A DNA stretch of 64,000 nucleotides from assembly GCA_007376185.1 (NCBI GenBank), contig VMFS01000003.1, positions 25,983 to 89,982 of the forward strand, written 5' to 3'. The stretch comes from Parcubacteria group bacterium Gr01-1014_30. Lineage in GTDB: Bacteria; Patescibacteriota; Minisyncoccia; Minisyncoccales; 2-12-FULL-40-12. Below the pieces are notes generated by a model. That model did not search any database, was not told the origin of the DNA, and saw only the letters and a program-made list of their open reading frames with translations. Both the position numbers and the translations under genes were made by a program. This document shows positions 1 through 64,000 of this stretch, one piece after another; positions within the stretch are counted from its first letter, which is position 1; each line of letters opens with the position of its first letter.

Positions 1-2145
1 TATTTCCCATTTGTTTCGGGCAGGGTTTATCTTTTCAGATTATTGGTGGTTTTGGCTTTTTTCTTCTGGATATGGCATCTGACAAAAGTTACAAGTTACA
101 AGTTACAAGTTACAAGAAGTATACTGGTTGTCGCTTTGATTCTGTTCTTTCTGGCGCAGATTTTGGTTTCTTTTTTTGGGGTTGACCCTCTTTTTTCTTT
201 TTTCTCTTCCATATCAAGGTCTGACGGCGTTTTTCAGTATGGTTTTTGGATTTTATATCTTTTGATGCTGATTTTTGTGTTCAAAGAAGACAAGGACTGG
301 AAAATTCTTTTTTCCGTTTTTACAGTTGTCGCCTTTATTATGTCTCTTTTTGCCTGGCTGGGGTTTCCGCCAGAGCAAGAAATATACGGCAACCTTTTCG
401 GCAACCCAGCTTATTTTTCCGGATTTTTGATCTTTGCCATAGGTTTTTCTTTACTGACTTTCGAGAGGAAGTTTTTCAGTAACCCTCTTTTGAACAATTT
501 ATTTTTGGTCCTGTCTGTCTTTTTTGCCGTTACCTTGGTTTTTACTAAAATTAGGGGAGCTTTTATTGGTCTGGCCGGCGGAATTTTTCTTTTTTGCGCT
601 TTGTCAGCCGTATTTTTAAGAAGGGAGAGAGAAAACAGAAAATTAGCTCTTTTTTGCGGAATTGCTTTATTGGCAGGAGTTGTTTCCCTGCTACTTCTTT
701 TTTCTGCCAGAGAAACAGAGTTTGTTAAAAATAATGTTTATTTATCCCGCGTAGCAAGCATTGCCGAGTTTCGTGCCGCAGATTCTCCCATAGAGCGTTT
801 TTTGGTGTGGAACGTTGCGTTAAAGGCCTTTTTGGAAAAACCTCTGCTGGGCTGGGGTCCTGAAAACTTTGCTTCAGCTTTCAATAAATACTACGACCTG
901 CGAGTAGGCGAGCGAGAAACCTGGTTTGACAGGGCGCACAACGTTCCTCTAGACATTTTGGCAACAGGAGGAGTTTTCCTTTTTGCCTTTTACCTATTTT
1001 GGATTTTCGCCGTCCTTTTTTTGATTCTCAAGATAGCTTCAAAAGTAAAGATTCTGTCTTTTATTTTGGGTTCGGTATTTTTTGCCTATTTTCTGCAAGG
1101 GCTTTTCTTTTTTGACACTTTTGCCAACTCTCTGGGCCTTTTCCCGTTCTTGGCATATCTTGTGTACTTAAATCCGAAATCCGAAACTCTAAATCCTAAA
1201 CAAATTCAAAATTCAAAATTCAAAATTCAAAATTTTATTTTAGTTGTTGCGGCGGTTTTTTCTGCTTTTCTAATTTACGCAACAGTTATAATGCCTTGGA
1301 AAGCCAATGCCGCGGCGCTGAATTTTTACACTCACACCGAGGCAGAGCTCTATAAAGAATCTAAGCCCTTTTTGAAAAAGGCATTTGTCATAAAGTCGCC
1401 CTACACGTATTGGGAAGTGAGAAGAGAGTTGGCTTGGCAGTTCTTGAGAATTTTGGAAGATAGGGTCAAAGAGGGAATGCCGTCTGAAGACCTTCAGGCA
1501 ATAAAGGAAACTTATGATTTAATAACTCCGGAACTTGAAAGGTTTATTATAGCGAAACCACAGGAGCCCCAGATGTATTATGTTTTGGGGAGAATTTATC
1601 TGGCAGGTTTTGAAAAGTTACATAGAGATGACCTTGGCAAGGCAGAGACAATCCTTAAAAAGGCGCTTAACTATTCTGATTTAAGACAGGAATATTTTCA
1701 GGAACTAAAGCGGGCTTTAGTTTTGCAGGGCAAGTTTGACGAAGCCGAAATTTTATTACAAGGATATGTTCAAAGAGTGGATTTTTACGATTACTACCCT
1801 TTCTTGACTATGGGGCATTTTTACTTTGACGTTGAAAGATACCAGCAGGCACAGGAACAGTATGAGAAGGCAAGAGAAGTTGGCTACGATTTTTGCCGAG
1901 TTGGAGCCGAGTACAGTCGTTATATGTTTTCAGCGGAGCAGGCGGGAAATTACCAAAAAGTCGTTGAAATGGGGCAGGAATGTTTGCAAAAAAGGGGACC
2001 TGACGCAGCCACTTACTTTAACGTTGCCGTAGGTTTCTTTCATCTAGGAGAAAAAGAAAAAGCAAGGGAGTTTTTCTTGAAGGCATTTGAACTGGATCCC
2101 AAAGAGTACGAGCAGTATCGTGAAATCTTTGCCCCCACACCATAA
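1..2145 (+). CDS. O-antigen ligase/polymerase-like (Wzy_C-type) polytopic membrane protein with C-terminal TPR domain; 5' partial
   Basis: The frame is open from nt 1, so the TTG at 43 is not the true start. N-terminal YFPFVSGRVYLFRLL aligns to YFFPFVAPKTIFFRLI of the paralog at 48290-50461. Many TM helices. Ligase-type loop WGPENF...FDRAHNVPLDILATGG. C-terminal TPR-like repeats (GHFYFDVERYQQAQEQYEKA, AVGFFHLGEKEKAREFFLKAFELDP). Confidence 0.75.
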   Translation, partial: YFPFVSGRVYLFRLLVVLAFFFWIWHLTKVTSYKLQVTRSILVVALILFFLAQILVSFFGVDPLFSFFSSISRSDGVFQYGFWILYLLMLIFVFKEDKDWKILFSVFTVVAFIMSLFAWLGFPPEQEIYGNLFGNPAYFSGFLIFAIGFSLLTFERKFFSNPLLNNLFLVLSVFFAVTLVFTKIRGAFIGLAGGIFLFCALSAVFLRRERENRKLALFCGIALLAGVVSLLLLFSARETEFVKNNVYLSRVASIAEFRAADSPIERFLVWNVALKAFLEKPLLGWGPENFASAFNKYYDLRVGERETWFDRAHNVPLDILATGGVFLFAFYLFWIFAVLFLILKIASKVKILSFILGSVFFAYFLQGLFFFDTFANSLGLFPFLAYLVYLNPKSETLNPKQIQNSKFKIQNFILVVAAVFSAFLIYATVIMPWKANAAALNFYTHTEAELYKESKPFLKKAFVIKSPYTYWEVRRELAWQFLRILEDRVKEGMPSEDLQAIKETYDLITPELERFIIAKPQEPQMYYVLGRIYLAGFEKLHRDDLGKAETILKKALNYSDLRQEYFQELKRALVLQGKFDEAEILLQGYVQRVDFYDYYPFLTMGHFYFDVERYQQAQEQYEKAREVGYDFCRVGAEYSRYMFSAEQAGNYQKVVEMGQECLQKRGPDAATYFNVAVGFFHLGEKEKAREFFLKAFELDPKEYEQYREIFAPTP
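88..118 (+). repeat. Heptanucleotide tandem repeat (acaagtt x3 perfect plus partial units) inside a CDS
   Basis: Read directly: aaagtt acaagtt acaagtt acaagtt acaagaa. Encodes KVTSYKLQVTRS. Confidence 0.8.
1170..1232 (+). repeat. Array of nine 7-nt units (aaatccg x2, aaactct, aaatcct, aaacaaa, ttcaaaa x4) inside a CDS
   Basis: Read directly. 63 nt = 21 codons, encoding LNPKSETLNPKQIQNSKFKIQNF in a loop between TM helices. Confidence 0.8.
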
Positions 2146-2206
2146 CGAGCAGATACGCCACTAGGGTGGCGTAAACGGCAAAGCCGCTGCTCGTTTGGTG
2201 TGGGGG
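2132..2206 (+). repeat. Long nested hairpin (REP-like, possible terminator) overlapping the stop codon of the upstream gene
   Basis: Arms cccccacaccataacgagcag / ctgctcgtttggtgtggggg. Inner hairpin acgccac-tagg-gtggcgt. Followed by tttgttg. The TAA stop at 2143-2145 lies inside the left arm. Confidence 0.7.
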
Positions 2207-2245
2207 TTTGTTGAGTAGAAAAGCAGTTTGTTGTATATATAAATT

Positions 2246-3943
2246 ATGTTGGCCAAAACAGCCAAACTTGTATACTTTTTTGCAGTTTCAGCTTTTCTAT
2301 TGCTGCCGGTTTTTGGTTTTGCGCAAACGGTTTCTTTTAACGTTGACCCTGCCTACGATTTGTTGAGCAGGACGCAAATTGAAGCTGAACTCGTCAGGAC
2401 AACGCAAAATCTGTATTTCTACATTGAAAAGAGTTGGTGGAACAACCTCGCGTCTCAAGAACAGAATAACATAAGGATAGTTCTCTTTGAGTTGGGTGAA
2501 GAATTTACGGGGAGAATATATCCTGTTTTGACGACAACCTTTGGGCAAGAACCCAAGCCGGGAATTGACCGAGACGAGAAAATAACGATTTTAATACACC
2601 AAATGCGTCAAGACGCCGGCGGTTACTTTAATTCTGGCGATGCCTATTCGCGCCTTCAAGCGCCAAGGTCCAACGAAAGAGAAATGGTTTATTTGTCAGC
2701 CAACCGTGTTACCAGCCCCAACTTGAAAAGTTTTCTAGCTCACGAATTTGTCCATTTGATCACAATTAACCAAAAGGATTTGCTCCGCAGGGTAACTGAA
2801 GAAATATGGCTGAATGAAGCCAGAGCCGAGCTGGCTCCCACGTTGCTTGGTTATGACGAAATTTTCCAGGGGAGCAACCTTGAAGCAAGGATGATAGCTT
2901 TTTTGGAGAAACCTACTTTGTCTTTAACCGAATGGCTAAATTTAAAATATGACTACGGCGCCGTAAACTTATTTGCCCAGTACATAGTTGACCATTACGG
3001 CACCAAAATCTTGGTTGACTCTCTTCAATCTTCCAAAATCGGCATTGCTTCCTTGGAAGAGGCATTGTTGCGCCAGGGCGTATCAAAGACGTTTGCTCAA
3101 CTTTTTTCGGACTGGGCGATAACTCTCTTGCTTAACGATTGTTCTGTGGGTCAGAGATATTGTTATCTGAATCAGCATTTAAAAAACTTGAAAATTGTGC
3201 CAACCATTTATTTTCTCCCGAGGACGGAAACAACAATATCAACCGTTCACGGGAGCACCTTTTGGTCTTTGAACTGGCATAGGCTTGTGGGAGGGGAAGG
3301 TCAACTCTCTTTGGAATTTGAAGGCAACAGCGCAGTTTCATTTGAAGTTCCTTTGGCTCTCTGCGACAGACAAAACCTTTGTTCCATAACATTCTTGGCT
3401 TTGGACTCTCAAGAAAAGGGCCGGCTCCAGCTCGCTGACTTTAGCCAAAAATACAATTCTCTTACCATACTTCCTTTCGTTAAAAGCAAGACCGAAGGGT
3501 TTGACGGCGAGCAGAGAAGTTTTTCTTTTTCTTGGAAAACCAGCGTCGGGCAAGGAGCCCAGACAGAAGCAGAATTGAGAAACCAGCTTCTCTCGAGAGT
3601 CGCCCAACTCCGGGCGCAGCTTGCACAACTACAAGCTCAGTTATCGGCGCTCTTTAACGGCCAGCCCTTACCTGGCGCAGTTTCTTGTACTCAGCTTAAC
3701 AACAACTTATACTTTGGCGTAAGAAACAGCCAGGAAGTTCGTTGTCTTCAGGAATTCTTAAAAACTGAAGGCGTTTATCCGGAAGGCCTGGTTACGGGTA
3801 ACTTTCTTTCTTTGACGAGGACTGCTGTAATTCGCTTTCAAGAGAAATACGCTTCGGAAATTTTAACTCCGTTTGGTCTGCAACAGGGAACTGGATATGT
3901 AGGGCAGGCAACTAGAGCAAAGCTAAACCAGTTGCTTCAGTAA
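2246..3943 (+). CDS. Secreted HEXXH metallopeptidase-like protein with coiled coil and C-terminal peptidoglycan-binding-like domain
   Basis: Signal-peptide-like N-terminus (FFAVSAFLLLPVFGFAQT). LAHEFVHLI (HEXXH). AQLRAQLAQLQAQLSAL coiled coil. C-terminal VRCLQEFLKTEGVYPEGLVTGNFLSLTRTAVIRFQ resembles PG_binding_1. Confidence 0.55.
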   Translation: MLAKTAKLVYFFAVSAFLLLPVFGFAQTVSFNVDPAYDLLSRTQIEAELVRTTQNLYFYIEKSWWNNLASQEQNNIRIVLFELGEEFTGRIYPVLTTTFGQEPKPGIDRDEKITILIHQMRQDAGGYFNSGDAYSRLQAPRSNEREMVYLSANRVTSPNLKSFLAHEFVHLITINQKDLLRRVTEEIWLNEARAELAPTLLGYDEIFQGSNLEARMIAFLEKPTLSLTEWLNLKYDYGAVNLFAQYIVDHYGTKILVDSLQSSKIGIASLEEALLRQGVSKTFAQLFSDWAITLLLNDCSVGQRYCYLNQHLKNLKIVPTIYFLPRTETTISTVHGSTFWSLNWHRLVGGEGQLSLEFEGNSAVSFEVPLALCDRQNLCSITFLALDSQEKGRLQLADFSQKYNSLTILPFVKSKTEGFDGEQRSFSFSWKTSVGQGAQTEAELRNQLLSRVAQLRAQLAQLQAQLSALFNGQPLPGAVSCTQLNNNLYFGVRNSQEVRCLQEFLKTEGVYPEGLVTGNFLSLTRTAVIRFQEKYASEILTPFGLQQGTGYVGQATRAKLNQLLQ

Positions 3944-3948
3944 CCGTG

Positions 3949-4073
3949 AGGAATCTGGAATCTTGAATTTAGAGTCTTGAACGAGAATACAGCATAAAAG
4001 AATAAAGGATCTTCTTGTATTCTATATTCTAAATTCCAATTCTAGATTCAAGATTCTGTATTCTCCATTCTGG
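3949..4073. repeat. Imperfect palindrome built from 7-nt periodic units (NNNgaat... / attcNNN...)
   Basis: Left arm: gaggaat ctggaat cttgaat ttagagt cttgaac gagaata. Right arm: tattcta tattcta aattcca attctag attcaag attctgt attctcc attctgg. Lies downstream of the 2246-3943 stop, so it is a possible terminator. Confidence 0.7.
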
Positions 4074-4089
4074 CACTATTTGACCCCTC

Positions 4090-4118
4090 TTGACATCATC
4101 TGATGGTTGCTTTATTAT
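4090..4118 (+). promoter_or_regulatory. Sigma70-like promoter TTGACA-17-TATTAT
   Basis: TTGACA at 4090-4095, 17-nt spacer, TATTAT at 4113-4118. aaagg RBS-like and ATG at 4126 follow. Confidence 0.5.
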
Positions 4119-4125
4119 TAAAGGT

Positions 4126-4374
4126 ATGGATGGCATAAACCCAAAAGAGGTCTACACAACCAAAGAAACACAGGATTTTTTGAAGATAAGCTCCTCTACG
4201 ATGAAGAGGATGATAAAAAACGGGATTATCAAGGCCTACAGGGTAGGCGGGACTTATCGCATTTGGGGCTCTGAGATTTTAAAACTTATTTCTCCGGAAG
4301 TTGAAACAAAGGTCTACAGACGGTTTTACAAGCCCATAAAAGAAAAAGTAAGCAAAGTTATTGAAAAATGGTAG
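4126..4374 (+). CDS. Excisionase-family helix-turn-helix DNA-binding protein
   Basis: YTTKETQDFLKISSSTMKRMIKNGIIKAYRVGGTYRIWGSEI matches the HTH_17/excisionase pattern. The start was moved to the ATG at 4126 behind the promoter and RBS. Confidence 0.6.
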   Translation: MDGINPKEVYTTKETQDFLKISSSTMKRMIKNGIIKAYRVGGTYRIWGSEILKLISPEVETKVYRRFYKPIKEKVSKVIEKW

Positions 4375-4832
4375 GCAACAACAAACGCCAAAAGAAAATA
4401 GTTGTGGCGGTTTCTGGCGGTTTTGACCCGGTTCATGCCGGCCACATACAGCTGTTTGAAGAAGCAAAGAAGCTGGGTTCGGAGTTGGTCGTTATTCTAA
4501 ACAACGACAACTGGTTAAGGAAAAAGAAAGGGTACGTTTTTATAAACCAAGACGAGCGCAAAAAAATAGTTGAATCAGTAAAGTGGGTTGACAGAGTTGT
4601 GATTTCAGAGCACGCAGAGGGAGATGAAGACAAAAGCATAAACGGAGAACTTAAGAAAGTGCGTCCCGACATCTTTGCCAACGGCGGCGACAGAACCAAA
4701 GATAACATTCCGGAAGTGGCGGTTTGCAATGAAATAAATTGTAAGATGGTTTTCAACGTGGGCAGAGACGGGAAAGTGCAGTCAAGCTCGTGGCTGTTAA
4801 AAAAGTTTTTGGAAAATGTCAAAGAAGCCTAA
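4368..4832 (+). CDS. Cytidylyltransferase-fold nucleotidyltransferase (RfaE domain II / TagD-like)
   Basis: VAVSGGFDPVHAGHIQLFEEAKKLG carries the HxGH motif. Size is ~150 aa. Confidence 0.7.
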   Translation: MVGNNKRQKKIVVAVSGGFDPVHAGHIQLFEEAKKLGSELVVILNNDNWLRKKKGYVFINQDERKKIVESVKWVDRVVISEHAEGDEDKSINGELKKVRPDIFANGGDRTKDNIPEVAVCNEINCKMVFNVGRDGKVQSSSWLLKKFLENVKEA

Positions 4833-5559
4833 TAATAAAATTGGGATACTAGGTTATGGAGAAGTGGGGCGGGCGATTGCAAAGTTTTATAAAAATCCAA
4901 AAATCAAAGATCTAAATAGAAATGATGATTTGCAGGGAGTTGAGATTTTGCACATATGTATTCCCTGGAGCAAGAGGTTTGTTGAGATTGTTAAAAAAGA
5001 AATCAAAAAAATAAAGCCGCGCCTGACGATAATCCACTCCACGGTTGCGCCGGGGACCACTAAGAAAATCGGTGGCAGGATAGTTCACAGTCCGGTAAGA
5101 GGAGTGCACCCCAACTTATACGAGGGAATCAAGACATTCGTTAAATACATCGGAGCCGACAGCAAGAAAGCAGGTCTTGTGGCAAAGAAACACTTTGAAA
5201 GTTTGGGAATTAAAGCAAAAGTATTCTATCCTTCAGCAACAGCGGAACTTGGAAAGTTACTTGACACAACTTATTACGGCTTGGTTATTGCCTGGTATGG
5301 AGAAATGAAAAAATTGTGCGATAAATACGGCGTTAATTTTGACAACGCCGTAACAGATTTTAATAAAACCTACAACGAAGGGTATGCGAAATTGGGCAGA
5401 AAGAACGTGATAAGGCCAGTTCTTTTTCCGCCAAAAGGCGGAATAAAAGGACATTGTGTTGTGCAAAATACTGAGATCCTCAAAAAATATTTCAATAGCA
5501 AGGCATTAGATTTAATTTTAGAATACAGGCCCAACAAACAACATGGAACAAAAAACTGA
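4816..5559 (+). CDS. NAD(P)-binding Rossmann-fold protein, function unknown
   Basis: N-terminal IGILGYGEVGRAIAKFY (GxGxxG). No further family assignment is possible by eye. Confidence 0.35.
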   Translation: MSKKPNNKIGILGYGEVGRAIAKFYKNPKIKDLNRNDDLQGVEILHICIPWSKRFVEIVKKEIKKIKPRLTIIHSTVAPGTTKKIGGRIVHSPVRGVHPNLYEGIKTFVKYIGADSKKAGLVAKKHFESLGIKAKVFYPSATAELGKLLDTTYYGLVIAWYGEMKKLCDKYGVNFDNAVTDFNKTYNEGYAKLGRKNVIRPVLFPPKGGIKGHCVVQNTEILKKYFNSKALDLILEYRPNKQHGTKN

Positions 5560-6511
5560 AAAAATCCTAGTTACTGGTGCGGGGGGATTCATAGGGCATC
5601 ACCTTGTTCGCTATCTTAAGCGAAAAGGTTATTGGGTAAGAGGAGCGGACATTAAGTATCCCGAGTTTTCTCCGCGCGATGAAGCTGACGAATTTTTGCT
5701 TTTGGACTTGCGGGACTTTCGTAACTGTTTGGAAGCCGTAAAAGGAATGGACAAAGTTTATCAGTTGGCAGCCGACATGGGCGGTATAGGATTTATTACC
5801 AGGGTCAAAGCCGACGTGGTTAGAAACAATATTCTTATCAATACGAATATGGCTGAGGCCTCAATGTTCGCCGGCATCAAAAGGCTGTTTTTCAGCAGTT
5901 CAGCATGCATTTATCCGGCTTATAAGCAGAGAGACCCCAAGGTTGCTCCTTTGAAAGAAAGCGACGCTTATCCTGCCGAGTGCGAAGATGGTTATGGTTG
6001 GGAAAAACTGATTTCAGAAAGAATGTACACTAACTTTTACGAAGACCACGGTTTGGACGTTAGAATAGCTCGTTATCACAATATTTTTGGACCGGAAGGG
6101 ACTTATCAAGGCGGCAGGGAGAAAGCGCCCTCGGCCCTCTCCAGGAAAGTAGCTCAGGCCAAAAATCCCGGAGAAATTGAAATATGGGGAGACGGAAAAC
6201 AGACAAGGTCGTTTTTATATGTTGACGATTGCGTGGAAGGCAGCTGGAGATTAGTGGAATCTGATTTCAGAGAACCTTTAAACATTGGTTCAGACCGACT
6301 TGTGACGATTGACGAGCTCGCCGATATGATAATTAAAACTTCAGGGAAAGGGATTGTTAAAAGGTACAACCTTTCAGCTCCTCAAGGGGTAAGAGGCAGA
6401 AATTCCGATAACACTTTATGCAAGAAAATCCTTGGCTGGGAACCAAAGATTCCGTTGGAAGAGGGGATTGAGAAAACTTATAAATGGGTTGAAAAAGTAG
6501 CATGCCAATAA
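5543..6511 (+). CDS. SDR epimerase, GDP-mannose 3,5-epimerase-like
   Basis: GAGGFIGHHL. SSACIYPAYKQ...LKESDAYPAECEDGYGWEKL...ARYHNIFGPEGTYQGGREKAPSA closely parallels the GME signature SSACIYPEFKQ...AWPAEPQDAYGLEKL...FHNIYGPFGTWKGGREKAPAA. Confidence 0.7.
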   Translation: MEQKTEKILVTGAGGFIGHHLVRYLKRKGYWVRGADIKYPEFSPRDEADEFLLLDLRDFRNCLEAVKGMDKVYQLAADMGGIGFITRVKADVVRNNILINTNMAEASMFAGIKRLFFSSSACIYPAYKQRDPKVAPLKESDAYPAECEDGYGWEKLISERMYTNFYEDHGLDVRIARYHNIFGPEGTYQGGREKAPSALSRKVAQAKNPGEIEIWGDGKQTRSFLYVDDCVEGSWRLVESDFREPLNIGSDRLVTIDELADMIIKTSGKGIVKRYNLSAPQGVRGRNSDNTLCKKILGWEPKIPLEEGIEKTYKWVEKVACQ

Positions 6512-7977
6512 GCACCTTCAAAGATGTTAAATCGTTTTTGTTTGACAATCTAAGCACGAGACAAACGATCTTTAAAAACACTTTTTGGCTTGGCCTTGCC
6601 GAGGGCTTTGGCAAGCTCTCTAAACTGGTTTTACTTATTTATGTCGCCAAAATCTTGGGAGCGACTGAGTACGGAAAGTTCAGTTTTGCTTTGGCCTTTG
6701 TCGGTTTGTTCGGAGTTGTGGCGAGTTTGGGATTGTCAAGAATAGTTGTGAGAGAGTTGGCGAGCGGCCAAGAAAAGGAAAAAGAAATTTCCTCCCTACT
6801 GTTTTTAAGAATTCTTTTGAGTTTGGTGGCGCTGGCTTTAATTTTGTCTGGCTCTTTCTTTGTTACTCAAGAACCTTTAATTAGAAAAGTAATTTGGATT
6901 TTGGGCCTATACTTTTTACTGGACACCTTTGCTTCTTTCTTAAACTTTTTCTTTCAGGCGCGCCAGAAAATGGAGTACGAATCATGGACGAGGATACTGC
7001 GCGCGCTGGCGCTGACGGGTCTTGGACTTTTCGTGATTTTCAGCTTTCCTTCCTTGGTGAATTTGAGCTACGCTTATCTGGCTGCCAGCTTAATCGCCCT
7101 AATTTTGGTCTTGATTTTTTTTCACATTAAAGTTGCAGCTTTATCTTTAAGTTTTAATAAATCAATTTGGCGGGATTACTTGGCAATGTCTTGGCCCCTG
7201 GCTTTATCGGCATTTTTCGCGATGGTTTACGGCCAAATTGACTCCGTAATTATGGGGTACTTAAATCAACTGACCCAAACCGGCTGGTATAACGCGGCTT
7301 ACAGGGTTGTCGGAGGCGTTTTGATTCCAATAGGCTTGGTTTCCACCAGTTTTTACCCGGCTTTGAGCAGGGCTTTCAAAGAATCGCGGGAAAAATTGCA
7401 AAAGATTTGGAATTATCAGTCAGAACTTATGCTCTTTTTGGCTCTGCCTATGACGGTGGGCGGCATAATTTTGGCCCCAAAAATAATTGATTTTATTTAT
7501 GACCAAACGTACGTTTCTTCGGTTTTGGCGTTTCAAATTTTGATTGTTATGGCAGGCATTGCCTTTTTGCAAAGTCCTTTCAGCAGTATGCTGTTGATTT
7601 TTAACCAGCAAACAAAGTTTTTATGGTCGGGGTTGCTAGGGGCCGCAGTAAACATTGGGCTTAACCTGTTTTTGATTCCTCGTTACAGCTTATACGGAGC
7701 GGCTTTGGCGGCTGTAATTACCGCCGCGGTGGTATTATTTCTTTACGTCTGGTTGACTTTGCGTTTTACTTCGGCAAGAATTTTTAATTTAAGATTTTTG
7801 GGGACAGGACTTTTAGCCGCTCTCTCAACGCTGATAATGTATTTTGTCATTACAATTCCCGGAGTTTACAATCTTAACGTTGTTTTTTCAATAATCATCG
7901 GAGCCCTTATTTATTTTGCGGTATTTTTCGCCGCGAAGTTCACGCTGGGTTACACGAAACCGTTTTTTAGAATATGA
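6502..7977 (+). CDS. Wzx-type polysaccharide flippase (MOP superfamily)
   Basis: ~490 aa with ~12-14 TM helices. N-terminal FKNTFWLGLAEGFGKLSKLVLLIYVAKILG is typical of the polysaccharide biosynthesis protein family. Confidence 0.7.
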   Translation: MPISTFKDVKSFLFDNLSTRQTIFKNTFWLGLAEGFGKLSKLVLLIYVAKILGATEYGKFSFALAFVGLFGVVASLGLSRIVVRELASGQEKEKEISSLLFLRILLSLVALALILSGSFFVTQEPLIRKVIWILGLYFLLDTFASFLNFFFQARQKMEYESWTRILRALALTGLGLFVIFSFPSLVNLSYAYLAASLIALILVLIFFHIKVAALSLSFNKSIWRDYLAMSWPLALSAFFAMVYGQIDSVIMGYLNQLTQTGWYNAAYRVVGGVLIPIGLVSTSFYPALSRAFKESREKLQKIWNYQSELMLFLALPMTVGGIILAPKIIDFIYDQTYVSSVLAFQILIVMAGIAFLQSPFSSMLLIFNQQTKFLWSGLLGAAVNIGLNLFLIPRYSLYGAALAAVITAAVVLFLYVWLTLRFTSARIFNLRFLGTGLLAALSTLIMYFVITIPGVYNLNVVFSIIIGALIYFAVFFAAKFTLGYTKPFFRI

Positions 7978-8780
7978 GCCAAGCAAGTCAACAAAAAATT
8001 GGCGTAGCTGGAGTGGGTTATGTGGGAGGAGCGGTAAAGCATTGGTTTGAAACTCAAGGCCTGCCTTTGTTTTTATATGACAAAGGCAAGGGCGTTGGCT
8101 CTCTTGAGGAATTGAATAAAGCAGAAGTCGTGTTTTTGTGCCTGCCTACGCCTTTTGATGAAAAGAGCGGATTCAGCGACTCGGCTATTTGGGAAGTACT
8201 GAAAGGTCTTGAAGGAGAGAAGGTTGTAGTTGTTAAATCCACTGTTCTGCCCGGCTCCACCGATAAGTACCAGGCAAGCTTTCCCCAGCATAAAATTTTG
8301 TTCAACCCCGAGTTTTTGACCGAGAAAAACGCAAATCAGGACTTCATCAATCCCAAAAGACAACTGGTCGGCTACACAAAAGAGAGCACGCAAGAAGCTG
8401 AAAAAGTTATGGCCTTTTTGCCCAAAGCTCACTTTCAAAGAATTATGGAAGCAAAGGCGGCTGAAATGGTTAAGTATTTTGGGAACTTATTTTTGGCTAA
8501 CAGAGTTATTTTCGCTAACCAAATGTATGATGTATGCGAGAAATTAGGTATTGATTATGACGCGGTCAAAGAAGCAGCAGGCGAGGATTCAAGAGTTGGC
8601 AATAGCCATTTCGACGTGTTTTCAGACGGTTATCGCGGATACTCAAGATCATGCCTGCCAAAGGACACCAAGGCCTTTATACAATTAGCCGAAAGTTTGG
8701 GTTTGAATCCAAGATTGCTTAAAACAATTGACGAGGTTAACGAAAGATTTATTTTTGGCGACAAAAACTATGAATGGTAA
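7974..8780 (+). CDS. UDP-glucose/GDP-mannose dehydrogenase family protein (short form)
   Basis: IGVAGVGYVGGAV NAD motif. FNPEFLTEKNA central motif. No C-terminal UDP-binding domain. Confidence 0.55.
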   Translation: MSQASQQKIGVAGVGYVGGAVKHWFETQGLPLFLYDKGKGVGSLEELNKAEVVFLCLPTPFDEKSGFSDSAIWEVLKGLEGEKVVVVKSTVLPGSTDKYQASFPQHKILFNPEFLTEKNANQDFINPKRQLVGYTKESTQEAEKVMAFLPKAHFQRIMEAKAAEMVKYFGNLFLANRVIFANQMYDVCEKLGIDYDAVKEAAGEDSRVGNSHFDVFSDGYRGYSRSCLPKDTKAFIQLAESLGLNPRLLKTIDEVNERFIFGDKNYEW

Positions 8781-9759
8781 AAAAAATGTTATACTTGTTA
8801 CCGGCGGAGCGGGGTTCATTGGTTCACATTTGTGCGAACGTCTTTTGCAAGAGGGTTATTTTGTGATTTGTCTTGATAACTTCAATACTTTTTACGACCC
8901 GCGCTTGAAAGAAGACAATATTGGCGGGATTAAATCACACTCTCAATTCGTTTTGGTAAGGGGCGATATTTTGGATGCCAGAACTTTAGAAAGCATATTT
9001 GCCAATCACAAAATTGACGAAATTGTACATTTGGCCGCGTTACCAGGAGTTAGAACTTCTTTTTCAGGATCTGGCAGTTACATTAACGTTAATCTGCGAG
9101 GCACTTTGAATTTGCTTAATATGGCAAAAGAGCATAATGTTTCCCAATTCATTTTTTGCTCATCTTCTTCTGTATATGGGAAAGACAGTCAAGTACCTTT
9201 TGTTGAAACAGAAAATAATTTAGTGCCGATTTCACCTTACGGCGTGAGCAAGCTTTCTGCTGAAATTTTGTGCAAAAGTTATCACAAACTTTACGACATC
9301 CCCGTTACGATTTTGCGCATATTTTCAGCTTTCGGGCCGCGGCAAAGGCCTGAATTAGCACTTCACCAGTTTGTCAGGGCGATGAAAAAAGGCCAAGTGA
9401 TTTCAATGTTGGGGGACGGCAGTTCCTCGCGTGATTTCACTTTCGTTGACGACATCGTGGAAGGCATTGTTTTAGCGTTGCAAAAGCGATTCTCTTTTGA
9501 AATTTTCAATCTGGGCAATTCAAAGACCATTCAGTTAAAAGAGCTCATTGATTTGCTGGGAGAGAAACTTGGGATTGAGCCCAAAGTTAAGCAGCTTGCC
9601 GGACACATTGGGGATTTGGATATTACTTATGCCAGTATTGATAAAGCCAAAGAACTTTTAGGTTGGAGCCCTAAAGTTTCTTTTGAAGAAGGTCTTGACA
9701 AGTTTTTGGCGTGGCACAAGGAAAAAGAAGAATTTTTGATTACGTTAAAATATGATTAA
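8770..9759 (+). CDS. NAD-dependent sugar epimerase (UDP-glucuronate 4-epimerase-like)
   Basis: VILVTGGAGFIGSHL. YGVSKLSAE (YxxxK). FGPRQRP. The start was set at the ATG at 8770, overlapping the upstream stop. Confidence 0.7.
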   Translation: MNGKKNVILVTGGAGFIGSHLCERLLQEGYFVICLDNFNTFYDPRLKEDNIGGIKSHSQFVLVRGDILDARTLESIFANHKIDEIVHLAALPGVRTSFSGSGSYINVNLRGTLNLLNMAKEHNVSQFIFCSSSSVYGKDSQVPFVETENNLVPISPYGVSKLSAEILCKSYHKLYDIPVTILRIFSAFGPRQRPELALHQFVRAMKKGQVISMLGDGSSSRDFTFVDDIVEGIVLALQKRFSFEIFNLGNSKTIQLKELIDLLGEKLGIEPKVKQLAGHIGDLDITYASIDKAKELLGWSPKVSFEEGLDKFLAWHKEKEEFLITLKYD

Positions 9760-10657
9760 GCAAATTGCTAAAGAAACAGTTATAACTTGCCTTTTTGGCG
9801 ACCCTGTTGCTCAGAGCGTGTCTCCTTATATGTACGGATATTTTGCCAAAAGAACCGGCATTGAGTATTACAGCCATTTGAAAATTCGCGTGCCCAAAGA
9901 GAAAAAAGGTGAGCTTGGAGAAGCCATCTTGGCGGCAAAGACGTTGGGTTTTGCAGGAATCAACATTACCGTGCCTTACAAAATGGAGGTTATCAAAGAA
10001 CTTGATAAGGTGGATTCGAGAGCCAAAACCATCGGCGCGGTGAATGCCATTTTGGTTAAAGACGGAAAACTAACAGGATACAATACCGACGGCCTTGGAG
10101 CTTTGGCTGCCATGGAGAACAGGTTGCGCAAAATGACTCAAAAGGACAAGGTCGTTGTTTTTGGCGCAGGGGGAGCCTCGAGAGCAATTTTAGGCACGCT
10201 TTTGCCCATTACCAAAAATATTACGGTTCTGCAGAGAAAAGACGACTTTAACTTGGCACATTCTTTAAAAAAATCAATGAAAAAAGTGAATATTCTGCCC
10301 TTAAATTTTGAGAATATCAGCAAATCAGTTATAAGGGCAAACTTTGTGTTAAATGCAACCTCTGTAGGTATGATTCCCAATACAAGGGAGAGCGTTATTT
10401 TGGAAAAGTTGTTCTCGGAGATAAACCGGAAGGCTGCTCTGCGACAGAAATTTTTCTTTGATACTGTTTACAATCCCTATGAAACCAAGTTTTTGTCGCT
10501 TGCCAAAAAATACGGAGCCAAACTCTGCCAGGGGTTGTATATGATGGCGTATCAGGGAGCCGCTTCTTTTGAATTATGGACGGGAAAGAAGGTCGCAAAA
10601 AAAGATGTTGAAGTTGCCTTAAAAATCCTTAAACAAAAAATGGGAGTAAAAGGCTAA
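9752..10657 (+). CDS. Shikimate/quinate dehydrogenase family protein
   Basis: SVSPYMYGYF, GINITVPYK, GAVNAI, GYNTDG and VFGAGGASRAI follow the AroE family order. Confidence 0.75.
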   Translation: MIKQIAKETVITCLFGDPVAQSVSPYMYGYFAKRTGIEYYSHLKIRVPKEKKGELGEAILAAKTLGFAGINITVPYKMEVIKELDKVDSRAKTIGAVNAILVKDGKLTGYNTDGLGALAAMENRLRKMTQKDKVVVFGAGGASRAILGTLLPITKNITVLQRKDDFNLAHSLKKSMKKVNILPLNFENISKSVIRANFVLNATSVGMIPNTRESVILEKLFSEINRKAALRQKFFFDTVYNPYETKFLSLAKKYGAKLCQGLYMMAYQGAASFELWTGKKVAKKDVEVALKILKQKMGVKG

Positions 10658-10664
10658 AAATTGT

Positions 10665-11666
10665 ATGAACACAGAAAATAAAAAAGTAGGTTACGGGGTT
10701 GTGGGCTGCGGCAGAATTTTCCCAGCGCATTATGCGGCGATAAAAAAAGACAGAGATAGCCAACTTATTGCGGTATACGATATCAACTCAGACGCAGTAA
10801 GAGCTGTCAAGGAGAAATTCGGAGTAGAAGCAAAAAATAGTTTGCAAGAGCTGCTTTCTGATCCAAGAGTTGATGTGGTTACAGTATGCACTCCTCATCA
10901 CACACACAAAGATGTTATTTTGAAGGTTATTGAAACCGGGAAGTACTGTTTGTGTGAAAAGCCCATTTGTTTGACAACGAAAGAAGGCGAGGAAATTTTG
11001 ACAAGCCCTCACTACAAAGACAATGTGTTCGTATGCTACCAAAATAGGTTCAATCCGGCCGCGCAATTTTTAATGAAATTGCTTAAAAAAGGAATTTTAG
11101 GGCAAGTTAAGCTGTGTTCTGCGTCTTTAAGGTGGTGGAGAGATAACAGTTATTTTCAGGATTGGCATGGCGATGTGGAGAAAGTCGGTGGCATGGGCTT
11201 TAACCAGGGCGCGCATATTTTAGACATTATGAGACAGGTTTGTGGCATGCCTTTGAGAGTTGATAGGTTAGCTAAGCCAATGCGCGAGAATTCCAACGTG
11301 GACGACGTGCTTTTGGCAAATGTTGTTTTTGATTCAGGCTCGTACGGCAACATAGAGCTGACAACTTTCGCGCCCTACAAGGACTGGGAAGTGTCACTTT
11401 TGGTAGCTGGAGAAAAGGGCACGATAAAAATCGGCGGCGTGTCAGTGAATAAAGTTGAGTTTTTGGACGTCAAAGATGAAGAGTTGATGAAAACCTATCC
11501 CCAATATTCAGAAGAAATAGAAACCGGATACGGCAACAGCCACCCGAGAGTTATTTCAGCTTTAACTGAATTTGTCAAAACCGGCAAAAAGCATCCCAGT
11601 TTAGCTGACGCCAGAGATGGCGTTCAAACAACGGAATTCATTGAAAAAATTTATGAAAGACATTAA
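10665..11666 (+). CDS. Gfo/Idh/MocA family oxidoreductase
   Basis: [36 protein letters not shown] (EKP motif). Confidence 0.75.
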
Positions 11667-12579
11667 CCAACAAGATTTAGAAAAAAATATCCCCTTGGTA
11701 ACAAGGAAAGATTACCAAAGAGAGGTAAAAGCAGGACTCGTTGAGTTCGGAAAAGAAAAAATAGTGGTGATAGCCGGCCCCTGCACCATAGAAAGCAAGA
11801 CGCAAGTAATGGAAATTGCCAAAGCCGTGAAAGATGCGGGAGCTAAAATGCTGCGAGGCGGAGCTTTCAAGCCCTTAACTTTTCCTTATGGCGACCCTTT
11901 GGCTCAGCCAGATTCTAACAGCGGTCAGCCATCTGTTGACCGGCTGAAAGTGTTGACTAAAAAAGAGCAAATGGAGTCAGCCGAAAAAAGGTTGTCTTAT
12001 CTGGCTGAAGCCGGAGCAAAGTATGGGTTGCCAGTGGTGGCGGAAATCATTTACGCCGATTCTGTAGCGATGATGGAAAAGTACGTTGATATGTTTCAAG
12101 TAGGATACCGCCATATGTGGAATATGGATTTGATTGACGCTCTTTCAAAGACCAAAAAGCCATTGCTGCTGAAGCGTCATTACGGAGAAAGTTTGAGGTC
12201 GCTATTGGGCGTGGCAGAGCATTATGAGGCGAGAAACAAGCATAATTTTGCTTTTGTGGAAAGGGGCGTGGCGGTTCCTCACACGCACAATCCGCAATCA
12301 AGAGCAGTTATTGACATTCAGGCGATTCCTGCTTTGAAAGAATTCGCGCCTTCAGTTCCCGTGATTGTTGACCCGAGCCACTCAACTTTTAAGCGGATTT
12401 ATGTGAGTTCTGTGGCAAGGGCAGCCATTGCAGCCGGAGCTGACGGGCTTTTGATTGACATACATCCAGAACCCGAAAAGGCATGGGTTGACCCTTTGCA
12501 GGCGCTGGATTTTAAGGCCTTTGAAAAATTGATGACGGAAATTGAGGGGATAGCAAAAGTTTTGGGAAAGACAATATGA
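11653..12579 (+). CDS. Divergent class I-beta DAHP synthase / KDO8P synthase family aldolase
   Basis: [27 protein letters not shown] and [13 protein letters not shown] are conserved. Canonical KPRTSPY is KPLTFPY, and QIGARNMQN is QVGYRHMWN. There is an extra ~40-aa segment after [10 protein letters not shown]. Confidence 0.65.
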
Positions 12580-12590
12580 GTTTGATGGTA

Positions 12591-12778
12591 GCTCGGCGGT
12601 AAAGTTCCCGTTCGCCGTCCCTCAAAAATCGATCGTCAGCGAAGATGAAGAAGAGATTTATCTCTTCTGACTCCCAGCGAGATTTTGGGGTCTGCGCTCT
12701 CGCGCCGCCATTCCGCCCTCAAGCGGAAACCTTGCTGGCGGCGCTCCGAGAGCCGTCCGGAAACTTCACCGCCTCGCT
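12591..12778. mobile_element. MITE-like GC-rich element with ~20-nt imperfect terminal inverted repeats
   Basis: Ends are gctcggcggtaaagttcccg and ccggaaacttcaccgcctcgc (about 16/20 complementary). Central hairpin agaagaga-ttta-tctcttct. Fills the 12580-12784 intergenic gap. Confidence 0.55.
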
Positions 12779-12784
12779 TAAAAT

Positions 12785-13546
12785 ATGCCTAAAGTATCCA
12801 TCATAGTTAGAACAAAGAACGAAGAAAAGTGGATAGGCGAGTGTTTGAGAGCGGTTTTCGGCCAGAAGTTTAAGGGGTTCGCTGAAACTTCGTCTCCTTT
12901 CACTCCCGCAGGGGCGAGAAGAGAACGAAGTTCTCTGCGAGCGCCTCTCTCTGTTTCACAGAGTTCGGCTTTTGAAGTTGTTGTTGTTGATAACGGGAGC
13001 TTTGACAAAACGTTGGATATCGCGAAAAAATTTCCGGTGAAAATCGTTCATCACAAAGGTAAAGCTTGGTTTCCCGGAAGGTCAATTAACGCCGGAATCA
13101 GAAATTCGTCCGGAAAGTACATTGCTTTGCTTTCGGGACACTGCGTTCCTGTAAACAATAGTTGGCTTAGCGATTTAGTGAGGGAAGTAAAAGCTCCAAA
13201 AATTGCTGGAGTCTACGGCAGGCAACTCCCTTTGCCAGAAAGTTCACCCTTGGACAAGCAGGATTTATTGATGTTTTTCGGCAAAGACCCATTAATTCAA
13301 ACAAAAGGACACTTCTTTTATTTTGACAACGCAAATTGCGTTATCAAAAGGTCGGTTTGGGAGAAAATTCCCTTTGACGCAAAAATTAGGCACAAAGAAA
13401 ACATTATTTGGGGCAGAAAAGTTGTTCAAAGAGGATACAAAATTGTTTACACTCCCAAAGCAAAAGTTTATCACTGGCACGGAATAAATCACGCAGGAAA
13501 TATAAAAAGAGCCAAAGAAGTGGTTAAAGTGCTGGAAAAATTATGA
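12785..13546 (+). CDS. Family 2 glycosyltransferase carrying an in-frame palindromic insert
   Basis: VSIIVRTKNEEKWIGECLRAVFGQ...EVVVVDNGSFDKT is a GT2 N-terminus. A 30-aa foreign segment interrupts it. Confidence 0.75.
   Translation: MPKVSIIVRTKNEEKWIGECLRAVFGQKFKGFAETSSPFTPAGARRERSSLRAPLSVSQSSAFEVVVVDNGSFDKTLDIAKKFPVKIVHHKGKAWFPGRSINAGIRNSSGKYIALLSGHCVPVNNSWLSDLVREVKAPKIAGVYGRQLPLPESSPLDKQDLLMFFGKDPLIQTKGHFFYFDNANCVIKRSVWEKIPFDAKIRHKENIIWGRKVVQRGYKIVYTPKAKVYHWHGINHAGNIKRAKEVVKVLEKL
12881..12970 (+). repeat. In-frame GC-rich palindromic module (90 nt, 30 codons)
   Basis: Encodes AETSSPFTPAGARRERSSLRAPLSVSQSSA between KFKGF and EVVVVDNGS. Arms gaaacttcgtctc / gagaacgaagttctc. Hairpin ctctg-tttca-cagag. 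Confidence 0.7.
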
Positions 13547-14265
13547 ACAAAGAGAACCAAAAGGTGGTGGCAGTAATAATTGCAAGAGGCGGTTCAAAAG
13601 GCGTGCCAAGGAAAAATGTACGGCTTTTGGCAGGCAAACCTTTAATTGCTTACCCCATAATTGCGGCAAAAAATTGTGCTTTGATTAACAGGGTAATAGT
13701 TTCAACAGACAACGACGAGATTGCTTCAGTTGCCAAAGAATGGGGAGGGGAAGTTCCTTTTGTGAGACCTGCGGAATTGGCTGAAGATTTAACCGCGACA
13801 GAGCCGGTTTTGCAGCATGCCATAAAATGGCTTGATGAAAACGAAAAATATCATACGGACATTATGGTGTTTTTGACCGCCACATTTGTTCCGCGAAAGA
13901 AGGGAATTGTGGAAAAAGTCGTTAAACATTTAATTGAACATCCGGAACTGGATTCTGTATTTACAGCAACTCCTACGCACAAAAACTACTGGCGCTTCAA
14001 AGATGGGCAGTGGGTTAGATTGGCTTCAGATATCCCGCATTATGGTTCGCGGCAAACAAAAGAGCCCTTGTGGCGAGAAGATACTCCTTTGGTTTGCGCT
14101 ACAAGAGCTGACTGGATAAGACAGGGAAAAAGAATGGGAGAGAAAGTTTGGATTATTGAGAATGACGCCGAGTTTTCAGTTGACATTGACACTGAATTTG
14201 ATTTCTGGATGGCAGAGGAATACATCAAAAGAGTTAAAAATATTAAAGACTATGAAGGGTTCTAA
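13543..14265 (+). CDS. CMP-sugar (acylneuraminate/ulosonate) cytidylyltransferase family protein
   Basis: AVIIARGGSKGVPRKNVRLLAGKPLIAYPI is the NeuA/CTP_transf_3 N-terminal signature. Confidence 0.75.
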   Translation: MNKENQKVVAVIIARGGSKGVPRKNVRLLAGKPLIAYPIIAAKNCALINRVIVSTDNDEIASVAKEWGGEVPFVRPAELAEDLTATEPVLQHAIKWLDENEKYHTDIMVFLTATFVPRKKGIVEKVVKHLIEHPELDSVFTATPTHKNYWRFKDGQWVRLASDIPHYGSRQTKEPLWREDTPLVCATRADWIRQGKRMGEKVWIIENDAEFSVDIDTEFDFWMAEEYIKRVKNIKDYEGF

Positions 14266-14713
14266 CATTACAAATCAAAATACTTGTCCCGCTTGCGACA
14301 AGTTTCAGCATCCTGAAACGAGTCCGGGCGGAAGAATAAAAGATTACCAACACTGGTTTTTAGAGCATATACCAGAGCCAGTTCCGGTAAAAGGTTGGCT
14401 GGCGCTGAGATTAATAAGGCATGCTGAAGGACTTGTTGGCTTAGACAGCCAAGAAGCTAAAGAACTGGGAGAAATTTTGGAAAATCTGCCAAAGGTCTTA
14501 AAAGAAACAACCGGAGCCGCGCAAATTTATCTCTGTTGTTTTACAGAAGTTGTGCCGCATTTACATTTTCACTTTATTCCCAGATATCCGGAAGAAACCA
14601 AAAGAACCATTGAAGTTTTTGCTCTGCAAAATGAGGTGAAAGCAGGCAAACTGCCGGCGGGTGATCCAAAAGAAGCAGCAACTTTAGCGGAAAGCCTAAA
14701 AAAGAAATTATGA
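14252..14713 (+). CDS. HIT (histidine triad) family protein with N-terminal CxxC
   Basis: VPHLHFHFIPRY is the histidine triad. The start was set at the ATG at 14252, overlapping the upstream stop. Confidence 0.6.
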   Translation: MKGSNITNQNTCPACDKFQHPETSPGGRIKDYQHWFLEHIPEPVPVKGWLALRLIRHAEGLVGLDSQEAKELGEILENLPKVLKETTGAAQIYLCCFTEVVPHLHFHFIPRYPEETKRTIEVFALQNEVKAGKLPAGDPKEAATLAESLKKKL

Positions 14714-15537
14714 TCAACAAAAAGTATTGCCCAAATTGCGAATCGGGAAAGAGAAAACTTATTTTGGATGTGTCTGGAGAAAAGGACACCTATTTGGATT
14801 ATTTGAATTCCAAAGGGTATTTGGATATTGATTATAAAAATATTGTGAGGCAGTACTGGCAGTGCGAAGGTTGTGGTTTGGTTTATCGCAGCCCTGTTTT
14901 AGACAAAAACGAAAAGGAGATTTTGTATGAATATTTTAGGGACGTTGAGTTCAGGGGCGAAAACAGGCAAGAGTATTTCAATAGAATAACTTCTTACCCG
15001 CGACAAGAAAGCGAAAATTACGAAAAATGCAGGTTTTTGGAAAAGTATATTCCAGAGACGGGAACCTTGTTGGACGTTGGCTGCGGCGCAGGAGTGTTTA
15101 TTTATGCTTTCAAAAATTATTTTCAAAAATGGGAAGTGTTAGGTATTGAACCGACTGAAGGCTTTGCCGAGTTTGCCGAGAAAGAAGGCATAAAAGTTGA
15201 CTACGGCTACTTAACAGAAAATACGTATGATAAAACTTTCAACCTTATTAGCTTGATTCACGTTTTGGAGCACGTTGACAGCCCAAAGCCAATGCTGTCG
15301 CTTCTCAAAAAATATCTGGGCTCAAAAAGCTTGCTTTACATTGAAAGCCCTTCTGTGAAGGACATAGATTATTTACCGTCATCTCACGACAGATTTATGA
15401 GCCAGCACGACGTGATTTTTTCTGAAAGTTTTCTGCAAAATTGTTTGAGAGAGTCAGGTTACGAAATTGCGGCTTCTGAAGATTTTATTTCAGCCAGAAA
15501 AAGGAATAACGTCAGGATTTTAGCTAAACTTTTATGA
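14710..15537 (+). CDS. Class I SAM-dependent methyltransferase with N-terminal zinc ribbon
   Basis: CPNC...CEGC. LLDVGCGAGVF motif I. LIHVLEHV. Confidence 0.7.
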   Translation: MINKKYCPNCESGKRKLILDVSGEKDTYLDYLNSKGYLDIDYKNIVRQYWQCEGCGLVYRSPVLDKNEKEILYEYFRDVEFRGENRQEYFNRITSYPRQESENYEKCRFLEKYIPETGTLLDVGCGAGVFIYAFKNYFQKWEVLGIEPTEGFAEFAEKEGIKVDYGYLTENTYDKTFNLISLIHVLEHVDSPKPMLSLLKKYLGSKSLLYIESPSVKDIDYLPSSHDRFMSQHDVIFSESFLQNCLRESGYEIAASEDFISARKRNNVRILAKLL

Positions 15538-16505
15538 CAAAGAGAGTTCTTATAACAGGAGGAGCTGGGTTTATTGGTTCTTATCTAACTGAGCGGCTCT
15601 TAAATCTTGGCTATAATGTATGGGTTATTGATAATCTTTCAGCTGGTTCTGCCAAGAATATCCAGCATCTACTGAAAAGACGCAATTTCCGCTTCGTTAA
15701 AGGGGAAATTTCAAACAAGCAACTCATGAAAAATCTGATGAAGCATACTACGAGGATTTGGCATCTTGCCGCAACCATGGGAGTTAGGCGGATAATGGAG
15801 CAACCTTTGGAATCTTTTAAGAATAACATTGAGAGCACCCACACGATTCTATCTTTAGCTGCAAATAAAAAGATACCAGTATTGATTACTTCTTCCTCAG
15901 AGGTCTACGGGAAGAATCCATATCTTCCTTTTGAAGAAAGCGCAGACAGAATTTATGGAAATATACAAAGCGCGAGATGGGGATATGCTTTGGCAAAAGC
16001 AGTTAATGAATTTCTTGCTTTGGGTTATCTCTGGCAAAAAAAACTTCCATGTATTATAGTACGGCTTTTTAATGTCATTGGGCCGCGTCAAACATCGGCT
16101 TCTGGGATGGTTGTGCCAACTTTCGTGCAGCAAGCCCTGTCTAGAAAGCCCATCACGGTATACGGTGATGGAACACAAACAAGATGTTTTGTAGATGTTG
16201 AAGACATTGTGAGCTCTCTAATTACGCTCATGGAAACAAAGAAAGCTTTTGGTGAAACCTTCGATGTGGGGTCCGACGAAGAGATTAAAATGATAGAGCT
16301 AGCGAGATTAGTAAAAAAATTAACAAAAAGCAGTTCAGACATTCTTTTGATACCCTATAAGAAAGTTTATAATTCTCCTTTTGAGGATGTCATGCGCAGC
16401 AAACCTAGTCTTACTAAAATTAGAAAGTTCATCAACTTTAAACCAAATTTTACCCTTAAGGAAAGTTTAAAAAAAATTATTGATTATGCGAAAACAAATT
16501 TCTAG
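15534..16505 (+). CDS. SDR sugar epimerase/dehydratase (UDP-glucuronate decarboxylase-like)
   Basis: VLITGGAGFIGSYL. SSSEVYG. YALAKAVNE (YxxxK). Confidence 0.7.
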   Translation: MTKRVLITGGAGFIGSYLTERLLNLGYNVWVIDNLSAGSAKNIQHLLKRRNFRFVKGEISNKQLMKNLMKHTTRIWHLAATMGVRRIMEQPLESFKNNIESTHTILSLAANKKIPVLITSSSEVYGKNPYLPFEESADRIYGNIQSARWGYALAKAVNEFLALGYLWQKKLPCIIVRLFNVIGPRQTSASGMVVPTFVQQALSRKPITVYGDGTQTRCFVDVEDIVSSLITLMETKKAFGETFDVGSDEEIKMIELARLVKKLTKSSSDILLIPYKKVYNSPFEDVMRSKPSLTKIRKFINFKPNFTLKESLKKIIDYAKTNF

Positions 16506-17670
16506 AAAAAACTCCCCCTCATTTTTGTTCATAGATCACGTGTATCCGCCTGCTTTGGATTATTTCAACTTGAATGACGATACAAAGAGCAATTATGAAG
16601 CAACTAAAAGGAAAATCTCTCAGCAGATACTAAACAGAGGTTCTCTTCTTGCGGTGAATTTTCAAAAGCTCGGGTATAGGGCGGATTCGATTATATTAAG
16701 TTGCGAACCGCTCCAGAAAAAATGGGCCAGAGAGCACGGCATCGGAATAACCTCCCTTCCCGTTCCCCATATTGCCAGGAAATCGTATTTTGTAAGGTCT
16801 ATTTTTTCAAAATTCCCAAAAATGTACTATTTTCTTAAAGGGTTAGCTGAGAAAAAAAGTTTTAATTTCCAGATTCTGCTTGCCCAAATTCAGGATTTCA
16901 AACCCGCCGTTTTGTTCATTCTTGACTTTCACCAATTTACTCCAGACTTTTTGGAAACAGCAAGAAAATATGTTGGGAAAATAGCGGCTTTCGTCAACGC
17001 TCCAATATATGCGCCAGCTGAATTATTTAAAAGTTACGACATTCTTTTTTCGCCTTTTCCTCACTACGTGGAAATGTTTCAGAAAATGGGAATTTCGTCC
17101 GCTTATCTTCCATTTAGTTTTGAGCCGATTATTTTGGAGGAAATTGGCAAAAAAGAAAGAATTGAGGACTGCGTTTTCATTGGCGGATTAAGCAGGGGCA
17201 TGGATAAAATCTCCTTTCTTGAAGAGCTTTCCCGAAAAATCAATGTGAAGTTCTGGGGATATATGAATCCGACTCTTCCTTCTGATTCGCCAATCCTGTC
17301 AACTTATAAAGGTCAAGCTTGGGGAATTGACGTATTGAAGATTTTGGCAAAAAGCAAGATTGTCGTGAACCGCCACGTTCAGAAACATGAAAATTTCTCC
17401 AGTAAATACGCAGATAATGTTCGACTTTATGAGTCAACGGGCATGGGAGCACTATTAATTACCGACTGGAAAGAGAATCTGGGAGAGTTATTTGAAATTG
17501 GGAAAGAAGTGGAGACGTACCGCACGAGCGAAGAAGCCGCAGAGAAGGTTAAATATTACCTTTCTCACGAGCGAGAAAGAGAAAAAATCGCCAAAGCAGG
17601 GCAAGCGCGAACGCTGCAGGACCATACCTATGAACAGCGAGCGAAAAAGATAATGGAAATTTTATCATGA
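16486..17670 (+). CDS. CgeB-like glycosyltransferase (GT-B C-terminal domain)
   Basis: C-terminal YESTGMGALLITD...EVETYRTSEEAAEKVKYYLSHEREREKIAKAGQARTLQDHTYEQRAKKIMEIL matches the CgeB/Glyco_trans_1_2 pattern. First ATG at 16486. Confidence 0.55.
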   Translation: MRKQISRKNSPSFLFIDHVYPPALDYFNLNDDTKSNYEATKRKISQQILNRGSLLAVNFQKLGYRADSIILSCEPLQKKWAREHGIGITSLPVPHIARKSYFVRSIFSKFPKMYYFLKGLAEKKSFNFQILLAQIQDFKPAVLFILDFHQFTPDFLETARKYVGKIAAFVNAPIYAPAELFKSYDILFSPFPHYVEMFQKMGISSAYLPFSFEPIILEEIGKKERIEDCVFIGGLSRGMDKISFLEELSRKINVKFWGYMNPTLPSDSPILSTYKGQAWGIDVLKILAKSKIVVNRHVQKHENFSSKYADNVRLYESTGMGALLITDWKENLGELFEIGKEVETYRTSEEAAEKVKYYLSHEREREKIAKAGQARTLQDHTYEQRAKKIMEILS

Positions 17671-18341
17671 TAAACCTTTTTGATCATCCATTTACAATCA
17701 CTACCTACAATGCCTTTCGGCGAAGATTTTTAATTGGGAAGGCAAAACTGCAGCGTCGAAATTTTGACGATTATATTTTTGGTTTGTGGGCAAAGAACTT
17801 TGGTGTAGCCCTAGATATTAATTGTTTGAAAAGGTTGGATACTATCTTGCAAAAAATGAAACCACGATCGATTTTTGAATTTGGCTCATGAGTTTCCACG
17901 GCAGTGCTTGCAAAGTATGCAGAAAACAACGATTGCACTATTACCGTAGTCGAAGATAGTTCTACTTATTTGGAGATTATGAAAAAAAATATTTCAACAA
18001 AGTATAAAAGTGATCACTTCACTTTTGTTTATGCGCCGAATCACTACAAGGATTATCTGGAAGCGAGTATCAATCCAGGAACGATGGATTTGGTGGTTAT
18101 CGATGGTCCTGATGGAGAAGAACATCGGCTATACAATAAGTTTTTCTATGAAAAGATTATTGGACCTGAAACTACATGCATTATTGATGATACAGACTAT
18201 TCTGCGCTCGATAGACTTGCGGAGGAGATTGCGCGCAGAAATTCGCTAAAGAAAATTGATTTTCGGGATGCGTTTTATAGTAAAGCACATCAATACTCAA
18301 TTCTCTTCCCGCAAACAGCAAACACCAAAGAAATAATATGA
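17667..18341 (+). pseudogene. Class I methyltransferase-like gene interrupted by a single in-frame TGA (17889-17891)
   Basis: ORFs 17667-17891 and 17904-18341 share one frame. The continuous reading is ...RSIFEFGS-TGA-VSTAVLAKYAE...DLVVIDGPDG. The stop sits where a Gly of an E-x-G-x-G-type SAM motif is expected. Confidence 0.5.
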
Positions 18342-19564
18342 AGATCCTTTTCGTGGCCGGAACAAACTTTGAGTTGTATTACCTGAGTTCAGTTGTTTAT
18401 CTTCTGCGATCGTATGACAAGTCGCTTGAGTTTAAGCTGTTTTTGCGCCGCAATTTCGCCAACAATATTACGCCTGAAGTCAGAAGTTTGTATTCAGAAA
18501 TAGAGCTTTTTCAAATTCCTGCTTTAACTCCGCCTCTAACTTGGAATCCCGCAAAGATGCTTTACAATATTTTTGAAAACTTTTACGACTATTTGGTTTA
18601 CAGAAATCAAATGAAAGAAAATCTTTCCAAAGTTGAAATTGCTTGCATATGCGGCATAAAAGAGTTTTTCGCCAACGTGTTGGCAAAACACGCCCCAAAG
18701 AACTTGCGCATAGTTGCTTTAAGGCTCGCCAACCAGCGGCTTGAGGAGACAAAGGAGTTTCGCAAGCGTCCTTTTCTTTCATTTTTATTAAATATTAAAA
18801 ACAGAATTTTTGGATATTCGCCAGTTGAATATAAATGGAGCTTTAAAGGAGGATTAGATCCCTTAACTAAAAACTTCGTCAGCTACCCTTACCATCGCAC
18901 AATATCCATTACCGATCATAACATTGGCAGAGAAGATTCTTTCTTCAGACTGCCGCCGCCATTTGTCGCATTAAAAAAACTATACAAAGGGGGTAGTAGA
19001 AGTTCGGCCGGACTTCGTCCGACTGATTCGCATTCGGCGAATGCCGAACTTTCACTACCCCCCAAACTCCAAGATCAAACTCCTGCCATTTTGCTGGCTG
19101 GCGATAAAACCCCGTTTTATGAAGGATGGGCCGAAAAGGACGAAAAAACATACGAGAGCGTTCTTGATTTTTTGAGAGAAAATTTTCCCAAGCACAAACT
19201 TTACTTCAAACCTAAGATAGGCAGGACAGATCCTTCCAAATACAATTTAGCCGGTTTTGAGCTTTTGTCACCTGACATTTCTTTGGAAGAGATTTGCTTG
19301 AGATATAACATTCAAAAAGTAATTTCCATAAGGTCAACGAGTTCAAAAGTAGGATCTTATTTTGGTATTCCAAGTTATATGCTTTACCCTTTGTTTCCCA
19401 TTCCCGAGCGGTTCAAAGAAGGCATTGAAAATGAGCACTACGATATGCGGTCGGTCGTTAGAGTTTCAAAACTTGAAGATATACTCTTTAAATCCGATAC
19501 ATTCATACAACAATATAACCTTGAAAAATTAGCAGAGCTCTATTGGCAAGCAATAGTTGAGTAA
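18338..19564 (+). CDS. Hypothetical glycan-cluster protein carrying an in-frame palindromic insert
   Basis: Long ORF with ATGA coupling to both neighbours. No recognisable motif by eye. Confidence 0.4.
   Translation: MKILFVAGTNFELYYLSSVVYLLRSYDKSLEFKLFLRRNFANNITPEVRSLYSEIELFQIPALTPPLTWNPAKMLYNIFENFYDYLVYRNQMKENLSKVEIACICGIKEFFANVLAKHAPKNLRIVALRLANQRLEETKEFRKRPFLSFLLNIKNRIFGYSPVEYKWSFKGGLDPLTKNFVSYPYHRTISITDHNIGREDSFFRLPPPFVALKKLYKGGSRSSAGLRPTDSHSANAELSLPPKLQDQTPAILLAGDKTPFYEGWAEKDEKTYESVLDFLRENFPKHKLYFKPKIGRTDPSKYNLAGFELLSPDISLEEICLRYNIQKVISIRSTSSKVGSYFGIPSYMLYPLFPIPERFKEGIENEHYDMRSVVRVSKLEDILFKSDTFIQQYNLEKLAELYWQAIVE
18989..19063 (+). repeat. In-frame GC-rich palindromic module (75 nt, 25 codons)
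   Basis: Outer arms gggggtagtagaagttcggc / gccgaactttcactacccccc (18/20). Inner hairpins cgga-cttcg-tccg and attcgc...gcgaat. Encodes GGSRSSAGLRPTDSHSANAELSLPP. Confidence 0.75.
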
Positions 19565-19570
19565 ATAAAT

Positions 19571-20635
19571 ATGAAAATACTTTATGTTGCGATTAAATAT
19601 GATTACGGGAAGCCAGAAAAAGGTTACTCTTCCCATCATTATAATTTTTACAGCGCTTTGGCAAAAATGGGAGGCGGCGGAAACGATGTCATTTACTTTC
19701 CTTACGACGAAGTGATGCTGAAATTCGGAAGAGAAGAAATGAATAAGAATTTGCTGGATACGGTTTTTCAACAAAAGCCTGATTTAGTTTTCTGTTTAAT
19801 AGGTGATGATGCCATTAGAAAAGAAACAATGGGGGAAATCACCAAAGCTGGCATTACGACCATAAACTGGTGCGCCGACGACCACTGGAAGTTTTACAAC
19901 TACACCAAATACTGGCTGCCTTATTACACCTGGCAGGTGACAACAGACCCCGATATGCTGCCAGAATACGAAAAAGTCGGCTACAAAAACGTTATTTTGA
20001 GCCAGTGGGCTTGCGACCATTTTACTTACAAGCCGCAAAATTTGCCCAAAATTTATGACGTTACTTTTGTGGGAGCGGCTCACGGTACAAGAAAAAAAAT
20101 GGTGGAAAAACTGAAAAAGGCAGGCATTGAAGTTTTATGCTGGGGAGCCGGTTGGCCAAAAGGCAGGGTTTCGCAAGAAGATATGCTAAAGATTTGGGCA
20201 CAAAGCAAAATCAATCTTAACTTTGCCAAGAGTTCAGGAGTTTTGTGGAAAGAGCTTGCTTCAATATTTTTGCGCAGAAGATACGACGATAAAATTGTGC
20301 CTACTAATCCTAAATACTGGTCAGCTAACGCAAAAACCGCTTTTGCCTCCCTTACCAAAAACCAGATTAAAGGGAGAAACTTTGAGGTACCCGGCTGCAA
20401 AACTTTCTTTTTGACAGAATATGTCAGGCATTTAGAAGATTATTATGAGATTGGCAGAGAAATAGAATATTTTAGAAATATTCCAGAACTTATTGAAAAA
20501 ATAAAGTACTATTTGGTTAATGAAAAAGAAAGAGAATTTATCGCTCAGGCAGGTTATGAGAGGACAATAAAAGAGCATACTTTTGAAAAAAGATTTAATG
20601 AAATATTTAAAATTATGGGATTATCAAAACAATGA
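19571..20635 (+). CDS. CgeB-like glycosyltransferase
   Basis: C-terminal FEVPGCKTFFLTEY...IEYFRNIPELIEKIKYYLVNEKEREFIAQAGYERTIKEHTFEKRFNEIF is paralogous in style to 16486-17670. Confidence 0.55.
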   Translation: MKILYVAIKYDYGKPEKGYSSHHYNFYSALAKMGGGGNDVIYFPYDEVMLKFGREEMNKNLLDTVFQQKPDLVFCLIGDDAIRKETMGEITKAGITTINWCADDHWKFYNYTKYWLPYYTWQVTTDPDMLPEYEKVGYKNVILSQWACDHFTYKPQNLPKIYDVTFVGAAHGTRKKMVEKLKKAGIEVLCWGAGWPKGRVSQEDMLKIWAQSKINLNFAKSSGVLWKELASIFLRRRYDDKIVPTNPKYWSANAKTAFASLTKNQIKGRNFEVPGCKTFFLTEYVRHLEDYYEIGREIEYFRNIPELIEKIKYYLVNEKEREFIAQAGYERTIKEHTFEKRFNEIFKIMGLSKQ

Positions 20636-21396
20636 GTAGAAAATACCCGAAATTTATATATTTCCTATATAACTTCATAAACCCGATAATTAATCCTCAT
20701 CGGTTAGTAAAATTTATACCGGAATATCTTAATTTTTTTAAGAACTTGATTAAATATTTTAGAATGGGAGGGGCAGAAAAATTTAGTTTTTTTGATTTAA
20801 CCCCTTCTCTTTATGAGAGAACGCCAAGTTCGGGATTTGACCGCCATTATTTTTACCAAGACATCTGGGCTGCAAGAAGGATAATTAAAAGTCAGGTCAA
20901 ACGTCATATTGACGTTGGCTCTAGAGTGGATTTTGTGGGTTTTTTATCTGCGGTTTGCAAAGTAACTTTTGTTGACATTCGTCCTTTAGAAGTAAATTTA
21001 AAAAATTTTGAATCAGTGAAAGGCAATATTATATCTTTGCCTTTCAAAGATAATTCTATTCCATCACTTTCTTGCCTGCATGTAGCCGAACACATTGGAC
21101 TTGGCAGGTATGGAGACAAACTAGACCCCAAAGGGACAGAGAGGGCTTGCCGAGAACTTACCAGGGTTTTGGCGAAGGGAGGCAATTTATATTTTTCTTT
21201 GCCAGTTGGCAAACCAAAATTGTGTTTCAACGCGCACAGGATTCACTCGCCTGAACAAATTCTTCAGTATTTTAGCGGCTTAAAATTGGTTGAACTTTCA
21301 GGAGTTAATGACAAAGGCATATTCAGAGAAAAGATTGCCGTTGACCGGCTGAAAAATGAAAATTATGCCTGCGGCCTATTTTGGTTTAAAAAATGA
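20632..21396 (+). CDS. DUF268-like SAM-dependent methyltransferase
   Basis: LSCLHVAEHIGLGRYGDKLDPKGTERACRELTRVLAKGGNLYFSLPVG matches the DUF268 methyltransferase pattern. Confidence 0.55.
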   Translation: MSRKYPKFIYFLYNFINPIINPHRLVKFIPEYLNFFKNLIKYFRMGGAEKFSFFDLTPSLYERTPSSGFDRHYFYQDIWAARRIIKSQVKRHIDVGSRVDFVGFLSAVCKVTFVDIRPLEVNLKNFESVKGNIISLPFKDNSIPSLSCLHVAEHIGLGRYGDKLDPKGTERACRELTRVLAKGGNLYFSLPVGKPKLCFNAHRIHSPEQILQYFSGLKLVELSGVNDKGIFREKIAVDRLKNENYACGLFWFKK

Positions 21397-22883
21397 AGCA
21401 TCAGCTCAATGTTTTCAAAACGGAGTTAAGGGAAAGAGGTCTATTTTATGCTTTGAAAAAGGCAGTGCTTTATTTATTGCGGCCAATTACCGATTTAATG
21501 AAGACAAGCACATTTTTGGTAAACTTGCGGTATGGAGTTTTGCCTAATCTGTTATCAAAAATCACGTTTCATCAAGATAATCTGCTACTAAAACTCCCGC
21601 AAACCGATTTAGTTCGCGCCGTGCGGAACTTTTGGTATGGAAGTATTCTCGACAGGTTTGTTCTTGAAGGAGAGGAAATTAAAAAAGAAGAAATTTTTAC
21701 TTACGGAGGACCTAACCCCGAATTTAGTTGCCCAATTTGCCAAAAGGCAGAGTGGGTGTCAAGAATCAGACAAGAAAATTTATTTTTAGATCATTCTTGT
21801 CCAAGTTCTGAAAAATGCAGGAAATTGTGCGAAAAGCAAGGCAATGATTTATGGACTCACTTTCACCAGAATTTTGATTTTTCTTTGGGTTGCTCCGCTG
21901 ACTTGCCGGCTCCCAAAGGCGTTTACGTCCTTTTTGGGAAACTGGATATGTTTCACGCTCTTCGTTTGGAACCAATGGAGAGAATTTTTCATCGCCAATT
22001 TGCTTTTGCTTGTCAGCTTGATATAGCAGAAGGGCCTTTTGGCATTGACTGGAAAAAATATGATTTTATGTTTATGTATCTTCCGGGAGCCGTGCCCAAA
22101 TTTAAACGTCCACCAATTCCAGTAATTCTTTTCGCTCACGATTTTTGGCGAGAACCCAAAGCCAGTCAGTGGGTATTGGACTGGTTGGAGCCAGAGGTCT
22201 TTTTAACTACTTACCCAACTCAATTTAAAGAAAATTATCGTTTTCCAAAAAATACCAAAGTTGTATTTCACCCCATGTTTACGTCAAATTTCTTTACCAG
22301 ACCCAATCTTTCTCAAAAATCAATTGATTTGCTTTCAGTGGGGAACACCAAGGGGCCTCTTTATCAAGGAAGGAGAAACTTGAATATGCAATTGCAAAAA
22401 TTTAAAGAACAATACCCCTCATATAAACTTGAATTTTCGCACATTGTGGGCACTCTTAAGCCGAATGAGCAAGAGGGACTTGAATACACCGATTCTCAAG
22501 GCAACCAAATAAGATATTTAAATAAATGGTCAGAATACTTGGGAACTGCAAAATATGTTATTTTCGGCAAAATGAAATATCCTATTTTGGTCGGTAAATA
22601 TTACGAAACCTTGGGGTCTGGCGCCATACCCATTTTCCCTGAAGTGCCCGACTTGAAACTTTTGGGAGTAAAACCCTTTGAACACTATATTCCCTTAGCT
22701 GAAATTGAAGGAAATTCAGAAAGATTAAAATATTTTTTAGATAATTACGAAAAATTCAAGTATATTGGCAAAAATGCGGTAAAATGGTATAAAGATAATT
22801 CAGATAAGATGCTTTTTGCCGGTTTTGAGGGCTCAATTAGAGAAGTTACCAATTATAAATTTCCAAAAAGATTAGTTCGCTGA
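21393..22883 (+). CDS. Hypothetical protein with C-terminal GT-B-like (CgeB-type) region; its stop codon is supplied by a repeat module
   Basis: C-terminal KYYETLGSGAIPIFPEVPDL...FEHYIPL. The TGA at 22881-22883 lies inside gttcgctgaaacttcgtttcctctc. Confidence 0.4.
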   Translation: MKHQLNVFKTELRERGLFYALKKAVLYLLRPITDLMKTSTFLVNLRYGVLPNLLSKITFHQDNLLLKLPQTDLVRAVRNFWYGSILDRFVLEGEEIKKEEIFTYGGPNPEFSCPICQKAEWVSRIRQENLFLDHSCPSSEKCRKLCEKQGNDLWTHFHQNFDFSLGCSADLPAPKGVYVLFGKLDMFHALRLEPMERIFHRQFAFACQLDIAEGPFGIDWKKYDFMFMYLPGAVPKFKRPPIPVILFAHDFWREPKASQWVLDWLEPEVFLTTYPTQFKENYRFPKNTKVVFHPMFTSNFFTRPNLSQKSIDLLSVGNTKGPLYQGRRNLNMQLQKFKEQYPSYKLEFSHIVGTLKPNEQEGLEYTDSQGNQIRYLNKWSEYLGTAKYVIFGKMKYPILVGKYYETLGSGAIPIFPEVPDLKLLGVKPFEHYIPLAEIEGNSERLKYFLDNYEKFKYIGKNAVKWYKDNSDKMLFAGFEGSIREVTNYKFPKRLVR

Positions 22884-22921
22884 AACTTCGTTTCCTCTCA
22901 CGTTTAGTTTCGCTTAGCAAA
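22875..22921 (+). repeat. Copy of the GTTCGCTGAAACTTCGTYTCCT module at a gene end
   Basis: gttcgctgaaacttcgtttcctctc is nearly identical to 12877-12901, which is read through in frame there. Confidence 0.7.
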
Positions 22922-22930
22922 ACTCAACTT

Positions 22931-23860
22931 ATGAATACAAATAAAAAAATCCTTGTTACTGGGGTTTTGGGAACCATTGGCATGCCGCTTTGGGAAGAGC
23001 TTAGAAAAAGAGGATACCAGGTTTTTGGCTGTGACCTCCGTCATTATCATGACCCCGAGTATTTGAGATGCGATGTAAGTGAGTATCGGCAGCTGGACAG
23101 AATTTTCAGCGAGCATAAATTTGATTATGTTTACCATATGGCTGCTGAATTCGGCAGAAAAGGCGGTGAAGACTTTTATGAGTCCTTGTGGAAGACAAAT
23201 GCCGTTGGCACGAAAAACATACTAAGGGCGCAAGAGAAATACAAATTCAGGTTGATTTATCCGAGCAGTTCAGAGGTTTACGGCACCGCCTATTCAGGAG
23301 TTATGACCGAAGACGTGCCGCAAAAGGTTGCTGTTCGCTTGGGCAACGATTACGGCATGTCAAAGTGGGTCAATGAAATGCAGATTATGAATTCCATGGA
23401 AAAGTTTGGCACGGAAACAGTAAGAGTTCGCTTTTCCAATGTTTACGGACCCGGAGAATATTACAGCGATTACCGCAGCGTTATCTGTATTTTTATCTAC
23501 AGAACTCTGCACAATTTGCCTTATACCGTTTATAGTAACGACAAAAGGGCATTTCTTTACATAGATGACGCGGTGCGCACGTTCGCCAATATATGTGAAA
23601 GATTCAAATCAGGAGAAGTTTACAACATCAGCAACAGGGATTTGGTAGATATGAAGCAGGTTTCAGACATAATTATCAAAATACTTGGCAAAGATGACCG
23701 GCTTATTGAGTACAAAGAGATAGACGCTACGGCCACTTTGGTTAAAGACCTTGATAACTCAAAGGCCTTGCGCGATTTGGACCACAAAAAAACGATTTCT
23801 TTGGAAGAAGGATTGGACCAAACCATAGAATGGCAGAAAAAAGTTTATGGAATTAGTTGA
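22931..23860 (+). CDS. SDR sugar epimerase/dehydratase
   Basis: ILVTGVLGTIGMPL. SSSEVYG. YGMSKWVNE (YxxxK). Confidence 0.7.
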   Translation: MNTNKKILVTGVLGTIGMPLWEELRKRGYQVFGCDLRHYHDPEYLRCDVSEYRQLDRIFSEHKFDYVYHMAAEFGRKGGEDFYESLWKTNAVGTKNILRAQEKYKFRLIYPSSSEVYGTAYSGVMTEDVPQKVAVRLGNDYGMSKWVNEMQIMNSMEKFGTETVRVRFSNVYGPGEYYSDYRSVICIFIYRTLHNLPYTVYSNDKRAFLYIDDAVRTFANICERFKSGEVYNISNRDLVDMKQVSDIIIKILGKDDRLIEYKEIDATATLVKDLDNSKALRDLDHKKTISLEEGLDQTIEWQKKVYGIS

Positions 23861-25106
23861 ACTTTACAGCAATTTAGAAAAATACTTTAGGGAAAGTGAC
23901 CACAAAGAAAGGCATCCCGCAAAGTTCCGTGTTCCCATAGGCGGCAGTTTTTATGATGAAAAGGAAGTAAAGGCGGTTTTGGAATGCTATCTGAATGGAT
24001 GGCTATCAACGCAAATTAAAGTGGTTGAGTTTGAAAAAATCTTTTCCGATTATATTGGCGCTCGCCATGCCGTAGCAGTCAATTCAGGAACGTCGGCTAA
24101 TATTTTGGCGCTAAATGCGTTGATGGAAGCAGGGGACTTAAAAAAAGGAGATGAAGTCATTGTTCCTGCCACCACTTTTGTCACCGTTGTCAGCCCTGTG
24201 GTTCAACTTGGTATGGTTCCTGTATATGTGGACGTTGAAAAAAATAGCTTGAACATTGACCCAAAAGAAGTTGAAAGAGCGATTAATCGTGAAAAGACCA
24301 AAGCCATAATGGTGGTTCATACTTTGGGCAGGCCGGCCCAAATGGATAAAATTATGGAGATTGCCAAAAAATACAATCTTAAAGTTATTGAGGATTGTTG
24401 CGAAGCTCACGGCGCTGCTTTCAAAGATAAAAAGGTCGGCACATTTGGAGACTTGGCAACTTTCAGTTTTTATGTCGCCCACAACATAACTACAGGCGAG
24501 GGGGGCACTTTGCTTACAAATTCAGACAAATACCATCAAATTGCCGCAGAGTTAAGAGAGTTTGGTCGCTTTAAGTCCTACCAAGGAGAACGGTTCGGTT
24601 ATTCTGACGAAAAGCTCAAAGATTACGATGAAAGATATGTCTTTCACAGAATAGGTTATAACTTCCGCATGGCTGACGCGCCTGCTGCCTTTGGGATTGA
24701 ACAGGTAAAAAAATTGGATATGCTTAACGAAAAAAGAATCCAGAATGCCAAATTTTACACAGACAATTTTGACGACGAACTTAAAAAAGTTTTCCAATTT
24801 CCATCTCTTGATGACTCTGATTTTTTTCAGGTATTTTACGCTTTCCCTATTGTTATTAAGTCAGATGCGCAAATATCAAGGACAAAGGCAGTTAGATATC
24901 TTGAATCAAAAGGTATAGAAACCAGAGCTTTATTTTGCAGCAGCTTGCCAGACCAGCCATGTTTTAAAAATGCTCCTGGCAGAACAGCAGGTTTATTGCC
25001 AGTAAGTCGTTTCTTAAGAGACAACGCTTTTTTTATTGGCTGTCACCCAGGCATAAATGAAAATGATTTGTCTTATGTTATTGAAACGTTAAAAAAGAGC
25101 ATTTAG
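23847..25106 (+). CDS. RfbH/DdhC/ColD-like PLP/PMP-dependent NDP-4-keto-6-deoxyhexose 3-dehydratase
   Basis: DegT-family fold (AVNSGTSANILAL, IEDCCEAHGA). SFYVAHNITTGEGG has His where aminotransferases carry the Schiff-base Lys, as in FYPAHHITxGEGG of RfbH. Confidence 0.7.
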   Translation: MELVELYSNLEKYFRESDHKERHPAKFRVPIGGSFYDEKEVKAVLECYLNGWLSTQIKVVEFEKIFSDYIGARHAVAVNSGTSANILALNALMEAGDLKKGDEVIVPATTFVTVVSPVVQLGMVPVYVDVEKNSLNIDPKEVERAINREKTKAIMVVHTLGRPAQMDKIMEIAKKYNLKVIEDCCEAHGAAFKDKKVGTFGDLATFSFYVAHNITTGEGGTLLTNSDKYHQIAAELREFGRFKSYQGERFGYSDEKLKDYDERYVFHRIGYNFRMADAPAAFGIEQVKKLDMLNEKRIQNAKFYTDNFDDELKKVFQFPSLDDSDFFQVFYAFPIVIKSDAQISRTKAVRYLESKGIETRALFCSSLPDQPCFKNAPGRTAGLLPVSRFLRDNAFFIGCHPGINENDLSYVIETLKKSI

Positions 25107-25153
25107 CTTCGAAATAGTCAGAAGAGATAAATCTCTTCCTTATTTTCGCTAAC
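25106..25153 (-). repeat. Copy of the AGCGAAGATAAGGAAGAGATTTATCTCTTC hairpin core (reverse orientation)
   Basis: gcttcgaaatagtcagaagagataaatctcttccttattttcgctaac is the reverse complement of the cores at 12635-12681 and 44851-44900. Confidence 0.7.
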
Positions 25154-25162
25154 ACTTGATAA

Positions 25163-26284
25163 ATGAAATTCAAAAAAAAGAAAATTGCAATTGTCGCAGG
25201 CGCGAGACCAAACTTTGTGAAAATAGCGCAGCTAGTGTCTATTTTGCGAAAGCATAGGTTTTTTGACTATAAGCTTTTCCATACCGGCCAGCACTTTGAT
25301 TTTGAGATGTCGCAGGTTTTTTTTCAGGACTTAAAGATTCCAAAGCCGCATTTTAATCTTAATATTCGCTCAGGCAAGCATCCTTTTACCACGCAGATTG
25401 CCCTCATAAAGAAAAGACTCCAGGAGCATTTTAACAAAGAGCAGCCAGACCTTTGTTTAGTTTTTGGTGATGCAAACTCAGCAATCGGCGGAGCTCTGGC
25501 GGCTCATACTCTCGATATACCTGTTGGGCACATTGAAGCAGGTTTAAGGAGTTTTGACCGCACCATGTCAGAAGAATCAAATCGTTTAGTTACCGACCTT
25601 TTATCAAGATTTCTTTTTACGCATTCTGAAAGCGCCAACAAGAATCTTTCAAAAGAAGGACACTCAACTTCAAAAATGTTTTTTGTCGGCAATACTATGA
25701 TTGACGCTTTGGTGCGCCATAAAAAGGAAATTGCTAAGAGAAAGGTTGCTCAAAAGTTGGGATTTAAGCCAAAAGAATATGGAGTTCTTACCTTGCACCG
25801 CTATAACAACACAGATATCAAACCTGTATTAGATGATATTTTACAAGCAATCTTGATGATGCAAACAGAATTGCCTCTGGTATTCCCAATTCACCCTTCA
25901 ACCAAAGAAAGAATTTCTTTTTTCTCGCCTCACTTTTTTAAACAGTTAAAGTTTGCCAGAAATCTTCATATTTCAGAGCCCGTTGGGTATCTTGACTCCA
26001 TCTCGCTCTTAAAAGATGCAAAAATTGTCTTAACCGACTCTGGCGGCGTTCAAGAAGAAACAACTTTTCTTGGAGTTCCTTGTGTAACCCTGAGGCAAAA
26101 CACAGAGAGACCCATTACCGTGACAGCTGGCACCAACGTTATTGGAGGAATTACCAAAGACCAGATTCTTTCTGAATTCGGCGAGATGATGCAAAAGCCA
26201 AAAAAGAGGAAAAAAATTCCTCCTTTATGGGACGGTAAAGCTTCTCTAAGAATTGTAAGAGTTTTAGAGAAGAAGTTGTTATGA
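25163..26284 (+). CDS. wecB: UDP-N-acetylglucosamine 2-epimerase (non-hydrolysing)
   Basis: IVAGARPNFVKIA, GDANSAIGGALAA, HIEAGLRSFDRTMSEESNR, DSGGVQEE. Confidence 0.8.
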   Translation: MKFKKKKIAIVAGARPNFVKIAQLVSILRKHRFFDYKLFHTGQHFDFEMSQVFFQDLKIPKPHFNLNIRSGKHPFTTQIALIKKRLQEHFNKEQPDLCLVFGDANSAIGGALAAHTLDIPVGHIEAGLRSFDRTMSEESNRLVTDLLSRFLFTHSESANKNLSKEGHSTSKMFFVGNTMIDALVRHKKEIAKRKVAQKLGFKPKEYGVLTLHRYNNTDIKPVLDDILQAILMMQTELPLVFPIHPSTKERISFFSPHFFKQLKFARNLHISEPVGYLDSISLLKDAKIVLTDSGGVQEETTFLGVPCVTLRQNTERPITVTAGTNVIGGITKDQILSEFGEMMQKPKKRKKIPPLWDGKASLRIVRVLEKKLL

Positions 26285-27528
26285 AGAGGGTCTTAATCAT
26301 TTCTTATCATTTCCCTCCGGTGAACAATGTAAACGCGCGAAGATTTGGAGAGATGGCGCACCTTATGAGAGATTTTGGCTGGGAACCTTTTGTGGTTACT
26401 ACAAACAGCAAGGGGACTTTACCGCTGAAAATTTCAGAAAAGAATGTTATTAGAGTTGGCAAGAACTATTATAGCGAAGATGAATTAGTCGCAAAAGAAG
26501 GTTACAAAGGTGTTCCTTTATTTTTAAAGCTCCCATATTTTTTATACAGGGTTTTAAGAATGGAAATTTGGAGCTTAGATAGATTTATTTTTAGCTGGGG
26601 TAAAGAAGTTCGCAAGAAAAATGAGTTTATAAAGTTGCAAAGCCCAGATTTAATAATCGGAACTGGTTATCCTCCTGTTGGCATCTGGCTGGCAAAATTT
26701 TTTTCCAAAGAACTGAAAAAACCTTGGATCGCAGATCTTCATGATCCGCTTTCTCTTTGGAACAACTCCAAATTCTTACTTTGGCAACTTATTGATAGAA
26801 TAATTGACAAGAATCTTTTACAAAGCGCATCAGCGATAACAACACTTGGCAGAAAGTTAGCCAATCAAATGGGAAAACTTTACAAAAGAGATGTGAAGGT
26901 TATATATAACGGCTTCGAGGAAATAGATCAGGAAGATGAAGCGATAGAGGAAAATCCAAGGAAAGAAAAAATTTTATACTATGCCGGCCGTTTTCATGAA
27001 CACCGCATGAAAGCTGCTCGTTTGTTTATTGGATGGTTGTCGCAAAATAAGGAAGAGAATGTAAAGTTTACGTTAAGGTCGCTTGGGCCAAAAGAAGCAA
27101 ATGAGGAATTGCTTGAGTATGCTAAAGAAAAAAAGGTTTTAGACAAGATTGAGCTTTTACCTCCGGCTGACTTGAAAACCGTTTCACAAGAGGAAAGAAA
27201 AGCCGACGTCCTTTTGCTCTTTGAAGATTTAAAAAAAACTAGAAGGAATTTTGAAAGTACGCTACCTGCTAAACTTATGGAATATCTTGCCAAAGAAGCG
27301 CAAATTGTGGCCATTGCCAGGGGAGATTCTGAAATAGGCGAGATTTTAGCTGAGACAAAAAGGGGGTATCTTGTTTCAGATTTTTCACAACTTGGAGCGG
27401 TATTAAAAAAAATCTTTTCTGGAAACTTTCACCCTTTTCAAAAAAATCTTGTTGAAAAATATTCAAGGCGGAAGCAGTGCGAAATTTTATGTAAAATCTT
27501 TGATGATGTTTATGCAAGACACCATTGA
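26281..27528 (+). CDS. GT-B glycosyltransferase (GT4-like)
   Basis: N-terminal VLIISYHFPPVNNVNARRFGEMAHLM is typical of Glyco_trans_4-type N domains. ~415 aa. Confidence 0.55.
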   Translation: MKRVLIISYHFPPVNNVNARRFGEMAHLMRDFGWEPFVVTTNSKGTLPLKISEKNVIRVGKNYYSEDELVAKEGYKGVPLFLKLPYFLYRVLRMEIWSLDRFIFSWGKEVRKKNEFIKLQSPDLIIGTGYPPVGIWLAKFFSKELKKPWIADLHDPLSLWNNSKFLLWQLIDRIIDKNLLQSASAITTLGRKLANQMGKLYKRDVKVIYNGFEEIDQEDEAIEENPRKEKILYYAGRFHEHRMKAARLFIGWLSQNKEENVKFTLRSLGPKEANEELLEYAKEKKVLDKIELLPPADLKTVSQEERKADVLLLFEDLKKTRRNFESTLPAKLMEYLAKEAQIVAIARGDSEIGEILAETKRGYLVSDFSQLGAVLKKIFSGNFHPFQKNLVEKYSRRKQCEILCKIFDDVYARHH

Positions 27529-28333
27529 AAAAGTTAAAGAGTACTGGAACTCAAGGCCCTGCAATATAAAACATTCGCCAAGTCCCATTGGGACTAAGCA
27601 GTATTTTGACGAGGTGGAAGCCAGAAAATATTTTGTGGAGCCTCATATTCCCATTTTTACCGATTTTTCCAGGTGGCGAGGCAAAAAAGTTTTAGAAATC
27701 GGATGCGGTATAGGAACAGACACCATTAGCTTTGCTCGTGAGGGCGCTGAAGTTACCGCTGTTGAACTTTCTGAAAAATCTTTGGCTTTGGCTAAAACAA
27801 GAGCCAAAGTTTACAATTTAGAAAGCAAAATAAAATTTTATTTGGGCAATGCCGAACAACTATCCAAGTTTGTTCCGGTTGAGCCTTACGACTTGATTTA
27901 TTCTTTTGGAGTAATACATCATACTCCGAATCCGGAAAAGATTATGGAAGAAATAAAAAAATACGCTAAAGCAGGCACAGTCGTTAAAATAATGGTATAT
28001 CATAAGTACTCTTTTAAGGTTCTTTGGATTTTGTTTAGTTTTGGCAAAGGAGCTTTTTGGAAAATAAACGGATTGGTGGTTCGCTATTCAGAAGCAAAAG
28101 AACACAGCCCGGTTACTTACACCTACTCCAAAAAAGAGGCAAAAGAATTGATGAAAGGTTTCAAAATAACAGATATGTCTGTAGAACACATCTTCCCTTA
28201 TAAAATTTCAGACTATATTAAATATAAATACACAAAGGTCTGGTATTTTCGTTTTCTCCCAAAAAGTTTTTTCCGCCAGCTGGAAAGACATTTCGGCTGG
28301 CATCTTTTAATAACGGCAGTCGGAAGAGAATAG
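27503..28333 (+). CDS. Class I SAM-dependent methyltransferase
   Basis: VLEIGCGIGTD motif I. The start is uncertain: ATGs at 27503, 27506 and 27512 all overlap the upstream gene end. Confidence 0.65.
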   Translation: MMFMQDTIEKVKEYWNSRPCNIKHSPSPIGTKQYFDEVEARKYFVEPHIPIFTDFSRWRGKKVLEIGCGIGTDTISFAREGAEVTAVELSEKSLALAKTRAKVYNLESKIKFYLGNAEQLSKFVPVEPYDLIYSFGVIHHTPNPEKIMEEIKKYAKAGTVVKIMVYHKYSFKVLWILFSFGKGAFWKINGLVVRYSEAKEHSPVTYTYSKKEAKELMKGFKITDMSVEHIFPYKISDYIKYKYTKVWYFRFLPKSFFRQLERHFGWHLLITAVGRE

Positions 28334-28377
28334 AATTCTCTTCCTCGCCTTCGCTTCCATAGCTGGAAGTTTGGTAA

Positions 28378-29265
28378 ATGTTGACCATTTTTACAACAAC
28401 AAAGCCATCAATAGGAGAAATTGGCTTCATTCAGAGAAATGCGATTAATAGCTGGCGGTTGTTGAGGCCCAAGCCACAGATACTTTTATTTGACAACGAA
28501 AAGGGCGCAAAAAAACTGGCAAAAGACCTTAAAATAACTCACGTTCCGGAGGTTCGAAAAAACGAATACGGCACGCCGCTGGTTAGAGATATTTTTGAGA
28601 AGGCTCAAAGTTTGGCCAAGAACAGGATTTTGGCGTATGTTAACGCCGACATTATTTTAATGCAGGATTTTATGGAGGCGATTTCAAGGATAAAGTTTGA
28701 TAAATTTGTTCTTGTCGGCCAGAGAAGGGACATTGACATCAAAAAGAATATAAGATTTCAGAAAGGCTGGCGGGAAAAGTTACGCAAGATTGTTGCCAAA
28801 GAAAGCAAGCTTCACGGGCCTTCAGGCATAGATTATTTTGTTTTCCCAAAAGGTTTTTTTTCAAACATACCTAATTTTGCTTTGGGGAGAACTCTTTGGG
28901 ACAACTGGTTTTTGTACAAAGCTTGGATTTCGGGCGCTACTTTGATAGACGCGACCGAAGTTATAACGGCCATTCACCAAAATCACAAAGTTCACCTGCC
29001 CCGAGGGCATAAAAAAAACGTCTGGAAGGGACCTGAAGCTAAAATGAATCAAACGTTAGCCGGCGGGCTATCTCGCGCTTTCACAATCAGGGACTGCTCC
29101 AAACTTTTGACAAAAGAAGGTTTAGAAAATCCCAAGGTCGATTTTTACAGAATCTTTTCCGCGCCTTTCCGTTACTACGACAAGCTGCCAGCTTTAAAGC
29201 CGTTTTTGTTCTTTGGCTGGCTAGTTTTCTTAATATGGCGAAAAATAAAGATAATCAAAACTTAA
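28378..29265 (+). CDS. Hypothetical, possible GT-A-like glycosyltransferase with C-terminal TM helix
   Basis: TIFTTTKPSIGEIGFIQRNAINSW...AYVNADIIL pattern. C-terminal hydrophobic LFFGWLVFLIW. Confidence 0.35.
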   Translation: MLTIFTTTKPSIGEIGFIQRNAINSWRLLRPKPQILLFDNEKGAKKLAKDLKITHVPEVRKNEYGTPLVRDIFEKAQSLAKNRILAYVNADIILMQDFMEAISRIKFDKFVLVGQRRDIDIKKNIRFQKGWREKLRKIVAKESKLHGPSGIDYFVFPKGFFSNIPNFALGRTLWDNWFLYKAWISGATLIDATEVITAIHQNHKVHLPRGHKKNVWKGPEAKMNQTLAGGLSRAFTIRDCSKLLTKEGLENPKVDFYRIFSAPFRYYDKLPALKPFLFFGWLVFLIWRKIKIIKT

Positions 29266-30926
29266 TCAGGATAGGTTTGGCTCAAATAAACTGCACTGTC
29301 GGCGACTTGGAAGGAAATTTCCAAAAAATTAAAGCGTGGATAAAAAAAGCCGAGGATCTTAACCTTGACGTTATCGCTTTTCCTGAGCTTGCAATAACCG
29401 GTTACCCGCCAGAAGACCTTTTGCTCAAACCCAGATTTATCCAAGACAACTTGAAAAAAATAAGAGAGCTAGCACCTTTTGTTAAAAAAACAGCGGCCAT
29501 TGTGGGATTTGTTGATAAAGAAGGAAGTCACATATATAACTCCGCCGCCTTAATCAAAGGAGGAAAAATAGTTGGAGTTTATCGTAAAATGTGTTTGCCA
29601 AACTACGGCGTATTTGACGAAAAGCGTTATTTTCTGCCGGGGCAGAAGCTTTTGGTTTTCAAAATAGGGAAAATTACAGCTGGAATAAATATCTGTGAGG
29701 ACATCTGGGAAGAATCTGGCCCCACAAGGGCGCTGGGCAAAAGGGGGACAAAAATAGTGTTTACCATCAATGGGTCCCCATACCACCAAGGTAAAATTAG
29801 ACAAAGAGAAGAAATAGTTAAAGATCAAGCTAAAGCAAACAAAATTGCAGTAGTTTACATCAATTTGGTAGGTGGCCAAGATGAGTTGGTTTTTGACGGT
29901 CAGAGCATGGTAGTGGATAGTAAGGGTTTAGTGGTCTCGAGAGCCAAAGCGTTTGTGGAAGAGTTGCTGGTGGTGGAAATAGATGCAACGGGTTCTAAAT
30001 TAAAATTTAAAAGTTCAAAATTGGAATCTCTTTTTTTGGAAGAAGAAGTATATAAAGCGTTATTGCTCGGCTTGGGAGATTATGTGAGGAAAAACGGTTT
30101 CAAAAAAGTGGTAGTTGGGCTTTCTGGCGGGATTGATTCATCTTTGGTAGCAACTTTGGCTGTTGACGCTTTGGGCAAAGATAACGTCACTGGAGTAGTT
30201 ATGCCTTCAAGGTTTTCTTCTCTTTTATCAAAAGAAGACGCAGAAAGTTTAGCTAAAAATTTGAGAATTAAATTAATGATAGTTTCTATTGAACCAATTT
30301 TCAAAGCTTACTTGGAAACCTTAAATCCACAAATTCAAGATTTGGAGCAGGATATAGCTATGGAGAACATTCAAGCTAGGATCCGCGGCAACATTTTAAT
30401 GGCTTTTTCCAATAAATTTAACTGGCTGGTTTTGACCACCGGGAACAAATCAGAGATGAGTGTGGGTTATGCCACCCTTTATGGAGATATGGCTGGAGGT
30501 TTCGCGCCCATCAAAGATATTCCCAAAACTTTGGTCTACAAGCTTGCAAGATACAGAAACTCGCTTGCCGAGCCCGTGACGGCGAGGCGGGAGAGGTTAG
30601 CAGAACATTCAGCGACCTCAAGAGTCATACCGGAAAGTGTGCTAGTAAAGGAACCATCGGCCGAGCTGAGGTTAAACCAAAAAGACAGAGATTCTCTGCC
30701 GCCTTACGAAATCTTAGACCCTATCTTGAAGTTATACGTTGAACAGGATTTAGGCGTTGATCGGATTTTGAAGTTGGGTTTTGAGAAAGAGGTTGTTTCA
30801 AAGGTTGCAGGAATGGTTGACAAATCAGAATATAAGAGAAGGCAGTCGCCTCCTGGCATCAAAATCACTCCCAAGGCTTTTGGCAAAGACCGAAGAGTGC
30901 CAATTACCAACAAGTATGGAAAATAA
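29235..30926 (+). CDS. nadE: Glutamine-dependent NAD+ synthetase carrying an in-frame insert
   Basis: N-terminal CN-hydrolase domain (IGLAQINCTVGD, FPELAITGYPPEDL). PP-loop VVGLSGGIDSS. KEPSAEL. Confidence 0.85.
   Translation: MAKNKDNQNLIRIGLAQINCTVGDLEGNFQKIKAWIKKAEDLNLDVIAFPELAITGYPPEDLLLKPRFIQDNLKKIRELAPFVKKTAAIVGFVDKEGSHIYNSAALIKGGKIVGVYRKMCLPNYGVFDEKRYFLPGQKLLVFKIGKITAGINICEDIWEESGPTRALGKRGTKIVFTINGSPYHQGKIRQREEIVKDQAKANKIAVVYINLVGGQDELVFDGQSMVVDSKGLVVSRAKAFVEELLVVEIDATGSKLKFKSSKLESLFLEEEVYKALLLGLGDYVRKNGFKKVVVGLSGGIDSSLVATLAVDALGKDNVTGVVMPSRFSSLLSKEDAESLAKNLRIKLMIVSIEPIFKAYLETLNPQIQDLEQDIAMENIQARIRGNILMAFSNKFNWLVLTTGNKSEMSVGYATLYGDMAGGFAPIKDIPKTLVYKLARYRNSLAEPVTARRERLAEHSATSRVIPESVLVKEPSAELRLNQKDRDSLPPYEILDPILKLYVEQDLGVDRILKLGFEKEVVSKVAGMVDKSEYKRRQSPPGIKITPKAFGKDRRVPITNKYGK
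30561..30620 (+). repeat. In-frame GC-rich palindromic module (~60 nt)
   Basis: Encodes SLAEPVTARRERLAEHSATS between LARYRN and RVIPESV. Stem cgcttgccg / cggcgaggcg. Boundaries are approximate. Confidence 0.5.
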
Positions 30927-32232
30927 ACCTAAACTTTCAATTCTCGGTCTGGGAAAACTAGGAGCACCCATGGTGGCCGCTTTTGCGGCGCGTGGTTTTA
31001 GAGTTATTGGAGTTGACGTAAATGCCGATTTTGTAAGGTTGATAAATGAGGGCAGGTCGTCTGTTTTTGAGCCGCACCTGGAAGATTATTTAAGAGCCAA
31101 TAAATCAATGATATCAGCCACTCAAAATTACGAAGAAGCTGTTTTAAATTCGGATATTACTTTTATTATTGTGCCAACGCCGAGCGACAATAACAATGAT
31201 TTTTCAATGAAGTATGTGGTTGAAGTCGGCAAAAAAATAGGCGAGGCAATTAAGAAAAAGAAAACTTTTCATTTGGTTGTTTTAACAAGTACGGTAACGC
31301 CTTCTTCTACTCAAAGAGAACTTCTACCGGTTTTGGCGAGGAGCTCTCAAAAGCAGTTGGGTCGGGACTTTGGCTTGTGTTACAATCCTGAGTTCATTGC
31401 TTTGGGCGAGGTAATTGAGGACATACTAAACCCAGATTTTGTTTTGATAGGAGAATCCGATAAAAGAAGCGGCGACATTTTGGAAGAATTTTACAAAAAT
31501 GTTTGCCAAAACAACCCTCCGATTAAAAAAATGAGCATTATCAATGCCGAAATCACCAAAATAGCCTTAAACACATACGTGACCACCAAAATTTCTTATG
31601 CCAATATGCTGGCTGAATTGTGCGAAGCAATTCCAGGGGGCAATGTCGACGTTGTCACAGATGCTTTGGGATGCGACACCAGAATCGGGCAAAAGTATTT
31701 AAAAGGCGCCCTTGGCTATATGGGCCCGTGCTTTCCGAGAGACGGACGAGCGTTTATGTATACGGCAAAGAAGTTCGGTATTTCACTTCCCATTACCCAA
31801 GCCACGGATGAGATTAACAGACGGCAGGTGCCGCGGCTGCAAGAAAAAGTTTTAAGGTTGGTGCCAAAAAAAGGAAAAATCGCAGTTTTGGGCGTTGCTT
31901 ACAAGCCCAATACAAACATTATTGAAGAGTCGCAAGGTTTGGAGTTTGCCAAAGTTTTTTCTGAAAAGGAATTCCAAGTTAAAGTTTACGACCCCAAAGC
32001 TATGGCAGAAGCAAAAAAAAGCTTGAATAATGCCTTATTTTCAGCTTCCCTTAAAGAAGCTGTTGGAGAGGCCGACCTTATATTTATTGCCACTCCCTGG
32101 GAAGAATTTAAAAATATGAAGCCAGCCTGGCTAAAACACGGAGTAGTTTTATTCGACTGCTGGCGGATTTTAGACCCCAGAAAGTATGAAGGTATAGCCA
32201 AGTATATTCCTTTGGGCGTTAATGTTCGTTGA
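30916..32232 (+). CDS. UDP-glucose/GDP-mannose (nucleotide-sugar) 6-dehydrogenase family protein
   Basis: LSILGLGKLGAPMV. YNPEFIALGE. CFPRD. C-terminal UDP-binding domain VAVLGVAYKPNT. The start was set at the ATG at 30916. Confidence 0.75.
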   Translation: MENKPKLSILGLGKLGAPMVAAFAARGFRVIGVDVNADFVRLINEGRSSVFEPHLEDYLRANKSMISATQNYEEAVLNSDITFIIVPTPSDNNNDFSMKYVVEVGKKIGEAIKKKKTFHLVVLTSTVTPSSTQRELLPVLARSSQKQLGRDFGLCYNPEFIALGEVIEDILNPDFVLIGESDKRSGDILEEFYKNVCQNNPPIKKMSIINAEITKIALNTYVTTKISYANMLAELCEAIPGGNVDVVTDALGCDTRIGQKYLKGALGYMGPCFPRDGRAFMYTAKKFGISLPITQATDEINRRQVPRLQEKVLRLVPKKGKIAVLGVAYKPNTNIIEESQGLEFAKVFSEKEFQVKVYDPKAMAEAKKSLNNALFSASLKEAVGEADLIFIATPWEEFKNMKPAWLKHGVVLFDCWRILDPRKYEGIAKYIPLGVNVR

Positions 32233-32268
32233 GCTGCGCTCGTTTCGCATCTCGGCTAAGGCTAAATC

Positions 32269-33363
32269 ATGAAGACGGCCATTGTTACCACCACCATAAA
32301 TATACCCGAAGCTCTGGCAGGTTATGCAGAGTCGGCAAAGCAATACGGCCACCGCGACGTGGCTTTCATTATAATTGGCGACTTAAAAACCCCTCAAGGC
32401 GCAAAAGATTTTTGCGAGAAACTGGCAAAAGAAAGCTCTCTTGAGGTTTTGTTTCTTGACGTTGAAAGCCAGAAAAGTTATCTGAAAAAGTATCCGGAAC
32501 TTTTGGATTTCCTGCCTTATAACTCCGACAAGAGGAGAAACATTGGTTTTTTACTAGCTTACGAGCAAGGGGCTGAGAAAATAATCACAATTGACGACGA
32601 CAATTTTTGTTTGGAAGGCGATTTCATTGGTCAGCACGGTATAGTCGGCGAGATAAAGAGCTTCGACTCTATTTACTCAGAAAGCGGGTGGTTTAACGTT
32701 TGCTCTTTTTTGAAAGAGGCAAGGGGGCAGGCATTTTTTCACCGCGGCTATCCGGTACAGAAAAGAGTCAAAGAACACAAAATTGAGCAGTCAATCGCGC
32801 AGGGAAAAGTGGCGGCAAACGCCGGCCTCTGGTTGGGCGATCCAGACGTTGACGCAGTTACCAGAATAGCTATTAGTCCGGAGGCAGTGGGATATAAAAG
32901 GCAGGATAACTTCTTTTTGGCCAAGGGAACTTGGTCGCCTTTTGACTCGCAAAACGTGGCGTTTGCCAGAGAGGTTATTCCAGCCTATTTTCTGAGCCAC
33001 CATATTGGCAGAGATTCCGACATCTGGGCAAGCTACATTGTGCGCAAAATTACAGATCATATGGGGGAATTAGTAAGCTACGGCAGACCGTTGGTGAAGC
33101 AGTTGCGTAACGAGCACGATTTAGTCAGCGATTTGGAACAAGAACTAGATAGCATGCGCTTAATAGACAGGTTCTGCGAGCATTTGAGAAACATAAACCT
33201 GAAAGGGCAAAGCTACAAAGAATGTTTTACCGTTTTGGTTGGCAAACTGGGAGAATCCTTCAGGCAGGATGAAAGTTTTTCAGAAAGGGATGCGGTTTTG
33301 CTGAACAATTTCTGCCAAGGCCTTAGAGTATGGGCGGAAACAATAGACAAAGTCGGCTCTTAA
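32269..33363 (+). CDS. Hypothetical, possibly GT75/STELLO (DUF288)-like glycosyltransferase
   Basis: AIVTTTINIPEAL...VAFIIIGDLKTP...ITIDDDNF resembles the DUF288/RGP arrangement. Weak, by eye. Confidence 0.3.
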   Translation: MKTAIVTTTINIPEALAGYAESAKQYGHRDVAFIIIGDLKTPQGAKDFCEKLAKESSLEVLFLDVESQKSYLKKYPELLDFLPYNSDKRRNIGFLLAYEQGAEKIITIDDDNFCLEGDFIGQHGIVGEIKSFDSIYSESGWFNVCSFLKEARGQAFFHRGYPVQKRVKEHKIEQSIAQGKVAANAGLWLGDPDVDAVTRIAISPEAVGYKRQDNFFLAKGTWSPFDSQNVAFAREVIPAYFLSHHIGRDSDIWASYIVRKITDHMGELVSYGRPLVKQLRNEHDLVSDLEQELDSMRLIDRFCEHLRNINLKGQSYKECFTVLVGKLGESFRQDESFSERDAVLLNNFCQGLRVWAETIDKVGS

Positions 33364-34305
33364 ATGGCTAGTATCTTACCCAAGTTAAGAGAACTGCAAA
33401 GAGCGAAAGGCGTCTTGCCCAAAAAACCCGCGAAAAAAGACAGGGTTGGTTTCGTTTTCAGCACCAAAGAGAGAACGGACTTCACCAAGAGGACGCTCGC
33501 ATCTTTGGACAGGGACAAAGGATACGATATTTTATGGATGGATGGCAGTGATACGGAAACAGCCAGACGTTTGCCCAAAATATACCGTTTTAAGAACGTC
33601 AAACTCAAAGAATATCATTTAGATATCAGGGGAGGGCCGGATAAAACTATACAGTTCGGCTTGGAAAGATTGCTGGAGTTAGGCTACGACTGGTGCGGTC
33701 TTATTGAAAACGACATTTTGTTCAAAAAGGGCTGGTTTGCGAAATTGATGAACTTGTTCCGACTTTCCGCCAAAGAAGGAATCGCGGCGGGAGCCGGTAC
33801 GGTCAGAAATTTGGAGAGCAGGGTTTTGGAATACAGAAAGGGTTACACCGTAAACTGGAACATCGGAGCAGGCATGATTCTTTTCACCAGAGAAGCCGCG
33901 CAGCTATTGGTTAAAAATTATCCTCCAATAGCCACGGCTTTTGGTTTATACAAGTTTTGGGCAGAGCATTTTGGTTTGGATTTGAGTCAAGCTAAGGAGC
34001 TTTGGTTTGGAAAGCCCAATAGAGCGCTTTCTTCTGACTTCAACTACGAAACCGTGCTTTATTCCAATGGTTTCTCGGCGATAGGGTCAATGCCGGCTTT
34101 TGTGGCTGGAGAGTTGGAGCAGGGAGTCAATCCGCAAGAGAGAGGCACAAAGTACGTTTCTGGCAAAAAACAAGGGCTTTTATACCCCACCATTACTTCC
34201 AAAAAATTGTTGCGGATTCGTTTGGTCTCGCCGTTTTTAACCTTCATGTTGATACTTTTCAGGAATGCGCCTTGGCTTAAAAGATTGGTACGCCGCTTTC
34301 TATGA
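33364..34305 (+). CDS. Hypothetical glycan-cluster protein (possible GT-A fold)
   Basis: Tight spacing with neighbours. VGFVFSTKERTDFTKRTLASL resembles a GT-A N-terminus. Confidence 0.3.
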   Translation: MASILPKLRELQRAKGVLPKKPAKKDRVGFVFSTKERTDFTKRTLASLDRDKGYDILWMDGSDTETARRLPKIYRFKNVKLKEYHLDIRGGPDKTIQFGLERLLELGYDWCGLIENDILFKKGWFAKLMNLFRLSAKEGIAAGAGTVRNLESRVLEYRKGYTVNWNIGAGMILFTREAAQLLVKNYPPIATAFGLYKFWAEHFGLDLSQAKELWFGKPNRALSSDFNYETVLYSNGFSAIGSMPAFVAGELEQGVNPQERGTKYVSGKKQGLLYPTITSKKLLRIRLVSPFLTFMLILFRNAPWLKRLVRRFL

Positions 34306-35189
34306 GAAAGGAAAAAGGATTTTATGCCGCAAAAATATATCAAGCTTTTCGCAGAAACTTGTTGAGAGGGCGGTATTTGGGAAACAGTTCCTTGCCGGTA
34401 AAAATTTTTGCAGAACCTTTAATCAAGTTGCTTTCTTGGCGAAAACGGATGAAAGTTTTTCCGGCAGATCCCTGGGGCACCAGAATGCGGTTTCTTCTAG
34501 GGTGGTGGGAGCCAGAGACGGTTAAAGTATGCGAGGAAATTATTAAACCCGGGATGACAATAGTTGACGTTGGAGCCCACGTTGGATACTACACAAGGAT
34601 TTTTTCAGAGCTAGTTGGTAAAAAGGGCAAGGTGCTAGCATTTGAGCCGCATCCTGCTACTTTTAATTTTCTTTCTTTTAATATTCCTCCCTTTTCATAT
34701 CCTAATGTCAAGCTCTTCCCTTTAGCCCTATCTGATAGAAAAGAAACACTTGCACTCTTTGAAGTTAAGGGGTCAGGCAAACATAGTTTTTACGACGTTT
34801 CATCTTTAGCTGAAAGAGACCCTCAGGCATATGAATTTAAGAAAAAATGGAAAGTCAAAGCAGAGATTTTAGACGAAATTTTAGATGAACACGAAATTCA
34901 GAATGTGGACTTTATGAAAGTAGATGTTGAGGGAGCTGAACTCAGAGTTTTAAAAGGAGCTGAAAAAACAATCAGACAGTCAGCCAACATACAGCTTATT
35001 GTAGAGTTCAACATTGGAACGCTATCTTTGGCAGGGGTTTTGCCAGAGGAATTTATAAAACAGCTTAAAAATCTGGGCTTTAGAAAAATTTTGGGGGTGG
35101 ACGATGTTGAACGAAAGTTGCGACCAGTTAAAGAGCTTTGGGAGCGTGCCCAAGCAGGTTACATTGATCTTTTATGCAGCAAGAGTTAA
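34302..35189 (+). CDS. FkbM-family methyltransferase
   Basis: IVDVGAHVGYYT. FMKVDVEGAELRVLKGA. Confidence 0.7.
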   Translation: MRKEKGFYAAKIYQAFRRNLLRGRYLGNSSLPVKIFAEPLIKLLSWRKRMKVFPADPWGTRMRFLLGWWEPETVKVCEEIIKPGMTIVDVGAHVGYYTRIFSELVGKKGKVLAFEPHPATFNFLSFNIPPFSYPNVKLFPLALSDRKETLALFEVKGSGKHSFYDVSSLAERDPQAYEFKKKWKVKAEILDEILDEHEIQNVDFMKVDVEGAELRVLKGAEKTIRQSANIQLIVEFNIGTLSLAGVLPEEFIKQLKNLGFRKILGVDDVERKLRPVKELWERAQAGYIDLLCSKS

Positions 35190-36190
35190 AGAAAATTCTT
35201 ATTTCAACATACAAACCGACTAAAGGCAGAGGGGGCTTTACCTATGCAACAACGCTTAAAGAGGCCCTATCTCAGCATTTTCAGGTAGACAGCTTAAATT
35301 TATCTCCCGAGAATAAATTACCCCTGTATTTCAAAATCCCGAAAATACTGACGAATCTTTGGGAATCGAGCAGCGTAAAATCCTACGATATCGTGATTCG
35401 AGATTTAGATTCTTGCCTACTTTTAAATAAAAAACCTACAAAGACTATCGCCATTATTCATCACATTGATTATTCTTTTGCCTCGCTATTGGTGAAGTTT
35501 GTATTCTTCTTTTTGACTCCTCTGATTTTGCGAAATTTAAGAGAAGTTGATGCTATCGTTGTAGTTTCTAAATACTGGCAGCGGTATTTTGAAAAAAGAG
35601 GTTATCGCAATGTCCACCTTATTTATAACGGCTTTGAGCCGTCGTTTTATAATTTGGATTTAGATGAAATTGAGCAGTTTAAGAAAAATTATGGACTCCT
35701 GGGAAAACCAATTGTCTACTTGGGGGATTGCCAAAAAGCAAAGGGCGTGACGAAGAGCTATGAGGCCTTAAAGGGCATTGATGTGTATCTGGTTACCTCG
35801 GGAAAGCAGGGGGTGAAAATCCCTGCGAAAAATTTAGAATTAGGTTACGAAGATTACCTAAAGCTTTTGTCAGCTTCTTTCTTGGTGGTTACTATGTCTC
35901 AATTTCCGGAAGGGTGGTGCCGCACTACCCATGAGGCAATGCTTTTGAAAAAACCTGTTGTGGGTTCAGGCAGAGGCGGCATGAGAGAGCTCTTGGAAGG
36001 AGGGCATCAAATAATTTGCGATGACTTTAATTCTTTAAAAGAAAAGGTTAAATACTTGTTAGACCATCCGCAAGAGCAAAAAAGAGTGGGCGAAGCTGGT
36101 TTTAATTTTGCCAAAAACTTTACCGCTGAAAAATTTAAAAATGACTGGCTGAAACTCTTATTTAGAGTTTGCGGAAATAAAATAGAGTAA
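35174..36190 (+). CDS. GT-B glycosyltransferase (GT1/GT4 family)
   Basis: EGWCRTTHEAMLLKKPVVGSGRGGMRELLEGG is an E-x7-E-type C-terminal motif region. Confidence 0.65.
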   Translation: MQQELKKILISTYKPTKGRGGFTYATTLKEALSQHFQVDSLNLSPENKLPLYFKIPKILTNLWESSSVKSYDIVIRDLDSCLLLNKKPTKTIAIIHHIDYSFASLLVKFVFFFLTPLILRNLREVDAIVVVSKYWQRYFEKRGYRNVHLIYNGFEPSFYNLDLDEIEQFKKNYGLLGKPIVYLGDCQKAKGVTKSYEALKGIDVYLVTSGKQGVKIPAKNLELGYEDYLKLLSASFLVVTMSQFPEGWCRTTHEAMLLKKPVVGSGRGGMRELLEGGHQIICDDFNSLKEKVKYLLDHPQEQKRVGEAGFNFAKNFTAEKFKNDWLKLLFRVCGNKIE

Positions 36191-37424
36191 GGCAGCTGAT
36201 AAAAATTTGGCTGATAAGAAGTGATGCTGTTACGCCCCAGATTCCAAAAAAAGGTATAAGGGCAAAAAAAAGCGCTATTTTCAAAAAAGGGGAGGCTGTG
36301 TTGATAACATATAAATCCTTTTGGCGCATGTCAGCTATCAAGGCAGCATTGAGAAAGGAAAAGGGTGCTAAAGCAATCATTAGAGAGAGTGCCTGGAAAT
36401 AGATAACTGATTCTAAGTATTGTGGAAGCAAAATTTTATATATGAGTGGAGCGGCTAAAGCCAAAAGTAAAGCCAAAGGCAAGAAAACAAAGAACAATTT
36501 ATAGAATTTTTTCATAATATCCGGTTTTTTTTCTTTGATATTCTGTTTTCCCAATTTTGGAAGAGCCAAAGATGTGATGGGAATTGCGGTAACTATTCTA
36601 TGAATAGGCAGTTGAGCAAAGGCATAAATAGCAACTTCAGCCGCTCCCAGGAATTTCCACAGCAATAATTTGTCTATGTGGGTTGCCGCCACAGAAAGAA
36701 CTCCCATAACGGTTAAGTGCTTTCCAAAAGATATTGCCCGTTGGTCTTGCTCATCATTGGCGACGTGCTTTAGAGTTTTTCTGTAAAGCAGCCAGTCAAC
36801 GAAAGTGTGGCTCAACAAAAAGGCAGAGACAATTATCAGCAGGTCGTTGCTTATATAAAGCGCAATCAAAAGAGCCAGGGCCACCATTGCCGCAGAAAAC
36901 ACTTCGTACTTTGTTTGCACGTCAAATCTTTTCCTACCGTTCCAAAAGTAAAGGTAAATCTGAAACGACTCAAGAAGGGGTAAAAAGAAGGCACCCAGCA
37001 AGAAAACAGCACCCAAAGCTTGGTTGCCTCTTAAAGAGTACCAAATAGCAAGTAGGAGCGCAAAAAAAGAACCAAGCAAGCCCCATTTTAATTTCTCTCG
37101 CATGGCCAAGCTCATAGTTCCTTCTTTTCCTTGAGCTATGCTTTTTACCATGGATGTGTGAATGCCGGGTAGGGTGAATATTGAAAGAACCGAGATTATG
37201 GCTATTAAGTACTGATATTTGCCGTAGGTTTCCCGGGGAAGCAAGTTGGCAAAACCGACCATCAAGACAAAAGAAATCAAAAGCAGGGCGATTTTGCCTG
37301 CTATCAACCAAAATCCTCCGCCCACCACATAGCTCATATTTGTGCCGGTGTATTTTTCAGACCAGACAATGAGTTCCTGAAATTTATGCTTGAGTTTATG
37401 CATATATTCATCTATTATAAGCAA
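36162..37424 (-). CDS. Second Wzx/MOP-type flippase, the only minus-strand gene of the first 43 kb
   Basis: 420 aa and polytopic. N-terminal GGGFWLIAGKIALLLISFVLMVGFANLLPRETYGKYQYL resembles the polysaccharide biosynthesis protein family. Confidence 0.6.
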   Translation of the reverse strand: MLIIDEYMHKLKHKFQELIVWSEKYTGTNMSYVVGGGFWLIAGKIALLLISFVLMVGFANLLPRETYGKYQYLIAIISVLSIFTLPGIHTSMVKSIAQGKEGTMSLAMREKLKWGLLGSFFALLLAIWYSLRGNQALGAVFLLGAFFLPLLESFQIYLYFWNGRKRFDVQTKYEVFSAAMVALALLIALYISNDLLIIVSAFLLSHTFVDWLLYRKTLKHVANDEQDQRAISFGKHLTVMGVLSVAATHIDKLLLWKFLGAAEVAIYAFAQLPIHRIVTAIPITSLALPKLGKQNIKEKKPDIMKKFYKLFFVFLPLALLLALAAPLIYKILLPQYLESVIYFQALSLMIALAPFSFLNAALIADMRQKDLYVINTASPFLKIALFFALIPFFGIWGVTASLLISQIFISCLTLFYFRKL

Positions 37425-37441
37425 TTCAGAGGAAATTTAAA

Positions 37442-38782
37442 ATGGCGGACTTGAAAAAGATAATTTCACCAACTGCTTTATTAATTATTTTGGCGCTTAG
37501 CATAGGGCTGACTCCCAGTATTCCAGTTGGCACTCTGGAAGGCTTGGAACGGACAATTGACATTCGGGGAGAAGACATTTGGATTCTTGTCTTGTTTTTT
37601 TTCTGGCTGTCTGTTTTTCTCAAATCAAGGCAAGAGCAAATTGAAAAACCTCCTCTTTTTTTACCAATACTTTTCTGGTTAGGCGCAGGCCTGGTGAGTT
37701 TGTTAATTAACTTGTTTTTGGGGAATATTAATGTGCCGCGAGGAGTTTTTTACTTTGCCAAAGAGCTGCAGTTCTTTTTCGTTTACTTTTTCACTTTTTT
37801 CCATGTCAGAAGTTTAACCACCACGAATAAGCTTTTTCGCATTTGGCTTTTTGTGGCGTTGTTAAACATCGTTTGGGTGTTTTGGCAGATTTTCTTCATT
37901 GGCAGAAGGGGCGAATACGGCACTGCTGCTCTCAATGAATGGGGAGTTTTTCCAACCGGAGCTTTCTTTTTGATTTTGTTTATCTTCATCTTCAACTGGT
38001 GGCTACATGTTTACTGGAAGGCAGGTTTTCCGTTCAAGAAAAAGTACTTGTATCTTGGAGCGATTTTAATAATTATTGTGGGGATTCTTGGCGCTCTTTC
38101 CAAAACGGTTTTTATTGCTTTTTGGGTTGCTCTTTTGATAAGTATGATTTTGTACGTATTAAAGACGAAAACATTAAAAGATGCGTGGGCCTCTTTTTTG
38201 CTTTTTTTGACCGTGGGATTGTTTACCTTCGCCGCTTATCTTTCAGTAATACTGCCAAATCTCCCTGCCGCTGAGCGTTTAATGAAGATTTTTTCTTCTT
38301 CGGATTTGGCCGGGGACGTTCAACGAACACGTTTTGACGTTTCAGCGTTACAGCTTCAAGAAGCGCTTGAGCGGCCTTTAGAAATTTTGGGGCCTAAAGA
38401 AAGCATAGGGCCACTGGCAAACTTTTTGTTGGAAGTTTCAAAGTACGCTTTTGGCCGGGGCAAAGGAGCAATTTTGTTGGGTCCTGAGAGTCACAATCAC
38501 TATTTGCGAAATTTCATAGAAACCGGCATTATGGGGAGTTTGCTTTTTTTGACGCTCATGGTAGCTGTTCTGTATTTTGCGTGGAAAGGATTTAAAGACG
38601 CAAAAAACGCAGTTTCTGTCGGGCTTGCAGCTGGGCTCCTTGTAGCTACTCTGACAGTGCTTTTTATGTCAATCGTGGTTGACGCTTTCATAGTTGTTAA
38701 ACCCAACATGACCTATTGGTTTTTTGCGGGTTTGACAATGGCAACATTATACTATGGAAGAGCGCAAACAAAAGGAAATTGA
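37442..38782 (+). CDS. O-antigen polymerase/ligase-like (Wzy-type) membrane protein
   Basis: About 10 or more TM helices with a large late loop (GPESHNHYLRNFIETGIMG, ligase-type H..Y/N motif). Confidence 0.55.
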   Translation: MADLKKIISPTALLIILALSIGLTPSIPVGTLEGLERTIDIRGEDIWILVLFFFWLSVFLKSRQEQIEKPPLFLPILFWLGAGLVSLLINLFLGNINVPRGVFYFAKELQFFFVYFFTFFHVRSLTTTNKLFRIWLFVALLNIVWVFWQIFFIGRRGEYGTAALNEWGVFPTGAFFLILFIFIFNWWLHVYWKAGFPFKKKYLYLGAILIIIVGILGALSKTVFIAFWVALLISMILYVLKTKTLKDAWASFLLFLTVGLFTFAAYLSVILPNLPAAERLMKIFSSSDLAGDVQRTRFDVSALQLQEALERPLEILGPKESIGPLANFLLEVSKYAFGRGKGAILLGPESHNHYLRNFIETGIMGSLLFLTLMVAVLYFAWKGFKDAKNAVSVGLAAGLLVATLTVLFMSIVVDAFIVVKPNMTYWFFAGLTMATLYYGRAQTKGN

Positions 38783-39509
38783 ATACTATGACAAGAAAGT
38801 TGGCGACTTTCAAAGGTTTAAGCCTTCTTTTTTAAGCAGTTATAAATTTCTTTATCAGCTGCTGAAAAACAGGTGCAGAGATAAAGTTGTTTTAGATTTT
38901 GGCTGCGGCGCAGGATTGCACAGCGTACAATTAGCGAAAATGGGAGCAAAAAAAGTTATAGGCATTGATTTGTCGGAGGCTTCTTTGAAGGCGGCAAGAC
39001 TAAGACATGAAATGCAAGATACGAAACACAATATACAATTTATCAACATGGATTGCGAGAACCTGGATTTTGCGGATAGTTATTTTGATGTTATCTTTGA
39101 TGGCGGAACTTTTTCCTCAATTGATTTGGAAACAACTTGGCCGGAACTGATCAGGGTTTTAAAACCGGATGGAGTTTTAATAGGCATTGAAACGTTTGGG
39201 CATAATCCCTTGACCAACTTGAAGCGGAAATTTAACAAACTGACCGGCAATAGAACTGCGTGGGCGGCAAAGCATATTTTTAGAATGCCAGATTTGGCCA
39301 AAGCCAAAGTATATTTCGGCAGCACTGAAGCTTATTACTTTCACTTAGTTTCCTGGCTGGCATTTCCTTTTTTGCGTCTTCCCGGAGGAAAGTTACTGTT
39401 AAAGATACTTGAACTTACTGATAGAATACTCTTGGAGCTGCCTTTTTTGAGAAAATACTCGTTTAAGGTTGTGTTCATTTTTAGCGAACCGAAAAAGAGC
39501 AATAAATGA
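38754..39509 (+). CDS. Class I SAM-dependent methyltransferase (type 11)
   Basis: VLDFGCGAGLHS. VIFDGGTFSS. LKPDGVLIGIE. Confidence 0.7.
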   Translation: MEERKQKEIEYYDKKVGDFQRFKPSFLSSYKFLYQLLKNRCRDKVVLDFGCGAGLHSVQLAKMGAKKVIGIDLSEASLKAARLRHEMQDTKHNIQFINMDCENLDFADSYFDVIFDGGTFSSIDLETTWPELIRVLKPDGVLIGIETFGHNPLTNLKRKFNKLTGNRTAWAAKHIFRMPDLAKAKVYFGSTEAYYFHLVSWLAFPFLRLPGGKLLLKILELTDRILLELPFLRKYSFKVVFIFSEPKKSNK

Positions 39510-39543
39510 TTAAGCCTTTTGTTTCAGTAATAATTCCTTGTAG

Positions 39544-39605
39544 GCTCGCTGAGACTTCGTCTCCTCTCGCACACTGCGCTCGCTTGCGTGAGCGAAGATA
39601 AGAAC
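39544..39605 (+). repeat. 62-nt palindromic module flanked by a ~43-47-bp duplication of the GT2 gene start
   Basis: gctcgctgagacttcgtctcctctcgcacactgcgctcgcttgcgtgagcgaagataagaac. Flanks 39515-39543 and 39624-39652 are a 29-nt direct repeat with 1 mismatch. Confidence 0.75.
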
Positions 39606-39614
39606 AATAAATAA

Positions 39615-40598
39615 ATGACGACCCCTTTTGTTTCAATAATAATTCCTTGTAGAAACGAGGAGAGATATATAAGTAAGTGTTTGGAAACGATTTTGGCTCA
39701 GGATTACCCCAAAGACAAAATGGAAATTTTAGTTGTTGACGGTATGTCTGAAGATAAAACCAGAGAGATAATTAAAAATTGGAAATTAAAAATTGGAAAT
39801 TTAAGATTATTGGATAATCCCAAAAAAATTGCGCCTTCAGCTCTCAATATAGGCGTAAAAAACAGCACAGGGGAAATAATAATGAGAATGGACGCTCATG
39901 CCCGCTACGAACGAGATTATCTTTCAAAATGCGTGAAGTACTTGAAAGAATACGGCGCTGACAATATCGGAGGAACGATGAAAACCCTGCCCCAAAAAAG
40001 TACCATTGTCGCCAAAGCAATCGCGCTGTCTTTGTCTCACATATTCGGAGCCGCTTCCCGATTTAGAATAGGGGAAAGTCAACCGGTCGCTGAACTTCGT
40101 TCATCTCCTACCCTTCGCTCCGCTCGGGTCAAAGAGGTAGACACTGTTTTTGGCGGATGCTACAAAAGAGAGGTTTTTGACAGAATAGGGTTTTTTAACG
40201 AAAACTTAATTCGTTCCCAGGATTTGGAGTTTAATTTGCGCTTGAAAAGAGCCGGCGGCAAAATAATCTTACATCCTGATATTGTCAGCTATTATTATCC
40301 CAAGCCGACTCTGGGCGAATTTTTCTGGCACAACTTTCAAGACGGCATTTGGTCAATCCTGCCATTGAAGTTTGTCAAAGTTCCTTTTAAGTTAAGGCAT
40401 TATATTCCCTTGATTTTTGTTTTGACTCTGCCCTTGAGCTTTTGGCCGTATATTTTGCTTTCTCTGTTTTTTTCTCTGCAGATTGCCGCTCGAGAGAAAG
40501 ATTTAAGGTTGTTTTTCGCAATGCCCTTGGCTTTTGCGACAAGACATTTTGGTTACGGTTTGGGTTCAATTTGGGGATTAGTTAAGTTAATTTTATGA
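39615..40598 (+). CDS. Family 2 glycosyltransferase carrying an in-frame insert and a 14-nt tandem duplication
   Basis: VSIIIPCRNEERYISKCLETILAQDYP...ILVVDGMSEDKT...RMDAHA. C-terminal TM helices. Confidence 0.75.
   Translation: MTTPFVSIIIPCRNEERYISKCLETILAQDYPKDKMEILVVDGMSEDKTREIIKNWKLKIGNLRLLDNPKKIAPSALNIGVKNSTGEIIMRMDAHARYERDYLSKCVKYLKEYGADNIGGTMKTLPQKSTIVAKAIALSLSHIFGAASRFRIGESQPVAELRSSPTLRSARVKEVDTVFGGCYKREVFDRIGFFNENLIRSQDLEFNLRLKRAGGKIILHPDIVSYYYPKPTLGEFFWHNFQDGIWSILPLKFVKVPFKLRHYIPLIFVLTLPLSFWPYILLSLFFSLQIAAREKDLRLFFAMPLAFATRHFGYGLGSIWGLVKLIL
39770..39806 (+). repeat. 14-nt (2 x 7) tandem repeat aaattaaaaattgg x ~2.5 inside a CDS
   Basis: Read directly. Encodes IIKNWKLKIGNLRLL. Confidence 0.7.
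40083..40130 (+). repeat. In-frame GC-rich module (~48 nt) related to the GCTGAAACTTCG family
   Basis: Encodes PVAELRSSPTLRSARV between RIGESQ and KEVDTVFGGCY. The gctgaacttcgttcatctcct core resembles gctgaaacttcgtctcct. Confidence 0.55.
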
Positions 40599-41236
40599 AA
40601 CGATTTTTTGACTTTACAGCAGCTTTGTTTGGGCTGGTTTTGCTTTCGCCCTTGCTCTTACTTTGCGCAATTTTAATTAAAAGAGAATCGCCGGGACCCG
40701 CTTTTTACAGAGGAATCAGAATCGGCAAAGAGGGCAAACCTTTTAGGATTTTTAAGTTCAGGACAATGGTGCCAGATGCAGAAAATCTGGGCGGCCCTTC
40801 AACAGCGGGCGACGACCCGCGGCTTTTGAAAATCGGCAATTTTCTCAAAAAATACCAACTGGACGAGCTGCCGCAACTGATTAACGTTTTGAAAGGCGGT
40901 ATGAGTTTGGTGGGTCCCAGGCCAGACGTGATAGGAATGGTTGAGCTACTAATAGCGGAGGAAAAAAAAATGATTTTGAGTCAGATACCAGGGATGGTTG
41001 ATTTGTCATCCCTTTGGAATTTTAATGAAGGAGAAAGATTGGCTGGTAAAATAGATCCTCATAAAGTATACTTAGAAGAAATATGGCCAACTAAAAAAAG
41101 GTTACAAATATATTATATCCAAAATCGAAGTACTTGGCTTGATATTAGAATTATTTTTAGAGCAGTATTTAAAATATTTGGTCTTAACTGGTTTGCAATA
41201 AAAATTCATGTTGGAGAAGAAGTGTTTAATTTGTAA
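40595..41236 (+). CDS. Initiating polyprenyl-phosphate sugar phosphotransferase (WbaP/PglC bacterial sugar transferase family)
   Basis: RFFDFTAALFGLVLLSPLLLL...ESPGPAFYRGIRIGKEGKPFRIFKFRTM...DELPQLINVLKGGMSLVGPRP. Confidence 0.8.
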   Translation: MKRFFDFTAALFGLVLLSPLLLLCAILIKRESPGPAFYRGIRIGKEGKPFRIFKFRTMVPDAENLGGPSTAGDDPRLLKIGNFLKKYQLDELPQLINVLKGGMSLVGPRPDVIGMVELLIAEEKKMILSQIPGMVDLSSLWNFNEGERLAGKIDPHKVYLEEIWPTKKRLQIYYIQNRSTWLDIRIIFRAVFKIFGLNWFAIKIHVGEEVFNL

Positions 41237-41633
41237 AAAACAATTTTTGGTGAAACCATATCGGTATATAATTGGAAAGTTTTGTTCGCGCGTGTGTTAC
41301 GGTGCTTTTTTAAAGAGTTATATGAAGGGGCTCCGAAATCCATGGTGGAAAGGCGGTAAGAATAAGAGTACGTGGAGATTAAGAGTGTTAGAAAGAGATA
41401 ACTATACCTGCCAAGGATGTGGAATAAATGATTCTAGGGTTCTTACAGTAGACCATATTAGGAATAAGTCATTGCATAAAGATGTGATATATGAAATTAG
41501 TAATGGTGTCACTTTATGCGCTAATTGCCACTTGATCAAAACTAAAGAAGATAAAGAGCTTAGTGCAGTATTCAGTAAAACTTCAAGTAAAACTGTGCGT
41601 AAAACGCTTTTAGGAAGATATGCCAAACTATAA
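41208..41633 (+). CDS. Free-standing HNH endonuclease with N-terminal zinc ribbon
   Basis: RVLERDNYTCQGCG...LTVDHIRNKS...NGVTLCANCH. N-terminal CLICKK...FCSRVC. The region is AT-rich. Confidence 0.7.
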   Translation: MLEKKCLICKKQFLVKPYRYIIGKFCSRVCYGAFLKSYMKGLRNPWWKGGKNKSTWRLRVLERDNYTCQGCGINDSRVLTVDHIRNKSLHKDVIYEISNGVTLCANCHLIKTKEDKELSAVFSKTSSKTVRKTLLGRYAKL

Positions 41634-41910
41634 AGAAACAGCGAAAGATGCAAGGAAAACAGTCCTCCGCTTAATTTACAACGCCCAGACAAGCCACATA
41701 GGTTCAAATTTTTCGGTAGTGGATATTTTGACAGTTCTTTTTGATAAGGCGGATTTAGACAGAGACAAAATAATCTTGAGCAAGGGATGGGCCGCGGCTG
41801 CTCTTTATTACTTTTTGTGGCGCAAAGGCAGAATTACGGAAAAAGAGCTGAACAGTTATTGTCAACATGTAATGTGCGATGAATGTAAAGGGACGGGCAA
41901 AAAGGCTTAA
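41620..41910 (+). CDS. Transketolase N-terminal (TPP-binding) subunit, 5' fragment, with a foreign CxxCxGxG tail
   Basis: TSHIGSNFSVVDILTVLF...DKIILSKGWAAAALYYFLWRKGRITEKEL is the transketolase N-terminal pattern. Ends with HVMCDECKGTGKKA-stop. Confidence 0.7.
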   Translation: MPNYKETAKDARKTVLRLIYNAQTSHIGSNFSVVDILTVLFDKADLDRDKIILSKGWAAAALYYFLWRKGRITEKELNSYCQHVMCDECKGTGKKA

Positions 41911-41941
41911 CTTTTGCAACTGGATTTGCTATAGTTAATAT

Positions 41942-42757
41942 GTGCCAACAGGAGTTTATAAAAGAACAAAATCAGCTTGGAATAAGGGCCATAAAACGGT
42001 TCACTCTTTTATTTGCCAAACATGTAATCAAGAATTCTTTTCTGAAAGGACAAAAGCAAAATTTTGCAAACGCTCTTGTATAAGAACAGATACACAATTT
42101 AAAAAAGGGCAAAAACCTTTGTATGCATTCTCCAAGGGCATCATTCCATGGAATAAAGGCAAGCGAGAACTTGTTAGAAGGATTTGCCCAACCTGCAAGA
42201 AAGAGTTTTCTTTCGTATTAACAGGTAAGGGAAGCAAAAAAAGAGGTCAGAAATTTTGTTCTGTGGCGTGTAACAGAAGTGATACACAATTTAAAAAAGG
42301 GCATACTTTGAAGCTAAGAATCCTTCATTCTGAAGTAACGAAGAAAAAGTTAAGCGAACTCGTTAAAGAAAGAACTGCTGCAGGAAAACATAATTTTGTT
42401 AAAGGCCATCAATTTGGATTTAAAAAAGGATCTGTCCCTTGGAATAAAGATAAAGATTTCGGCAGCACAGAATATCTTGCAAAAAGAATTTCGTGGTTAA
42501 CACTATATCGTGAATGGCGCCTATCAGTTAAAGAGAAAGATGGATTTAAATGTACAAACTGTGGGGGTAAAAATAATTTAAACGTTGATCATTATCCAGT
42601 TTCTTTAGCAGAGCTTATACGGAAATATAAAATTAAGAATCCACAGGAAACAAAAAAGCGTAGAGAATTTTGGGATATTAAGAATGGTAGAATGCTTTGC
42701 GTTTCGTGTCATAAACAGACACCAACATATGGGAAAAACTTTGTGCGAAAAGTGTAA
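41942..42757 (+). CDS. HNH-type homing endonuclease-like protein (GTG start) inserted within the transketolase gene
   Basis: Repeated zinc-ribbon/NUMOD-like units (FCKRSCIRTDTQFKKGQKP, FCSVACNRSDTQFKKGHT, PWNKGK). C-terminal KCTNCGG...NLNVDHYPVS...MLCVSCH. Confidence 0.6.
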   Translation: MPTGVYKRTKSAWNKGHKTVHSFICQTCNQEFFSERTKAKFCKRSCIRTDTQFKKGQKPLYAFSKGIIPWNKGKRELVRRICPTCKKEFSFVLTGKGSKKRGQKFCSVACNRSDTQFKKGHTLKLRILHSEVTKKKLSELVKERTAAGKHNFVKGHQFGFKKGSVPWNKDKDFGSTEYLAKRISWLTLYREWRLSVKEKDGFKCTNCGGKNNLNVDHYPVSLAELIRKYKIKNPQETKKRREFWDIKNGRMLCVSCHKQTPTYGKNFVRKV

Positions 42758-43289
42758 AGGTAGTGGGAAAATATGGAGTAAATGGATTGGCCTTATAGAA
42801 CCTGTCCACCCCGATCTTGTATTTGCAACAGGGTCTATGGGCGGCGGGCTTCCAGCCGGAGTAGGTTTTGCTTTGGCAAAAAAATTAAAGAAAGAAAAAG
42901 GGACTATTTATGTAGTCGAGTCAGACGGAGGAATGCAAGTAGGTACAACGTGGGAAGCAATCCAAATCGCGGCGCAGTACAAGCTCAACAATTTGGTTTT
43001 GATAGTTGATGACAACTCTTTACAGGCAATGGGCGAGACGAAAAAAATCTTAAACATACATCCTTTGGATAGAAAATTAAAGTCATTTGGCTGGGACGTT
43101 CGAAAAATAAACGGACATAATTTTGCGCAAATTGAAAGGACGATTTCCTTCAGAACAAAAAAGCCTTTGGCCATAATCGCCAAAACAATAAAGGGTTATC
43201 CGATTTCCTTTATGCGTGGAAATAACATTTTTCACTACAAGAACTTGAGCAAACAAGAGTATCTAAAGGCCCTAAAGGAGCTAAATTAA
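42729..43289 (+). CDS. Transketolase N-terminal subunit, 3' fragment, with a foreign CxxCxGxG head
   Basis: Starts MGKTLCEKCKGSGKIWSKW, then ATGSMGGGLPAGVGFALA...VVESDGGMQVGTTWEAIQIAAQYKLNNLVLIVDDNSLQ (TPP-binding motif region). Confidence 0.7.
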   Translation: MGKTLCEKCKGSGKIWSKWIGLIEPVHPDLVFATGSMGGGLPAGVGFALAKKLKKEKGTIYVVESDGGMQVGTTWEAIQIAAQYKLNNLVLIVDDNSLQAMGETKKILNIHPLDRKLKSFGWDVRKINGHNFAQIERTISFRTKKPLAIIAKTIKGYPISFMRGNNIFHYKNLSKQEYLKALKELN

Positions 43290-43331
43290 GGACTTGCGAT
43301 GTCGATAAGATTAAAGTCGATAGATTAAAAA

Positions 43332-43832
43332 ATGGGGAAAATAATAAAAAAACAGGATTCAAGAAGGGTTTTTGTGGAAACGTTGGATAAACTTGCGAGA
43401 AAAAACAAAAAAATAATAGTCGTAATTTGCGATGTGGGCTTTAACTATTTGGATAATCCGAAGTTGAAATTTAAAGTCATAAATTTCGGGGTTACCGAGC
43501 CCACCGCGGCAATAATTTCGGCAGCCCTTGCCTTGGAAGGTTACTCCGTCTGGTTTTATTCAATGCTTAACTTCGTAACTTTCAGGGTTCACGAGCAAAT
43601 AAGGAACGCAATCTGTATGCACAAAGCTCCGGTGAAAATTATTGGAGTGAAGGGTTCAGAGAAATACAAATTTTTGGGTTTTTCGCATAACCTGCTATGG
43701 GAAACAGAAGAAATAGAATGGCTCAAAAAACTTCCCGGAATGAAAACTTATTTGCCAAAAAACAACAAAGCCGTTAAAAAAGCGGTTTTGGAAGCCTACA
43801 AATCAAAAAATCCCTGTTACATAAGGTTGTAG
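43332..43832 (+). CDS. Transketolase C-terminal subunit homolog, short (pyrimidine-binding domain only)
   Basis: RRVFVETLDKLARKNKKIIVVICDVG...INFGVTEPTAAIISAALALEG. Only 166 aa. Confidence 0.6.
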   Translation: MGKIIKKQDSRRVFVETLDKLARKNKKIIVVICDVGFNYLDNPKLKFKVINFGVTEPTAAIISAALALEGYSVWFYSMLNFVTFRVHEQIRNAICMHKAPVKIIGVKGSEKYKFLGFSHNLLWETEEIEWLKKLPGMKTYLPKNNKAVKKAVLEAYKSKNPCYIRL

Positions 43833-43842
43833 AAATAATAAA

Positions 43843-43874
43843 CCCCGGCAGGTCAAAAGACTAGCCGGGGTTTT
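43843..43874. terminator. Bidirectional intrinsic terminator
   Basis: aaa-ccccggc-aggtcaaaagacta-gccgggg-tttt lies between convergent genes 43332-43832 (+) and 44007-44666 (-). Confidence 0.7.
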
Positions 43875-44006
43875 CTCTAATATAGGCCGACTCAAATCGG
43901 CTTCTTCTCAATGTCGTACAGTTCAAGATAATCTTGGTAAGATGAGAGGGCCGGCCCCGCGGAAACGCTTTCCACACCTTCCACCAAAGGAAGACGCTTG
44001 GCTTCG

Positions 44007-44666
44007 TCAAAGCCGTAAGCTAGGAAAAACTTCTGGCAGAACCCTGTCGTTCCCGAAAGCGGTCTTGGTGCCGCTTTCTATCATCTCGTCAAGAGAGGTG
44101 ATGAGAGTAATGGACTCGTTGGAAAGGTTGCCGTAATTCGTCTGCAAACGATGCAACGTTGCCCAGCGATTTTTATCAAGGGGCATGCACCAATAAGCGG
44201 AAAGAAAGATGAACCCCTCCCGTTTGTTGTCGGGATCGGCCGCGTCAAGGGCGGCCTTGCTAACCGTGTTCAAGAACGTGCCAAAGGGAACGCAGTTTGC
44301 GCAAATGATGCGTTTAATCTCTTTAAGCATCACCCGGTGTCTATGAGATACGGGTCGGTTCAAAGCCGGCGTCATGGAAAAGATTTCCTGGGGCGCGTGT
44401 CCCAAAGCCGCAAGTTCCGCAGTTGAGACCGCGGTCTTCTCCAACGAAAGCTCTTCTTGAAGCTCTCGGCGGAAGGTGTTAAGGGGTCCGCTGTCGGTTC
44501 TGGCCGACTCCCCAATCCAGTTTCCTCCAATAAAGTTGAGTTGATGTCTGAATAACTTGATGGGGAAATCACCAGTTTTGCGTTCAAGGAAGATGCGATT
44601 AGGGTTAATTCTGGGATAAATGATTCCAACACTGCCAATGTGCGAAATCCGAGGTCTTTTTTCCAT
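44007..44666 (-). CDS. Hypothetical protein, possible divergent Nudix fold
   Basis: GGNWIGE...FRRELQEEL loosely resembles an expanded Nudix box. Weak. Confidence 0.3.
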   Translation of the reverse strand: MEKRPRISHIGSVGIIYPRINPNRIFLERKTGDFPIKLFRHQLNFIGGNWIGESARTDSGPLNTFRRELQEELSLEKTAVSTAELAALGHAPQEIFSMTPALNRPVSHRHRVMLKEIKRIICANCVPFGTFLNTVSKAALDAADPDNKREGFIFLSAYWCMPLDKNRWATLHRLQTNYGNLSNESITLITSLDEMIESGTKTAFGNDRVLPEVFPSLRL

Positions 44667-44719
44667 TTCTCCTCCTTCCGTTTCTGGAATTCCTGAATAT
44701 TCACCTAATAAGAGCTTTA

Positions 44720-45091
44720 GGGGACAGGACTCAAACTAGAGTCACCTTGAGAAGCGAAAAAAATGAGATGATTTCAAGGCGCAACGACGCAGGCGCACTA
44801 GCGAAAGCGGATGCGTCAAGGAGGAGCAACGCAGAAATCAGCCATCGAGCGTTAGCGAAGATAAGGAAGAGATTTATCTCTTCCGACATTTTTTCGCTTC
44901 CCCCAAGGGCGGGCAAATTAGGACAATCTTCTTCGTTGTTCCGATTCCTTCGGAATCGAGAATCCTCGACAGCTTCGCTGTCGGGACTCGTCGTTAGCGT
45001 ATCTCGTTCCGCAGATACGCTCAGCTCCTCGCGCCTATAATCTTGCCCTAATTCGCTCCGCTCAAGTGATTCTATCTTGAGTCCTATCCCC
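44720..45091. mobile_element. 372-bp non-coding MITE-like element with ~31-nt terminal inverted repeats
   Basis: Left end ggggacaggactcaaactagagtcaccttgag. Right end ctcaagtgattctatcttgagtcctatcccc. The interior is a chain of short hairpins (gattccttcggaatc, cgacagcttcgctgtcg, agcgtatctcgttccgcagatacgct) plus the gaagagatttatctcttc core. Confidence 0.6.
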
Positions 45092-45138
45092 TTGGGATAT
45101 TACTTGATTTTTGGACTAAGTCAAGATATGCTTTATAT

Positions 45139-46344
45139 ATGGAATACCGCATAAATTTTATAAACAACAGCTACCGCCGGTTTGCAAAGGCGCACAAAGA
45201 AGAGCTGATTTCGGCTTTTTGGGACTGTTTAGAAAGAGGGGCTTTGACCTTAAGAGAGGAGGTTTCTAAGTTTGAAGACAACTTGGCAAACTTTGTGGGC
45301 ACCAAATACGCAATAGGCGTTAACTCGGGCACAGACGCCTTGTTTTTATCTTGCAAGGCATTGGGAATAAAAGGAAACTGGAATTATCTCTTGGAAAGAG
45401 TGTATGCCGGAGAAATCACAATAGATGAGGCCAACAAATTGTTTGAGGGTGACGAACTAATTACGGTATCACACACTTTCATTGCCTCAATACAATGCAT
45501 TGTTAACTGTGGCGCCAAACCGGTGTTGGTTGATGTTGGCGAGAACGAATTGATGAATCCTGAACTCATTGAGCCGGCAATAACCGAGCGGACAAAAGCC
45601 ATTTTGCCAGTGCACTTTCACGGAAAGGTGTGCGATATGGACGCCATTTTGGACATAGCCGCTAAACATAATTTACACATTATTGAGGACGCGGCCCAGG
45701 CACTGGGTTCCTCTTATAAAGGTAAAATGGCAGGCAGTTTTGGAGACGCGGGGTGTTTCAGTTTTAACACGGCAAAGCTTTTGGGCGGTTTTGGCGATGG
45801 AGGAGGTATCGTTACAAACAGTAGAGATTTGTGCGAAAAACTTTATCTTTTGAGAAACCACTGGAATATGGCGCAAACGTCCGTAAGAATGTCCGATTTC
45901 CCCACGCCTGAAATTGTGCAGTGGGCGTGGAAGTCGCGGCTGGATAACGTGCAGGCCGCTTTGCTCAACGTCAAGTTCAAATACTACAGAGACCTTCTGG
46001 TCAGGCGCAAGCAGATTGCGGATATGTATTGCGAAGGATTGAAGGGCTTGCCTTTGAAACTGCCAAAGTATGGGGAAGGCGACGTGATTCAGGAATTTAT
46101 CGTGCGTATAGGAAATGAGGAGGAGCGGGAAAAGTTCAAGAAATTTATGGATGAAAAAGGCATTGAGGTTTTGATTCGCGAAACAACGCCAAATCACAAG
46201 GTGAAAAATTTGTACTTGGACCATTTTTCTTTGCCCGTGACCGAAAGCATTTCCAAGGACGCGGTAAGATTACCTACTTACCCTGAGCTTGAAGACAGCG
46301 AAGTGGATGAGATTATAGGGGCTATTAGAGAGTTCTATAAATAA
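45139..46344 (+). CDS. DegT/DnrJ/EryC1/StrS-family sugar aminotransferase
   Basis: GVNSGTDALFL. IIEDAAQALGS. SFNTAKLLGGFGDGGG (the Lys is present). Carries a ~35-aa insert (GNWNYLLERVYAGEITIDEANKLFEGDE). Confidence 0.8.
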   Translation: MEYRINFINNSYRRFAKAHKEELISAFWDCLERGALTLREEVSKFEDNLANFVGTKYAIGVNSGTDALFLSCKALGIKGNWNYLLERVYAGEITIDEANKLFEGDELITVSHTFIASIQCIVNCGAKPVLVDVGENELMNPELIEPAITERTKAILPVHFHGKVCDMDAILDIAAKHNLHIIEDAAQALGSSYKGKMAGSFGDAGCFSFNTAKLLGGFGDGGGIVTNSRDLCEKLYLLRNHWNMAQTSVRMSDFPTPEIVQWAWKSRLDNVQAALLNVKFKYYRDLLVRRKQIADMYCEGLKGLPLKLPKYGEGDVIQEFIVRIGNEEEREKFKKFMDEKGIEVLIRETTPNHKVKNLYLDHFSLPVTESISKDAVRLPTYPELEDSEVDEIIGAIREFYK

Positions 46345-46417
46345 ACCCCGTAATACAACTTCCAGCACGCTTCGCGTGCAAAATCGCTGAAAGCGACTGG
46401 AAGATGATATACGGGGT
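46345..46417 (+). repeat. Y-shaped structured repeat, copy 1 (candidate ncRNA / REP-like element)
   Basis: accccgta-atacaa-cttccag-[cacgc ttc gcgtg]-caaaa-[tcgct gaa agcga]-ctggaag-atgata-tacggggt. Confidence 0.7.
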
Positions 46418-46425
46418 AAATAAAC

Positions 46426-48309
46426 TTGTTTTCCGTTTCTAAAAAAATTTTCTTTGAAAATAGACCTTTAACAAAGTTGGCGTTTTTTACTTTGGCCGAC
46501 GCGGTCCTACTTGCTTTTTCGGTTCTCTTGGCTTTTTTGGTTAGATTTGAAGGCCAGATTCCACAAAGATATTATTTGAACATTTTGGGCATAATGCTTT
46601 TTGGCTGGGTTATTACTTTGCCTGTTTTTTATTTTTTTCGACTTTACCGTTTTACTTGGCGGTACGTCTCAACCCAGGAGCTGGTTCAGCTCGTTAAGGG
46701 CACAGCTCTCAGCTTTTTGTTGCTGACCGGAGTTTTTTTCGTTTTAAGAGACCTGACAATTTTTTCGGGATTTCCCAGATCAGCCCTTTTTATCACTTAC
46801 TTTTTTGTCTTCGTTTTGACGGGCGGCCTACGTTTTGCCAAGCGGCTTTGGCTGCAGCTTTCTCCTCTTGCTAAAATGGGATCTAAAGAGAGAATCTTGA
46901 TTGCGGGAGCTGGCGACGCAGGAGAGCTGATTTTGAGAAATATTTTAAACACAAAAAATCCCTACCAGGTTATCGGTTTTGTAGACGACTCGCATGCAAG
47001 ACAGGGAGTGTCTATACACGGCGTTGAGGTTTTTGGCAAAATCGCGGATATTCCGCGGATTGTAGTGAAAAAGAATATTGAAGGCTTGATTGTGGCTATG
47101 CCATCGGCCGACTCTAGAGCCATTCAAGAAGCCGTTCAAAAAGCAAGGGAAGCGGGGCTAAAAAAAATTAAGATAATTCCGCCGATTGAAGACGTATTTG
47201 CCGGCAAAGTTACTCTGGCGCAGCTGAGAGAAGTTCAAATGGAAGATTTGCTTTCCAGAGACGTTGTTTTGACCGACAGAAGGCCTATTGCAGAGTTCCT
47301 GAAAAACAAAGTTGTTCTGGTCACGGGAGCTGCCGGTTCCATAGGATCTGAACTATGTCGCCAGATAGCCCTTTTTGTTCCTTCTGCGTTAATTATGTTG
47401 GACCAGGACGAGACGGGTATTTTTAATATCGCAGAGGAACTAAAAGACCGTTTCCCCGACCTGAAAAGAGTCCCGCGGATTTGCGACATTGGCGATGAGG
47501 CAAAAATTGAAAGTATATTCTTGGAGTTTCGCCCTGCCGTTTTGTTTCACGCGGCGGCTTACAAGCACGTTCCTTTAATGGAGGAAAACTCAGACGAAGC
47601 CGTGAAAAACAACGTTTTTGGCACAAGAGTTGTGGCAGAGGCGGCTTTGAGAAACGGCGTGGACACCTTTGTGTACATAAGCACCGACAAAGCCGTAAAT
47701 CCGACGTCGGTGATGGGTGCGACAAAAAGGGTTGGCGAGATGATTTGTCAATCGTTGCAGGGACAAGGTAAAACAAAGTTTGCCTCGGTCAGATTCGGCA
47801 ACGTTTTGGACAGTCGGGGGAGCGTTATACCTGTTTTCCGTGAGAAAATCAAAAAGAGAGAACCGATCCAAGTAACCCATCCTGAAATGAAGCGTTATTT
47901 TATGATGACGTCGGAGGCATGCTTGCTGGTTTTGCAGGCAGGCGCCATGGGCAAAGGGGGTGAGGTTTTCGTTCTGGACATGGGTAATCCCATAAAAATT
48001 TTGGAACTGGCAAAAGAAATGATTAAATTGTCGGGCTTGGAACCCGACCGCGACATACCCATTGTTTTCACTGAGCCAAGACCCGGAGAAAAACTTTTTG
48101 AAGAGATAATGTCGGCTGAAGAGGGGACAATAGCTACTCAAAACCAAAAGATTTTCATAGCAAAACTGTCAGAAATTAACGGAAGTCAGTTAGAGCAAGG
48201 ACTGGAAAATTTAAAAAAAGAGGTATATAATGGCAAAAAAGAAGAGATAATCCAGGTTTTAAAAGAAGTTGTTCATAGTTACAAACCAAATGCCGTTTTC
48301 GCCGACTAA
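46426..48309 (+). CDS. Membrane-anchored nucleotide-sugar 4,6-dehydratase (CapD/PglF/WbpM family)
   Basis: Four N-terminal TM helices. VLVTGAAGSIGSELCRQI. YISTDKAVNPTSVMGATKR. Confidence 0.8.
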   Translation: MFSVSKKIFFENRPLTKLAFFTLADAVLLAFSVLLAFLVRFEGQIPQRYYLNILGIMLFGWVITLPVFYFFRLYRFTWRYVSTQELVQLVKGTALSFLLLTGVFFVLRDLTIFSGFPRSALFITYFFVFVLTGGLRFAKRLWLQLSPLAKMGSKERILIAGAGDAGELILRNILNTKNPYQVIGFVDDSHARQGVSIHGVEVFGKIADIPRIVVKKNIEGLIVAMPSADSRAIQEAVQKAREAGLKKIKIIPPIEDVFAGKVTLAQLREVQMEDLLSRDVVLTDRRPIAEFLKNKVVLVTGAAGSIGSELCRQIALFVPSALIMLDQDETGIFNIAEELKDRFPDLKRVPRICDIGDEAKIESIFLEFRPAVLFHAAAYKHVPLMEENSDEAVKNNVFGTRVVAEAALRNGVDTFVYISTDKAVNPTSVMGATKRVGEMICQSLQGQGKTKFASVRFGNVLDSRGSVIPVFREKIKKREPIQVTHPEMKRYFMMTSEACLLVLQAGAMGKGGEVFVLDMGNPIKILELAKEMIKLSGLEPDRDIPIVFTEPRPGEKLFEEIMSAEEGTIATQNQKIFIAKLSEINGSQLEQGLENLKKEVYNGKKEEIIQVLKEVVHSYKPNAVFAD

Positions 48310-50461
48310 AGAAAAATTAGAGAGAATATGTCTTACCATTATTGAGTGGGGTGTTTATTTGGCCTTGTTTTCGCCTTTGATTTTTATCAGGAATTATTTT
48401 TTCCCTTTTGTTGCCCCCAAGACGATTTTTTTCCGTCTCATTATTGACGTTGTTTTCATTGCCTACCTGATATTGGCGGTTTCAATTCCAAAATATCGCC
48501 CTAAAATAACTCCCTTGTCTTTGGCAATCGCCGCCTTTTTAGCGATATTCTTTTTAACCGCAATTTTCGGAGTGAGCTTTCAGAGGAGTTTTTGGAGCGT
48601 TTTTGAAAGAATGACCGGACTTTTAACCTTCTTGCACCTTTTCGCTTTTTACGTTGTTTTGACGGCAGTTTTTACAGAAAGAAAGCAGTGGGAAAAGATT
48701 TTATTTGTTTCAATCGTAGCAGCCCTTGTTATTTGTTTTTACGCTTTGCTCGCAAAAGACCCTTTGACTCGCGGCGGAGGGACTTTGGGCAACTCGTCTT
48801 TTCTTTCCTCTTACCTTCTTTTTAACATCTTCTTTGCCGCAATTTTGATGGTGTCAAAAGCCGGCCTCTGGAGAGTTGTTTCAGGGGTGGCTCTGGCTAT
48901 TTTCTTGTTTGTTTTGTTCTTTAACCCGGTTACCGTTACCAAGGGAGTTGTTTCTGCCCTTCTCATAGGAGCGGTTTTGCTTGGAACAGGATATATGTTT
49001 TTTTCGCAAAACAGACTTCTGAAAAAACTGGCTGCACCCTTTTTTATTTTGATGGTTGTCGCGGGAGTACTTATCGTCAAGAGTTACCATTTTCAAGACA
49101 GACCTTTTAATTTATTGCAAATTCCCGACAGGTCACGGCAAATTGTCTGGAGTGTTGGTTGGCAGGCCTGGCAGGAAAGGTTTTGGTTTGGCTGGGGTTG
49201 GGAAAACTTCAACGTTCCCTTCGCCAAACACTACGACCCCGAACTTCCCCGGACCGCCGACATCTGGTACGACCGAGTTCACAACGTTGTCTTGGACATG
49301 GGTGTAAGTTCTGGAGTTGTTGGACTGTTAAGTTATTTATCAATCTTTTTCTTTGCTGCTTTAGGGTTGTTAAGACGCGCCAAAGCTGATGCCAGAGGCA
49401 ACTTTGTTCCGTTGGCTCTGGTTGCCTTACTTATTGCTTATTTTCTGCAAAACCTTTGGGTTTTTGACATGATTTCAAGCTACCTAATGTTTTTCTTAGC
49501 GCTGGCTTTCATAGGTTTTATGATTTCTTCTCAGGAAACAGACCAAACCAAGCTCAAAACTGTTCCGCTGTCGCCGTTTGTCGCGGCTGTTCTAATAATT
49601 TTGACTGTATTTGTTTTTTTTATCGGGAATATTCAGCCAGCCAGAGCTTCAAAAGCAATTCTAAGGGGGCTTGCCTTGCCTTTGGAGCAGTCCCTGCCCG
49701 CTTTTCAGAGCGCGTTTAAATTATCTCCGATGGTGAAGTTTGAAGGGCCCGAACAACTATCTTTTAGAATTACTGGCTTACTTTCTCAAGACAATCTAAA
49801 TAAAGAGCTGCTTCGCCAAGGGCTCCAGCTGGCAGAGCAAGAATTTAAAAAAGCTATTGAAAGGAACCCTTCAGACTTCAGAATGTATTTATTTTTGGGC
49901 AGGCATTACAATTATTTTTACTCTTTTGACAACGACCAAAAAAAGTTGGACAAAGCCGATGAATCTTTGATGAGAGCTATGGAGTTGAGCCCCGCAAACC
50001 AGCAGGTCTATCTTAACTTCGCGCAATTGCGGTTTTTGCAGGGCAGGGATGAGGAAGCCCTTGATTTTTTGAAAAAAGCAAGGGATTTAGAACCCCTATT
50101 TTTCGGAGTCAGATGGCACTTGCTTCGCGGTTACAAACTGGCCGGAAAATACGACTTGGCCTTAGCCGAGTTAAAAGAATTAGAGTTAGCTGGCCTTGAT
50201 TGGTGGGAGATCTTGGAAACTTTGAGAGAAGGCATAGAAATTCTTGAAAAAACTGGAGAGGAGCTTTCAGTTTTGGTTCCGCTTTACGAAAAAGGCGTCC
50301 AACTGAACCCTCAAGACATCGCTTTGTGGGAGAAGTTGGTTAATGGCTATATTGGTCTGGGCGAAGTAGAAAAGGCGAAAACAGCTGCGGAAAAATTGCG
50401 CGAGATAAGACCGGAATTTGCGCCTCAAGTTGAACAGCTCTTGAAACAGATGGGGTTTTAG
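48290..50461 (+). CDS. O-antigen ligase/polymerase-like membrane protein with C-terminal TPR domain (paralog of 1-2145)
   Basis: WGWENFNVPFAKHYDP...YDRVHNVVLDMGVSSG. TPR-like C-terminus (FLGRHYNYFYSFDNDQKKLDKADESLMRAMELSP etc.). ATG at 48290. Confidence 0.75.
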   Translation: MPFSPTKEKLERICLTIIEWGVYLALFSPLIFIRNYFFPFVAPKTIFFRLIIDVVFIAYLILAVSIPKYRPKITPLSLAIAAFLAIFFLTAIFGVSFQRSFWSVFERMTGLLTFLHLFAFYVVLTAVFTERKQWEKILFVSIVAALVICFYALLAKDPLTRGGGTLGNSSFLSSYLLFNIFFAAILMVSKAGLWRVVSGVALAIFLFVLFFNPVTVTKGVVSALLIGAVLLGTGYMFFSQNRLLKKLAAPFFILMVVAGVLIVKSYHFQDRPFNLLQIPDRSRQIVWSVGWQAWQERFWFGWGWENFNVPFAKHYDPELPRTADIWYDRVHNVVLDMGVSSGVVGLLSYLSIFFFAALGLLRRAKADARGNFVPLALVALLIAYFLQNLWVFDMISSYLMFFLALAFIGFMISSQETDQTKLKTVPLSPFVAAVLIILTVFVFFIGNIQPARASKAILRGLALPLEQSLPAFQSAFKLSPMVKFEGPEQLSFRITGLLSQDNLNKELLRQGLQLAEQEFKKAIERNPSDFRMYLFLGRHYNYFYSFDNDQKKLDKADESLMRAMELSPANQQVYLNFAQLRFLQGRDEEALDFLKKARDLEPLFFGVRWHLLRGYKLAGKYDLALAELKELELAGLDWWEILETLREGIEILEKTGEELSVLVPLYEKGVQLNPQDIALWEKLVNGYIGLGEVEKAKTAAEKLREIRPEFAPQVEQLLKQMGF

Positions 50462-50471
50462 AAAATACTTG

Positions 50472-50779
50472 ACCCCGCCCTTGAAAAGCTCCTCTTCTTT
50501 CTGTATGCACTACGTCTATGTTTTGAGAATGAACAACAAAAGAGCATATATTGGTTTCACCACTGACCTTAGAAAAAGAGTTCAAGAACATAAAACAGGC
50601 AAAGTATTTACAACTAGCAAATATCTCCCAGTTCGTCTTGTCTACTACGAATGCTACCTATCTAGGGATGATGCAGAAAGAAGAGAAAGAATGCTCAAAC
50701 GATATGGCAGCACGTGGTCTCATTTGATGCGGAGAATAACAAAAAGTTTCAGAGTATAAGAGCTTTTCAAGGGCGGGGT
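50472..50779. mobile_element. GIY-YIG gene cassette bracketed by a perfect 20-bp inverted repeat
   Basis: accccgcccttgaaaagctc at 50472-50491. Its exact reverse complement gagcttttcaagggcggggt is at 50760-50779. Confidence 0.65.
50505..50759 (+). CDS. Small GIY-YIG nuclease family protein (COG2827/UPF0213-like)
   Basis: MHYVYVLRMNNKRAYIGFTTDLRKRVQEHKTGK...LVYYECYLSRDDAERRERMLK. Confidence 0.75.
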   Translation: MHYVYVLRMNNKRAYIGFTTDLRKRVQEHKTGKVFTTSKYLPVRLVYYECYLSRDDAERRERMLKRYGSTWSHLMRRITKSFRV

Positions 50780-50807
50780 TGACAAATTCATTTCTTTTTG
50801 CTAAGCT
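50779..50807 (+). promoter_or_regulatory. Sigma70-like promoter TTGACA-17-TAAGCT
   Basis: TTGACA at 50779-50784 overlaps the outer edge of the right inverted repeat. TAAGCT at 50802-50807. Confidence 0.35.
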
Positions 50808-50813
50808 ACTATA

Positions 50814-50971
50814 GTGAGTGCCCCCGTCCTCTAGGCTGTTTATTATCTTTTTTAGACAATCAGTCACTCAGAAACAAGAATGATTTATGAGGACATTATA
50901 TACGGCATAGAGGGCGGGGAACTTCGCTAAGTCGACGACAGGCTTTCCTCGAGCAAAGCCTGTCGTTTTTT
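50814..50971 (+). ncRNA. Candidate ~160-nt non-coding transcript (promoter to intrinsic terminator, no real ORF)
   Basis: Long-range stem ccccgtcctcta (50822-50833) with tagagggcgggg (50908-50919), with one G-U pair. Ends in terminator cgacaggcttt-cctcgagc-aaagcctgtcg-tttttt (50935-50971). The only ORF is a 16-codon micro-ORF. Confidence 0.35.
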
Positions 50972-51105
50972 ATTGAGATATGAGGACTTCATATTTTGAG
51001 AGGCAAAATGAGTATATTTACATCCCTGATTTAAGAACCTATGCCAACGCATAAACTCACCCCACTCTGCTACTCACTATATTTATACCCACTGCCCACT
51101 GGCTA

Positions 51106-51185
51106 TTGACAGCTTATGAGGGTTTGCTATACTGACAATGTGATGACACTCTGGAGTATCCGCAAGGATAGCTCCAGATTTTTTA
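51106..51185 (+). promoter_or_regulatory. Near-consensus promoter (TTGACA-16-TATACT) followed within ~20 nt by a terminator hairpin
   Basis: TTGACA at 51106-51111. TATACT at 51128-51133. Hairpin ctggagtatcc-gcaa-ggatagctccag at 51151-51177, then tttttt. Confidence 0.4.
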
Positions 51186-51219
51186 TTTCTGGCTTATTTC
51201 AGCTTTGAGCTTGCGTAAA

Positions 51220-51654
51220 TCAATGAATTTGGCTCATAATCCGCTTGCCTGCTTTCTTTATTCGGTCAATCGGCACAGCAAAATCACTGTCTCCTGACGA
51301 AAGTACTGCTGTATCATATTTCTCTTTTGTGTCATCCATTTCAAAAGCAAGCTCCATATCCAAATTACCTTTCCACTCCTCTTTGCCGCTTTTTCGGTCT
51401 TTAATCCTTTTTACTACTTTTGTCCTCAAGATATAGCCGTTTATCTCAAGCATATCTAAAAATTTCCTCTGTCCCGTATTGAATTCGTCCACGCCTTTGT
51501 AGATAAAACACTTCGTCTCATCGCCACACTCTTTTTTAAGGTAGCTCATCAGTTTTTGATACGATATTTTCCAACCCAAAGTTCGCTGGGAATAAAATAC
51601 ATTTTCGGCGTCTATAAAAACATAAACCCTGTCTTTCACAAATTGGTGTAGCAT
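51220..51654 (-). CDS. NYN/LabA-like (PIN-related) domain protein
   Basis: VYVFIDAENVFYS...KGNLDMELAFEM...AVLSSGDSDFAVPIDRIKKAGKR. Confidence 0.7.
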   Translation of the reverse strand: MLHQFVKDRVYVFIDAENVFYSQRTLGWKISYQKLMSYLKKECGDETKCFIYKGVDEFNTGQRKFLDMLEINGYILRTKVVKRIKDRKSGKEEWKGNLDMELAFEMDDTKEKYDTAVLSSGDSDFAVPIDRIKKAGKRIMSQIH

Positions 51655-51690
51655 AGAACTATTTTTTACTTTATCAGATTTTCGTAATTT

Positions 51691-51948
51691 TTGTCACCTA
51701 TTTTCTTGCAAGACAGATTAAAGTTATCAATCCACCCCGACAAAATCTTCATTAAAACTTTAGCTTCCGGCGTTGACTTCTTGGGCTGGGTTCATTTCCC
51801 GGACCACAGAGTTTTAAGAACAACGACAAAGAGGAGGATGTTCAGAAGAATACAGAAATCACCAGCTCAAGAAACTATAAACTCATACCTTGGCTTAATT
51901 AGATGGGGTAATGCTTGCAAGCTGCGAAATAGAATCTTAGCCGATTAA
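51691..51948 (+). pseudogene. C-terminal remnant of a reverse transcriptase (DGR/retron/group II-like thumb region)
   Basis: FLQDRLKLSIHPDKIFIKTLASGVDFLGWVHF...RRMFRRI...INSYLGLIRWGNACKLRNRIL. No palm (YxDD) region is encoded upstream. Confidence 0.55.
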
Positions 51949-52039
51949 ACCCATTTATTTTTCCCAAGTTTCTGATATAGTATGGTTGGGCGACAGGCAG
52001 CACTCACTAAAGACTTAGTATTGGAGTTAACTCTGTCGC

Positions 52040-52205
52040 CCATTTGTGGTAATACAACTTTCAGAAGACGAAGCCAACTTTCGTCTCCGGAAGTGGTACA
52101 ACCACGTTCCTTGTAAAGATTGGTGCGGGGCAAGCGGGGAAACCTGTGGGTTTCTAGGTCGGGAGTTTCCGCTCCGCGGAAAACTCTCGCGACCCGACCG
52201 ACCCC
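52040..52205 (+). repeat. Cluster of degenerate palindromic modules in the murB leader
   Basis: ggtaatacaactttcag...ccggaagtggtacaacc resembles the Y-repeat. Also gaaacc-tgtg-ggtttc. Nested hairpin ggtcggg-[agtttccgc tcc gcggaaaact]-ctcgcga-cccgacc. Confidence 0.45.
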
Positions 52206-52213
52206 CTTCCGAT

Positions 52214-53173
52214 ATGGCGCTTTTGTTCAAAAAGAAAGTTTTACTAAAAAACCACACCACTTTTCGCATCGGCGGGCCGGCCAAGTGTTTTTACGAAGCG
52301 AAAACGGCAAAACATTTGATTGCCGCCTTGAGAAAAGCCAGAGAGTTGAAGTTGCCTTTTTTTGTTTTGGGTGAAGGCAGCAACCTTTTGGTTTCCGACA
52401 AGGGCTTTAACGGTTTGGTTGTTAAGATTCAAGATTCAAGATTCAAGATTCAAGATTCTTATCTTTGGGCGGCATCGGGCGTTTCTCTTTCAACTTTGGT
52501 GAGAGAAACCGGAAAACGAGGCCTTTCCGGCCTTGAGTGGGCTGGCGGTTTGCCAGGAACCTTTGGCGGAGCTGTTTTTGGGAACGCCGGCGCTTTTGGC
52601 GGAGAAACCAAAGACAATATTATTTGGGTTGAGGCCTTGGACCCCCACACCAATTTTGGTATGGGGGCGAGCAAAAACCTTAAAGTGAAGCGGTTTACTA
52701 AAGCGCAGTGCAAGTTTGGGTACAGAACTTCAATTTTTAAGGAGCGGGGATGGCTTGTGCTGTCTGCGTTGCTTTCGCTCAAAAGAGGAGACAAAAAGGC
52801 AATTCAAGGCGTAGCTTTAGCTCACATAAAACAGCGGAAAGAAAGGGGCCCTCTGGAATATCCCAACGCAGGCAGTATTTTTAAGAACTGCAAGGTGACT
52901 GGCGTGCCAAAAAAAGTTGCGGGAATGTTTAAAGGAGTTATAAAAGAAGACCCGTTTCCGGTTATTCCAACGGCCGCCATTATAGCCAAAACTCCGGGCC
53001 TAATGGGAATTAAAATAGGCGGAGCCCAAGTTTCCAAGAAGCATCCAAATTTCATCATAAACACTGGCGGAGCTAAAGCGATTGACGTGTTGTCGCTGAT
53101 AAACTTGGTGAAAAGAAAAGTGAAAAAAAGTTTCGGGGTGGACATAGCAGAAGAAATACGCTATATTGAGTAA
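52214..53173 (+). CDS. murB: UDP-N-acetylenolpyruvoylglucosamine reductase
   Basis: LLKNHTTFRIGGPAKCFYEAKT...LPFFVLGEGSNLLVSDKGFNG...FGYRTSIF...GSIFKN. The start was set at the ATG at 52214; the upstream extension is non-coding repeat DNA. Confidence 0.85.
   Translation: MALLFKKKVLLKNHTTFRIGGPAKCFYEAKTAKHLIAALRKARELKLPFFVLGEGSNLLVSDKGFNGLVVKIQDSRFKIQDSYLWAASGVSLSTLVRETGKRGLSGLEWAGGLPGTFGGAVFGNAGAFGGETKDNIIWVEALDPHTNFGMGASKNLKVKRFTKAQCKFGYRTSIFKERGWLVLSALLSLKRGDKKAIQGVALAHIKQRKERGPLEYPNAGSIFKNCKVTGVPKKVAGMFKGVIKEDPFPVIPTAAIIAKTPGLMGIKIGGAQVSKKHPNFIINTGGAKAIDVLSLINLVKRKVKKSFGVDIAEEIRYIE
52424..52458 (+). repeat. Perfect heptanucleotide tandem repeat (aagattc x5) inside murB
   Basis: Read directly. 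Encodes KIQDSRFKIQDS. Confidence 0.85.
52642..52667 (+). repeat. 26-nt palindrome inside murB sharing the cccccacacca arm with the 2132-2206 hairpin
   Basis: cccccacacc-aatttt-ggtatggggg. Encodes DPHTNFGMGA. Confidence 0.55.
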
Positions 53174-53176
53174 TCA

Positions 53177-53668
53177 ATGAAGGAAGGAAAAAGAAAGCCG
53201 AAAAAATCTAAGAAACGCGCCGCCAAACCGGCAGGGGCGCTTGAAAAGCGCGCCCAAAAAGCTGTTGCGCAAAAGGCGGCCAAATACTTTCAGGCGTTGG
53301 GACGCAGGAAAACATCTGTGGCAAGGGTGCGGCTTTGGACTCGAGGAGATGGGAAGTTTCTTATCAACGGGAAGCCGCTTGAAGCTTATTTTCCGTTAAG
53401 CGAGTTAAGGCAACAGGTTTTAGCGCCTTTGACAGAGATGGGTTCCGAGGACAAATTTACGATTTCCGCGCTGGTCAAAGGGGGTGGTTTTAGAGGGCAG
53501 GCAGAGGCCTTGCGCCATGGCTTGGCCAGAGCTCTTGTTTTTTTCAACGCCGATTTCAGAAAACGTTTGAAAAAGGCAGGATTTTTGACTCGCGACCCAA
53601 GGATGCGCGAAAGGAAAAAGTTCGGATTGAAAAGGGCAAGGAGGGCCCCGCAGTGGGCAAAACGTTAA
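53177..53668 (+). CDS. rpsI: 30S ribosomal protein S9 with a Lys/Ala-rich N-terminal extension
   Basis: GRRKTSVARVRL...GGGFRGQAEALRHGLARAL...LTRDPRMRERKKFGLKRARRAPQWAKR. Confidence 0.9.
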   Translation: MKEGKRKPKKSKKRAAKPAGALEKRAQKAVAQKAAKYFQALGRRKTSVARVRLWTRGDGKFLINGKPLEAYFPLSELRQQVLAPLTEMGSEDKFTISALVKGGGFRGQAEALRHGLARALVFFNADFRKRLKKAGFLTRDPRMRERKKFGLKRARRAPQWAKR

Positions 53669-53677
53669 ATTGCGTTC

Positions 53678-53738
53678 GGCAACGAACCCCGCCCTCTAAG
53701 CAGCGAAAATATAAAGCATAGAGGGCGGGGTTGTTGCC
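53678..53738. repeat. Long GC-rich hairpin of the CCCCGCCCT family (no T-tract)
   Basis: ggcaacgaaccccgccctcta-[20-nt loop]-tagagggcggggttgttgcc. Confidence 0.7.
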
Positions 53739-53753
53739 TCACTTAAACTTAAC

Positions 53754-54443
53754 ATGTTGAAGGAACTCATAGACAAATTTTATTTGGACAGGCAAAAGGA
53801 TAGAGAACAGAAGCATTTTTACATTACCGACGCCGGAAAGTGCGGCCGGGCCGTGTTTTTCAAGTTCAAAAACGCGCCGCGCAGAGAACTTGACGCCAAC
53901 ATTCTGCGTCTTTTTGACCACGGCGACCATATACATCAGCTCATTATGAAGCCGCTTTTGAGTACGAGGGACATTCACGTGGTGGCTTCAGAAGTCAACA
54001 TTCCTCCTCAAGAACTGATATCTGGAAGAGCGGACGCCATCTTGTCAGACGGCTCCGACTTGTACGTGCTGGATATTAAAAGCATGAACAGCATGGTTTT
54101 CAGAAACCTGCAAACTCCCAAGGAAGAAAACGTTGACCAGATCCAACTTTACCTGCACTACTTCAAAATACCCAAAGGCATTTTGCTTTATGTTAACAAA
54201 GACAATCAGGACTTAAAAGAGTTCTTGGTGAACTATGACAAAGCCCGGGCGTTAAAGTTGCTGAACGCTCTGGCCGAACTCAAGAAAAAAATTGACTCAA
54301 ACCTGATTCCCGACCGCCTTGAAGACTACCCCAATAACTGGCAGTGTCAGTACTGCCCTTTTAGGACTGTCTGCGACCAAGCCGGTCCCGGGGAGGTTTC
54401 TTGGGAAGAGTTTAAAGCAAAAGTTCAGGGCTCAGGGGATTAG
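53754..54443 (+). CDS. Stand-alone Cas4/RecB-like PD-(D/E)XK nuclease with Fe-S cysteine set
   Basis: N-terminal DAGKCGR. GRADAIL...LYVLDIKS (D...DxK). QIQLYLHY (QxxxY). C-terminal WQCQYCPFRTVC. Confidence 0.65.
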   Translation: MLKELIDKFYLDRQKDREQKHFYITDAGKCGRAVFFKFKNAPRRELDANILRLFDHGDHIHQLIMKPLLSTRDIHVVASEVNIPPQELISGRADAILSDGSDLYVLDIKSMNSMVFRNLQTPKEENVDQIQLYLHYFKIPKGILLYVNKDNQDLKEFLVNYDKARALKLLNALAELKKKIDSNLIPDRLEDYPNNWQCQYCPFRTVCDQAGPGEVSWEEFKAKVQGSGD

Positions 54444-55307
54444 GGCCGAGGATGCGTATAGGTTTCCTTCACTCAGGACGTAGAGACGTTTGTTTTCGTG
54501 GCTGAAGAATATTTTTGGCTCTGCGAACTCGGCCAAGTCAACGATGTTTAGCCCTTCACGGTCGTCAATTTCGGCGACTTTTATTTTTTCTCCGACCGAA
54601 AAAACCAAATAGTAATCGTCCATCCAAAAAACGTCAGAGACCTTTTGGGCAAAACGAGCCACAAGTACTTTATCTCCAGGGTACCTGCGCGGTTGTCCCA
54701 GTTCTTCTTTCAGGAACAGCACCCATATTTCAGAGTTTGAAAAGTAGAGCAGTTTTTTGGCATCTGGAGAGAGTTTAGCGCCTTTTGCTTCTTCAAATAA
54801 ATTTTCAAAGGAGCCGGCGGCCTCATCAAATAAGTACAGAACTTGCGTTTCTTCGTCAATGTAATAATCTATTTTGACCGAGTTTTCGGACGATGTTACT
54901 GCCGAAGGCGGCATTTTTGCAGCGTTTTGGGCCAGTTCCTCAAAAGCTGGATTTTTAGGCAGTAAAATGACGTTTTTGGCGTCGGTTACCTGTTTTTGGA
55001 CAACCTGTAAAGTTTTTTTCCAGGAGTGATAGTCATCTTTGCGGATTTCCACGTCGTAGTTTTTGGGAATTAAGTTGTAAATGTAGGCGGCTCCGAAAAA
55101 AGGGTCGGTTCTTTTAACAAGCTTGCCGTCCAAAAAAATCTGCGCGTTTCTTGGCCAACCTTTAAAGTAAAAACCGCCGGTTTGGGTTATTTTTTTGTTT
55201 TCAAGATCAATGCGGTATCCCAAAGAGTAGCCAATGACCAGGGGAGTTATTACTGTGAAAATAATTGCGAGGGACATTATTAAGATTACGCGAGTTTTTT
55301 TGGCCAT
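54432..55307 (-). CDS. Membrane-anchored PEGA-domain protein
   Basis: N-terminal TM helix. PRNAQIFLDGKLV...YDVEIRKDDYHSWKKTLQV is PEGA-like. Confidence 0.5.
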   Translation of the reverse strand: MAKKTRVILIMSLAIIFTVITPLVIGYSLGYRIDLENKKITQTGGFYFKGWPRNAQIFLDGKLVKRTDPFFGAAYIYNLIPKNYDVEIRKDDYHSWKKTLQVVQKQVTDAKNVILLPKNPAFEELAQNAAKMPPSAVTSSENSVKIDYYIDEETQVLYLFDEAAGSFENLFEEAKGAKLSPDAKKLLYFSNSEIWVLFLKEELGQPRRYPGDKVLVARFAQKVSDVFWMDDYYLVFSVGEKIKVAEIDDREGLNIVDLAEFAEPKIFFSHENKRLYVLSEGNLYASSALIP

Positions 55308-55439
55308 AACAATGTGATTTTACCCCGTTAGAAAGGTATTTTTCAAGTCCGCAGTGATAATTCGTTTTATGGCGAAGCCGACTTGCGTCTCTGAAAGAGG
55401 CATTACCACTTTGTTGAAAAGGAAAGGTGCGGTGTATTG

Positions 55440-55511
55440 ACCCCGTAATACAACTTTCGGCGCGCTAAAGCGCAAAATCGCCGAAGGCGACCGAAAGATG
55501 ATATACGAGGT
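55440..55511 (+). repeat. Y-shaped structured repeat, copy 2
   Basis: accccgta-atacaa-ctttcgg-[gcgc...gcgc]-aaaa-[tcgcc gaa ggcga]-ccgaaag-atgata-tacgaggt. Confidence 0.7.
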
Positions 55512-55527
55512 ATTGACTTAAATTTTG

Positions 55528-55536
55528 TGGTATAAT
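55528..55536 (+). promoter_or_regulatory. Extended -10 promoter element TGgTATAAT
   Basis: tggtataat lies ~40 nt upstream of the DUF378 gene start. Confidence 0.4.
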
Positions 55537-55574
55537 AAGACAAAGGTCGAGTTTTTAAACCGGAATAAACTAAG

Positions 55575-55811
55575 ATGAACGCTTTACACATAGTTGCTTT
55601 TACCCTTTTAGTGGTTGGCGGTTTGAACTGGCTGCTGGTTGGGTTGGTTGGTTGGGATGTGGGCGCGTTATTTGGCGGCCAAGGGGCAGCAGTTTCAAGA
55701 GTCATTTACATATTAGTGGGACTTGCAGCCATCTTTGAGGCCGCAACTCATGGTTCAACGTGCAAGGCCTGTTCAGGTATGATGAAAGGGCAAAGTCAGC
55801 CCATGGCTTGA
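55575..55811 (+). CDS. DUF378-family small membrane protein
   Basis: IVAFTLLVVGGLNWLLVGLVGWDVGALFGG...RVIYILVGLAAI. Confidence 0.6.
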   Translation: MNALHIVAFTLLVVGGLNWLLVGLVGWDVGALFGGQGAAVSRVIYILVGLAAIFEAATHGSTCKACSGMMKGQSQPMA

Positions 55812-55837
55812 GTTTGTTGATAAGCAAGTGAATGATG

Positions 55838-55868
55838 GCCCCGTATACCGTTTATACGGGGCTTTGAT
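55838..55868 (+). terminator. Hairpin with a weak T-tract; shares its stem with the outer stem of the Y-repeat
   Basis: g-ccccgtata-ccgtt-tatacgggg-c then tttgatt. Confidence 0.5.
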
Positions 55869-55886
55869 TAAAGGTATACAAAAGAT

Positions 55887-57125
55887 ATGAAAAAGTATTT
55901 TTTACTTTTGTTGATTTTAGCCATATTTTTGGTTCTTTATTTTTGGCCTTTTCCTGGAGTTCAAAAGCCAGCAGAGCCAGCCTTGGAGACGGAAGTTACG
56001 GACCAAATAACCGTTGATGAAGTTGAAGAACCAGATGAAGGTGAAGAGTCGGAAGGTCTTGAGGTGGTCGCCCGAGAACTGCAAATTCCTTGGGAAATAG
56101 CTTTCCTGCCTGCGCCTGACCGCCTGTCTGCGCAGGCAGGCGCAGGCAGGCAGGAAGGTTTGCCTGATGGCACTTTACTGGCAACCGAAAGGCCGGGAAA
56201 CTTGGCAGTTATTCGTGACGGAAAGGTCGTTAGTCGCATTGCGGTTTCCGGCGTTTACCACAGCGGCGAAGGGGGCTTGCTAGGCATGGCTTTGCATCCA
56301 GATTTCAGGGAGAACAAATTTTTGTATCTCTATTTCACATACAGGGAAGGCAGCCAAACCAAAAACAAAGTGGAGAGATATATTTTTGACGGCGACATTT
56401 TGTCAGACAGAAAAATTATTATTGACAACATTCCGGGAGCTGCAAATCACAACGGCGGCAGAATCGCTTTCGGGCCAGACAGCTACTTATATATAACTAC
56501 TGGAGACGCGCAGGCGCCTAATTTGGCGCAGAACATCAATTCGCTTGCCGGAAAGGTTTTGCGTTTAAGAGACGATGGTTCCATTCCCGAGGACAACCCC
56601 TTTGCTTCGGCCGGCTCAGCACAAGCTGACGCGGTTTGGTCTTTTGGCTATCGCAATCCGCAAGGCCTGGCGTGGGACCAAGCAGGGAGGTTATGGAGCA
56701 CAGAGCACGGCCCTTCTTCTTTGGTGTTGCCGAATTGCTGCCAGGACGAGGTTAATTTGATTGAGAAAGGAGCTAACTACGGCTGGCCAGATAGTGTTGG
56801 AGGTAAAGTAAAAGCAGGAACTATGGCGTCAAAACTGCATTCAGGCGGCGACACTTGGGCGCCATCTGGCGCGGCATACTATAACGGCTCTTTGTTTTTT
56901 GGCGGCCTAAGAGGCCAGAGTTTATATGAGGTGGTTTTACAGGGAGAGGAAGTTGTTGAATTAAAGAGACACTTTAAAGGAGAGTTCGGGCGGATCCGGG
57001 GGGTTTCTCTGGAGCCTGACGGTTTTTTGTACATTATCACTTCCAACAAAGACGGCAGAGGCGTTCCCCAAGCCGACGACGACAAGATAATTCGACTGAA
57101 CCCCAAACTCATCTTTAGTTATTAA
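55887..57125 (+). CDS. PQQ-dependent soluble sugar (glucose/sorbosone) dehydrogenase-like beta-propeller, membrane anchored, with an in-frame insert
   Basis: LGMALHPDF...YLYFTY, NHNGGRIAFGPDSYLYITTGD, GYRNPQGLAWD, GANYGWP. N-terminal TM helix plus an acidic linker. Confidence 0.75.
   Translation: MKKYFLLLLILAIFLVLYFWPFPGVQKPAEPALETEVTDQITVDEVEEPDEGEESEGLEVVARELQIPWEIAFLPAPDRLSAQAGAGRQEGLPDGTLLATERPGNLAVIRDGKVVSRIAVSGVYHSGEGGLLGMALHPDFRENKFLYLYFTYREGSQTKNKVERYIFDGDILSDRKIIIDNIPGAANHNGGRIAFGPDSYLYITTGDAQAPNLAQNINSLAGKVLRLRDDGSIPEDNPFASAGSAQADAVWSFGYRNPQGLAWDQAGRLWSTEHGPSSLVLPNCCQDEVNLIEKGANYGWPDSVGGKVKAGTMASKLHSGGDTWAPSGAAYYNGSLFFGGLRGQSLYEVVLQGEEVVELKRHFKGEFGRIRGVSLEPDGFLYIITSNKDGRGVPQADDDKIIRLNPKLIFSY
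56109..56162 (+). repeat. In-frame GC-rich palindromic module (54 nt, 18 codons)
   Basis: Encodes PAPDRLSAQAGAGRQEGL between IAFL and PDGTLLATER. Arms cctgcctgcgc / gcgcaggcagg. Confidence 0.75.
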
Positions 57126-57196
57126 ACAACCTTAAACAGCACTTTCAACAACTGTACAGTTTTAATTTTGGTCAAATTTGGTAGAATGATAAAATT

Positions 57197-57565
57197 ATGT
57201 CAATTTGGATGGTGACAATCATTTTACTCGCAGCCGCGCTTTCGGGCTGGCTGCTTTTGAAAAGAAACCCTGACCGTTATATTCACGAGAAAACATCGCC
57301 AATGAACATTTTCTTCAAGTGGGGTCACGCTTGGCACCATATTTTTAAGGTCGCGATAATCATTTTGGTTATGATTGTCGTTTTTTCTCTTTACAAGTAT
57401 CTTTTGGCGGCTTCTAGGGTTTTTGCGTTAACAGTAGCGGTCTTGGCCGGAGTTATTCTTTCTGGCGGAAAGGAATTGCTGGATAAATATATTACCTTGG
57501 ACGATGTCATCTCCTCTGCCTTAGCTATAATTGCGGGCTTTTTGTTGCTGTTTTTTCTTTTTTAA
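57197..57565 (+). CDS. Small membrane protein, unknown function
   Basis: Four predicted hydrophobic helices. No motif. Confidence 0.35.
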   Translation: MSIWMVTIILLAAALSGWLLLKRNPDRYIHEKTSPMNIFFKWGHAWHHIFKVAIIILVMIVVFSLYKYLLAASRVFALTVAVLAGVILSGGKELLDKYITLDDVISSALAIIAGFLLLFFLF

Positions 57566-57592
57566 TAGCGTGTTATATAAAAAGTATAGCTT

Positions 57593-58177
57593 ATGGTTTT
57601 AACCGAGTCGGTTCAAAAATTAAAGAAGGGAGACAAGGCGCCGGATTTTTCTTTGAAAGGCGTTGACGACAAAATATACTCTTTGAAGGACTTTGAAGGC
57701 CTGCCTGCCCCCCTGCGCGGTCAGGCGCAGGCAGGCAAACAAGGCCTTTTGGTTATATTTATGTGTAACCACTGCCCTTACGTGAGAGCGAAACTGCCGG
57801 TCATTGCCGAGCTTTACAAAAAGTGGGGTACTAGGATTTCTTTTTGCGGCATCAACAGCAATGACTCTGGATACGAAGGCGAAGGCATGGACAATATGAA
57901 GGTTTTTGCCAAAGAGAGAGCAATTGCTTTTCCTTACTTGTTTGACACACTTCAAGATGTTGCCAAGGCCTATGGAGCAACTTGTACTCCCGACCCGTTT
58001 TTATTCAATAAAAATTCTGAACTGGTTTTCCACGGACGAATTGACGACGCCACGGGCCCGGGCGAGACGGCCAAAGAGAAGACCATGGACGAGAATATCT
58101 CAAAAATGCTTTCAGGCCAAGAAATTTCTGACGAGTTCAAACCGTCAATGGGATGCTCCATTAAGTGGACCCCGTAA
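57593..58177 (+). CDS. Thioredoxin-fold (redoxin-like) protein with an in-frame insert; its stop codon lies inside a repeat
   Basis: KAPDFSLKGVDDKIYSLKDFEG...LLVIFMCNHCPYV (CxxC). The TAA at 58175-58177 lies within ccccgTAAtac of Y-repeat copy 3. Confidence 0.65.
   Translation: MVLTESVQKLKKGDKAPDFSLKGVDDKIYSLKDFEGLPAPLRGQAQAGKQGLLVIFMCNHCPYVRAKLPVIAELYKKWGTRISFCGINSNDSGYEGEGMDNMKVFAKERAIAFPYLFDTLQDVAKAYGATCTPDPFLFNKNSELVFHGRIDDATGPGETAKEKTMDENISKMLSGQEISDEFKPSMGCSIKWTP
57701..57745 (-). repeat. In-frame palindromic module (45 nt, 15 codons), same family as 56109-56162 but in opposite orientation
   Basis: The reverse complement tgcctgcctgcgcctgaccgcgcag matches tcctgcctgcgcctgaccgcctgtctgcgcag of the other copy. 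Encodes LPAPLRGQAQAGKQG. Confidence 0.7.
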
Positions 58178-58248
58178 TACAACTTTCGGTGTGTTCTTGA
58201 AAAGAACACAATTATCGCCGCAGGCGACCGAAAGATGATATACGGGGT
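58169..58248 (+). repeat. Y-shaped structured repeat, copy 3
   Basis: accccgta-atacaa-ctttcgg-[tgtgttctt gaaa agaacaca]-attat-[tcgcc gca ggcga]-ccgaaag-atgata-tacggggt. It exactly fills the gap between two convergent genes. Confidence 0.7.
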
Positions 58249-58251
58249 GGA

Positions 58252-59373
58252 TTACCCGAAAGTAAAAGCGTAAAAACGCGCGCCTCCGCTTTTAATGCGC
58301 AATTCCAAAAAGTGTTCGCCGGTTTTCTCGTTGTTTATTATTTTGTAAAGGCGGCTTTCTTGAATAATCATTTTGCCCTCTAAGTCAACGTCGGCTCCCT
58401 TTGAGCTGTCGGCAAGAGGTTTGCCGTCCTGCCATATTTCGACTTCGACTGGTCCTTGAGCGTCAGCAACTATAAAAACCTCTTTGGCAGAGTAGATATA
58501 ACCGATTTTAGTGTCGCCTGAAAGGGCTTTTGCTGCTTCCGGCGAGATTTCCCACTGGCCTTGAAGGTAGAGAGTGTTTCTAGAGAAGGTTTCCGGAAAC
58601 TCAAGCTGGTAAGTTCCTGCTTTTCCTTTTATGTTTTGCGCTGTTCGCTCGTTGCGTAAAGACCCGAAATAAGTTTCGGGGCTAAGGGCGAAATTTTTTC
58701 CCCTTTCTATTTCCTCTGACGAAAGTGAACTTTCGATGGCGATTTTTTCGCTAACTCTTTCCGCTCTTTCTTGCAGCAGTTTTTGGATTAGCTTTTCAGT
58801 TTCCTCGTAAGCGTCTTCTCCTATGTGGTCGTAGACGATAAAGCCGTCAATGTCTATTAAGTATTTTCTCGGCCAGTAGCGGTTTTGGTAAGCTGACCAG
58901 GTGCCGTAATCATTGTCTAAAACCACGGGATATTTAATGCCCGATCTTATCACAGCTTCAAGGACATTTTCATAGTCCTTTTCAAACGTGAACTCGGGCG
59001 TGTGAATGCCCACTATCAAAAGGCCGTCTTTTGCGTATCTTTCGTACCAGGCGTTCAGATATGGCTGGGTCCGCTGGCAGTTGATGCAGCTGTAGGTCCA
59101 AAAGTCAATAAGAATAACCTTCTTGCCGATGTTTTCAGCAATGGTTATGGACTCGCCTTCGGTATTAATGAAGCCAGCAGGATTCACAATTTCCCGCGCT
59201 CTGGGGTAAATCTTTTCCTTTTGCGTACTGGTCGGAGTTTCCTCACTAATCCTAATTTCGGCTTCTTCGGAAAGACCGGTTCTGCCCCCGGCCCCCAAGA
59301 AATAAATTGCGCTTACAATGATAGCGGTGGCAATGAGCAAAAGAGAAGCTCGCTTTAGCATAGGTTTATTCAT
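58252..59373 (-). CDS. Membrane-anchored thioredoxin-like protein with a DipZ-type C-terminal domain
   Basis: VILIDFWTYSCINCQRTQPYLNAWYERY (CxxC redoxin) plus a ~170-aa C-terminal beta-rich domain, as in the DipZ C-terminus. Confidence 0.65.
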   Translation of the reverse strand: MNKPMLKRASLLLIATAIIVSAIYFLGAGGRTGLSEEAEIRISEETPTSTQKEKIYPRAREIVNPAGFINTEGESITIAENIGKKVILIDFWTYSCINCQRTQPYLNAWYERYAKDGLLIVGIHTPEFTFEKDYENVLEAVIRSGIKYPVVLDNDYGTWSAYQNRYWPRKYLIDIDGFIVYDHIGEDAYEETEKLIQKLLQERAERVSEKIAIESSLSSEEIERGKNFALSPETYFGSLRNERTAQNIKGKAGTYQLEFPETFSRNTLYLQGQWEISPEAAKALSGDTKIGYIYSAKEVFIVADAQGPVEVEIWQDGKPLADSSKGADVDLEGKMIIQESRLYKIINNEKTGEHFLELRIKSGGARFYAFTFG

Positions 59374-60098
59374 TGACCGAGCAGTTTCTCCAGCAGCCCA
59401 AAGTTGGCAAGGACTGCAAGTTTTTGCGTGAAAACAAGCACTCCAAGGATAATAAGGATTACGCCAAAGACAACCGTAATGTACTTGGCCGCCCGATTAA
59501 ACTTAGCAAGGTATTTTTGCACTTGTGCGGTAAAAGCTCCAATTACTAAAAAAGGTACGCCCAAACCGAGAGAGTAGCTCAACAGAAGCCAGAAAGCAGC
59601 GGAGGGTGCAGAGGCCGCCAGCCCCAGTATTGCTCCCAGAGCCGCCCCAACACAAGGAGTCCAGCCCGCCGCGAAAGCGGCTCCGAATAAAAGAGAAGTT
59701 ACATTGCGCCCGAATTGGCCCTTGAGGCGCGATGATAACTTCTCGCTGACACCAAACGTGTGCGCTCTTTCCAAATACGGAATGCTAAAGAGTCGGGTTA
59801 AATACAAGCCGAAAAAAATGATAATAGTGCCCCCGATTCTTGCCAGCCAGATTTGGGCGTCATAAGCTACCCTGGAAAGCAGTGTGTTCAAAAGAACTCC
59901 CAGCGCCGCGAAAACCAACGTGAAGCCGAGCACGAACAACAAGGCGGCGCCAAAGACTCTGCCGCGACTTTTTTCGCCAGTAGTCACGCCGCCTGAAAGA
60001 TAAGCCAAAAAACCCGGAATTATTGGCAGGACGCAAGGCGAGATGAAAGACACAAGGCCTGCAATGAAAGCTATGCCGATTGATATTTGCGTTGCCAT
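59370..60098 (-). CDS. ccdA: Cytochrome c biogenesis-type thiol:disulfide electron transporter CcdA (DsbD core)
   Basis: FIAGLVSFISPCVLPIIPGFLAYL and AAGWTPCVGAALGAIL are the two conserved Cys-containing helices. Six TM helices. Confidence 0.8.
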   Translation of the reverse strand: MATQISIGIAFIAGLVSFISPCVLPIIPGFLAYLSGGVTTGEKSRGRVFGAALLFVLGFTLVFAALGVLLNTLLSRVAYDAQIWLARIGGTIIIFFGLYLTRLFSIPYLERAHTFGVSEKLSSRLKGQFGRNVTSLLFGAAFAAGWTPCVGAALGAILGLAASAPSAAFWLLLSYSLGLGVPFLVIGAFTAQVQKYLAKFNRAAKYITVVFGVILIILGVLVFTQKLAVLANFGLLEKLLGQ

Positions 60099-60100
60099 AA

Positions 60101-60643
60101 CTATTGAGATAGCCGCGTCATCTCTGCAAGGTAACGTTCCTTTTCCCAGGTTTCGAGCGACTTTAACGCTTGTTGACCGTTTTTAATGAACACCTTGGTG
60201 TGCTGATAAGCTATGCCAAACTGTCTGGCCAAAGCCACCTCCTGTTCGTCCGTGTCACTGTCTTGGTAGTTGACTCTAAAACCGATAACAGTGTCTTTTG
60301 GGAATTCGTTGAATGAGGCCTGCATTTTCGGAAATTCAGCTCTGCAAATCGGACACCAGTTGGCGTAAAAGTAAAGCACAACCAGTTTGTCAGAAGCCAA
60401 AGCCGTTTCATAGTCGGCTTGATTGAACTCCAAAAGAAGCGAACTTGAACCTGCCAGAACCTGGCCCTCTTTTTCCGTCATTACGCCGTCGTCTTGGCGC
60501 ATCATTGCATCTTCTTCCATCATTTTTTCTTCGCCTGAACGTTGAGTGAAGTACCATGTTCCTCCCAAAACCGCCAAAATCGCCACAGTTACAAGCAGAA
60601 CTACAACGCCAAACCCGTTTTTAGTTTTTTGCATGGATACCAT
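60101..60643 (-). CDS. Membrane-anchored thioredoxin-like protein (TlpA/ResA-like)
   Basis: N-terminal TM helix. VVLYFYANWCPICRAEFP (WCxxC). Confidence 0.65.
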   Translation of the reverse strand: MVSMQKTKNGFGVVVLLVTVAILAVLGGTWYFTQRSGEEKMMEEDAMMRQDDGVMTEKEGQVLAGSSSLLLEFNQADYETALASDKLVVLYFYANWCPICRAEFPKMQASFNEFPKDTVIGFRVNYQDSDTDEQEVALARQFGIAYQHTKVFIKNGQQALKSLETWEKERYLAEMTRLSQ

Positions 60644-60778
60644 TAGTGATTAATTCCTATTTTCATAATATATTCCTGGTCGACCGTTGCTAACACCATT
60701 TTAAACTTTGCGCAAGGATATTGCAAGAAGATTTATGTTAAGTCCTTTGCCTCCCCGTTTTAATTTTGGTAAAGTAAG

Positions 60779-61992
60779 ATGATGGCGAAAAAGTCGCCAA
60801 ATATTTCAAAAATAATTCTTGCCGTAGTCGCCGCCGGCTTGATTGGTTGGCTTGTTTTTTATTATTCGGCCAGAAAGGACGCTGGAAACTTGGATGACCC
60901 GATTCAAAATCTTGGGAGTTATCGTCTATCGGAATTGCTTGAAAACTTGGAAAATGCTTGCGGAAGAGAAATCGGGTGTCTACTTGACGGACTGCAAGGA
61001 ATCACCGAAAAATACGGCCCGGAGGCGACCTTGGTTCTGCTGGAGAACCTCCAGCTAAGCGGCTATATTCCCCCGCGGTTGACGACCACCAGGTCGCTCA
61101 CGGAGCGGGTAGGCAAACGGCAAAAGTTTTCGGCATTAACATGGAGGCCTTCCTGTTGTGCCCGCTGGAGGCCTACAACGGTGGCTGTCAGCACGGATAT
61201 TTTGAATACGTCTTGGGCAGGACGGGCTCTGAGACGGAAGCTGCTGACCTTATATGCAGTTCTCTTGATGAGTCATTTTCTTCAAAGTTCAGGTTTTACT
61301 GCTATCACGGAGTAGGGCATGGGGTGATGATGGCCCAGGCCTACGATCTGGAAGGTTCTTTGTCCGTGTGCGACTCTTTTTCCGAAAAATACCGCATAGA
61401 GGGATGCTGGCAGGGCGTTTTTATGGAAAACGTTAACGCGGCAATGAGAGGCCAAGCGAGGGCTGGCATATTTTCCGAGGAAAATCCCTTAAAGCCGTGC
61501 GACAAGACGGAAGACAAATACCGCTATCAGTGTTTTATAAATCACGCAGGTTGGTTGATGAAAGTTTTTAAAAATGATATAGGAAAAGCTTCTTTGTCGT
61601 GCCTTGCTGCCCCAGCGGCCTACGTTAATTCCTGCCTTCAAAGCTTAGGTCTTATGGTTTCAAATCCGAGCTGGCAAGGCCAGATTCTAAAAAGACCCTT
61701 GGACAAGGGCACAAACGAACTGGCCGCGGAAATATGTCTAAAGTTTCCCCCAGCTTATGTTGACCAGTGCGTGATCGGAGCTGTTGACAACATTATGAAT
61801 TTCAACGAACTTTACGCACAAGAAGCGGCTGGCTTCTGCACCCTTGTTGATGAAAAGTACCGGCATTTGTGCTATGAAAAGATCGGTTCTAATCTGCGTA
61901 ATCAAACCAACGATAGTTTGTTGGTGGCGAGAGAATGCGATATTTTGGGAAAACCAGGAAAGGATTTTTGTTTGAAGGGCGCAGGATTATGA
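60779..61992 (+). pseudogene. Cys-pair repeat secreted protein, paralog 1, needing a -1 frameshift at a C5 run (61070-61074)
   Basis: ORFs 60779-61315 and 61141-61992 overlap. The second frame stays open back to ~61021 and reads DDHQVAHGAGRQTAKVFG, homologous to CHDQAHKAGRITYELGG of paralog 2. Confidence 0.5.
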
Positions 61993-63464
61993 AAGTTATG
62001 TCTGATAAAATCAAAAAATCAGTCAAAATTTCGGCAGTGCTTTTTTGTCTGTTTTTCGTGTTGGTTTGGGTTAATGCTCATGAAGTCGCGGTAATACGGA
62101 TGGATGACAACGCTTACTATTCAAAGAGCGTAGAAATTCATGAAGGCGATACGGTTTCGTTTAAGAATACCGGAAAAAACGACAAATGGCCGGCTTCCAA
62201 CATCCACCCGACCCATGAAATATATACGGAGTTTGACGCCGGAAAACCGGTCACACCTAACCAAAGCTGGAGTTTTGTTTTCGGCAAACCAGGGGTATGG
62301 CAGTATCACGACCACCTCTACCCCAAAATTACGGGAACGATAACGGTGCTTGCCAGCGGTGAAAATGAGTTACAAGACGCTTCTCAAACTAATTTTTTCA
62401 AAAATCTGGCGCAAAAACTAAAAGCGTTTTTTAAGAAACTGTTAGCGATGTTCGACAGAAAGGCAGAAAGCAGAAATCCTAAAGTAGAATTTATAAGCCG
62501 AGATTCCACGGAAATATTTACAGATACAACAGCTCTGAAGTTTTACATTCAAAACTATGGCGCCGCTGCAACGGTTCAGCAGTTAAACGCTTTGAGTAGC
62601 AGTTTCGGAAGCTGTCATGACCAGGCCCACAAGGCGGGCAGAATAACTTATGAGCTTGGAGGCGACAGGGCGTTTCGGGAATGCGGCGCCGAGTGCCACT
62701 CGGGCTGTTACCACGGAGCCACAGAGGCCTACTTTAGAGAAAAAGGAACCGCGAATCTTGCCGCCGGCTTAAAAACTCTTTGTAGCTCTGAGCTTAACCC
62801 GTTTTTCAGCCACCAGTGCATACACGGGATAGGCCACGGCTTAATGGCTTGGGCCAATTACGAAATTTTTGACGCTCTTTTAGCCTGCGATCTTTTGCCG
62901 GAACGCCAAGATTCATGCTGGACCGGCGTTTTTATGGAAAATATCGTGGGCGGTCTGGGAAAAGAGAGCGGCCACTACACGAGTTATTTGTCCGACGACC
63001 CACATCACCCTTGCGATATTGTTGACGAAAAGTACAAAGGGTCTTGTTACTTTTTGCAAACCTCGCGAATGGTTCAGCTGTTTAACGGCGATTTTAAGAA
63101 AGTCGCCACTTCCTGTTTGGAGGCTCCCGTCCGATATCAGCGCGATTGTTTTCAGAGCATGGGACGGGACGTCGGCGGCTCTGCAAGAAAAAATCCGTCT
63201 AGGGCCATAGAACTTTGTCGCTTAGCGCCCAAGGGAAGCCTAAGGAATGACTGTCTTGGGGGGGCAGTTCAGGATTCTTTCTGGGACCCGACAGGCCAGG
63301 ACGACGCTCTTTCCTTCTGCCGACTTTTGACGGAAAAGGATGAAAAGGATTTGTGTTACGGAGTCATATTCCAGCGGGCGCCAGAAGTCTTAACGTCAAA
63401 AGAAGAATTGGAAAAGTTCTGCTCAAAGGCGGAAAGCGACTATCAAACCCTGTGCCTTCAGTAA
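61989..63464 (+). CDS. Secreted fusion of a cupredoxin-like domain and the Cys-pair repeat domain (paralog 2)
   Basis: Signal anchor. VEIHEGDTVSFKNTGKNDKWPASNIHPTH...GVWQYHDHLYPKITGTITV is cupredoxin-like without the Cys ligand. About 8 C-x(9-13)-C units follow (CHSGCYHG, QCIHGIGHG, SCWTGVFMEN...). Confidence 0.55.
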   Translation: MKVMSDKIKKSVKISAVLFCLFFVLVWVNAHEVAVIRMDDNAYYSKSVEIHEGDTVSFKNTGKNDKWPASNIHPTHEIYTEFDAGKPVTPNQSWSFVFGKPGVWQYHDHLYPKITGTITVLASGENELQDASQTNFFKNLAQKLKAFFKKLLAMFDRKAESRNPKVEFISRDSTEIFTDTTALKFYIQNYGAAATVQQLNALSSSFGSCHDQAHKAGRITYELGGDRAFRECGAECHSGCYHGATEAYFREKGTANLAAGLKTLCSSELNPFFSHQCIHGIGHGLMAWANYEIFDALLACDLLPERQDSCWTGVFMENIVGGLGKESGHYTSYLSDDPHHPCDIVDEKYKGSCYFLQTSRMVQLFNGDFKKVATSCLEAPVRYQRDCFQSMGRDVGGSARKNPSRAIELCRLAPKGSLRNDCLGGAVQDSFWDPTGQDDALSFCRLLTEKDEKDLCYGVIFQRAPEVLTSKEELEKFCSKAESDYQTLCLQ

Positions 63465-63480
63465 TTTTTGCCGAAGATAA

Positions 63481-64000
63481 ATGAAGGACTTTTGGCAATT
63501 AACAATACCTACACTGTTTCTTGTTGCTTTAGCATCTTTCTTTTTTGCAAAAGAGAGTTTTTTAGACGCACGCCTCCACAATATGATTGGTGTTGGGGTA
63601 CGTACTAACACCGACACCGAGATTGCTCTGGAGGCTCAAGGCGACCAACCGCTGAAAGAAACAGTTTCTATTAGCGCTGAAGAACTTAAGATTTGTTTGG
63701 CAAGACCAGGTAGCGAGATAAACAATTGTCTGGATTCGCTTTTTCGCAAGTATCTTGAAAAGAAAACTCCAGTTGAGGCCTTGGCTCTTGTTGAGGAGCT
63801 TGGAAACTACGACTCGAAAATTCGTTTTTCCTGCCATCCAATAGTCCACGCCATTGGCCGAGAAACGTTCAAAAAAGAAGGGACAATACCTGACTCTTTT
63901 GCGGCTTGCGACCAAACTTGCCACTCTGGCTGTTATCATGGCGCCATTGAAAGATTTTTACGCGGCGAGGAACAGAACTCAGACGGCGTAGGGCACTTGA
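63481..64000 (+). CDS. Cys-pair repeat secreted protein, paralog 3; 3' partial (runs off the window)
   Basis: ATG at 63481 and no stop to nt 64000. Signal anchor TIPTLFLVALASFFFA. SCHPIVHAIGRETFKKEG...CDQTCHSGCYHGAIERFL is homologous to paralogs 1 and 2. Absent from the ORF track. Confidence 0.6.
   Translation, partial: MKDFWQLTIPTLFLVALASFFFAKESFLDARLHNMIGVGVRTNTDTEIALEAQGDQPLKETVSISAEELKICLARPGSEINNCLDSLFRKYLEKKTPVEALALVEELGNYDSKIRFSCHPIVHAIGRETFKKEGTIPDSFAACDQTCHSGCYHGAIERFLRGEEQNSDGVGHL

Follow-up and report, generated by a model that had tools for sequence, protein, structure and literature searches.

We found that a 74-nt palindromic element had moved into a GT-B-fold gene of a Parcubacteria genome, between TAC-AAA and CTC, and that its 4-bp target CAAA had been doubled there; the insertion was the derived state. 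The inserted segment was probably a copy of a small, non-autonomous, MITE-like element with GTAG-tagged 20-bp terminal inverted repeats (TIRs), resembling the Rickettsia palindromic elements (RPEs) in function. The element belongs to a previously undescribed family of an already known kind of repeat. Positions refer to the window, that is, the whole stretch of 64,000 nucleotides that was analysed, unless another locus is named, and palindromic features are given without strand.

The element and its insertion site

The host gene (18338..19564, + strand) encoded a 408-aa hypothetical protein, named G01um101430_312 by NCBI, in the MAG of Parcubacteria group bacterium Gr01-1014_30. It was part of a glycan-biosynthesis cluster with Glyco_trans_1_2, methyltransferase and sugar-nucleotide genes as neighbours. 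Pfam gave no match on the host ORF. The AF2 model of the protein (pLDDT 85.5, pTM 0.86) had a GT-B-like fold with two Rossmann domains, and its Foldseek matches in the PDB were UDP-GlcNAc 2-epimerases and GT-B glycosyltransferases (E about 1e-9). Since the identical 408-aa protein was present on three contigs and in four sources (NCBI, ENA, Logan and nr), an assembly artefact was ruled out.

The element was located at 18989..19062 and represented a complete Y-shaped unit of the group that we called family 1 (covariance model R1, 79.6 bits, E 7e-16). Its left TIR (GGGGGTAGTAGAAGTTCGGC, 18989..19008) had GTAG straight after a G-run and was paired with the right TIR (GCCGAACTTTCACTACCCCC, 19043..19062; reverse complement GGGGGTAGTGAAAGTTCGGC). 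The initial annotation had described a nested hairpin with arms complementary at 18 of 20 positions around two smaller hairpins, and its sequence, coordinates and layout were all confirmed. Namely, the 20-nt terminal arms were 90% complementary, making the palindrome imperfect, and the outer stem surrounded hairpin A (CGGAC-TTC-GTCCG, 19009..19021) and hairpin B (ATTCGC-ATTCG-GCGAAT, 19026..19042). The arm had two matches in the window vs 0.01 expected by chance. The RNA fold reached a minimum free energy of -46.2 kcal/mol (z = -7.9), which none of 200 shuffles equalled, and the DNA fold reached -27 kcal/mol (z -7.3 and -8.2 for the two strands). The GC content was 58% in the element vs 39% in the interval 18001-20000, in line with its earlier description as a GC-rich unit in an AT-rich gene. 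Each half could also fold on itself as a near-palindrome (GAAGTTCGG/CCGGACTTC).

Comparison with homologs revealed the state of the gene before the insertion. All 23 homologs in alignment A1 (34-74% identity to the host protein) lacked the segment, leaving a 26-column gap flanked by conserved blocks. In the closest of them (L026), the empty site read TAC AAA CCG GAT GAC GAA ACT CCT with a single CAAA, and the filled site read TAC AAA (74 nt + CAAA) CTC CAA GAT CAA ACT CCT. The left copy of the target-site duplication (18985..18988, + strand) was part of the codons TAC AAA and corresponded to the single CAAA of the empty site; the right copy (19063..19066, + strand) was identified by comparison with that site. 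The inserted material therefore consisted of the 74-nt element and one CAAA, giving 78 nt or 26 codons, rather than the 75 nt and exactly 25 codons proposed at first. With these 78 nt taken out, the gene was exactly colinear with the empty L026 site, and an insert-free allele of the host gene would join TACAAA directly to CTCCAAGAT. Thus, the homologs and the empty site supported the earlier view of an in-frame structured insertion into a hypothetical glycan-cluster gene.

The element was in frame within the ORF 18338..19564 and its conceptual translation was GGSRSSAGLRPTDSHSANAELSLPP. There was no stop codon in the 78 nt in the host frame, and the ORF 3' of the insert was still open and conserved. 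In the AF2 model, pLDDT fell below 50 nowhere but in the insert (residues 219-242), which was placed between helix 210-218 and strand 246-254, in the linker joining the two Rossmann-like domains. The model suggested that the insertion was tolerated by the host protein as a disordered segment. The host gene presumably stayed functional, with the element read as a 26-residue disordered surface loop (KGGSRSSAGLRPTDSHSANAELSLPP), and the insert would persist because it did little harm to the protein.

It was also considered that the native protein might be made in spite of the element, through programmed translational bypassing or through excision of the element from the transcript. Because of the duplication, the putative take-off codon and the landing codon would both be AAA (TAC AAA before the element, C AAA CTC after it), a very stable hairpin followed immediately behind the first AAA, and loss of exactly 78 nt would restore the ancestral frame. 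Bypassing has precedents in T4 gene 60 and in yeast mitochondria, whose 'byp' hairpins are GC-rich and mobile. However, the host frame was open through the element and had no stop behind the putative take-off codon, so bypassing was unnecessary; the usual bypass signals were also absent. Moreover, the clear intragenic copies were all in frame (a multiple of 3) and stop-free, a filter that fits read-through and not bypass, and neither a bulge-helix-bulge motif nor a ribozyme match was found in the element. We considered bypass or excision extremely improbable.

Copies and sister families

Family-1 termini (GGGGGTAGTRRAAGTTCGG; the ends are written as GGGGGTAGT.../ACCCNGTA...) were found at unrelated loci of other Parcubacteria genomes and metagenomes, and each copy had its own 3-5-bp duplication. 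A Ca. Nealsonbacteria MAG carried two copies (L006 and L008) with the same or nearly the same 19-20-nt termini. Family-1 termini were also present on low-GC metagenome contigs (L009, L012, L013/14/19 and L024) and in L025, and the genome represented by L013 and L019 had at least three copies belonging to families 1 and 1b. Covariance model R1 scored 83-101 bits on other family-1 copies and 42 bits on the arms-only copy in L006. The copies were 38-88 nt long, with one nested composite of 196 nt, and were thus too short to encode a transposase.

Target duplication was a general property of these insertions. A flanking direct repeat of at least 4 nt was present at 14 of 15 independent insertions (families 1, 1b, 2 and 3) vs 11.7% of random placements (binomial P about 1e-12). 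The duplicated sequences varied by copy (CAAA, (C)TTG, AAA(G), CTAAG, TTTG(G), CAAG(G), TGTAA, TAAA and others). Their length was variable as well, 3-5 bp and apparently up to 6-8 bp in family 2, and terminal G/C runs blurred the element boundaries in the duplication calls.

Some of the copies were associated with other protein-coding genes. An O-antigen-ligase-like protein (P0030, 771 aa, Wzy_C and TPR domains) carried WGVVKVRLNSVQISSSSANLPNFYYPL in frame, and its ortholog in the source genome was without the element. A decayed element in this Wzy ortholog was ruled out, the DNA being an (AAGTTAC)x4.4 tandem repeat. In a PBP2 gene (P0031), the element was located at the 5' end, immediately after the annotated start. 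A concatenated element-peptide query returned three Parcubacteria-type proteins after scoring of 8000 candidates that shared most words. The extended GGS-frame profile gave no match at E <= 10 because its ~25 positions were too few to be significant against 5.8 billion sequences. The copies were stop-free in 4 of 6 frames, with P about 0.1-0.2 per copy vs palindrome-preserving shuffles. Since stop-freeness was significant neither against these nor against free shuffles, there was no evidence that the element had been adapted for translation. In so compact a genome, where genes leave hardly any space between them, the in-frame, stop-free intragenic copies would rather be those that purifying selection had spared.

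A number of matches were set aside. Single-arm matches at loci of high or mid GC (L002-L005, L007, L011, L017, L018 and L020-L023) were coding, had no partner arm and were attributed to chance, and a single arm in a coding-looking region of a 41% GC contig (L010) was taken as chance or a remnant. Viral contigs contained no copies with family 1 or family 2 arms; the 12 viral matches to the family 1b pattern came from one conserved phage coding region, lacked a partner arm and were likewise ascribed to chance.

The source genome itself contained further elements of this kind. Within the ~81 kb examined, there were at least seven further Y-shaped elements (one of family 1b and six of sister families), all at gene ends or intergenic, and only one copy had family-1 termini. 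This corresponded to a density of about 8 per ~81 kb, or roughly one per 10 kb. The family 1b element (L028 4676-4754), on the same contig and 14 kb upstream of the focal one, had an arm sharing the GGTAGTGAA...TCTACTACC core; arms of this sister subfamily read CCNGGTAGT... A related arm thus did exist elsewhere in the genome, where the initial annotation had suggested searching, in addition to the arms in other Parcubacteria.

A family 3 element with the Y architecture (2132..2206, arms CCCCCACACCA.AACGAGCAG, TTTG/TTTG flanks) included the stop codon of the gene 43..2145. The family 2 element at 46345..46417 (arms ACCCCGTAATACAACTTCCAG..., flanking repeat TAAA(TAAA)) occupied the gap between the genes 45139..46344 and 46426..48309. 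Two other family 2 elements were located between divergent genes (55440..55511, flanking repeat TCAATA on the - strand and TATTGA on the + strand) and between convergent genes (58169..58248, flanking repeat TGGA). In the latter, CCGTAA of the element provided the TAA stop (58175-58177) of the gene 57593..58177. Thus, the window did contain other nested-hairpin modules, as had been claimed, but their arms differed and they did not have the proposed GAAGTTCG/CGAACTT motif in common. This motif had five exact matches in the window vs 2.3 expected, a number reached by 7 of 100 shuffles, and no other match was inside another palindromic element. It was not enriched and was therefore rejected as a link between modules.

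Families 1/1b, 2 and 3 were unrelated in sequence and had a common Y-shaped architecture and size. Taken together, the copies were found in either orientation, and their gene contexts were coding, 5', 3', convergent and divergent.

The fold was maintained across the copies. In the outer stem, 15 of 19 pairs were invariant. Both-side pair changes were observed six times vs 1.4 in shuffles (0 of 500 reached six), and 94.8% of the cells across copies were paired vs 34-48% when the partners were slid. Both internal hairpins were preserved through compensatory changes among copies: in hairpin A, 3 of 5 pairs were changed on both sides, hairpin B covaried as well, and even the orthologous copies L024 and L025 showed a compensatory pair difference in hairpin A.

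Such changes could point to an RNA or DNA structure under selection, for example a stabiliser, an RNase III or other processing site, an attenuator or terminator, or a small RNA, that was spread by regulatory recruitment. The single Y-shape and size of three sequence-unrelated families and the position of many copies right at the end of a gene, as would suit a terminator or stabiliser, were in line with this possibility. However, DNA palindromes can covary through templated repair in hairpins without any selection on RNA, which makes the covariation ambiguous. The focal copy was placed midway through a coding sequence, and a terminator at such a site would do harm; the variety of orientations and gene contexts also argued against a regulatory role, as did the lack of a T-run 3' of the stems in the sequence of the copies. 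Rfam 15 gave no matches at the gathering threshold in the whole window, and at a permissive E-value the best match at the locus was CncR1, below threshold (18.6 bits, threshold 76); the best E-value was 0.047. No tRNA or tmRNA genes were found in the search. Finally, the target duplications indicated transposition. Selection for function as the cause of the spread was therefore rated very improbable.

Mobilisation and relation to known repeats

The MITE-like reading was based on conserved TIRs, copy-specific duplications and a size without capacity for a transposase. Mobilisation would occur in trans through a putative DDE-type transposase making staggered cuts, which would recognise the hairpin fold, the conserved ends, or both. 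No transposase was found in the 26 window ORFs scanned (66 ORFs of at least 120 aa were listed), in the contig-flank genes or in the 10 ORFs beside other copies. In pattern scans, there was no longer element bounded by family-1 termini, and no autonomous IS sharing these ends was found in the limited search space (window ORFs, flanks and neighbours of the copies). Orphan status is common among accepted MITEs. For comparison, Tn3-family ends have GGGG termini and 5-bp duplications.

The element could instead be a REP doublet (a REPIN, or head-head GTAG-REP dimer), that is, a single-stranded DNA hairpin whose mover would be a RAYT-type HUH tyrosine transposase instead of a DDE enzyme. In families 1 and 1b, both arms read GGGG-GTAG-T..., with GTAG just inside the terminal G-run, and each half was near-palindromic and self-folding. 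Moreover, GAA/TTC loops closed by C-G were frequent, and we take this closure to be the d(cGAAg) motif, a DNA mini-hairpin of very high stability. In published GTAG-REP dimers, GTAG is outside, the spacers contain small stem-loops, the whole forms one long hairpin that is sometimes wholly intragenic, and a TAG stop is often donated to the flanking ORF (PMC3733652). The present element had the same dimer-like layout, with GTAG by the outer ends of a long imperfect hairpin and stem-loops in the spacer. It was occasionally intragenic, existed in several families per genome, and gave TAG stops to neighbouring ORFs; in the L025 copy, TAG of the element was the stop of the upstream ORF 758-1066.

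The duplications set the element apart from such doublets, since 14 of 15 insertions had site-specific ones. To our knowledge, single-strand transposition of the HUH/IS200-IS605 type makes no target duplication. The survey of GTAG-REPs does not mention duplications (0 occurrences; PMC3733652). In addition, a G/C run was located outside GTAG here, and GTAG was absent in families 2 and 3 despite the common architecture. Neither a RAYT nor a Y1-transposase domain was detected in the genes that were called or scanned on ~81 kb of this genome or beside the other copies. Hence, we considered a REP doublet improbable.

RPEs are palindromic elements of about 100-150 bp from alphaproteobacteria with a conserved peptide per family (Ogata et al. 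2000, summarised in PMC10969869). Similar to them, the element described here was a hairpin-forming selfish repeat that coexisted with several other families in a small reduced genome, and a sizeable fraction of its copies, as of the RPEs, were inserted in frame into unrelated protein genes in a fold-compatible manner (the host protein and P0030). By description it differed in its 74-nt size, unrelated sequence and Parcubacteria host, in its clear 20-bp TIRs and 3-5-bp duplications, and in showing no statistical sign of adaptation to translation. Judged by this comparison, the Parcubacteria element is not a member of an RPE family, and the resemblance is in what the element appears to do.

Bacterial MITEs such as the Neisseria Correia elements, ERIC, RUP and cyanobacterial MITEs are likewise short and non-coding, have TIRs, duplications and folded transcripts, and sometimes form in-frame fusions with host ORFs (PMC10969869). 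They are multi-copy, as the present element probably is within its genome. In comparison to them, the present elements (74-88 nt) ranked among the smallest, and their interior was a conserved pair of mini-hairpins and not an IS remnant; no parental IS was found. MITEs in CPR or Parcubacteria were not described in the literature searched.

Genomes of CPR/Patescibacteria are about 1 Mb, gene-dense and generally held to be poor in mobile DNA. If confirmed, our findings would mean that at least one Parcubacteria lineage has several families of tiny palindromes that are, or until recently were, active. These would settle at gene ends and now and then within a gene, which they leave unbroken. The elements could then serve as a marker of strain-level variation in surface-glycan and cell-wall genes (the GT-B enzyme, the O-antigen-ligase-like protein and PBP2). 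Annotators would be warned that such elements may be the origin of lineage-specific disordered loops and of odd start or stop codons in CPR proteins. The combination of a REP-type GTAG tag with MITE-type duplications would also bear on the relationship between REPs and MITEs.

A broader and doubtful extension is that the Y-shaped palindromes would form a CPR-wide mobile superfamily that is defined by structure, is moved by structure-recognising machinery and not by a recognisable IS transposase, and regularly supplies the proteins of ultra-small genomes with new loops, new stop codons and altered N- and C-termini. Members would be about 75 nt long, with two mini-hairpins that have GAA/TTC loops, a long stem with imperfect pairing, and a duplication of 4 bp at sites similar to CAAR/TAAA. 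The superfamily would then have arisen independently of the Rickettsia RPEs and converged on their behaviour, with REP-like tags and MITE-like integration.

A further parallel exists outside bacteria. In yeast mitochondria, mobile palindromic clusters rich in GC and 'byp' elements have spread through a compact, AT-rich genome; they also invade coding sequence and have short flanking duplications. All of these features were shared by the GC-rich hairpins described here. The 'byp' elements differ in being organellar and in interrupting the frame, so that ribosomes bypass them, whereas the frame of the Parcubacteria element was open and read-through was the simpler expectation.

An in-frame palindromic insertion in a GT-B gene

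The focal segment (window 18989-19063) read GGGGGTAGTAGAAGTTCGGC CGGACTTCGTCCG ACTG ATTCGCATTCGGCGAAT GCCGAACTTTCACTACCCCC(C), with arms of 20 nt each that were 90% complementary, and was open in the frame of the ORF 18338..19564 (408 aa). The initial annotation had described a GC-rich nested hairpin of 75 nt (25 codons) inserted in frame. Folding recovered this structure: the RNA fold of 18980-19072 (93 nt) had an MFE of -46.2 kcal/mol (z = -7.9), none of 200 shuffles folded as well, and the MFE structure made up 71% of the ensemble. With DNA parameters, the element adopted the same Y shape on either strand (z -7.3 and -8.2). The GC content was indeed high, 58% vs 39% for 18001-20000, and the arms matched just two sites in the 64 kb searched, vs 0.01 expected (up to 3 mismatches).

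The host protein was an NCBI entry present on three contigs (sources NCBI, ENA, Logan and nr). Its homolog search found 28 sequences, and 23 of them were aligned (identity within the alignment, 34-74%). None of the 23 had the segment, as the comparison with orthologs proposed at the outset revealed, and a 26-column gap separated two well-conserved blocks. The empty site in the DNA of the closest homolog (locus L026) was ...TAC AAA CCG GAT GAC GAA ACT CCT..., and the filled site in the window was ...TAC AAA [GGGGG...CCCCC CAAA] CTC CAA GAT CAA ACT CCT.... Exact colinearity with L026 was regained once the 74-nt palindrome and one CAAA were taken out, so a 74-nt element had inserted here and duplicated its 4-bp target, CAAA (18985-88 and 19063-66). 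Thus, the in-frame insertion stood, and its size was corrected from 75 to 78 nt.

The host ORF had no Pfam match, and its neighbours were Glyco_trans_1_2, methyltransferase and sugar-nucleotide genes. In the AlphaFold2 model built from the homolog alignment (pLDDT 85.5, pTM 0.86), residues 219-242, corresponding to the insert, were the sole segment with pLDDT below 50 and lay between helix 210-218 and strand 246-254. Foldseek placed the protein in the GT-B fold, together with UDP-GlcNAc 2-epimerases and GT-B glycosyltransferases (E ~1e-9). From this fold and its position in the model, the insert is predicted to lengthen the linker joining the two Rossmann-like domains.

Copies, target duplications and conserved structure of family 1

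When one genome per species was scanned for GGGGTAGTRRAAGTTCGGC, two real copies were found, both in one Ca. Nealsonbacteria MAG, and a metagenome scan found copies with paired arms in low-GC contigs; both scans used an exact pattern of one arm variant, so these copy numbers were lower bounds. Five single-arm matches in other genomes, mostly of high GC, had no paired arm and were rejected as chance. Locus L025 was reached via a peptide search. The copies at L009, at L013 = L014 = L019, and at L024 and L025 were 77 nt long, contained two small internal hairpins, A and B, and were flanked by the repeats CTAAG, TTTG(G) and CAAG(G), respectively. The L008 copy (86 nt, AAA(G)) had a second hairpin of different sequence, an unrelated 12-bp one in the position of hairpin B. 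The L006 copy (38 nt, (C)TTG) consisted of the arms alone and appeared internally deleted between ACTT repeats. At L012 (2408-2605, 198 nt, (C/T)AAG), family 1 arms surrounded two tandem 66-nt units of the sister family 1b type (CCCGGTAGTAGAAATTGGAC...GTCCAATTTTCACTACCGGG), with part of an arm (GGGGTAGT) immediately outside the left end; this nested composite shows element-into-element insertion or duplication.

All family 1 copies had common termini, and the flanking direct repeat differed at every locus. Together with the sister families, 14 of 15 independent insertions had a flanking repeat of at least 4 nt, vs 11.7% of random placements in the same loci (P ~1e-12). The duplicated target sites were A/T-rich, commonly CAAR/YTTG or TAAA.

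In the alignment of element copies, 94.8% of pairing cells were paired, vs 34-48% with the partners slid, and six pairs were changed on both sides, vs 1.4 in shuffles (0/500 reached six). All six were in the inner hairpins, and the outer stem was almost invariant. In a common orientation, hairpin A (5 bp) occurred as TGAAC-TCC-GTTCA, TGGGC-GGA-GCCCA, TGGAC-TAC-GTCCA and CGGAC-TTC-GTCCG, and hairpin B (6-7 bp) as GTTCGCC-GAA-GGCGAAC and ATTCGC-ATTCG-GCGAAT; between the orthologous L024 and L025 copies, one pair of hairpin A had changed from A-T to G-C, a compensatory substitution. Every copy had GTAGTGAAAG as one arm and, read as the reverse complement, GTAGTAGAAG as its partner, so that a mid-stem mismatch and a wobble were conserved. 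Compared with the other copies, the window copy had its interior in the opposite orientation with respect to the arms, which recombination between the inverted repeats is expected to produce. For a DNA palindrome, covariation is no proof of RNA function and may reflect the needs of a mobilising enzyme or hairpin-templated repair.

Additionally, a 61-nt hairpin lay directly 3' of rpsI (window 53678-53738). Its core, CCCCGCCCT...AGGGCGGGG, matched the second of the two hairpins inside the L008 copy, suggesting exchange or nesting of hairpin modules between elements.

Sister families, gene ends and coding regions

A family 1 covariance model and a family-agnostic scan for nested hairpins identified sister families in the same genome, at a density of ~8 elements in the ~81 kb examined. 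Their elements were 72-80 nt long, adopted a common three-way junction (z -7 to -10) and were located at gene ends or in intergenic gaps; several included or adjoined the stop codon with which the upstream gene ended. The Y-shaped family 2 elements (72-80 nt; arms ACCCCGTAATACAACTTYC.../...GATGATATACGGGGT, also given as ACCCCGTAATACAAC... / ...GATGATATACGGGGT) were found at window 46345-46417, 55440-55511 and 58169-58248 and, in the upstream flank of the contig (7.7 kb), at L028 5522-5593. All four were intergenic, occupied entire gaps and were bordered by direct repeats of 4-8 nt; the gene 57593..58177 took its TAA stop from the copy at 58169. Family 3 (CCCCCACACC...GGTGTGGGGG) had a full copy at window 2132-2206, with TTTG/TTTG flanks, within which the Wzy_C/TPR gene 43..2145 had its stop codon, and a mini version of arms alone (L028 ~2860-2900) at the end of a large LTD-domain gene. 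Family 1b was represented at L028 4676-4754 (ACCAGGTAGTGAATTTTGGAC...GTCCAAAATCTACTACCTGGT, duplication TGTAA) by a copy sharing the core GGTAGTGAA/TCTACTACC with the focal element; in relatives it occurred at L019 1496-1570, L013 5711-5789 and in the L012 inner units. At one shared position in two syntenic genomes, directly after the stop of the DUF5667 gene, the relative carried 1b (the L019 copy) and the source genome carried family 2 (the L028 copy). Gene ends appear to be recurrent landing sites.

Within coding regions, the L013/L014 copy was in frame in P0030, an O-antigen-ligase Wzy_C + TPR membrane protein (771 aa as called), and encoded WGVVKVRLNSVQISSSSANLPNFYYPL; the source genome's ortholog (57% identical) had no element at that position. 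In a PBP2 gene (P0031), the L024/L025 copy began in frame, 8 codons past the annotated ATG, and the upstream ORF took its TAG stop from the GTAG of this copy. PBP2 might in reality start further downstream, at Met-73, leaving the coding status of this copy ambiguous. Other family 1 copies were spanned by short open frames alone and were taken as intergenic. Most copies were stop-free in 4/6 frames, which was not significant vs palindrome-preserving shuffles (P ~0.1-0.2); accordingly, we treated in-frame survival as a selection filter rather than an adaptation of the element.

Two GC-rich palindromes within ORFs, at window 56101-56160 and 57686-57749, belonged to a fourth kind, CCTGCCTGCGCCTG...CAGGCGCAGGCAGG. 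This kind had five matches (up to 2 mismatches) vs 0.19 expected, and the three exact ones were located in these two palindromes. They were read in frame as LPAPDRLSAQAGAGRQ in a GSDH-like gene and as LPAPLRGQAQAG, between FEG and KQG, in an AhpC/redoxin-like gene. The best two PDB alignments of the redoxin-like protein started at residue 46 or later, skipping the N-terminal part and the palindrome-encoded residues; the third started from residue 13, with the query 9 residues longer. Both palindromes look like additional in-frame insertions.

Mobilisation, known systems and nearby repeats

The target duplications point to integration by staggered cuts (DDE-type). No transposase or HUH domain was matched by Pfam in the 26 window ORFs scanned (66 ORFs of at least 120 aa were listed), among genes called on both contig flanks or in 10 ORFs adjoining other copies, and no pattern scan of genomes, viral contigs or metagenomes contained a long element bounded by family arms. 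By anatomy, the focal family can be counted as an orphan MITE of very small size. Duplications are not expected from REP/RAYT mobility, and on that feature the family falls outside the REP/RAYT elements. On the other hand, its GTAG tag and dimer-like layout resembled GTAG-REP head-head dimers/REPINs, some of which lie inside genes or provide ORFs with TAG stops (PMC3733652). By effect, the nearest were Rickettsia palindromic elements, selfish palindromes tolerated in frame within reduced-genome genes (PMC10969869). Since full-text literature searches returned no description of such elements in CPR/Parcubacteria and Rfam had no matching family, we classed them as a new family within a known type, in which a REP-like tag is unusually paired with MITE-like integration.

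Other repeats were present nearby. The Wzy_C/TPR gene contained perfect 7-nt tandem arrays (AAGTTAC x4.4 and AAATTCA x4.7, window 86-116 and 1202-1234), as did a murB-like gene (AAGATTC x5.0, 52424-52458). These in-ORF arrays could be phase-variation sites, because slippage by a 7-nt period would shift the frame. A degenerate TATTCTA array (4018-4064) lay in the intergenic gap 3944-4367, which also formed an inverted repeat with 52-nt arms (3951-4063). The gap between 11617..12579 and 12785..13546 was occupied by a 103-nt GC-rich long hairpin (12676-12778, MFE -49 kcal/mol), unrelated in sequence to the other families. Finally, the homologous glycan cluster of a relative (L027) was interspersed with two short ORFs that have GIY-YIG domains (85 and 76 aa; 2654-2911 and 5350-5580). 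The matching part of the window lacked both, and they may be homing-endonuclease-like insertions.

Follow-up and report, generated by a model that had tools for sequence, protein, structure and literature searches.

The short repeat module recurring in the window (the whole 64,000-nt stretch of DNA analysed here) is likely one copy of a short repeat element, GC-rich and non-autonomous, that is found scattered through Patescibacteria (CPR) genomes, inserts cleanly, and sits mostly in frame. Its sequence places it in a very large family whose members reside mostly within ORFs, in frame. The named homologs of the window's genes come from Minisyncoccales and "Patescibacteria group" MAGs, which marks the host as a Patescibacteria (CPR) genome. 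Such genomes are small and gene-dense, and to our knowledge descriptions of mobile elements from them are few. The module had drawn attention in a preliminary description as a donor of stop codons; we find the family itself, chiefly intragenic, to be the more interesting result.

Searching the window with the pattern GTTCGCTGAAACTTCGTYTCCT, we found exact matches at 12877-12898 and 22875-22896 and a match with two mismatches at 39544-39565, all on the + strand, while 100 shuffles of the window gave no match at all. The first two modules are therefore where the preliminary description had put them; the third is present, but it begins 2 nt away from the position given for it (39546). The readings proposed for the three modules also hold. 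ORF 12785-13546, a GT2 glycosyltransferase gene, is open across its module and reads ...KFKG-FAETSSP...; ORF 21393-22883 ends GTT CGC TGA (V, R, stop) with the TGA inside the module; and the 31-codon dead-end ORF 39506-39601 reads ...CR-LAETSSP... and ends in TAA.

Each match is part of a longer element on the + strand. Copy A (12877-12969) is a long form of 93 nt, or 31 codons, lying in frame within GT2 12785-13546 as FAETSSPFTPAGARRERSSLRAPLSVSQSSA. It consists of a first hairpin (HP1, 12877-12903), a 39-nt inverted HP1 copy with loop (12904-12942) and a second hairpin (HP2, 12943-12969), and it is followed by TTTTGA (12970-12975). Copy B (22875-22928, 54 nt) occupies the junction between gene 21393-22883 and the epimerase gene 22931-23860, and its second hairpin has decayed towards A/T. 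Copy C (39544-39597) begins with HP1 (39544-39570) and continues into an atypical second half. We also found a fourth, decayed copy D (40085-40129, 45 nt or 15 codons), absent from the earlier list, which lies in frame within GT2 39615-40598 as VAELRSSPTLRSARV and is followed by CAAAGA (40130-40135). An HMM built from metagenome copies alone matched exactly these four copies and nothing else in the window. Copy B was recovered at 22874-22936 with an E-value of 4.6e-10 and copy D with an E-value of 3.4e-4, and the same HMM gave no additional copy in the 10 kb that flank the window on each side.

The size of the family became evident from a metagenome scan with the 20-mer TCGCTGARACTTCGTYTCMT, which returned more than 120 loci. 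After removing six high-GC or non-extending chance matches and merging near-identical contigs, we retained 64 distinct contexts among the matches listed. In these 64 contexts the host DNA has a median GC content of 36%, against 72% in the element consensus. The copies share the core TCGCTGAGACTTCGTCTCAT. Sequence conservation sets in abruptly 2 bases 5′ of TCGCTGAG and ends about 54 nt further on. The family is thus a 54-nt double-hairpin element that is widespread in low-GC metagenome contigs resembling this CPR genome. Scanning genome contigs with the window's rarer ...TCCT variant (TCGCTGARACTTCGTYTCCT) gave two matches, in Gaiellaceae and Chryseobacterium, which is about the chance level; the similarity did not extend beyond the query in either of them, and the common family variant ends ...TCAT. 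Rfam yielded nothing for the module; no sequence in the window reached gathering score, and an E-value search returned only noise (mir-873, with 17 bits where the cut-off is 95).

The element unit of 54 nt equals 18 codons and is composed of two 27-nt imperfect hairpins. HP1 has the form G-N-TCGCTGAGAC-TTC-GTCTCATCTC-N'-C, and HP2 the form R-CCTCG-stem-CTTCG-stem-CTCGG-Y. Pyrimidine-pyrimidine mismatches persist in the two hairpins, as does a loop of CTTCG or TTC. The unit also exists in a long form of about 93-105 nt, extended by an inverted HP1 copy, and the arrangement of copy A is found again in the metagenome loci L053, L119, and L030. Among 41 distinct canonical copies, 91.9% of the cells assigned to stems in the proposed structure are paired, compared with 36-53% when the partners are slid, and none of 500 shuffles scored as high for covariation, for part of which subfamily descent among the copies can account. 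In the same 41 copies, pair 2-26 occurs as GC (24), UA (9), CG (4), and AU (1), and pair 10-18 as GC (32) and AU (6). Pair 28-54, seen as GC (25) and AU (12), was independently recovered by RNAalifold, and covariation is seen in all seven inner pairs of the HP2 stem. In the three copies of the window that are well preserved, positions 2-26 are T-A, T-A, and C-G, in keeping with the pairing. Copy A folds at -45.9 kcal/mol (z -3.7), while the folds of the decayed copies B and D are not significant. Copy A alone folds strongly because the long form holds HP1, a loop, the inverted HP1 and then HP2.

Since 54 is a multiple of three, insertion of the unit never shifts the downstream reading frame. 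Using a strict test of read-through (a frame open for at least 90 nt past both element ends), we found that 44 of the 64 copies among the matches listed (69%) are read through in long ORFs, and the remaining 20 lie outside any long ORF. The sense frame that starts at column 2 (xVAETSSHLPPRSASPRSA) is used by 29 of these 64 copies, the main antisense frame (...PSEAKPSEAGDETKSQRP) by 12, and the other antisense frame by 3. The other open sense frame, which is Arg/Leu-rich, is used by none, and the column-1 frame reads G/V/A-R-TGA. The three open frames in use, one sense and two antisense, all encode hydrophilic peptides rich in Ser, Pro, Ala, Glu, and Lys, so copies could persist as extra protein loops. 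The frame bias itself may reflect selection on the encoded peptide. The hosts include GT2s and many other, unrelated genes. From the open frames we infer that the inserts are translated, usually as an 18-residue loop. The predicted structure of the GT2 encoded at 12785 fits such a loop. In an AF2 model based on a 120-sequence alignment (mean pLDDT 87.6, pTM 0.84), the only segment with pLDDT below 50 comprises residues 35-53, which lie within the insert, between helix 17-25 and strand 63-69. The insert is predicted, in other words, to be a surface loop compatible with the GT2 fold. Some copies also end reading frames. The open frames at L018 (657 nt) and L089 (288 nt) both finish at the element TGA, and further ORFs finish in or just after copies at L011/L039, L030, L121, and L065.

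Comparing filled with empty orthologous sites, we find clean insertion with no target-site duplication at three sites, A, D, and B. At site A, the orthologous proteins P0123-P0125 (71-74% identical) are empty and read KFKD/FEV, where the slash marks the junction, while the insert measures 18 residues in P0122 (locus L007, the 54-nt short form) and 31 residues in the window. The DNA gives the same picture: locus L008 is empty, with AAGGA directly joined to TTTTGAAG, and L007 carries exactly 54 nt between GA and TTTTGAAG. The window has the 54 nt of L007 plus 39 internal nt. An insert is present at this site in 2 of the 120 aligned homologs. At site D, P0242 (locus L130) has a canonical 54-nt copy, FAETSSHLSPRPASQVSA, directly before CAAAGAAG, and the window keeps 45 decayed nt there. 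The site is empty in P0243 (locus L129) and in most of the remaining 115 or so aligned homologs, and P0304 and P0339 have a different, 16-aa insert there. At site B, deleting 22875-22928 joins ...CCAAAAAGATTA to TTATGAATACAAAT (AGATTA/TTATGAATACAAAT) and gives a gene end encoding ...PKRLL-stop with an ATGA stop/start overlap. The junction of ortholog L004 (AGATTACTATGAATATAAAT, ...CCAAAAAGATTACTATGAATATAAAT) is recreated by removing these 54 nt from the window. The empty sites at the GT2 (site A) and at the 21393/22931 junction bear out the earlier view of the repeats as insertions.

Insertion takes place directly 5′ of an A/T-rich run whose last two bases are GA (WWWNGA, often TTGA or ATGA). 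Among the matches listed, the right flank has G at position +5 in 38 and A at position +6 in 40 of 53 copies, and the left flank shows no conservation. These statements on boundaries rest on the 54-nt class and the three filled/empty pairs. The filled/empty pairs show no target-site duplication, and the TTGA at the 3′ end of the element is target sequence; a TTGA duplication is ruled out by site A, where the motif is already present in the empty site. An assembly artefact is likewise ruled out, the same insert being found at orthologous sites in independent ENA, JGI, and NCBI assemblies. The 54-nt size, the constant openness of the insert in the host frame and its in-frame decay rule out an intron or intein.

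The filled and empty forms of site B make clear what the stop codon at 22881-22883 (element columns 7-9) amounts to. Our call of gene 21393-22883 is identical to that of the public record (496 aa). More than 70 full-length homologs of its product end in ...PKRL followed by I, V, or L and the stop, while the window protein ends in ...PKRLVR; one residue is replaced and one added (net +1). As the gene and these homologs finish at the same place, TGA is a normal stop in this host. The closest homolog has an ATGA stop/start overlap. Reconstructed from the sequence, the element landed directly 5′ of TTATGA (now 22929-22934). These six bases had joined two translationally coupled genes and comprise the last codon (TTA) and TGA stop of the first together with the ATG of the second, which overlaps that stop. 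The first ORF now enters the element for two codons and ends at the element TGA. This TGA lies 51 nt upstream of the displaced native TGA (columns 58-60) and in phase with it, so the ORF ends two codons inside the element. The outcome is a change from RLL-stop to RLVR-stop, with a 47-nt spacer now separating the formerly overlapping genes. It is because of the position of the element's own TGA that the donated stop changes the protein by one residue only.

The preliminary description had placed two further stop codons, one inside a Y-repeat and one inside a hairpin. As facts of sequence both placements are correct. The TAA of gene 57593-58177 (58175-58177) lies in the 5′ arm of a Y-repeat copy (58169-58249), and the 2131-2207 hairpin contains in its left arm that of gene 43-2145 (2143-2145; the gene was earlier given as 1-2145). 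The Y-repeat had no match in Rfam. Its 5′ arm (ACCCCGTAA) supplies the last two codons and the TAA of 57593-58177, a thioredoxin-fold gene whose product ends GCSIKWTP in the window. The proteins of eleven close homologs extend 0-2 residues past GCSIKWK, and PDB relatives agree with them. The C-terminal length here equals that of most homologs, which comes near to the case of a repeat that merely abuts a natural stop; only the final two residues are derived from the Y-repeat. The 2131-2207 hairpin has a strong Y-shaped fold (-56.5 kcal/mol, z -8) and is single-copy in the window. Gene 43-2145 encodes a Wzy_C/TPR protein, for which the C-terminus was compared with that of a paralog; the window's two Wzy_C/TPR proteins are 25% identical.

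Copies A and B agree with the earlier proposal that one repeat is translated in one gene and donates the stop codon of another. The wider claim, that repeats are remodelling the C-termini of genes, stands as to the donation of stops but not as to the size of the effect, which is one residue in 21393-22883 and no change of length in 57593-58177. Remodelling of C-termini is thus real but trivial.

A clean insertion of 54 nt would not account for copy C. Its second half is atypical, and it is flanked on both sides by the units of a direct repeat of about 55 nt, each unit including the spacer and the first 13 GT2 codons. The left unit (39490-39543, + strand) holds the end codons and stop of the methyltransferase gene 38754-39509 and a vestigial GT2 start, and the right unit (39598-39652, + strand) holds the spacer together with the functional ATG (39615) of GT2 39615-40598. 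The start of this GT2 has been duplicated, so the "dead-end ORF" 39506-39601 is a vestigial second copy of that start. An identical repeat-element-repeat layout occurs at the related MAG locus L129 (GCA_964372865.1), while L130 is empty at this junction and has a plain 18-nt spacer. Copy C is shared by the window and L129, and copy D by the window and L130; the presence of the two copies is incongruent among the three lineages, whose GT2 proteins are 76-78% identical to one another. At least one event of precise loss, parallel insertion, or recombination is needed to explain this pattern.

Neither the precomputed Pfam lists, covering about 84 kb of the source contig, nor the 10 ORFs that we scanned revealed a transposase or any other gene for mobilisation. 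The element may spread through a mechanism that recognises hairpins and probably acts on single-stranded DNA. A bolder version takes the element as codon-aware selfish DNA for very gene-dense genomes, moving as single-stranded hairpin DNA by an enzyme not yet linked to it. Insertion and excision would then both be precise, which would explain the absent target duplication as well as the incongruent copies C and D in three close lineages. Its 54-nt length, its four open frames, and its early TGA, in phase with the target TGA, could make almost any insertion survivable, whether in a gene or on a stop codon. We put this version forward tentatively and hold it to be rather doubtful. Exchange between loci or lineages, through recombination or gene conversion, could also have spread the copies, or hairpin-induced replication errors could have produced them, and no dedicated transposition would then be needed. 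The duplication of about 55 nt flanking copy C, the interconversion of long and short forms at the one site A, and the incongruence of copies C and D would all fit such events. However, three sites differ by exactly 54 nt and have in common a flank motif on one side but no homology in their flanks, which speaks against such events, and because the host genes are unrelated they offer no homology to drive recombination. We regard this explanation as improbable.

Two other explanations would replace mobility by selection. In one, the copies are structures that function at the RNA or DNA level, such as attenuators, terminators, RNase sites, or hairpins bound by proteins, and selection recruited them and has kept them at many loci. 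The strong base-pair covariation, the pyrimidine-pyrimidine mismatches conserved in both hairpins, and a fold of copy A far better than that of shuffled sequence are what such a structure would show. Yet the 44 of 64 copies that lie in long ORFs (among the matches listed) do so in both orientations and in unrelated genes, window copies B and D have decayed until their folds are no longer significant, and close orthologs lack the element with the gene visibly unchanged. There is also no Rfam match. G-U pairs (about 14) are not enriched over A-C pairs (about 21), which indicates that neither transcribed strand is favoured. No T-run follows the hairpins, copy B included, so they are not intrinsic terminators; a Rho-independent terminator is ruled out by this lack of a T-run after copy B and by the intragenic location of most copies. 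There is little chance, in our estimate, that a recruited structure of this kind accounts for the family. Alternatively, protein-level selection may have kept a peptide module, a Ser/Thr/Pro-rich linker or modification site (...AETSSHLPPR...), with the DNA similarity as a by-product. The 29 copies in the same frame, with their very similar peptides, and the predicted surface-loop location would suit this idea, but among the matches listed 15 copies are antisense with unrelated peptides and 20 lie outside long ORFs. Moreover, conservation is at the nucleotide level, third codon positions included, it follows Watson-Crick rules and not codon degeneracy, and the same DNA provides the stop at 22881-22883. 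A peptide module is accordingly a most improbable origin. We retain the dispersed, cleanly inserting repeat element as the preferred reading.

Such an element would matter in several ways. It adds loops of 15-31 residues to enzymes, as in the window's two GT2 glycosyltransferases. It confuses gene callers, and in the source record both GT2 genes have late starts (233 aa vs 253 aa and 301 aa vs 327 aa). It may further serve as a marker of recent insertion and loss events in uncultured lineages.

In the way it works, the element is like the Rickettsia palindromic elements (RPEs; Ogata et al. 2000). Two sources describe these as dispersed, non-autonomous hairpin repeats of about 100-150 bp, found in small genomes and mostly in unrelated protein-coding genes, in frame and stop-free, with a peptide compatible with the host fold (PMC10969869, PMC3184786). 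The present element is likewise dispersed, hairpin-forming, intragenic, in frame, and tolerated in a protein loop, in small genomes. As in RPEs, we find many unrelated host genes, hairpins, stop-free in-frame insertion relative to empty orthologs, and a fold-compatible loop (by AF2 prediction). It differs in being a 54-nt, two-hairpin element (long form about 93-105 nt) of Patescibacteria, where RPEs are repeats of about 100-150 bp in Rickettsia.

REP and REPIN elements are extragenic and are mobilised by RAYT (Y1/HUH) transposases. At the DNA level the element is closer to these and to IS200/IS605-derived palindromes, with which it shares short imperfect palindromes, conserved mismatches, lack of target duplication, and a one-sided motif, and its long form, with two inverted units, resembles a REPIN. 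Unlike the extragenic REPs, 69% of the element copies among the matches listed lie within ORFs, and no RAYT or TnpA partner was found in about 84 kb of the source contig. We take the likeness to REP and IS200/IS605 as a resemblance of mechanism, by analogy, and not as shown membership. The element departs from a classical MITE in having no target-site duplication at sites A and D or at the reconstructed site B, copy C with its repeats of about 55 nt being atypical. The element ends are only weakly inverse-complementary (TCGCTGAG vs the reverse complement of CTCGGC), and about 84 kb of the source contig showed no parent IS.

That small repeats fuse in frame with genes and extend gene 3′ ends is already documented; neither the core motif, nor the 54-nt Patescibacteria family, nor repeats of such kind in CPR were found described in the literature searched, which is not proof of novelty. 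Section 15 of one source describes in-frame fusion of repeat ORFs to genomic ORFs, either within the latter or at the 3′ or 5′ end (PMC3184786). Repeats that fuse with or extend genes include RPE, BOX/RUP/SPRITE, ERIC-like repeats, and BRE (PMC3184786, PMC10969869). Internal fusions and altered gene ends, as these texts and a third describe them, link the element to ERIC/YPAL, BOX/RUP/SPRITE, Correia, BRE, and Coxiella QMITE (PMC3184786, PMC10969869, PMC5896051). The members of that group, in contrast, measure 100-300 bp and lie mainly between genes, and many of them show both terminal inverted repeats and target-site duplications. The element described here is further set apart from them by a stop codon that lies two codons in, in phase with the native stop, so that the protein changes by one residue.

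A second family of GC-rich palindromes (CCTGCCTGC...GCAGGCAGG) is translated in frame in two genes of the window. In the thioredoxin-fold gene at 57593-58177, the copy at 57686-57749 is read as GLPAPLRGQAQAG, a 13-residue insert that is missing in all 11 aligned homologs. In the GSDH-like gene at 55887-57125, the copy at 56103-56156 is read as LPAPDRLSAQAGAGRQ.

The same thioredoxin-fold gene ends within a separate hairpin repeat, the Y-repeat. This repeat has a unit of about 75-80 nt and is present in three copies (46345-46418, 55440-55512, and 58169-58249), all of which lie at gene ends or between genes in the window. Its fold combines two stems, one outer (ACCCCGTA.../...TACGGGGT) and one inner (CTTTCGG/CCGAAAG), with two inner hairpins, and the changes from copy to copy in one hairpin are fully compensated. 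Folding z-scores lie between -4.7 and -9, and no Rfam family matches the Y-repeat. A TAA stop codon is built into the repeat, two codons past its 5′ end. The same layout of an outer stem and two hairpins is found in a single-copy, Y-shaped hairpin at 2131-2207 (-56.5 kcal/mol, z -8). The Wzy_C/TPR gene at 43-2145 ends in the left arm of this hairpin, where its final four residues are encoded and its TAA lies.

We find that gene calling in the source record placed the starts of both GT2 genes late. The GT2 at 12785-13546 was called as 233 aa compared with 253 aa at full length, its called start being a little upstream of the repeat insert. The GT2 at 39615-40598 was called as 301 aa compared with 327 aa, from a start downstream of the repeat-element-repeat block, which lies ahead of the full-length start. 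Automatic annotation may be degraded by the repeats. The 205-nt spacer 5′ of the former gene (12580-12784) looks crowded with GC-rich repeat debris; the ortholog locus L007 has no such spacer before its GT2, and the genes overlap there. A 44-nt intergenic repeat carrying the palindrome GAAGAGATTTATCTCTTC occurs at 12628-12671 and again at 44844-44887 (89% identity).

Comparing the window with a public contig (ena:ERZ27284378:k139_45045), we noticed 44 nt (gttccagtaattcttttgagatatgaccccttgtggacatcacg) in the latter that are missing from the window at 51235/51236, inside the NYN-domain gene on the minus strand (51220-51654). This gene encodes 171 aa in the public contig versus 144 aa for the window ORF; the rest of the compared region (45669-51235 and about 300 nt past the gap) is identical.

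Two copies of the 54-nt double-hairpin element, C (39544-39597) and D (40085-40129), show an incongruent presence-absence pattern among three lineages (the window; L129, 2916-2983; L130, 3011-3074), the GT2 proteins of which are 76-78% identical. Such a pattern requires that a copy was precisely lost, that one site received insertions repeatedly, or that recombination took place. Homologs of the GT2 at 39615 from CPR bacteria (P0328, P0263, P0341, P0304, and P0339) carry differing short in-frame inserts, among them LHLRQGFGGQ, PRTRAFGTVRGR, and PASPTGR, and the copy D site is also occupied by KKGEESKLSSFPFAVA and IEGEDSKPSSSLLAVA. Because these homologs carry different inserts, some of them at the copy D site, we suggest that several element families of this kind exist and that the loop is hit recurrently.

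Follow-up and report, generated by a model that had tools for sequence, protein, structure and literature searches.

The nadE gene of the groundwater Parcubacteria group bacterium Gr01-1014_30, which encodes a glutamine-dependent NAD+ synthetase, carries a 51-nt in-frame insert between two conserved segments of the synthetase domain. The existence of this insert, its exact extent and its lineage specificity were demonstrated by comparison with orthologs. We assign a probability of about 0.6 to the reading that a permissive loop of NadE has recently taken up, and tolerates, a single-copy segment of unassigned source that entered in frame. The window, by which we mean the whole 64-kb stretch of DNA that was analyzed, spans positions 26023-90022 of a 180,739-bp contig. 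The features of nadE referred to below, numbered from the first nucleotide of the window, are as follows.

29235..30926, plus strand: nadE, glutamine-dependent NAD+ synthetase, a 563-aa ORF (ORF list, Pfam, PDB match)
30552..30560, plus strand: conserved YRN, the end of helix 431-443, directly upstream of the loop (alignment columns, AF2 secondary structure)
30562..30589, plus strand: imperfect inverted repeat with arms CGCTTGCCG / CGGCGAGGCG and loop AGCCCGTGA (arms as given in the initial annotation)
30567..30617, plus strand: the insertion proper, encoding AEPVTARRERLAEHSAT, residues 445-461 (gap against the syntenic ortholog on contig L001)
30593..30619, plus strand: second weak hairpin, GAGGT...ACCTC (fold output; the right arm overlaps an ancestral Ser codon)
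30624..30668, plus strand: conserved VIPE...KEPSAEL block, downstream of the loop (alignments including 4f4h, 5kha and 3n05)

Extent, composition and absence from relatives

The nadE ORF is 100% identical to P0001, the deposited protein of this bacterium, for which the public annotation gives 549 aa with the start 14 codons further in, at TTG 29277. A CN_hydrolase domain (PF00795, 1.4e-34) is followed by an NAD_synthase domain (PF02540, 1.2e-79). PDB entry 4f4h is matched with E=4.6e-147 across residues 11-561, and 4f4h, 5kha and 3n05 are the nearest solved relatives. With both the glutaminase and the PP-loop domains present and with SGGxDS and the other invariant columns kept, the protein belongs to the glutamine-dependent NadE enzymes.

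The initial annotation had placed a GC-rich palindromic insert of 20 residues at 30561-30620. The coordinates and the peptide are correct, as the segment reads in frame as SLAEPVTARRERLAEHSATS between LARYRN and VIPE...KEPSAEL, and the strings quoted for it are located at 30562-30570 (cgcttgccg), 30571-30579 (agcccgtga) and 30580-30589 (cggcgaggcg). The insert itself is real. Its size has to be corrected to 17 aa, or 51 nt, by ortholog comparison, in which S443, L444 and S462 are ancestral codons that lie outside the true insert.

For the comparison, the query and the 120 homologs that match it best were aligned with MAFFT. The insert is missing in 114 of the 120, among them the four nearest (67-73% identity). 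Counted from KLAxYRN to (S/T)AEL, these 114 homologs have exactly 26 residues, with a loop of the form ...YRNSLxxVIPE..., and the query has 43. The closest relative, P0002 (73% identity), is encoded on contig L001, where the gene order matches that of the window: a 296-aa gene, nadE, a UDP-glucose dehydrogenase gene and an RGP-family gene. At the junction, L001 reads AAC TCC CTT|TCA GTT GTT ATA CCT and the window reads AAC TCG CTT [51 nt, GCCGAG...GCGACC] TCA AGA GTC ATA CCG. In the six genes syntenic with L001, which align over about 1,900 aa, the insert is the sole indel of more than 3 aa. The invariant residues that flank the loop in the homolog alignment are N442, P466, P474, A476, E477 and L478. 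Thus the description of a GC-rich in-frame insert in a conserved housekeeping enzyme is genuine, in that the insert is lineage-specific, the ORF is intact and the adjoining invariant motifs are untouched.

In its composition the inserted DNA is foreign to nadE. The GC content is 0.67 in the insert and 0.80 in its first 30 nt, against 0.41 in the gene. The 40-nt GC peak at the insert reaches 0.725, the 99.9th percentile within the window. GC3 is 0.71 in the insert vs 0.40 in the remainder of nadE, and the synonymous codon choice of the insert falls in the lowest 2% among 17-codon windows of the genes in the 64-kb window. This foreign composition points to an acquired piece of DNA and not to the slow drift of an old loop.

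The same data bear on a quite different account, in which the relatives lost a long loop that is ancestral, or in which the segment does not belong to the protein at all, being an assembly artefact or a stretch bypassed in translation. The loop does vary in length across the NadE family, but the minimal loop shared by 114 of the 120 close homologs, the nearest four among them, speaks against an ancestral long loop, and the foreign composition favors gain. Assembly artefact is unlikely because three contigs, of NCBI, ENA and Logan origin, encode an identical NadE protein. As for bypassing, GC-rich inserts of about 50 nt in AT-rich genomes are exemplified by the yeast mitochondrial GC clusters, the 'byp' elements and the T4 gene 60 gap, which are multi-copy or are skipped by the ribosome, with stops and with matched take-off and landing codons. 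The 51 nt of the nadE insert come close to the 50 nt of the T4 gene 60 gap. Unlike the bypass elements, however, the insert lacks those signals: its length is a multiple of three, its frame is open without a stop, including after the take-off codon, and the take-off and landing codons are unmatched (CTT vs ACC). We regard this account, in any of its forms, as highly improbable.

A permissive loop in the synthetase core

The initial annotation had proposed that the insert be mapped onto a NadE structure, where it might form a surface loop. In the AF2 model (mean pLDDT 81.6), a helix occupies residues 431-443 (KTLVYKLARYRN) and a short helix residues 467-471. Residues 447-461 are modeled as coil with pLDDT <50, and the flanks have higher confidence. 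Surface exposure is predicted from the low-confidence segment together with the variability of the loop. The location relative to the known mobile parts of the enzyme can be estimated from the description of tbNadE and hsNadE, in which a conserved Glu precedes the mobile P2 loop (PMC6946656). By alignment, the insert would lie about a dozen residues before this Glu and outside the P2 loop (PMC6946656).

The length of the loop, taken as the residues between ...YRNSL and VIPE, was compared in 150 NadE representatives with pairwise identity <=50%. It spans 2-20 residues in this set, and that of the query is 19. The lengths are distributed as follows.

Loop of 2-4 residues: 122/150 representatives
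Loop of 8 residues: 9/150 representatives
Loop of 11 residues: 8/150 representatives (8-11 residues in all: 17/150)
Loops of 15, 16 and 20 residues: 1 representative each, of 150

A loop as long as that of the query or longer occurs in one of the 150. The initial annotation had held that a variable-length loop of similar size and composition at this position in unrelated taxa would speak against its interpretation. The first part of this is what we observed, as the alignments show a loop that varies across NadE in unrelated taxa; the second part is not, since a loop this long is rare. Compared with the minimal loop, 4f4h and 3n05 have several additional residues at the insert site, and NadE proteins of the class of Burkholderia 4f4h and Streptomyces 3n05 carry these extra residues at the same position (AAAEYGQPD, AAAERGQTPP). 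Other taxa also include classes with 8- and 11-residue loops, and Ala, Glu, Arg and Gly are frequent among all these extra residues. The query loop is unlike these other loops in its 19 residues, in being missing from close relatives and in the foreign composition of its DNA.

Length changes in the close homologs point to the same site. Among the 120, insertions of at least 5 residues are rare and fall in three places: a glutaminase-domain loop at about residues 142-146, the linker between the domains, and the loop at the 30567 junction. Of the three, the last alone lies within the synthetase core, and the largest inserts are found there. As judged from these alignments, this loop appears to be the chief place in the synthetase core where NadE accepts length change. 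The junction-loop inserts represent at least three separate gains among the close homologs, each with its own sequence. Those found in other lineages are listed here.

L002 (protein P0042): 84 nt, two direct copies of AAAAAAAACCGCAGGTGCA(T/G)TTTTTTT
L003 (protein P0086): 42 nt, two hairpins with 7-bp stems, TCCGCCA-N7-TGGCGGA and CCCGCCA-N7-TGGCGGG
L004 (protein P0043): 24 nt, with CTTGGCGGA in common with L003

Given the common 9-mer, the inserts of P0086 and P0043 may be one event. That hairpin- or repeat-bearing DNA has repeatedly arrived or survived at this junction fits strong filtering for a permissive site, and the recurrent inserts may reflect small hairpin elements or slippage-prone sequence.

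These features suggest how the insert could have arisen and persisted. A single recent insertion of 51 bp would have entered in frame at the Leu444|Ser codon junction of nadE, that is, in the short connection from helix 431-443 to the VIPE...PSAEL segment of the NAD-synthetase domain. Translation would read through the insert and add its 17 residues, most of them charged or small, for which a flexible excursion is predicted. Because the flanking catalytic motifs are intact, the insert could persist as a neutral or near-neutral passenger. We infer its translation, its neutrality and its recency from this context, and it is probably a tolerated passenger.

Folding, further copies and the source of the insert

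The insert had been described as palindromic, a claim that comparison with shuffled sequences did not confirm. The inverted repeat at 30562-30589 makes 9 pairs at the cost of one bulge and one G·T pair, and its left arm overlaps the ancestral Ser-Leu codons. A plain hairpin scan (>=8 bp, <=1 mismatch) returned 162 hairpins in the 64-kb window, and the nadE stem was not among them. Folded as DNA, the insert gave z = -0.8 to -1.0, with 29-37 of 200 shuffles equally good, so that as DNA it does no better than shuffles. As RNA it folds somewhat better than shuffles (z = -2.5; 2/200 equally good). For comparison, DNA folds gave z = -4.5 for an element in an SGDH-like gene of the same contig and z = -4.65 for the L003 nadE insert, with 0/200 shuffles equally good in either case. 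The nadE insert is thus only weakly palindromic. The single match in an Rfam scan of 30300-30900 was a chance lncRNA match with 14 bits vs a gathering score of 40. Scans for terminators and promoters gave nothing relevant at the insert, where the one terminator-like call is a weak minus-strand consensus match (30575-30557); the 2-kb region around it has 5 terminator-like calls vs 2.1 ± 1.4 expected from shuffles.

The initial annotation had also counted the insert as one of several such modules. No second copy was found within the 64-kb window by blastn-short (best other matches 10-11 nt, E about 0.8), or in the 81.2 kb of the 180,739-bp contig that are covered when the window is extended with L101 and L102, where 10-11-nt matches are again at the level of chance. 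The insert is therefore single-copy within these 81 kb. Scans of the genome, metagenome and viral collections by k-mer, which detect exact matches only, gave two matches to a 21-mer of the insert in genome_contigs (a collection without the source MAG), no match to a 24-mer in metagenome_contigs, and no match in two scans of viral_contigs. The two genome matches, in a Caulobacter ABC-type ATPase gene and a Verrucomicrobiota hydrolase-like gene, were judged to be chance; the latter extends to 27/28 nt and was rejected as a true copy, being an unrelated GC-rich coding region. When the four open frames of the insert were compared with 5.8 billion proteins, nothing was returned and the expected self-match to P0001 was missing as well; in a local phmmer search the insert peptide matches P0001 with E = 0.028.

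A palindromic element of the form GCCTGCC...GGCAGGC (the 'LPAPDR' family) lies in frame in two genes of the contig and in a DHFR gene of another groundwater metagenome. The two contig copies, found 25 kb from the nadE insert, are given below.

55887-57125: SGDH-like gene, with element CCTGCCTGCGCCTGACCGCCTGTCTGCGCAGGCAGGCGCAGGCAGG, encoding LPAPDRLSAQAGAGRQEG
57593-58177: thioredoxin-like gene, with element GCCTGCCTGCCCCCCTGCGCGGTCAGGCGCAGGCAGGC, encoding LPAPLRGQAQAG

PDB 2ism continues without a break at ...AFLPDG..., and the window's SGDH-like gene therefore has 18 extra codons; its element has YTGCCT at both ends. The copies of the family are 36-70 nt long and GC-rich, have 12-15 bp stems and encode LPAP(D/L)R...AQAG. 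The DNA fold of the thioredoxin copy has z = -2.2, next to the -4.5 of the SGDH copy. A metagenome scan with a 19-mer common to both copies gave 94 matches, mostly chance. Two convincing members were recognized among them, both on contigs of moderate GC (0.46 and 0.52), namely L039 and L019. In L039, from the 0.1-µm sample of Hainich groundwater, the element, encoding LPAPDRALRAGGQTG, interrupts the DHFR gene and is extra when compared with DHFRs of solved structure; the L019 element encodes ...GGQAQAG.... By analogy, the family is an RPE-like situation (PMC10969869). Two other GC-rich places in the window are of a different nature. The MurB 'N-terminal' palindrome (52157-52213) was discarded as an in-frame module, since it lies upstream of the likely true start codon and is thus intergenic, and the N-terminal GC island of S9 is a Lys/Ala-rich extension.

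The nadE insert could be a decayed or divergent small mobile palindromic element of the RPE or GCCTGCC...GGCAGGC class that survived by virtue of the permissive NadE loop. Such an origin is plausible because the contig carries genuine palindromic elements, in frame and comparable in size and GC content, in the SGDH-like and thioredoxin-like genes, and it draws further on the interruption of DHFR by the same family elsewhere. The insert resembles the family in size (51 vs 36-70 nt) and in its GC excess, contains two weak hairpins, has the better-than-shuffled RNA fold, and shares its junction with the unrelated repeat-containing inserts of L002 and L003. Against this, the sequence relationship to the family is not significant. 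An nhmmer model built from 4 copies recovered both window copies (E = 1.8e-12 and 2.4e-10) but missed the nadE insert even with the cutoff at E<=1000. Pairwise comparisons with family members gave p = 0.09-0.16, and the best alignment reached 20 of 26 columns, with p about 0.1; this marginal match concerns the left arm, CTCGCTTGCC-GAGCCCGTGACGGCG vs CTCGCCTGCCTGCGCC--TGACCGCG. The insert was accordingly rejected as a member of the family with consensus CCTGCCTGCGCCTGACCGC...GCGCAGGCAGG. In addition, the apparent left arm consists partly of the ancestral Ser-Leu codons, so that this part of it is foreign to any inserted element. No direct repeat or target-site duplication flanks the insert (junctions CTT|GCC...ACC|TCA vs CTT|TCA in the ortholog), and neither the DNA fold nor the search for a second copy in 81 kb is in favor of an element. 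The claim that the insert is one of the modules was thus not borne out, and we consider a palindromic-element origin possible but rather unlikely. In-frame spread of tiny hairpin elements is supported for the SGDH-like, thioredoxin-like and DHFR genes, and for NadE not yet.

The insert might instead have been made locally, by template switching or microhomology-mediated copying of nearby nadE pieces plus filler. The GCCGAGC at the start of the insert and its GAGGTTA occur in the same order and frame as GCCGAGCTGAGGTTA (30660-30674), 93 nt downstream, and AGAACATTCA of the insert recurs in nadE at 30364. The borrowing of ancestral flanking codons as one arm by both weak hairpins is in line with such copying. 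The flanking 300 nt on each side cover 25 of the 51 nt by 7-mers where about 10.5 are expected (p = 0.04-0.07), but this coverage test, with other contexts and with shuffles as controls, is marginal (p = 0.04-0.09 at best) and post hoc, and other settings are not significant (p = 0.09-0.48). Moreover, a local template is lacking for the 19-nt GC-rich core (CCGTGACGGCGAGGCGGGA), and a GC content of 0.67 is hard to draw from surroundings of 0.41. On these grounds local copying seems quite improbable, and a recent in-frame insertion of unassigned source is the reading that we retain.

Relation to known elements and significance

Rickettsia palindromic elements (RPEs) are repeat elements that occur in frame in unrelated metabolic genes (PMC10969869). 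For Rickettsia there is good documentation that tiny hairpin elements spread in frame into housekeeping enzymes. Like RPEs, the nadE insert is short, in frame and stop-free, lies in a conserved enzyme of an AT-rich reduced genome, and occupies a site where the fold is predicted to accommodate it. An RPE measures about 150 bp, has many copies per genome and belongs to a family with a conserved peptide, whereas the nadE insert has 51 bp, is single-copy in the 81 kb searched and is not convincingly palindromic. Presence or absence among orthologs and a stop-free in-frame site are features that the insert shares with RPEs and that are equally expected of any tolerated indel. The GCCTGCC...GGCAGGC family resembles the nadE insert in being GC-rich and in frame in conserved domains in an AT-rich Parcubacteria genome; unlike that family, with its recognizable copies and strong palindromy, the nadE insert has no copies and is unmatched by the HMM.

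REPs lie outside genes in high copy number, frequently bear a GTAG or CGTC tag (PMC3733652) and rely on a RAYT transposase. REP/REPIN sequences and bacterial MITEs have in common with the present case that they are short dispersible hairpin-forming DNA, and the L003 nadE insert, with its two inverted hairpin units, has a REPIN-like layout. Unlike REPs, the nadE insert is intragenic, and none of the other REP hallmarks was observed for it, the proteins scanned being a part of those in the window. In the literature searched, we found no report of in-frame hairpin elements in housekeeping enzymes of the Candidate Phyla Radiation.

A more general idea, which we put forward as speculative and to which we give low odds, is that the insert is a degenerate member of a so far undescribed class of small GC-rich hairpin elements in Patescibacteria and neighboring groundwater lineages that, in the manner of RPEs, insert in frame in conserved enzymes, with the NadE loop between helix 431-443 and VIPE as a recurrent landing or survival site. 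Such a site would account for the separate arrival, in three or more lineages, of inserts with repeats or hairpins at one and the same codon junction.

Taken alone, the nadE insert is an ordinary case of a loop insertion that is specific to one lineage and tolerated there. It shows where the NadE synthetase core is most permissive, and such a site is useful to those who engineer or tag the protein. Its importance would be greater if it were a true member of the contig's in-frame palindromic elements, and that family is the more interesting result of the two. If the spread of hairpin elements into such enzymes were confirmed for the Candidate Phyla Radiation, very small genomes would have in it a source of variation in protein length.

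Origin and junction of the NadE insert

GCCGAGC...GAGGTTA in the 51-nt in-frame insert of nadE (window 30567-30617) recurs, with order and frame preserved, in the PSAEL-RL codons downstream (window 30660-30674), and a 10-mer of the insert is also present in the ENIQAR codons upstream (window 30364-30373). The sharing between the insert and nearby nadE sequence is statistically marginal (p = 0.04-0.09). These matches with neighbouring codons may be the trace of local templating. The exact codon junction of the insert also holds unrelated inserts in the NadE genes of other lineages, found on three contigs.

Inserts at the NadE junction in other lineages
L002:3613-3708, 84 nt; A8...T8 terminator-like palindrome in two direct copies
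L003:3133-3192, 42 nt; two adjacent hairpins with 7-bp stems; fold z = -4.65
L004:11366-11407, 24 nt; CTTGGCGGA common to this insert and that of L003

At the protein level, a homology search with a 104-residue composite peptide missed P0001, the deposited NadE of this bacterium, despite 23 identical consecutive residues in common; local phmmer gave this pair an E value of 0.028. Negative results for short peptides from that search are therefore not to be trusted.

Palindromes and repeats, mostly outside coding sequence

Two strongly GC-rich palindromic stretches of the window are non-coding. One (52157-52213) precedes what is probably the real start codon of MurB, at Met57 of the called 375-aa ORF; this position suggests that MurB is annotated with too early a start. 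The other (12669-12779) is a 111-nt island with a GC peak of 0.75 within the gap from 12579 to 12785.

Three intergenic copies, each about 75 nt long, belong to an element whose long-range inverted ends read ACCCCGTAATACAACTT...AAGATGATATACGGGGT. Two of these copies are immediately preceded by gene ends; the element is possibly a terminator-like or MITE-like repeat. Two more short families, ATCGATCGTCAGCGAAGATGAAGAAGAGATTTATCTCTTCTGAC, which includes a hairpin, and GTTCGCTGAAACTTCGTCTCCTTTCAC, have three copies each, mostly in intergenic gaps.

Short repeats in the window
46345-46418, 55440-55512, 58169-58249: ACCCCGTAATACAACTT...AAGATGATATACGGGGT element
12628-12672, 25112-25160 (inverted), 44844-44892: one of the two short families
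12877-12903, 22875-22901, 39544-39570: the other short family

A palindromic family within conserved enzymes

A GC-rich palindromic family with the consensus CCTGCCTGCGCCTGACCGC...GCGCAGGCAGG forms in-frame insertions within conserved enzymes, and it ranges over the Parcubacteria contig of the window and two other metagenome contigs, one of them from Hainich groundwater (L039).

Copies of the palindromic family
Window 56103-56165, in the SGDH-like gene (55887-57125)
Window 57699-57736, in the thioredoxin-like gene (57593-58177)
L039:610-672, in a DHFR gene
L019:3395-3440, on the other metagenome contig

Three copies encode LPAP(D/L)R..., and GQAQAG is common to the thioredoxin and L019 copies. 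The solved homologs (PDB entries 2ism and 8f09) do not have the inserts, each of which is additional sequence. The family resembles the Rickettsia palindromic elements. Compared with the NadE insert, it appears to be the more novel.
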